17,261 bases of DNA from an uncultured Verrucomicrobiota bacterium (GCA_964521805.1 CAZFSE010000039.1:1-17261), one strand, 5' to 3'; numbered from the stretch's first letter, positions 1-17,261 are shown. Numbers and translations are program-made. Notes: generated by a model not told the origin, from the sequence alone.

Positions 1-4
1 GCCC

Positions 5-670
5 TTAGGGTTTTTCCGGATAGGCTAGCAGGGCCATTCGGCGCTTCAACGCGCCGACAAAGGCGCTCAGCTCCGCCACGGTGAGTGGCTCAATCATATA
101 ATCAGGAATCTCCGTGATTGTGACGGAGTCCAGCAGGAGGGATATCATGGCGGGATCGAGACCCCCGTCCTTCTGCCTGGCCTCCTCAAAAAATGACTCG
201 ATGCGCAAGCCCTCCTTTTCCAGGAAGTACAGGTCAACCAGATCCTTTAGTTCGCCCCGGCTGATTAACGTGGTGATCTTGTTCCTCATGATTTCCTGCA
301 AGGTGTCAACCCGGATTTCCTCGAAGCAAGGTTTCTCCGCATCAATCTGAGGGCTTGCGTCCAGCACCACGTCAATAATTTCTGTGAACGGCTCTCTTGA
401 AATCCGATATCGCCGGAAGGTGGGCGAATCGCGCAACAACTCCAATGCGGCTCCCATTTGGCGGGCACAGAGGCGAATGACGCCATCCACCTCAACCCAG
501 TCGAGTTGCTGGGTCGTGAACAAATCGAGGTCGTACGAACGCCTGTGATCCAGATAGAACAGCCCCAGCGCGCTTCCTCCGGTCAGAAAAAAGCGCTTTT
601 CATGCGCAAAAAAGGCCTTCAGAAACTCCCTCTTAAGGGGCGTGATGGCTCTAGATTTTTCCCAGTTCAT
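5..670 (-). CDS. Nucleotidyltransferase, AbiEii/AbiGii toxin family (type IV TA toxin-like). The longest ORF extends to 751, but the Met at 670 is preferred.
   Basis: The translation contains FFLTGGSALGLFYLDHRRSYDLDLF, which matches the N-terminal GG[ST]AL...R.S.D[IL]D nucleotidyltransferase motif of the AbiEii family (established knowledge). The ATG at 670 overlaps the stop of the upstream small ORF with a frame offset, the typical arrangement of a coupled two-gene module. G+C is visibly lower than in neighbouring genes. Confidence 0.65.
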   Translation of the reverse strand: MNWEKSRAITPLKREFLKAFFAHEKRFFLTGGSALGLFYLDHRRSYDLDLFTTQQLDWVEVDGVIRLCARQMGAALELLRDSPTFRRYRISREPFTEIIDVVLDASPQIDAEKPCFEEIRVDTLQEIMRNKITTLISRGELKDLVDLYFLEKEGLRIESFFEEARQKDGGLDPAMISLLLDSVTITEIPDYMIEPLTVAELSAFVGALKRRMALLAYPEKP

Positions 671-938
671 GCCAGGTCCTGAACAGATATTCCCATAGAG
701 GCCGTGCGGGTCCGAGCCAGCGCTTGATCCCGTCAAACTCCCGATACACATCGGGTGGCTGTAAAAAGAACCAGACTTCCGAGGGCGTTAACTCTCTCAT
801 AAGCCAGGCGATCAGGCGGTGCCGCTCAACGCCTGCCGTGGAAGACAGCCGCTGGCGGATGTCCGCCACGGTCCACCGGCGGTCCCAGCAGATATACGGG
901 ACGGTGTCCTCCGACCATTTGGCTGTTTCAGGGCTCAT
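651..938 (-). CDS. Small protein (95 aa), the putative cognate antitoxin or regulator partner of the AbiEii-like gene
   Basis: The ORF sits immediately upstream of, and overlaps by about 20 nt, the nucleotidyltransferase gene on the same strand. A GGAGA Shine-Dalgarno-like sequence lies 4 nt before the ATG at 938. No recognisable motif in the protein. Partner status is inferred from gene arrangement only. Confidence 0.45.
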   Translation of the reverse strand: MSPETAKWSEDTVPYICWDRRWTVADIRQRLSSTAGVERHRLIAWLMRELTPSEVWFFLQPPDVYREFDGIKRWLGPARPLWEYLFRTWHELGKI

Positions 939-951
939 GGTTCTCCGGTCC

Positions 952-2574
952 CTATTTGAAGACCAGCGGGCTGAAGATGATCCAGAAGGCGAGGATCACG
1001 GCGCCGAGCAGGATGCTCAGGCCCGCGTTAAACTTGTCGCCCAGGTCCGTGGCCACCTCCTGTTTATCGGCCTGGAAGAGGGCGAGATTCTGCGCGGAGG
1101 GGGCCTGGGTGAAGAGGCTGACGGCCACCAGCAGGACGGAGGAGGCCAGGAAGAGCAGGACGGCAAAGTGCAGGAAGTTGATGGTGGCGAATTGCACGAG
1201 GAGCGGGTGGCCGGTGACCCAGCCCCATTCGCTCTTGTAGCCCAGCTCCGCGACGAAGCGCAGGGCGCCCATCGCAAATCCGCAGAGGAGCGCGGTCAGC
1301 GCGCCTTGTCCGTTGAGCCGTTTCCAGAGCAGTCCGAGGATGAAGACGGCGGCGATGGGGGGCGAGATGTAGGCCTGCACGGATTGCAGGTAGACATAGA
1401 GCTGACTGCTCATGCGCCCGATGAACGGGAGCCAGAGCACGCCGACAATCACCAGCACGACGGTGACGGCCTGCCCGGCGCGCACCAGTTCGCGCTCGCT
1501 GGCCTTGGGGCGGTAGTTGCGGTAGAAATCCATGACGGCGAGTGTGGAACTGCTGTTGAATACGCTGGAGAGCGAGCTCATCAGCGCGGCCAGCAGGCCG
1601 GCGACGACCAGGCCCTTGATGCCGGAGGGGAGCAGGCTTTCCACCATCTTGGCGTACATGTTGTTGGGGGCGGTGTCGGCAAAGAGGATGCGGCCCGCGA
1701 GGCCCGGCAGAACCAGGATGAAGACCGGGAGGATCTTCAGGAAGCCGGCAAAGATGGTGGCGGTGCGGGCGGATTTGAGGTTGTCGGCGGCGAGGGTGCG
1801 CTGGACGATCATCTGGTCGGTGCACCAGTACCAGACGCCGAGGATCGGCGCGCCAAAGAGGATGCCGGTCCAGGGGAAGTCAGGATCGCTGACGCTCTTC
1901 CAGACGGAGAAGAAGGAGGGCGGAAGTTTTTCCACGAGGCCGGAGAGCCCGCCCACGGCGGGCTGGCTGAGCGCGGCGATCGTCAGGATGACGCCTCCGC
2001 CGATGAGGATGAAGGCCTGGATGAAGTCGGTGTAGATCACGGCGCGCAGGCCGCCGAAGGCGGTGTAGAGGCCTGTGGCGACGAGCAGGACGATGGCGCC
2101 CACGTACATGTTCCAGCCCAGGATGGTGTTGAGCACCAGCGCGCCCGCATAGACCGCGACGCTGACCTTGGTGAAGATGTAGGCGATCAGTGAGATGGCG
2201 GAGAGATAATTCCGGCACCCGCGGTTGTAGCGGCGCTCGAGGAATTCCGGCATCGTGAAGACGCCGGTGCTCAGGTAGAAGGGGACGAAGAACCAGCCGA
2301 GAATCAGCAGGATGAAGCAGGCCAGCCATTCAAACTGGCCGACGGCCAGTCCGCTGGAGGCGCCGCTTCCGGCCAGCCCGATGAAATGCTCGGCAGAGAT
2401 GTTCGAGGCGAAGAGGCTGGCGCCAATGGCCATCCAGCCGATCGAGCCGCCGCCCAGAAAGTAGGCTTTGGAATCCGCCTGGCTTTTCTTGCTGGACCAC
2501 CAGCCGATGAAGCCGACCACCGCGAAATAGGCGAACAGAATGACCACATCCAGCACAGACAGTTTGCCGAGCAT
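952..2574 (-). CDS. Sodium:solute symporter (SSS family), SGLT-like Na+/sugar cotransporter
   Basis: The 540-aa multi-TM protein has an N-terminal region, YFLGGGSIGWMAIGASLFASNISAEHFIGLAGSGASSGLAVGQFEW...TMPEFLERRY...YIFTKVS, that closely resembles the SGLT1/vSGLT signature region (established knowledge of the SSS family). Confidence 0.9.
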   Translation of the reverse strand: MLGKLSVLDVVILFAYFAVVGFIGWWSSKKSQADSKAYFLGGGSIGWMAIGASLFASNISAEHFIGLAGSGASSGLAVGQFEWLACFILLILGWFFVPFYLSTGVFTMPEFLERRYNRGCRNYLSAISLIAYIFTKVSVAVYAGALVLNTILGWNMYVGAIVLLVATGLYTAFGGLRAVIYTDFIQAFILIGGGVILTIAALSQPAVGGLSGLVEKLPPSFFSVWKSVSDPDFPWTGILFGAPILGVWYWCTDQMIVQRTLAADNLKSARTATIFAGFLKILPVFILVLPGLAGRILFADTAPNNMYAKMVESLLPSGIKGLVVAGLLAALMSSLSSVFNSSSTLAVMDFYRNYRPKASERELVRAGQAVTVVLVIVGVLWLPFIGRMSSQLYVYLQSVQAYISPPIAAVFILGLLWKRLNGQGALTALLCGFAMGALRFVAELGYKSEWGWVTGHPLLVQFATINFLHFAVLLFLASSVLLVAVSLFTQAPSAQNLALFQADKQEVATDLGDKFNAGLSILLGAVILAFWIIFSPLVFK

Positions 2575-2695
2575 GAGCGCCTCCTTATTGGGTCAGAACA
2601 CGGGAAGGGAGTCTAGGGACTTTTCCCCGCCTGCTCAAGCGCGCATTTTGGGACGTCTCCGCGCGAGGCTGTAGGGGCTACGCCAGCCTTAAGCA

Positions 2696-2714
2696 CCACC
2701 GCGCAAGGCGGTGG
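2696..2714. promoter_or_regulatory. Perfect 7-bp inverted repeat ccaccgc-gcaag-gcggtgg in the intergenic region between the CHAD gene end and the symporter gene start; candidate operator or RNA stem
   Basis: The palindrome was read directly. A degenerate direct copy, caccactgtgcaaggcgg, lies at 2743-2760. No U-tract follows on either strand, so it is not a classical intrinsic terminator. Confidence 0.3.
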
Positions 2715-2737
2715 GATGGGGAGGGACGTCGCCAGAT

Positions 2738-3655
2738 TTAATCACCACTGTGCAAGGCGGGGCGGAGGGCGCGCTGGACGTCTTTCTGGAAGGAGGGTTT
2801 GTTAAAATGCTTCCAGGCCTTTTTAAACTCGGCGAGATGGCTGGCTCGCTCTTTCCGAAGCTGGCGGAGAAGCTTCCGGGGGGGGATGAATTTTTGGCGG
2901 CGGAGAAGGCCGCACCAGACATCGCGGTCGTGGATGCGGCCCAGGGCGGCCTGCATGCGCTTAAGTCGCTCGCCGAGTTCGGGGACGGGCCCGCCCAGCC
3001 CTTCGCCAAAGTAGTCGCACAGGTAGCGGGCCTTGCGAATGGCCCGGCGCAGGTGGTGTGCCTCCTCGGGCTCATAGCGCTGGCAGAGGGCATGGCGTTC
3101 GCGCACGCGGCTCAATGCCTTGCGAATGGCCTTGGTTTCCAGCACGGAAAGATCGCCCTTGGCCTCGTGGAAGGCGGCGGGAATTTCCGCCTGCAACAGG
3201 CGGTTCATCCCGGCCTTCCAGTTCCGGCAGGCCGCCGAGGCCAGCAATCGTTTCATGCGTTCTTTTTGCCGGAACTTGAGGGACTCCTGTCTTCGCAGAA
3301 AGGCGGCCCAGGCGGCCGGCGTTTTGCCGGGATTCTCCGGGGCGTTGCTGTTCAGGAAGAGCATCCATACATCCAAATCCCGCGCCGGTCCGAGGGCCTT
3401 GCCCAGGCGGCGGACGGCCGTTTCCATGCGGGCGGCGGAGGTGGCGGTCAGGGGCGTGCGGAAGGTGCGCAACAGCAGGGCCAGGCGGCGGATGGCGACG
3501 CGCAGGTCGTGCAGGGGCATGCTCTGCCCCTGAAGCACGCCGGGCTCGCTGGCCAGCGCCCGGCGGTATTCCTGGGCGATCAGGCGGCGCGCCTCGCACA
3601 GCGCGTGCCGCCGCCCGGCGGCCGGCTTCGTTTTGCTGGGGCGGCGCGTGCTCAT
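2738..3655 (-). CDS. CHAD-domain protein (conserved histidine alpha-helical domain, polyphosphate-associated)
   Basis: The protein is arginine-rich and all-helical-looking, with an HDLRVAIRRLALLLRTF segment matching the CHAD H-x-LR[VI]-x-[LI]RRLR pattern. Its ATG overlaps the ppk stop codon (ATGA), which implies translational coupling to ppk. The opposite-strand ORF 2711..3796 is Gly/Ala-rich and is rejected as a shadow frame. Confidence 0.7.
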   Translation of the reverse strand: MSTRRPSKTKPAAGRRHALCEARRLIAQEYRRALASEPGVLQGQSMPLHDLRVAIRRLALLLRTFRTPLTATSAARMETAVRRLGKALGPARDLDVWMLFLNSNAPENPGKTPAAWAAFLRRQESLKFRQKERMKRLLASAACRNWKAGMNRLLQAEIPAAFHEAKGDLSVLETKAIRKALSRVRERHALCQRYEPEEAHHLRRAIRKARYLCDYFGEGLGGPVPELGERLKRMQAALGRIHDRDVWCGLLRRQKFIPPRKLLRQLRKERASHLAEFKKAWKHFNKPSFQKDVQRALRPALHSGD

Positions 3656-5766
3656 GACTGGGCGGAGGGCCGCTCCGGCTCAAAGACGTTCATCTCCGCT
3701 TTGCGCGCGGCGCGGGAGGCCTCACAAGCTTGCTGGTACAGCGTTTCCTGGCATCGCTGGGCTTTTTTCTTGCCGGATGGCTTGACGCGGACATAGGCGC
3801 CATCGGCCTGCAGTCGGCGGGCCTTGGCGCTGTCCTTGAAGCAGGCTTCCAAAATGCCGACCAGCTTGCGCGCGCAGGCAGGATCCTCGACGGGAATCAG
3901 CAGTTCAATGCGCCGGTCCAGATTGCGGGGCATCCAGTCCGCGCTGGACATGAAGGTGAGCGACTCGCCGCCATTGTGGAAATGGAAGATGCGGCTGTGC
4001 TCGAGGAAGCGGTCCACGATGCTGATGACGGAGATGTTCTCGCTGACACCGGGCACGCCGGGGCAGAGACAGCAGACGCCCCGGATATTGAGCTGGATCT
4101 GGACGCCGGCCTGGGAGGCCCGGTAGAGGGCCTGAATGAGGGCGGGATCGGCCAGCGAGTTCATCTTGGCCAGGATGCGGGCCTCCTGTCCCTGCTGTTT
4201 GCGGGCGATTTCATTTTCAATCAGCTCCAGCACGCGGTTGCGCAGGCCGATGGGGGCGGACTCGATTTTCCGGTATTTGATGGGCTGGGAGTAGCCGGTG
4301 ATGGTGTTGAAGAAGGCGGAGGCGTCCGCGCCGTAATCGGGGTGGCAGGTCATGTAGCTGATGTCGGTATACAGCTTGGCGGTGCGCTCGTTGTAGTTGC
4401 CGGTGCCGAAATGAATGTAGCGGCGGATGCCGGCGGATTCCCGGCGGACGATGATGCAGATCTTGGCATGGGTCTTGAGGCCCTTCAGCCCGTAGATCAC
4501 CTGCACGCCGGCGTGTTCCAGCGCGGTGGCCCAGCTGATGTTGCGGGCCTCGTCAAAGCGCGCCTTGAGTTCGACGACGACGGTGACGTGCTTGCCCTTG
4601 TCGGCCGCGCGGGCCAGCGCGGCGACGATGGGGCTGTTCTCGCTGGTGCGGTAGAGGATCTGCTTGATGGCCAGCACCTCGGGATCGTCGGCGGCCTCTT
4701 CGAGGAAGCGGACGATGGGGTCGAAGCTCTCATACGGATGGCACAGGAGCAGATCCTGGCGGCTGAGCAATTCAAAAAGGGATTCGCCCGCGACGGTCTG
4801 CGGGGGCTCCTGCGGGGGCCAGGGGTCGAGCTTGAGGGTCTCGAAGCCGGTGGTGGAGGCCAGCCGGAAGCAGGCCGAGAGGTCCACGAGGCCGGGGATG
4901 GGGTAGACATCCTCGTCGCGCAGGTTCAGCATGGTCTTGAGATAGGTCAGGGTGGTGGGGGAAATGTTCTGGCTGATCTCCAGGCGGACACAGCCGCTGA
5001 GTTTGCGCTCGGTCAGCACTTCCTTCATCTTGTCGAGGAGGTCGCCGGCGAGATCTTCGCGGACGCTCATACCGGCGTTGCGGGTGATGCGGAAGGGCAC
5101 ACATTCGGCGACGGGTTCGCCGGGGAAGAGCTGGCTGGCGAAGGCGGAAACCAGATCCTCAACCGGGATGTAGTGATAACCGGATTCCGAGGGGACCGTG
5201 ACAAAACGCGCCAGGCCCCGCGGAATGGCGATGACCGCGAACCGTGGGGTCTGGTCGCTTTCGCGCGGATTCTTCAGGCGGACGAAGAGATTGAGACCCA
5301 GCCCCGGCAGGATGGGGAAGGGGTCGTCCAGGTCAATGGACATGGGGGTGATGACCGGAAAAATCTCATGCTCGAAGAGCAATTGCACGTACATGTCCTG
5401 CTGGGCGGCCAGGTCGCCCATGGCCAGCCGGCGGAGGCCGGCGGAGGCCAGTTTCGGCTCAAGCTCCTTGAGCAAACAGGCCTGCTGATCGGCGACCATT
5501 TGATGCGTGATGCGGCTGATTTCGGCCAGCTGTTCGGCGGGCGTCAGCCCGGATGGGTCGCGGACTTCCTTGCCCTGTTCGAGCAGTTGCTGAAGCCCGC
5601 CCACGCGGACCATGAAAAACTCGTCGAGGTTGGAGGCCGTGATGGCCAGAAATTTCAGGCGCTCCAGCAGGGGGAGGGTGGCATCGAAGGCTTCCTCCAG
5701 CACGCGCCGGTTGAAGGCCAGCCAGCTGAGTTCGCGGTTGATGAAGGGGGCCTGTTCAGTACGCAT
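3652..5766 (-). CDS. ppk: Polyphosphate kinase 1 (PPK1). The start is chosen at MRTEQAPFINRELSWL; the longest ORF start at 5832 would overlap ppx.
   Basis: N-terminal FINRELSWLAFNRRVLEEA...LERLKFLAI..SNLDEFFMVRV is a PPK1 N-domain signature. The size (about 700 aa) and the C-terminal PLD-like regions are consistent with PPK1. The gene lies 10 nt downstream of the ppx stop. Confidence 0.9.
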   Translation of the reverse strand: MRTEQAPFINRELSWLAFNRRVLEEAFDATLPLLERLKFLAITASNLDEFFMVRVGGLQQLLEQGKEVRDPSGLTPAEQLAEISRITHQMVADQQACLLKELEPKLASAGLRRLAMGDLAAQQDMYVQLLFEHEIFPVITPMSIDLDDPFPILPGLGLNLFVRLKNPRESDQTPRFAVIAIPRGLARFVTVPSESGYHYIPVEDLVSAFASQLFPGEPVAECVPFRITRNAGMSVREDLAGDLLDKMKEVLTERKLSGCVRLEISQNISPTTLTYLKTMLNLRDEDVYPIPGLVDLSACFRLASTTGFETLKLDPWPPQEPPQTVAGESLFELLSRQDLLLCHPYESFDPIVRFLEEAADDPEVLAIKQILYRTSENSPIVAALARAADKGKHVTVVVELKARFDEARNISWATALEHAGVQVIYGLKGLKTHAKICIIVRRESAGIRRYIHFGTGNYNERTAKLYTDISYMTCHPDYGADASAFFNTITGYSQPIKYRKIESAPIGLRNRVLELIENEIARKQQGQEARILAKMNSLADPALIQALYRASQAGVQIQLNIRGVCCLCPGVPGVSENISVISIVDRFLEHSRIFHFHNGGESLTFMSSADWMPRNLDRRIELLIPVEDPACARKLVGILEACFKDSAKARRLQADGAYVRVKPSGKKKAQRCQETLYQQACEASRAARKAEMNVFEPERPSAQS

Positions 5767-7363
5767 GGGGCACCTGGTCGGCTTCCGCCCGGAATTCCTG
5801 CAGGACCACGGGCAGTCCATAGATCTCCTCAAAGAGATTGCCCTTTTCCTTGACCGCGAGCCGCTCCATGGTCAGATCTTCCACATCCTTGACGGTGATG
5901 AGCAGGCGGTCGGGCTCGCGGGTGAACAGCAGGTGGCGGGTCTGCTGGGTATGGTTGCGGTCGAGGGCATCGGCCACGCGCAGGATGGCCGCCATCTTGG
6001 AGACCACGATGCGCCCGTCCCGGTCCAGCGCGCTGAATTCGGGATGGGTGAGATTGGGCATGGCGCGGCGGTGGTAGCGGGCGGTCAGCGCGATCAGGGT
6101 CATGTCCGCGCGCGTCAGGCCAAAGAGGTCGCTGTTGAGGATCAGATACATCGAATGCTTGTGATGGCTTCGACTGCTGACGTAGCCGCCGGCCTCATGA
6201 ATCAGCGCGGCGGTTTCGAGGAGCAGGCGGTGGCGCTGGTCGAGCTGATGCTCGGCTTTCATCTCGTCGAACAGGGCCAGCGAGACGTCCGCCACATGGC
6301 GCGCATGTTTTTCATCCACATGGTATTTTTGCCCCAGCACCAGGGCGGACTGAATGACCTGCTGGGCGAACGTGGGGCTCCAGTAGCCGAGCAGGGCCAT
6401 TTCCCGGAGCAGGCCATCCCGCAGGCTGGCCTTGGGAATCAGCAGTTGGTCAATTTTGAAGGAGCGGGCGAGGTGGGTGTAAATCAGCAGGGCCGGTCCG
6501 ACGGTTTCGGCCTCTGAATAGGTCAGCTGGTATTTGCTGACCAGTTTTTCAACGGTCAGCGGCAGGAGCTTGTCCACAAAGGCGGTAAAGGTTTTGAGGT
6601 CGAGGCGCGCGGTGGGCGCGGTGGCCCAATCGGCGCAGAGCTGGGCGGCGGCGAATCGCGAATCGCCCGACATGGCGACCAGCACGCCGGGTTTGGCGGG
6701 CGGGAGGTTGCGCTTGAGTTGTGCGATCAGGCGCTGGATATGCTGGCCGAGAATGGAGCGGGCGCGCTCCGGGGGGATGCGCTGGGTCTCCAGGTTTTCG
6801 CGCATGCGCAGGGAGCCCAGGCGGTAGGAATCGGAAAACGTGACGTAGCCATTTTGCACCAGCAACAACTCGGTGCTTCCGCCGCCGGCATCCGCCACCA
6901 GCACATCGGCGTCCTTGAGCGCCGGATCGTTTTCAAGAAGGTTCTGGGCGGCCATATAGGTCAGCCGGTTCTCCTCGGCCTCATCAATGGCGCGGACGTT
7001 GATCTGGGTGGAGACATAGACGCGGTTCAGAAAGGTGTCCCGGTTTTCCGCCTCGCGGACGGAACTGGTGGCGACGGCCTGAATCTGGTCGGGGCGGTTG
7101 ATGCCGTACTCGTCGAGGATGCGCCGAAATCCGCGCAGGATCTCCACGCACTTCTTGATATTTTCCTGCCGGATGCGTCCCTTGGTGAAGGTATCCTTGC
7201 CAAGGTCCAGAGGCCGGCGCACGGTTTCCAGGGTGCGGATGCCCTGCGTTTCGTTGATTTCCGCGATCTCCATGCGGACGGCGGTGGCGCCAATGTCGAT
7301 GACGGCTACCAGGCGGGGCGGAGGCGCGGAGGGTTTGGTGCTGGTTGGAGGAAGGGTGCTCAT
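5756..7363 (-). CDS. ppx: Exopolyphosphatase / guanosine pentaphosphate phosphohydrolase (Ppx/GppA family). The longest ORF extends to 7426, overlapping the ROK gene.
   Basis: An actin-like ATPase fold start, LVAVIDIGATAVRMEIAEI, and a DAGGGSTEL motif are present. The C-terminal HD-like region contains IHEAGGYVSSRSHHKHSMYLI. The internal Met at 7363 (MSTLPP...) leaves a 19-nt gap to the ROK stop and has GGAAAG upstream. Confidence 0.85.
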   Translation of the reverse strand: MSTLPPTSTKPSAPPPRLVAVIDIGATAVRMEIAEINETQGIRTLETVRRPLDLGKDTFTKGRIRQENIKKCVEILRGFRRILDEYGINRPDQIQAVATSSVREAENRDTFLNRVYVSTQINVRAIDEAEENRLTYMAAQNLLENDPALKDADVLVADAGGGSTELLLVQNGYVTFSDSYRLGSLRMRENLETQRIPPERARSILGQHIQRLIAQLKRNLPPAKPGVLVAMSGDSRFAAAQLCADWATAPTARLDLKTFTAFVDKLLPLTVEKLVSKYQLTYSEAETVGPALLIYTHLARSFKIDQLLIPKASLRDGLLREMALLGYWSPTFAQQVIQSALVLGQKYHVDEKHARHVADVSLALFDEMKAEHQLDQRHRLLLETAALIHEAGGYVSSRSHHKHSMYLILNSDLFGLTRADMTLIALTARYHRRAMPNLTHPEFSALDRDGRIVVSKMAAILRVADALDRNHTQQTRHLLFTREPDRLLITVKDVEDLTMERLAVKEKGNLFEEIYGLPVVLQEFRAEADQVPHAY

Positions 7364-7382
7364 GGTGTTCTTTCCGGCGCCC

Positions 7383-8354
7383 TCACCGGCCCGAGGCCAG
7401 CGCCGCCGCGCCCATGACCACGGCATTGTCGCCCAGGCGCGCCGAGGTGACTTTCAGGCCTTTCTGAAAGGCCGGCATGGCCTGGTCCTTGATGGCGGCG
7501 CGCACTTCCTTGAGGAAGAGCGAAGGCATGGCCTCCACCAGTCCGCCGCCGAGAATAATCAGATCGGGAGCGAGCAGATTCACGGCGCCGGAGATGCCGG
7601 CGCCGAGTGTGTACGCCGCCTGGCGGACGATGATCTCCACCGTCTTGTCTCCGGCCCGGATGGATTTGGCCAGCACGCCGCTCTTGATGTCCCGCAGATG
7701 GGTGCCCGCCAGTTTGTACAAGGCGGGCGCTTCGCCCCGGTAGGCGGCCATGGCGGCATCCGCCGAGATGGCCAGCCGGCTGGCGACCGCTTCCAGACAC
7801 CCGCGCTGGCCACAGCCGCAGAGCCGCCCGTTGGGTTGCACCTGGATGTGGCCAATCTCCATGCAGGAGCCCACTTTTCCGCGCAGGAGGTGGCCCTCAT
7901 AGACACAGGCGCCTCCGATTCCTGTTCCTGGAAAGACCCCCAGCAGGCAACGGGCCTCCTGGCCCGCCCCGAAACGGTATTCCCCATACGTCCCGGCATC
8001 CACGTCGTTGGCAATGATGGCGGGACATTTGAACTGCTTCTCCAAGGCGGCTTTGAGGCGCACATGTTTCCACCCAAGATTTGGCGCATGAAGGATGATG
8101 CCCCTGTCCAAGTCCAGCGGCCCGGGGCATCCGATGCCAATGCCCCCCAATTGCCGGGCTGTGATCTGGGCCTCCTGAAGGGCCTCCTCGATCGTCTGAA
8201 CGATGCGATCCATGATGCCGGCGGCGCCATCCTGCCCCCGGGTTCGCGCCCGCCGGGATCCCTTGATCTTGAATTGGCGGTCGAAGACGGTGGCCATCAT
8301 CTTGGTGCCGCCCAGGTCAAAGCCCAGCCAGCAGGTCTTGGATTTTGCGGTCAT
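7383..8354 (-). CDS. ROK-family sugar kinase (glucokinase-like)
   Basis: The N-terminus carries GFDLGGTK (ATP-binding DxGGT). The ROK zinc motif is present as GHIQV...CGCGQRGCLE. There is no N-terminal HTH, so this is the kinase type rather than the repressor type. It is first in a co-directional array with ppx, ppk and the CHAD gene. Confidence 0.8.
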   Translation of the reverse strand: MTAKSKTCWLGFDLGGTKMMATVFDRQFKIKGSRRARTRGQDGAAGIMDRIVQTIEEALQEAQITARQLGGIGIGCPGPLDLDRGIILHAPNLGWKHVRLKAALEKQFKCPAIIANDVDAGTYGEYRFGAGQEARCLLGVFPGTGIGGACVYEGHLLRGKVGSCMEIGHIQVQPNGRLCGCGQRGCLEAVASRLAISADAAMAAYRGEAPALYKLAGTHLRDIKSGVLAKSIRAGDKTVEIIVRQAAYTLGAGISGAVNLLAPDLIILGGGLVEAMPSLFLKEVRAAIKDQAMPAFQKGLKVTSARLGDNAVVMGAAALASGR

Positions 8355-8386
8355 CAGATTCCTTTCGGAGGACGGGGGAGCGGGGT

Positions 8387-8995
8387 TTAAGGCGCCCGGA
8401 CCACTTCAATGATCTCCACCGTTTCCGCCGGCACGTCGCTCATGCCCGCCTGCCGCCCTGTCTTGACGGCCCGAATCTGATCCACCACGTCCAGGCCTTC
8501 CACCACCTGGCCAAACACGCAGTAGCCAAATCCCTGCGGGTTGGGGGCGGTGTGGTTCAGAAATTCGTTGTCCACCACGTTGATGAAGAACTGGCTGGTG
8601 GCGCTGTCAATGACGCCGGTGCGGGCCATGGCGATCGAGCCCCGCTTGTTTTTCAGCCCGTTGGCGGCCTCGTTCTTGACGGGCGACCGCGTGGGTTTTT
8701 GCTCCATCTCCTTGGTGAATCCGCCCCCTTGAATCATGAAATTGGCAATGACGCGGTGAAAGATGGTTCCGTTGTAATGCCCGTCATCCACATACTTCAA
8801 AAAGTTTTCGACGGTGAGGGGGGCGCTTTTGGGATCGAGTTCGATCTTAATGTCGCCCTTGGATGTTTTCATGATGACCATGGGATTGCTCTCCTGTGGG
8901 GTGGTTTCTTCTGTTTCTTTGACTTCTTCCGCCAGCCCATTGCAAGCCAGCAGTGCCGCCAGTCCGGTGGCGGCCAGTGTTCTGATGTATGTCAT
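8387..8995 (-). CDS. Cyclophilin-type peptidyl-prolyl cis-trans isomerase, exported (lipoprotein-like signal)
   Basis: The protein contains cyclophilin motifs: HRVIANFMIQGGGF, GSIAMAR and FFIN. An N-terminal signal peptide with a lipobox-like LLAC is present. A strong AGGAGG sequence lies 4 nt before the ATG, on the complement of 9001-9006. Confidence 0.85.
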   Translation of the reverse strand: MTYIRTLAATGLAALLACNGLAEEVKETEETTPQESNPMVIMKTSKGDIKIELDPKSAPLTVENFLKYVDDGHYNGTIFHRVIANFMIQGGGFTKEMEQKPTRSPVKNEAANGLKNKRGSIAMARTGVIDSATSQFFINVVDNEFLNHTAPNPQGFGYCVFGQVVEGLDVVDQIRAVKTGRQAGMSDVPAETVEIIEVVRAP

Positions 8996-9171
8996 GGGAC
9001 CTCCTGAATGCCGCAGTTAACAAAGTCCGGGCATAGTATCTGATTGCCGTGTTTGGCTCAAGTTAGAGTTTTGCAAGGTTTTGCCGCAGAGTTCAGGGGG
9101 TTCCATCTTTCTGCTTGCCGTCAGGGGGGGGACTCGATGAAACTGCGAGCAGGTCGAACAATGTGGCATTC

Positions 9172-10746
9172 ATGTACAGACTTATCTTTTTAAATGGCAA
9201 GCACAAGGGCCGGCGGCTGGTGGTTCATCAGGGTTCCATCCTGATTGGCCGTGATCCGGAATGCCATATCCACCTGGCGGACGACGATGAGGTTTCACGA
9301 CGGCATGCGGTGCTGGAGGAGCGCACGGACGGCATTTATGTCAACGATCCGGGGTCTTTGAACAAGATCCTGGTGAATGACCAGGAGATTCGGGAAGCGC
9401 TCTTGAAGGCCGGCGACATCCTGCAGTTGGGGAAGACGCGCATTCAGTTTCAGGAGGCTGAGCCCTTGCCGCTACAGGAAGAGCGCCGCATCGGGATGAT
9501 TCAGCGGATGACCTTTGCCTCGGTGGCTCTGGTCCTGTTGTTGGAGGCACTTTTCCTGATTGGTCTTTCCGTCTGGCACCAGGAGCAATTTGTGGAAGAA
9601 CGCCCACTGCCGGAGTTGAGTTCCACCTCCGGGGTGGCGGCCGTTTCCGCTGGGGTTGAGAGCAACGTCCTGGAGCTGGCGGACGATCAGGACGCCGACC
9701 TGATGGCGGCGGCGGAACGGCTCAAGCATTTGGAGGAAGATGCCCTTGAACCCGCCCCGCCCGCCGGGCCGGAGACCACCGGGGCGTTGTCATCCGTGTC
9801 GGAGGAACTGCGAAAACTGCGGCAGGACGTGGCGGAGATCCGCGAAAAAGTGCAGGGAATGGCGGTCAGCTCCAATGAGGAGGCCCTGGTCGAGGCGCCG
9901 CCAGAGGAAGATCCTGTCCCGGTGGCCCAGAAGGAGCAGGACGCCCTGGAGGCCCGGGCGCGCCAGATGCTCCAGGAGGCCCAGCTCGACATCCAGCGCA
10001 TGAATTTGATCCAGGCGGACCAGCAGTTGGAGCGCATTCAGATCATGGCGCCGGATTTTCTGCCGGCGTATGTGGAACGGGCCCGCCTGCTGGAGCGCCG
10101 TGGCCTGCTGAAGAAGTCGGGCGAGCAGTGGACCCATGTGATGAACCGGAGCATGGGCACGCCTCTGTACCAGCAGGCCGCCGCGGAGCGCATCCGGATT
10201 TCGCGCCAGGAGATGGTCCAGACGGGGCTGAAGACTTCCGCCCGGTCGGATGACGAGAACGTGCTGGCGAAGCTTCCCCGGCTCATCCGGATCACCGACA
10301 TTGAGCATCAGAAGTTCCCGGGCAACGAGCAGTTCGATGAAATGCGCCTCCTGCGCATTATGGTGAAGGTCAAGCCCGGGGAAAAAGGAATCGTGGGCAA
10401 CGATGTGTATGTGGTGGTGAATTTCTTTGACCGCTCCAAGGAAAGCGGACAAATCAGCCTGTCCGGCGCGGTCGTTCCCAAGGAGGCGCTGACCCTGGAA
10501 GGCCCCCTGGAGGCCGGCGCCCAGCGGACGCTGACCGCCGCCTACATTGTGCCCAAAGGGTTCCGAAAGACCGAGGCCGCGCAACAGGGCGAGGAACGCA
10601 ATTACTTTGGCTATGCCGTGCGGGTGCTTCATCGGGACAGCTTGCAGGACGAAGAGGCCAAGCCGAGGATCTTGCTAAAGGAGCGCATTGAGCCGCCCTC
10701 GTCCAGCCTGCCAGGCCTTCCGGTCAGCCCTCCGCCGGCTTCCTAA
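9172..10746 (+). CDS. FHA-domain membrane protein: N-terminal FHA, one TM helix, an acidic/Ala-Pro-rich coiled-coil region, and a C-terminal uncharacterised beta-rich domain
   Basis: FHA hallmarks (GR...C.I.L....VSRRHA....DG.Y.V.D.GS.N...VN) appear in the first ~100 aa. A hydrophobic segment, MTFASVALVLLLEALFLIGLSVW, follows. The start at ATG 9172 puts the FHA domain about 10 aa from the N-terminus. The upstream TTG/GTG alternatives lack an RBS, so the start is uncertain. Confidence 0.7.
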   Translation: MYRLIFLNGKHKGRRLVVHQGSILIGRDPECHIHLADDDEVSRRHAVLEERTDGIYVNDPGSLNKILVNDQEIREALLKAGDILQLGKTRIQFQEAEPLPLQEERRIGMIQRMTFASVALVLLLEALFLIGLSVWHQEQFVEERPLPELSSTSGVAAVSAGVESNVLELADDQDADLMAAAERLKHLEEDALEPAPPAGPETTGALSSVSEELRKLRQDVAEIREKVQGMAVSSNEEALVEAPPEEDPVPVAQKEQDALEARARQMLQEAQLDIQRMNLIQADQQLERIQIMAPDFLPAYVERARLLERRGLLKKSGEQWTHVMNRSMGTPLYQQAAAERIRISRQEMVQTGLKTSARSDDENVLAKLPRLIRITDIEHQKFPGNEQFDEMRLLRIMVKVKPGEKGIVGNDVYVVVNFFDRSKESGQISLSGAVVPKEALTLEGPLEAGAQRTLTAAYIVPKGFRKTEAAQQGEERNYFGYAVRVLHRDSLQDEEAKPRILLKERIEPPSSSLPGLPVSPPPAS

Positions 10747-11323
10747 ACGAACAGCGCCCAATGGGCGTATGCTGGATGTAGTAGAGCTCGAAATCCGTTT
10801 TTTCCGCCTCTTCCGGTTCAAAGGGCGGAATTTCCTCAAACCGGCGGTCATTTTTCAACACCGCATGGACCTCCTCGAAATAGGGCAGGTGGTCCGTCGC
10901 AAAATGAAGGTCCGCCCCGGGTTTCATGGTGCGAAAGACCGCATCCAGAAAAACGGGATTGAACAACCGGTGGTCGTGGTGGCGCTTTTTGGGCCAGGGG
11001 TCCGGGAAGAAAATGTAGAAGGTGCGGACGGAATTGGGCGGCAGGAGGTAGGCGACCGCGTAGTAGGCGTCCATCCGGAGCAAACGGATGTTGTCCAGGC
11101 CGCGATGGCGGGTCTTGTTGTCCACCTTCCGGATGCGCCGGAGCATCCGGTCAATGCCGAGAAAGTTGGTGTCCCGGTGCGCGGCGGCCCTGGCCAGCAG
11201 AAAGCGGCCCTTCCCACAGCCGACATCCACCTCCAGCGGGCGGGCGTCAAAATACTGCTCCAGCGGAAGGGGCCACAGCCAGTTGTCGGGCACGATCCGC
11301 ACGCTTTCGGTTTTGTTTTGCAT
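10724..11323 (-). CDS. trmB: tRNA (guanine46-N7)-methyltransferase TrmB
   Basis: SAM-binding VDVGCGKGRFL is present, and the TrmB signature FFPDPWPKKRHHDHRLF matches FPDPWxKxRHxKRR. The start is chosen at MQNKTES (11323); the longest ORF to 11635 would run into the divergent mevalonate kinase gene. Confidence 0.85.
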   Translation of the reverse strand: MQNKTESVRIVPDNWLWPLPLEQYFDARPLEVDVGCGKGRFLLARAAAHRDTNFLGIDRMLRRIRKVDNKTRHRGLDNIRLLRMDAYYAVAYLLPPNSVRTFYIFFPDPWPKKRHHDHRLFNPVFLDAVFRTMKPGADLHFATDHLPYFEEVHAVLKNDRRFEEIPPFEPEEAEKTDFELYYIQHTPIGRCSFRKPAEG

Positions 11324-11423
11324 GGCGTTCCGGTCTTTTTGAAGTGACGCAGTGTAAGCGGTGAAATCTGGCGGGTCAACTGTCGGCTGGACTTTATCCA
11401 GGGAAAGCGTAGGCTGATCCCTT

Positions 11424-12428
11424 ATGAAAGCGATTGCTCCAGGCAAATTAATCCTCAGCGGCGAACATGCGGTGGTGTATGGCAAGCCGGCCTTGGTCAC
11501 CGCCATCAACCGGAATGCCCAAGCCATCATTACCCCGGAGGCGGGGGACGCGATTTCCTTTGACCTGCCCGATATCCAGCAGAATGGGTCATTCACCCTG
11601 CGCGCCATCCGCGAGATGGCCAGCCGCGTGGCCAAGAACTACCGCCTGTTTCTGGATGGCGAGCTGGGCATCCGCGAAGTCCTGCACAAGCCGCTCGATT
11701 TGTTTGAGTTTGCCTTTATCACCATCTTGGATGGATTGCACCTGAAAGTGGCCGATGGGCTGAAAATTCAGATGCATTCCAATATCCCCATCGGATGCGG
11801 CATGGGCTCTTCCGCGGCCAGCATCGTGAGCGTCCTGCGGGCGGTCGGCCATTATTTCCGCGTCGAGTTTCGCCCGGACTGGTACTACAAATACAGCCTG
11901 GAGGTGGAAAACCTTCAGCATGGCCATTCCAGCGGGGTGGATTCCTATATTTCCCTGCATGGCGGGTGCGCCCGTTTTCAAAATGGCTCGGCCCAGAAAC
12001 TGCCGCTTCCCCGGGCGCCGATGTTCCTGGTGCAAACTGGCGTGCCGCTGACCACCACCGGCGAGTGTGTCGTTCAGGTGGGCAAAACCTTCGGAAAGAG
12101 CGCCATCTGGGACGATTTTGAGGCTGTCACGCTGGGGTTGGAAAAGGCGCTGGCGCAAAACGATTTGACGGCCATTCAGCAGTGCCTGCGGGAGAACAGC
12201 CGCTTGCTGGCCTCCATCGGCGTGGTCCCGGAACGAGTCCAGGCGTTTGTGGCCGAGGTCGAGCAGTCCGGTGGCGCCGCCAAGGTGTGCGGGGCCGGGG
12301 CCGTGGCGGGCGGCCAAGCTGGCGTGGTGCTGGTGGTGGGCGAGAAGGCCCCGGTGGAAATCTGCAAGAAATATGGGTATGAGCTCATGACGGTCCGTGG
12401 CGAACCTCTGGGCGCCCGAATCGTATAA
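11424..12428 (+). CDS. Mevalonate kinase (GHMP kinase family)
   Basis: N-terminal APGKLILSGEHAVVYG is a classic mevalonate-kinase motif. The GHMP P-loop is PIGCGMGSSAAS. Length is 334 aa. Confidence 0.7.
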   Translation: MKAIAPGKLILSGEHAVVYGKPALVTAINRNAQAIITPEAGDAISFDLPDIQQNGSFTLRAIREMASRVAKNYRLFLDGELGIREVLHKPLDLFEFAFITILDGLHLKVADGLKIQMHSNIPIGCGMGSSAASIVSVLRAVGHYFRVEFRPDWYYKYSLEVENLQHGHSSGVDSYISLHGGCARFQNGSAQKLPLPRAPMFLVQTGVPLTTTGECVVQVGKTFGKSAIWDDFEAVTLGLEKALAQNDLTAIQQCLRENSRLLASIGVVPERVQAFVAEVEQSGGAAKVCGAGAVAGGQAGVVLVVGEKAPVEICKKYGYELMTVRGEPLGARIV

Positions 12429-12442
12429 ACACCGTTTCCCGC

Positions 12443-13375
12443 ATGTCCAAGACCTCCATTCGAGCCTCTGCGCCCGGCAGTCTCATGTTGATGGGCGAGC
12501 ATGCCGTTCTTCATGGCCATCCGTCGCTGGTGTGTGCTGTCAATCGGCGCATGGTCGTGACCCTGTCCTCCCGTTCCGATTCGTTGCTCCATATTCAATC
12601 GGCCCTGGGAGAGTACACAGCGCCCCTGGAGGCGCCGGCCCCTGATCCCCGGTTTCGTTTTGTCCTCGCCGCCCTGGCCCGCCAAAAAGAAGTGCAGGGC
12701 GGGCTTGATCTCGTGATTGAGTCCGAGTTTTCTCACACGGTTGGCCTGGGCTCCTCGGCGGCGGTCACCGTGGCCCTCCAGGCGGCCCTGGACCTGTTCC
12801 TGGGCAAGCCCCTGGATGCGCGCCGGGTGTTTGAGGCCTCCCGAAGCGTGATTCGCGAGGTCCAGGGACTGGGCTCCGGCGCGGATGTCGCGGCCAGCGT
12901 CTATGGCGGCATCGTAGCCTATCGCGCTGATCCGCTGGAGATCGAATCCCTGCTCGCCTCGCATCCCGTCACAGTGATTTATTCAGGCAGTAAAATGCCG
13001 ACCGCCGAGGTGGTGCGGAAGGTTCAGCAACAGCGGGAACAGCGCCCGGAGCTGTTTGATGGCATCTTCAGCCTGATGGGACAGAGCGTCCCGCACGCCG
13101 TAGAGGCCATTCGTGTGGGCGATTGGGCCTCATTCGGCGCCCTGCTCAATCTCAATCAGGGCTTGATGGACGCCCTTGGTGTCAGCAATGCCCGGCTCTC
13201 GGAAATTGTGCACGCACTCCGCTCCGATCCCAACATCCTTGGCGCCAAGATCTCCGGCTCCGGGCTGGGCGATTGCGCCATCGGCCTGGGGGCCTCCGCG
13301 CGGAAGGACTGGCCCTACGAAGTCCTCCCCGTCTCCATCACGAATCGTGGCCTTCTGCAAGACGAACCAGGCTGA
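12443..13375 (+). CDS. Second GHMP kinase, mevalonate-kinase-like (could be a phosphomevalonate-kinase equivalent or an MK paralogue)
   Basis: N-terminal APGSLMLMGEHAVLHG is present and the GHMP P-loop is VGLGSSAAV. It starts 14 nt after the upstream kinase gene. From memory, bacterial ERG8-type PMKs carry GEYA rather than GEHA at this position, so the PMK assignment is not secure. Confidence 0.55.
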   Translation: MSKTSIRASAPGSLMLMGEHAVLHGHPSLVCAVNRRMVVTLSSRSDSLLHIQSALGEYTAPLEAPAPDPRFRFVLAALARQKEVQGGLDLVIESEFSHTVGLGSSAAVTVALQAALDLFLGKPLDARRVFEASRSVIREVQGLGSGADVAASVYGGIVAYRADPLEIESLLASHPVTVIYSGSKMPTAEVVRKVQQQREQRPELFDGIFSLMGQSVPHAVEAIRVGDWASFGALLNLNQGLMDALGVSNARLSEIVHALRSDPNILGAKISGSGLGDCAIGLGASARKDWPYEVLPVSITNRGLLQDEPG

Positions 13376-13602
13376 GGCCCTCCTGGCCTCCCTGCAAAAG
13401 AACAGCTCGCCGCGACGGTTCGCCCCCTCACACACTTACTCGCATACACTTACCCGTGGCATAGGGGGCACGTCTCCAGATTCAACAAATGACATGGGGG
13501 CAGGACCCCAATGGATCAAGTCGAGGCCTCTCCTGCCACCCTCCAGGAGGGCGAACAGGCGCGGGTGCCCTCATGGAGGGCGGCAGGCTCTGCCGCCGGT
13601 GA

Positions 13603-13716
13603 TGCGAAGCGGAGCGCGATTTTTTCCGCTATGCCGGTTTGACCCAGCGGGAGGTCGCTGGCACATTAGGCGTCGGTAGTGGGGCGGCGATCAGTCATCA
13701 GATGAGAAAGCTGAGC
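13603..13716 (+). pseudogene. Fragment resembling the C-terminal region 4 (HTH) of an ECF sigma-70 family factor, with no N-terminal part present
   Basis: The translation ERDFFRYAGLTQREVAGTLGVGSGAAISHQMRKL fits the ECF sigma region 4.2 pattern (ER.VF.LRY..GL...EIA..LG...GTVKSRL.RAR). An in-frame TGA lies immediately upstream at 13600-13602, and only about 225 nt separates it from the preceding gene. The fragment is in frame with the downstream amidinotransferase ORF, probably by chance. Confidence 0.3.
13618..13645. repeat. Left copy of an imperfect direct repeat flanking the low-G+C islet (gattttttccgctatgccggtttgacc)
   Basis: It pairs with 15106-15133, gattttctttccgcaatcggtttcaatg, sharing the blocks gatttt / ccgc / ggttt in the same order. 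Similarity is roughly 65-70% with small gaps, and could be chance. Confidence 0.25.
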
Positions 13717-13890
13717 TCGTGTATTGAGAACGACCAGTCGCTGAAACGATCCGTCAAGGATATTGAACGTCGGATGGATTGGCAGAGGGGAAAGAAGGAA
13801 AACAATATGCTAAGTACTAAACTCAGGGTGCCCCCAATACCGCCGCCGCCGAAAAGAAAACCTGCCGGTCTGCGCCGGCTTAGTTCAACC

Positions 13891-13896
13891 AGGAGA
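13891..13896 (+). promoter_or_regulatory. Shine-Dalgarno sequence AGGAGA, 6 nt upstream of the amidinotransferase ATG
   Basis: aggagagatgtcATG, read directly from the sequence. Confidence 0.6.
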
Positions 13897-13902
13897 GATG
13901 TC

Positions 13903-15039
13903 ATGAAAAATGTGATCGTAGTTTTATACACGTTGCTAGCGTTCGGATGGTTTCCAGTTTCCACCCGATCAGCAAACGCAGTGGAACCTTCTGTTTGTGT
14001 AGATTACGAATATGGCGATCTGAAGGAGGTGATTGTCGGCCTGCCGTATGGCATGTCGCCTTCGCTGGAAGCGAAATGGTTTGCCGACGCGCTCAAAGTA
14101 CTGCCAAAAGATGAAGCGGATTACGCCCGGCAGACAGCGGGGATGCTCTGGACGGAGATGATCAATCCCGAAACGGAGAAAAGCGAGACGATGATGCTGG
14201 AAGAGGAAAATCAGGCTTTCATCAAAATTTTAAAGTCTCTGGGCGTCAAGATTTACCGTCCGACGGAGATTACCGTCGACTTTATCAGAAAACATTACGG
14301 ATCGGATGTGCTGCTCAATGGTTTCAGTCAGGACTTTCCTCGCGACAACATGGCCGTGATCGGCAACAACGTCATCGAGTTCAATTTGCGGACACCGATT
14401 CGCAAGGTGGATATATCCGGATTCCGGGATATTCTGTCTGAAAAATGTTTCGACTCGACGGTCAAGTGGTTTTCCATGCCGCACACGGAACTTCTTAAGC
14501 CCGCTCGTGCAGATTCACCGTTTCTGGAAGGCGGCGACGTCATCGTGCTGGGTAGAACCGTTTTAGTCGGCAATACAGAAAATCCCAGCGTAGGATCCAA
14601 TGAGGCCGGCTACAAGTGGCTCAAAAACATTTTAGGCGATCAATATAAGGTGAAACGCGTTCGGCTTGTAGAAAGCGTGCTACATCTGGATTGCGTGCTT
14701 TCCGTGCCGCGCAGTGGGCTCGCCATCATCTGCGAAGAAGCATTCATCGACGGCTTGCCCGAAGAGATCAAGGACTGGGACCTGATCAGAGTGAGCTTGG
14801 AAGATGTCAAGCGACTGGCCGTCAACGGCCTTCCCGTCAATTCCAAGAACTACATTTTGTCTTATAACCGGCACAATGACAACCGCTACATCCAGGCCGA
14901 GCTCGAAAAGCGGGACATCAGAGTCCACCGCGTGTTTTTCGGAACCCACAATGGCCAGGGGGGATCGTTGCGCTGTGCGACCCAGCCTCTTAAGCGAACG
15001 GTCAAGATGACGAAAGCGCGCGAAAGTCAAAGAAAGTGA
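13903..15039 (+). CDS. Amidinotransferase of the AGAT/StrB1 family (L-arginine:glycine/inosamine amidinotransferase-like, guanidino-group-modifying enzyme superfamily) with a predicted N-terminal Sec signal peptide
   Basis: Block-wise resemblance to glycine amidinotransferase: DLKEVIVG corresponds to the NEWDPLEEVIVG block, and ILKSLGVKIYRP to ILKTEGVTVRRP. FPRDNMAVIGNNVIEF corresponds to MPRDILIVVGNEIIEA. The catalytic His and Cys blocks LHLDCV and GQGGSLRCATQ correspond to MHIDATF and GGGFHCWTCD. The N-terminus MKNVIVVLYTLLAFGWFPVSTRSANA-VEP has a K-containing n-region, a hydrophobic core and an AXA site. A strong RBS is present. The gene lies in the low-G+C segment. Confidence 0.75.
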   Translation: MKNVIVVLYTLLAFGWFPVSTRSANAVEPSVCVDYEYGDLKEVIVGLPYGMSPSLEAKWFADALKVLPKDEADYARQTAGMLWTEMINPETEKSETMMLEEENQAFIKILKSLGVKIYRPTEITVDFIRKHYGSDVLLNGFSQDFPRDNMAVIGNNVIEFNLRTPIRKVDISGFRDILSEKCFDSTVKWFSMPHTELLKPARADSPFLEGGDVIVLGRTVLVGNTENPSVGSNEAGYKWLKNILGDQYKVKRVRLVESVLHLDCVLSVPRSGLAIICEEAFIDGLPEEIKDWDLIRVSLEDVKRLAVNGLPVNSKNYILSYNRHNDNRYIQAELEKRDIRVHRVFFGTHNGQGGSLRCATQPLKRTVKMTKARESQRK

Positions 15040-15105
15040 AGACAAGGGGTGGGGGGGCACTCATTAGAGGATTCGGTAAAGAAATAGAACGTGTTCATAA
15101 AGCTG

Positions 15106-15133
15106 GATTTTCTTTCCGCAATCGGTTTCAATG
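15106..15133. repeat. Right copy of the imperfect direct repeat flanking the low-G+C islet
   Basis: See the left copy at 13618-13645. This copy lies between the amidinotransferase stop and the nfeD-like gene start. Confidence 0.25.
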
Positions 15134-15156
15134 TCCGTTGTAACCGGGAGGATTTG

Positions 15157-15729
15157 ATGACTGAATTCTTTGGATCGCTGACCACGGTGGAAAAAATCTA
15201 TGCGGCGTGCGCCCTTTTTGGGGGCATTCTTTTTGTGATTCGCACGGTGCTGATGTTTTTGGGGCATGATGGCGCCGATGACCTGGGTGGAGACGTCAGC
15301 GACGTTCATGGGGGCGACGCGGATGCAAGTTTCAAGGCGCTTTCCCTGCAAAGCCTGACGGCCTTTTTCATGATGTTTGGCCTGGTGGCGATGACCTTGT
15401 CAAAGCAGACCGGGGTGGGGCATGGCTGGGCGATTCTGGGGGGCGTGCTGGCGGGGCTGTTCACGGTCTGGGTGATTGGCCGGCTGTTTCTCGGGATGAA
15501 AAAATTGCAGTCGGATGGAACGTTGCGCGTGGAGAATGCAATAGGTCAGGAGGGGGAGGTTTACCTGACCGTGGCGCCTGGCAAGACCGGGCAGGTGCGG
15601 GTGAGCGTGCAGGGGCAGTTGAGGGTGTTCGACGCCGCCACCGAGGGCGCGGCGGAATTGAAGACCGGCACCCGCATCCGCGTGGTGCGCGTCACCGGTG
15701 GAAATGTCTTGATGATCGAAAAAGTGTAA
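15157..15729 (+). CDS. NfeD-like membrane protein (YuaF/YqiJ type, stomatin/flotillin operon partner) with a C-terminal OB-fold-like domain
   Basis: The protein has N-terminal TM helices, an acidic D/G-rich loop, further TM segments, and then a C-terminal G.EG.V...V.PGKTGQVRV..QGQ......A....I..GTRIRVV.V.G..L.IE.V pattern typical of NfeD short homologues. GGGAGG lies 5 nt before the ATG. It is followed within 33 nt by the flotillin gene. Confidence 0.7.
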   Translation: MTEFFGSLTTVEKIYAACALFGGILFVIRTVLMFLGHDGADDLGGDVSDVHGGDADASFKALSLQSLTAFFMMFGLVAMTLSKQTGVGHGWAILGGVLAGLFTVWVIGRLFLGMKKLQSDGTLRVENAIGQEGEVYLTVAPGKTGQVRVSVQGQLRVFDAATEGAAELKTGTRIRVVRVTGGNVLMIEKV

Positions 15730-15762
15730 GCAAGAGAGCAAGCAACCAAGGGAGTGTGCAGT

Positions 15763-17172
15763 ATGTGGCCTGTCATTATTCTGGCGTTTGTCATCCTGGT
15801 CGTTTCGACGATTATCTTTCTGGCGGCCCGCTACAAGCGGTGCCCGTCCGACCGCATCCTGGTGATCTATGGCAAGGTGGCGGATAACCGTTCCGCCCGT
15901 TGCATGCACGGCGGAGGCACGATGGTCTGGCCCCTGATTCAGGACTATGCCTTCCTGAGCCTGACGCCGATGACGATCAGCATTCCGCTCCAGAATGCGC
16001 TCTCGATGCAGAACATCCGCATCAACGTGCCCAGCACGTTCACGGTGGGCATCAGCGTGGACCCGAACATCATGCTCAACGCGGCCGAGCGCCTGCTGGG
16101 GCTTGAAAGCACGGACATCGAGGCGATGGCCAAGGAAATCATCTTCGGCCAGTTGCGTCTGACGGTGGCCTCGCTGACGATTGAGCAGATCAACCAGGAC
16201 CGCGAGAGTTTCCTGGAATCCATCCGGAAGAATGTCGAACCTGAGCTCAACAAGATTGGGCTGTACCTGATCAATGTCAACATCACGGACATCACCGATG
16301 AGTCCATTTACATTGAGAGCATCGGCAAGAAGGCGGCCTCAGAGGCCGTCAACCGCGCGAAGGTGGATGTGGCCGAGAACGACAAGATGGGCGCGATCGG
16401 CCAGGCCGAAGCGACCCGCGAGCAGACCGTGCGCGTGGCGGAGAATCTGGCCGCCGCTGAGAAGGGCAAGAAGAAGGCCGAGGCGGACCAGCGCATTTAT
16501 GTGCAGGGGCAGGAGGCGCAGGCCGTCGGCGGCGAAAACACCGCCAAGGCGGATATCGCCGATTCCAACGCCCTGCTGGCGGTGAAGCAAGCCGCCGCCA
16601 TGCAGAAGGCGGAGGTGGCCAAGCGTGAGGCGCAGGTGCAGATTCAGAAGGCCCAGTACCTGGCCGAGCAGGAGCGTTTGAATGCGGAGGAAGTCGTCCA
16701 GAAGGAAATTGACAAGCGCAAGATCGAGATTTCCGCCGAGGCCGAAGCCGAGCGGGTGCGCCGCGAGGCGAAGGGGCAGGCCGATGGCATTCTGTTGAAG
16801 TACGAAGCCGAAGCCAAGGGCGTGCGGCAGGTGCTCGACAGCAAGGCCGCCGGGTATGCCTCGCTCGTGAAGAGTTGCAATGGCGATGCCAAGGCTGCCG
16901 CGACCTTCCTCATGGTGGAAAAAATCGAGCAGGTGGTGGCCCGCCAGGTCGAGGCCATTCGCAATCTCAAGATCGACAAGATCACGGTCTGGGATTCCGC
17001 CAGCGGAGACGGCAAGGGTTCCTCGACCGCCAATTTTGTTTCCAGCCTGATCAAGAGCGTGCCTCCGTTGCAGGATGTCGCTTCCATGGCGGGTGTGGAA
17101 CTGCCGGAGTACCTGGGCCGGATGGTGGACACCTCCGTCAAGAAGGCGCCGGCCCCCGAGGGGCACAAATAG
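15763..17172 (+). CDS. Flotillin-like SPFH/band-7 domain protein (YqiK/FloT-like)
   Basis: An N-terminal TM helix is followed by an SPFH domain and a long Glu/Ala/Lys-rich coiled-coil region with EA repeats (AEAEAERVRREAKGQADGILLKYEAEAKG), which is the flotillin architecture. The ATG at 15763 has AAGGGAG 8 nt upstream; the alternative GTG at 15754 has no spacer. Confidence 0.85.
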   Translation: MWPVIILAFVILVVSTIIFLAARYKRCPSDRILVIYGKVADNRSARCMHGGGTMVWPLIQDYAFLSLTPMTISIPLQNALSMQNIRINVPSTFTVGISVDPNIMLNAAERLLGLESTDIEAMAKEIIFGQLRLTVASLTIEQINQDRESFLESIRKNVEPELNKIGLYLINVNITDITDESIYIESIGKKAASEAVNRAKVDVAENDKMGAIGQAEATREQTVRVAENLAAAEKGKKKAEADQRIYVQGQEAQAVGGENTAKADIADSNALLAVKQAAAMQKAEVAKREAQVQIQKAQYLAEQERLNAEEVVQKEIDKRKIEISAEAEAERVRREAKGQADGILLKYEAEAKGVRQVLDSKAAGYASLVKSCNGDAKAAATFLMVEKIEQVVARQVEAIRNLKIDKITVWDSASGDGKGSSTANFVSSLIKSVPPLQDVASMAGVELPEYLGRMVDTSVKKAPAPEGHK

Positions 17173-17214
17173 GCGCCCCGCCGGGATGCCGCGCAAAAGT
17201 TTTCCAAGGGTTTA

Positions 17215-17244
17215 CCCCGACTATTCGGGGTTGGAACTTTTTTT
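17215..17244 (+). terminator. Candidate intrinsic terminator of the nfeD-flotillin operon
   Basis: Hairpin ccccga-ctat-tcgggg (6-bp GC-rich stem, 17215-17230) followed 7 nt later by T7 (17238-17244). A second 8-bp inverted repeat, ggttggaa...ttccaacc (17229-17236 / 17253-17260), spans the T-run. Confidence 0.45.
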
Positions 17245-17261
17245 ACAAAATCTTCCAACCC

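What the first reader, a model, noticed from the sequence alone, without database searches (positions are those of the whole stretch)
2738..8354. Co-directional ROK glucokinase - ppx - ppk1 - CHAD cluster with tight or overlapping junctions: candidate polyphosphate-linked glucose phosphorylation module
Four minus-strand genes are packed end to end: ROK kinase 8354..7383, then a 19-nt gap to ppx (or a 44-nt overlap if the long start is used), then 10 nt to ppk1, then an ATGA overlap to the CHAD gene. This strongly suggests one transcript. CHAD proteins are reported to associate with polyphosphate granules. The ppk plus ppx pair controls polyP synthesis and degradation. ROK-family enzymes include the polyphosphate/ATP glucokinases (PPGK) of Actinobacteria and some other phyla. 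Placing a ROK glucokinase as the first gene of a polyP operon raises the hypothesis that it uses polyP as phosphoryl donor. An SGLT-like Na+/sugar symporter lies immediately downstream on the same strand. The alternative is that glucokinase is simply co-regulated with phosphate storage.
Basis: partly seen in the sequence, partly recalled or inferred. Interest (0 to 1): 0.55.

Follow-up and report, generated by a model that had tools for sequence, protein, structure and literature searches.

The report
Sugar kinase wired into polyphosphate operon
A glucokinase-like gene sits in one operon with the enzymes that make, break and bind polyphosphate, and this pairing recurs across many bacterial phyla and even as a fused protein. 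The two processes therefore look truly coupled, although the kinase does not resemble the known polyphosphate-using glucokinases.

Summary
The cluster is real. ROK kinase (7383-8354), PPX (5756-7363), PPK1 (3652-5766) and CHAD (2738-3655) lie head to tail on the minus strand. Three details need correcting. ppx and ppk1 overlap by 11 nt; there is no 10-nt gap. ROK is not the first gene: a cyclophilin gene lies 32 nt upstream behind a conserved promoter-like motif. The symporter is 163 nt away and is absent from all 80 related loci.

The ROK protein is not a canonical polyphosphate glucokinase. It scores 51 bits against a 250-bit cut-off, carries the zinc motif CGCGQRGCLE, and is closest in fold and sequence to the ATP-dependent Streptomyces GlkA.

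Its link to polyphosphate is nevertheless strong. ppx follows this ROK clade directly in 47 of 73 loci from Verrucomicrobiota, Lentisphaerota, Kiritimatiellia, Planctomycetota and Acidobacteriota, often with overlapping stop and start codons. Anaerolineae-like genomes encode an ROK::Ppx fusion next to a PPK3-type kinase pair. Another relative overlaps a CHAD gene.

My best reading is an ATP-site hexokinase functionally coupled to polyphosphate turnover. Direct use of polyphosphate remains possible, at roughly 25%. I found no paper describing this linkage.

The parts
9033..9067 (-). Promoter-like element upstream of the PPIase gene: conserved 13-mer TCTAACTTGAGCC (9055-9067) containing a -35-like TTGAGC (9056-9061), a 17-nt spacer, and a -10-like TACTAT (9033-9038).
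   Evidence: The 13-mer TCTAACTTGWGCC is invariant upstream of the PPIase gene in the window, L001, L005 and L087/L088. It occurs nowhere else in the 90 fetched loci and only once in the window. It falls below the generic scan's threshold (8 of 12 matches), so one search did not list it. Its function is inferred, not shown.
8387..8995 (-). Cyclophilin-type peptidyl-prolyl isomerase with a signal or lipoprotein-like N-terminus (…AALLAC…). It is the likely first gene of the transcription unit in this lineage.
   Evidence: PF00160 at 1.2e-48. It ends 32 nt before the ROK start. A PPIase gene sits directly upstream of ROK in 11 of 73 related loci, all Verrucomicrobiota, Lentisphaerota or Kiritimatiellia. 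N-terminal sequence.
7383..8354 (-). ROK-family sugar kinase (323 aa) of the zinc-motif GlkA/GlcK type. It belongs to a distinct clade that is ancestrally linked to ppx.
   Evidence: PF00480 at 223 bits; TIGR00744 at 200 against a cut-off of 260; PPGK model NF045942 at 51 against 250. Motifs DLGGT13-17, N116-D117, EIGH166-169 and CGCGQRGCLE179-188 are present. The AF2 model (pLDDT 89.5) best matches S. griseus GlkA, TM 0.85-0.88.
5756..7363 (-). Exopolyphosphatase of the Ppx/GppA family (535 aa), long form with domain III.
   Evidence: PF02541 and PF21447. The best solved relative is exopolyphosphatase 8jgo, aligned over residues 18-522 at E 1.8e-44. The DAGGGSTE motif is present. TIGR03706 scores 164 against a cut-off of 307, so polyP-versus-pppGpp specificity is not settled by the equivalog model.
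3652..5766 (-). Polyphosphate kinase 1 (704 aa). Its start overlaps the ppx stop by 11 nt.
   Evidence: All four PPK1 Pfam domains are present; TIGR03705 scores 852 bits against a cut-off of 466. The HAK433, GTGN454 and SADWMPRN608 motifs are present. The start is confirmed by an independent gene call.
2738..3655 (-). Stand-alone CHAD protein (305 aa, strongly basic), a polyP-binding or granule-associated module. Its start overlaps the ppk1 stop (ATGA).
   Evidence: PF05235 at 1.8e-35. Best solved match is the CHAD structure 6qv7. K+R = 66 against D+E = 28. CHAD domains bind polyP and occur in polyP operons (PMC6537752).
2673..2769 (.). Two copies of a 48-nt direct repeat (49-nt spacing, 75% identity) straddling the CHAD stop codon. 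The minus-strand copy carries a GC-rich hairpin (CCACCGC…GCGGTGG). It may mark the 3' boundary of the unit.
   Evidence: No Rfam match and no T-rich tail. Function unknown.
952..2574 (-). Sodium:solute symporter (SSF family). It is a neighbour only, not part of the conserved module.
   Evidence: PF00474 at 313 bits; TIGR00813 at 387 bits. The gap after CHAD is 163 nt and the gene has its own AGGAGG site. It is absent from all 80 related loci.

Best explanation
The region is one co-directional transcription unit: cyclophilin PPIase, ROK sugar kinase, exopolyphosphatase PPX, polyphosphate kinase PPK1 and CHAD polyP-binding protein. The host is a Lentisphaerota/Verrucomicrobiota-like bacterium. 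Transcription probably starts at a conserved promoter-like element upstream of the PPIase gene.

The ppx-ppk1-CHAD part is the familiar polyphosphate operon. The ROK gene belongs to a separate, highly conserved clade of zinc-motif ROK kinases. These have the GlkA/GlcK fold, a complete ATP site and the hexose-binding residues. The ancestral position of this clade is immediately upstream of ppx.

Most likely mechanism (inferred). The ROK enzyme phosphorylates glucose, or a similar hexose, at its ordinary ATP site. The cell makes it together with the polyP enzymes, and possibly in complex with PPX. ATP regenerated from polyP and ADP by reversible PPK1, or by a PPX phosphotransferase side activity, then drives sugar phosphorylation. 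Pi released by PPX feeds lower glycolysis. The net effect is polyP-powered priming of glycolysis, for example when the energy charge is low.

Shown: gene identities, junctions, synteny, the fusion, and the family placement of ROK. Inferred: co-transcription, the sugar substrate, ATP as the direct donor, and the coupling itself.
For: Gene identities and junctions. No terminator-like or promoter-like sites were found at the internal junctions on the minus strand. A promoter-like motif is conserved upstream of the PPIase gene.

ROK resembles ATP-dependent enzymes. All phosphate-1, phosphate-2 and adenosine glycine motifs, the catalytic Asp, the ExGH motif and the Zn-binding cysteines are identical to those of three ATP-dependent ROK glucokinases. 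Best sequence and fold match is S. griseus GlkA.

Linkage to polyP. ppx lies directly downstream of ROK in 47 of 73 loci, ROK-ppx-ppk1 occurs in 33 of 62, and CHAD follows in 12 of 51. The median ROK-to-ppx gap is 26 nt, with 4-nt stop/start overlaps in seven loci labelled Aminicenantes, Terriglobales, Verrucomicrobiota, Pirellulaceae or Planctomycetota. The linkage spans the basal and most branches of the clade's tree. Loci without ppx share no other common neighbour.

Fusion and wider associations. An ROK::Ppx-GppA fusion (636-659 aa) forms seven sequence clusters and is an intact ORF in three assemblies. It lies next to a tandem dTMP-kinase-like pair that matches the S. tokodaii cPPK3 homologue at 1.3e-64 and 9.7e-38. 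PPK3 favours ATP formation from polyP plus ADP (PMC12995831). A CHAD gene overlaps an ROK::DUF498 gene by 4 nt. A CYTH-CHAD-PPK3-like-ROK-PpxIII cluster also exists. P. aeruginosa PPX has a reported polyP:ADP phosphotransferase activity (PMC4631893).
Against: There is no biochemical or transcript evidence. Synteny and the fusion show coupling but do not identify the phosphoryl donor. The tightest conserved pair is ROK-PPX, not ROK-PPK1: several Planctomycetota loci keep ROK-ppx without ppk1, and the fusion is with Ppx. This fits an ATP-regeneration model less well unless PPX itself makes ATP. The ROK clade falls below the curated glucokinase cut-off (TIGR00744, 200 against 260), so glucose as substrate is an inference. 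The clade persists without ppx linkage in Pirellulales and Proteobacteria with similar conservation, so its function does not strictly need an adjacent ppx.
Confidence: 0.5

Rival explanations
1. The ROK clade is a second, independently evolved class of polyphosphate-dependent (or polyP/ATP bifunctional) hexokinase. It takes the terminal phosphate of polyP directly, possibly while docked to PPX or CHAD on the granule.
For: The polyP genes are associated repeatedly and in different ways: a translationally coupled ppx, an ROK::Ppx fusion, an overlapping CHAD gene, and PPK1 or PPK3 neighbours. The clade is more basic than ATP-dependent glucokinases, with a median net charge of +3 against -10, -14 and -3. 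[quoted passage not shown]
Against: The protein fails every sequence criterion of characterised PPGKs. NF045942 scores 51 against 250 bits. The Zn motif is present, whereas all characterised polyP glucokinases lack it (PMC6406325). There is no region alignable to the phosphate-3 motif, and no Trp after residue 95. Only three of the 25 clade-specific conserved residues are basic. The fold is nearest GlkA; PPGMK ranks 48th.
Confidence: 0.25
2. It is an ordinary housekeeping ATP-glucokinase that merely shares a promoter with the polyP genes. The arrangement is inherited or transferred as a block, with no biochemical coupling.
For: Motifs and fold are GlkA-like. The clade is equally conserved where it is unlinked from ppx, in Pirellulales and Proteobacteria. 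An unrelated periplasmic PPIase shares the same operon in this lineage, so operon membership alone is weak evidence.
Against: Linkage is retained across at least five phylum-level groups with stop/start overlaps. A covalent ROK::Ppx fusion exists. The association recurs with the non-homologous PPK3 kinase and with CHAD in more distant ROK relatives. Hitchhiking would have to arise several times independently.
Confidence: 0.15
3. The ROK protein acts mainly as a sugar-sensing regulatory partner of PPX, adjusting polyP degradation to glucose supply rather than serving as a metabolic kinase.
For: The ROK family includes sugar-sensing regulators (Mlc and NagC matches). The tightest conserved partner is PPX, and the two are fused in one lineage.
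Against: There is no DNA-binding domain: the protein is 323 aa and the ROK domain starts at residue 10. All catalytic and nucleotide-binding residues are invariant in the clade, which points to selection for catalysis.
Confidence: 0.07

Closest known systems
Classical polyphosphate operons: E. coli ppk-ppx, and the sixA-ppx-PPK3-CHAD operon of Sulfolobus acidocaldarius (PMC12995831)
   Same: Co-directional, tightly packed ppx and polyP kinase genes, with CHAD and, in relatives of this window, a SixA-like phosphatase.
   Different: An ROK sugar kinase is conserved as the gene directly upstream of ppx. The accessible text of the polyP-neighbourhood literature names PPX, SixA, PhoE, CHAD, YjhB, MutT, PstC and PstS, but not ROK. 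In this lineage a cyclophilin gene also heads the unit.
Polyphosphate glucokinases PPGK/PPGMK (EC 2.7.1.63; M. tuberculosis, Arthrobacter 1WOQ, Anabaena All1371, Methylomonas)
   Same: Same ROK/ASKHA superfamily, and a plausible physiological role of phosphorylating glucose at the expense of polyP.
   Different: Known PPGKs are about 240-270 aa, lack the CXCGXXGCXE motif and have a phosphate-3/Trp region. The window protein is 323 aa, has the Zn motif, aligns with PPGMK only over about 105 residues at 30% identity, and scores 51 against 250 bits on the family model.
ATP-dependent ROK glucokinases: S. griseus GlkA (3VGK), E. faecalis Glk (2QM1), T. thermophilus hexokinase (3VOV)
   Same: Full-length alignment at 34% identity, TM 0.85-0.88, and identical catalytic, Zn, glucose and ATP motifs.
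   Different: The window protein forms a separate clade with 25 clade-specific conserved positions and a more basic net charge. It falls below the TIGR00744 cut-off. Unlike these enzymes, it is embedded in polyP operons.
ROK::Ppx-GppA fusion proteins of Anaerolineae-like MAGs (P0150, P0271-P0276)
   Same: The same pair of activities as the window's adjacent ROK and ppx genes. The ROK domain is about 41% identical to the window ROK and closer to it than to GlkA, at 219 against 164 bits.
   Different: The two activities are joined in one polypeptide, the Ppx part is only the two-domain core, and the neighbouring kinase is a PPK3-type pair instead of PPK1.

Membership tests
Polyphosphate glucokinase (PPGK/PPGMK, NCBIfam NF045942) | Scores above the curated family cut-off (250 bits) over the full length of the model | tested here: not met
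   51 bits. Only query residues 10-173 match profile positions 3-157 of 242.
Polyphosphate glucokinase (PPGK/PPGMK, NCBIfam NF045942) | Absence of the CXCGXXGCXE cysteine motif and a short (about 240-270 aa) chain | tested here: not met
   CGCGQRGCLE is present at residues 179-188 and the protein is 323 aa. Characterised polyP glucokinases lack this motif (PMC6406325).
Polyphosphate glucokinase (PPGK/PPGMK, NCBIfam NF045942) | Phosphate-3 motif and the conserved Trp residues (M. tuberculosis W193/W198) after the ExGH motif | tested here: not met
   BLASTP against 1WOQ aligns only residues 72-173. The only Trp residues in the ROK are W9 and W95. Motif definitions come from PMC4252912.
Polyphosphate glucokinase (PPGK/PPGMK, NCBIfam NF045942) | Glucose phosphorylation with polyP as donor | not testable with these tools
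   This needs an enzyme assay.
ROK family sugar kinases (PF00480), zinc-motif glucokinase type (GlcK/GlkA) | ROK domain with the DxGGT phosphate-1 loop, catalytic N-D, ExGH plus CxCGxxGCxE zinc site, GTGxGG and GGG nucleotide motifs, and no N-terminal DNA-binding domain | tested here: met
   PF00480 scores 223 bits over residues 10-321. All motifs are present and identical to those of three ATP-dependent glucokinases. Fold match to GlkA has TM 0.85-0.88.
ROK family sugar kinases (PF00480), zinc-motif glucokinase type (GlcK/GlkA) | Passes the curated ROK glucokinase subfamily model TIGR00744 | tested here: not met
   200.4 bits against a cut-off of 260.35. The protein forms its own clade.
ROK family sugar kinases (PF00480), zinc-motif glucokinase type (GlcK/GlkA) | ATP-dependent phosphorylation of glucose | not testable with these tools
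   Inferred only from conserved residues.
Polyphosphate operon (ppx + polyP kinase ± CHAD ± SixA) | PPK1 that passes the equivalog model | tested here: met
   TIGR03705 scores 852 bits against a cut-off of 466, and all four Pfam domains are present.
Polyphosphate operon (ppx + polyP kinase ± CHAD ± SixA) | Ppx/GppA-family exopolyphosphatase | tested here: inconclusive
   Family membership is clear: PF02541 and PF21447, and a full-length match to exopolyphosphatase 8jgo. The polyP-only model TIGR03706 scores 164 against 307, so polyP-versus-pppGpp specificity is not settled.
Polyphosphate operon (ppx + polyP kinase ± CHAD ± SixA) | CHAD polyP-binding protein and co-directional, tightly joined genes | tested here: met
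   PF05235 at 1.8e-35. Junctions are +19, -11 and -4 nt. Co-transcription itself was not tested.

The most novel reading that the evidence does not exclude
This clade of zinc-motif ROK kinases, widespread in the PVC superphylum, Acidobacteriota and (as Ppx fusions) Chloroflexota, is an unrecognised second class of polyphosphate-driven hexokinase. It would take phosphate from polyP either directly or through an obligate complex with the Ppx/GppA partner. Many environmental bacteria could then start glycolysis from stored polyP without spending ATP.
Probability: 0.27. Interest if true: 0.8.

Novelty: new variant of a known kind. Interest (0 to 1): 0.62.

Why it matters
Polyphosphate is a universal energy and phosphate store, yet few enzymes are known that tap it directly for central metabolism. 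Canonical PPGKs are mostly confined to Actinobacteria and a few other groups. Here a sugar kinase is hard-wired into polyP operons across Verrucomicrobiota, Lentisphaerota, Kiritimatiellia, Planctomycetota, Acidobacteriota and, as a fusion, Chloroflexota. That pattern suggests polyP-primed sugar phosphorylation may be far more widespread than thought, and it picks out a concrete enzyme family that is easy to assay.

Either outcome would be informative. A new polyP-dependent kinase class would be one result. A dedicated ATP-kinase/PPX/PPK coupling module would be the other. Both bear on how starved cells restart glycolysis, and both offer candidate parts for ATP-free biocatalytic sugar phosphorylation.

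Tried and rejected
- **Generic promoter/terminator scan of 2400-9200.** It found nothing on the minus strand at the junctions. The conserved promoter-like element upstream of the PPIase gene appeared only on alignment with relatives.
- **Rfam scan of the whole window.** No matches, so the CHAD-SSF spacer and its repeat are not a known RNA element.
- **Other shared neighbours of ROK in the 26 loci without ppx.** None beyond local Planctomycetaceae synteny.
- **Symporter as part of the module.** Rejected: 0 of 80 loci carry it.
- **ROK as a transcriptional regulator** (some database names say so). Rejected: there is no DNA-binding domain.
- **A basic polyP-binding patch among clade-specific residues.** Only R50, R135 and R193 are basic, which is not convincing. 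Without model coordinates I could not map them in three dimensions.
- **Seven literature searches.** None found a paper describing an ROK-ppx-ppk operon or an ROK::Ppx fusion. The supplementary tables of PMC12995831, which list PPK1-associated domains, are not held, so prior tabulation cannot be excluded.
- It was used only as a probe to retrieve the genuine 1WOQ sequence from the PDB copy. No conclusion rests on the remembered sequence.
- **Naive longest-ORF calling in GC-rich loci.** It was noisy because of antisense ORFs. I relied on tblastn coordinates and the collection's own gene calls instead.

Full report
**Observation**

The window carries six co-directional minus-strand genes between 952 and 8995. 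Pfam and NCBIfam identify them as follows:

| Coordinates | Gene | Key evidence |
|---|---|---|
| 8387-8995 | cyclophilin PPIase | PF00160 |
| 7383-8354 | ROK kinase | PF00480, 223 bits |
| 5756-7363 | Ppx/GppA exopolyphosphatase with domain III | PF02541, PF21447 |
| 3652-5766 | PPK1 | TIGR03705, 852 bits against a cut-off of 466 |
| 2738-3655 | CHAD protein | PF05235 |
| 952-2574 | SSF symporter | PF00474 |

I read the junctions directly from the sequence:

- PPIase to ROK: 32-nt gap.
- ROK to ppx: 19-nt gap, or a 44-nt overlap if ATG 7426 were used.
- ppx to ppk1: 11-nt overlap.
- ppk1 to CHAD: ATGA overlap.
- CHAD to SSF: 163 nt, and the SSF gene has its own AGGAGG site.

An independent gene caller on a second copy of the contig gives exactly these starts. 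No terminator-like or promoter-like site lies at the internal junctions on the minus strand.

**Where the unit starts and ends**

ROK is not the first gene. The PPIase gene precedes ROK in 11 of 73 related loci, all Verrucomicrobiota, Lentisphaerota or Kiritimatiellia. Upstream of it, a 13-mer TCTAACTTGWGCC is invariant in the window, L001, L005 and L087/L088. It embeds a -35-like TTGAGC, followed after 17 nt by a -10-like TACTAT. The 13-mer occurs nowhere else in the 90 fetched loci. I take this as the likely promoter, by inference.

The symporter is found in none of 80 related loci and is not part of the module. A 48-nt direct repeat with a GC hairpin straddles the CHAD stop. It has no Rfam match.

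**What the ROK protein is**

It carries all the motifs expected of a zinc-type ROK kinase:

- the DLGGT phosphate-1 loop;
- the catalytic pair N116-D117;
- EIGH at 166-169 and the zinc motif CGCGQRGCLE at 179-188;
- the GTGIGG and GGG nucleotide motifs.

All of these are identical in three ATP-dependent ROK glucokinases. There is no DNA-binding domain.

The comparison with the two candidate families is one-sided:

| Measure | S. griseus GlkA (ATP-dependent) | Arthrobacter PPGMK 1WOQ (polyP/ATP) |
|---|---|---|
| phmmer E-value | 8.6e-43 | 4.8e-11, N-terminal half only |
| BLASTP | 34% over 314 aa, E 1e-43 | 30% over 105 aa, E 7e-11 |
| Foldseek with the AF2 model (pLDDT 89.5) | rank 1, TM 0.85-0.88 | rank 48, TMq 0.63 |

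The curated PPGK model NF045942 gives 51 bits against a cut-off of 250. Characterised polyP glucokinases lack the Cys motif (PMC6406325). They have a phosphate-3/Trp region (PMC4252912), which has no counterpart here: the only Trp residues are W9 and W95. The protein is therefore not a member of the known PPGK family.

It also misses the ROK glucokinase subfamily cut-off (TIGR00744, 200 against 260) and forms its own clade.

**Comparative genomics**

The closest homologues are 55-71% identical and come from several phylum-level groups: Lentisphaerae, Verrucomicrobiota, Kiritimatiellia, Planctomycetota, Acidobacteriota (Terriglobales, Aminicenantes) and some Proteobacteria. I ran tblastn with the window's proteins against 80 species-representative loci:

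| Arrangement | Loci with it / loci with enough flank |
|---|---|
| ppx directly downstream of ROK, same strand | 47 / 73 |
| ROK-ppx-ppk1 | 33 / 62 |
| ROK-ppx-ppk1-CHAD | 12 / 51 |

By the taxon labels on the records, ppx follows ROK in:

- 16 of 18 informative Verrucomicrobiota loci;
- all informative Kiritimatiellia, Victivallales, Aminicenantes, Terriglobales and Schlesneria loci;
- about half of the other Planctomycetota loci;
- none of the proteobacterial loci.

The median ROK-to-ppx gap is 26 nt, with 4-nt stop/start overlaps in seven loci. The median ppx-to-ppk1 distance is -4 nt. On a neighbour-joining tree rooted with the three ATP-dependent glucokinases, the clade is monophyletic. 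The ppx-linked state covers the basal and most branches, with losses in Pirellulales and the proteobacterial subclade. Loci that lack ppx share no other conserved neighbour. The collection's own gene calls in further contigs show the same operon.

**Fusion and wider associations**

An exhaustive profile-free search of 1.8 billion representatives turned up P0150, a 639-aa protein. Residues 14-326 are an ROK domain and residues 354-632 a Ppx-GppA domain.

- Seven distinct clusters of this fusion exist, 71-100% identical to each other. One is named Anaerolineae.
- It is an intact ORF in three independent assemblies.
- Its ROK domain is closer to the window ROK (219 bits) than to GlkA (164 bits).

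Directly upstream of the fusion lie two tandem 'thymidylate kinase' genes. They match the S. tokodaii protein 2plr/5h70 at 1.3e-64 and 9.7e-38, against about 1e-16 or weaker for the other thymidylate kinase structures. That protein is the homologue of the catalytic subunit of PPK3, a recently described heteromeric polyP kinase. PPK3 is encoded next to ppx, sixA and CHAD, and it favours ATP formation from polyP plus ADP (PMC12995831).

The triad of ROK, Ppx and a polyP kinase therefore recurs with a non-homologous kinase. Two further relatives add to this. In L090, a CHAD gene overlaps the start of an ROK::DUF498 gene by 4 nt. In L089, the order is CYTH, CHAD, a PPK3-like pair, a 732-aa gene with no Pfam hit, ROK, and a PpxIII/HD protein. 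A SixA-like histidine phosphatase follows ppk1 in six relatives of the window operon, matching the known make-up of polyP operons.

**Mechanism**

The evidence shows an ROK kinase functionally tied to polyP metabolism. It does not show which phosphoryl donor the kinase uses.

My best estimate (0.5) is an ATP-site hexokinase produced together with PPX, PPK1 and CHAD, and perhaps bound to PPX. ATP regenerated from polyP would then drive sugar phosphorylation. Reversible PPK1 could supply it, or a PPX phosphotransferase activity like the one reported for P. aeruginosa PPX (PMC4631893). Pi from PPX would feed lower glycolysis. The net reaction equals that of a PPGK.

The rivals are:

- **Direct use of polyP (0.25).** This would be a new PPGK class. 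The ROK-PPX fusion and the CHAD overlap fit it. So does the clade's more basic charge, with a median of +3 against -10, -14 and -3. Every sequence criterion of known PPGKs counts against it.
- **Mere co-regulation (0.15).** This is hard to reconcile with the fusion and with repeated independent associations.
- **A sugar-sensing regulatory role towards PPX (0.07).** The invariant catalytic residues argue against it.

One point is uncomfortable for the ATP-regeneration model. The most conserved partner is PPX, not PPK1.

**Comparison with what is known, and novelty**

ppx-ppk operons, and CHAD or SixA in them, are well known (PMC6537752; PMC12995831). ROK glucokinases and PPGKs are also well known. 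What I could not find in seven full-text searches is any description of two things: an ROK kinase as a conserved member of polyP operons, or an ROK::Ppx fusion. The neighbourhood list in the text of PMC12995831 does not name ROK, and its supplementary tables are not held.

I therefore rate this a new variant of a known kind. It is a polyP operon with a dedicated sugar kinase from a distinct ROK clade.

Noticed in passing
window 2673-2769: Two copies of a 48-nt direct repeat (49-nt spacing, 75% identity) straddle the CHAD stop codon. The minus-strand copy contains a GC-rich hairpin, CCACCGC-cttgc-GCGGTGG. There is no Rfam match and no T-tail.
   Followed up: partly
window 5-751 (-): An AbiEii-type nucleotidyltransferase toxin gene (type IV toxin-antitoxin / abortive infection) lies at the left edge of the window. 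A possible partner ORF at 651-938 was not examined.
   Followed up: no
L082 6233-7641, L084 6063-7441, L089 1558-3165: Tandem 'thymidylate kinase' gene pairs in Chloroflexota-like genomes match the archaeal cPPK3 homologue 2plr/5h70 far better than they match true dTMP kinases (1.3e-64 against about 1e-16). They sit beside ROK::Ppx, CHAD and CYTH genes, so they are probably bacterial PPK3-type polyphosphate kinases.
   Followed up: partly
L090 4610-7371; proteins P0152, P0228, P0355 and many others: A large group of ROK kinases carries a C-terminal DUF498 (PF04430) domain (about 450-475 aa; Phycisphaerae and other groups). In L090 a 464-aa CHAD gene overlaps its start by 4 nt. The role of DUF498 here is unknown.
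   Followed up: partly
L012 9069-9596, L046 10677-11168, L052 14783-15289, L065 14771-15301, L069 16287-16796, L077 14770-15261; divergent in L002 3445-4149 and L008 9046-9750: A SixA-like histidine phosphatase (PF00300) gene follows ppk1, or lies divergently upstream of ROK, in relatives. It is absent from the window's operon. PPK1 works through a phospho-histidine intermediate, so the pairing may be functional.
   Followed up: partly
window 9115-10746 (+), 10724-11635 (-), 11424-13375 (+): An FHA / YscD-cytoplasmic-domain protein is transcribed divergently from the operon. The TrmB-like ORF has a roughly 130-aa N-terminal extension without domain hits that overlaps the start of the mevalonate kinase gene, so its true start is probably further downstream. 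Mevalonate kinase and a second GHMP kinase follow.
   Followed up: no
window 13500-15000: G+C drops to 0.52-0.54, against about 0.63 elsewhere. The dip covers a gene with weak arginine-deiminase/DDAH-like hits (13639-15039). It is followed by an ORF with no Pfam hit (15091-15729) and an SPFH/Band 7 gene (15754-17172). This may be acquired DNA.
   Followed up: no
proteins P0151, P0167, P0193, P0197, P0217, P0232: Proteins of about 650-680 aa with two hit stretches to the window ROK. The one scanned (P0151) has two tandem ROK domains; it is about 30% identical to the window ROK. Their context was not examined.
   Followed up: no
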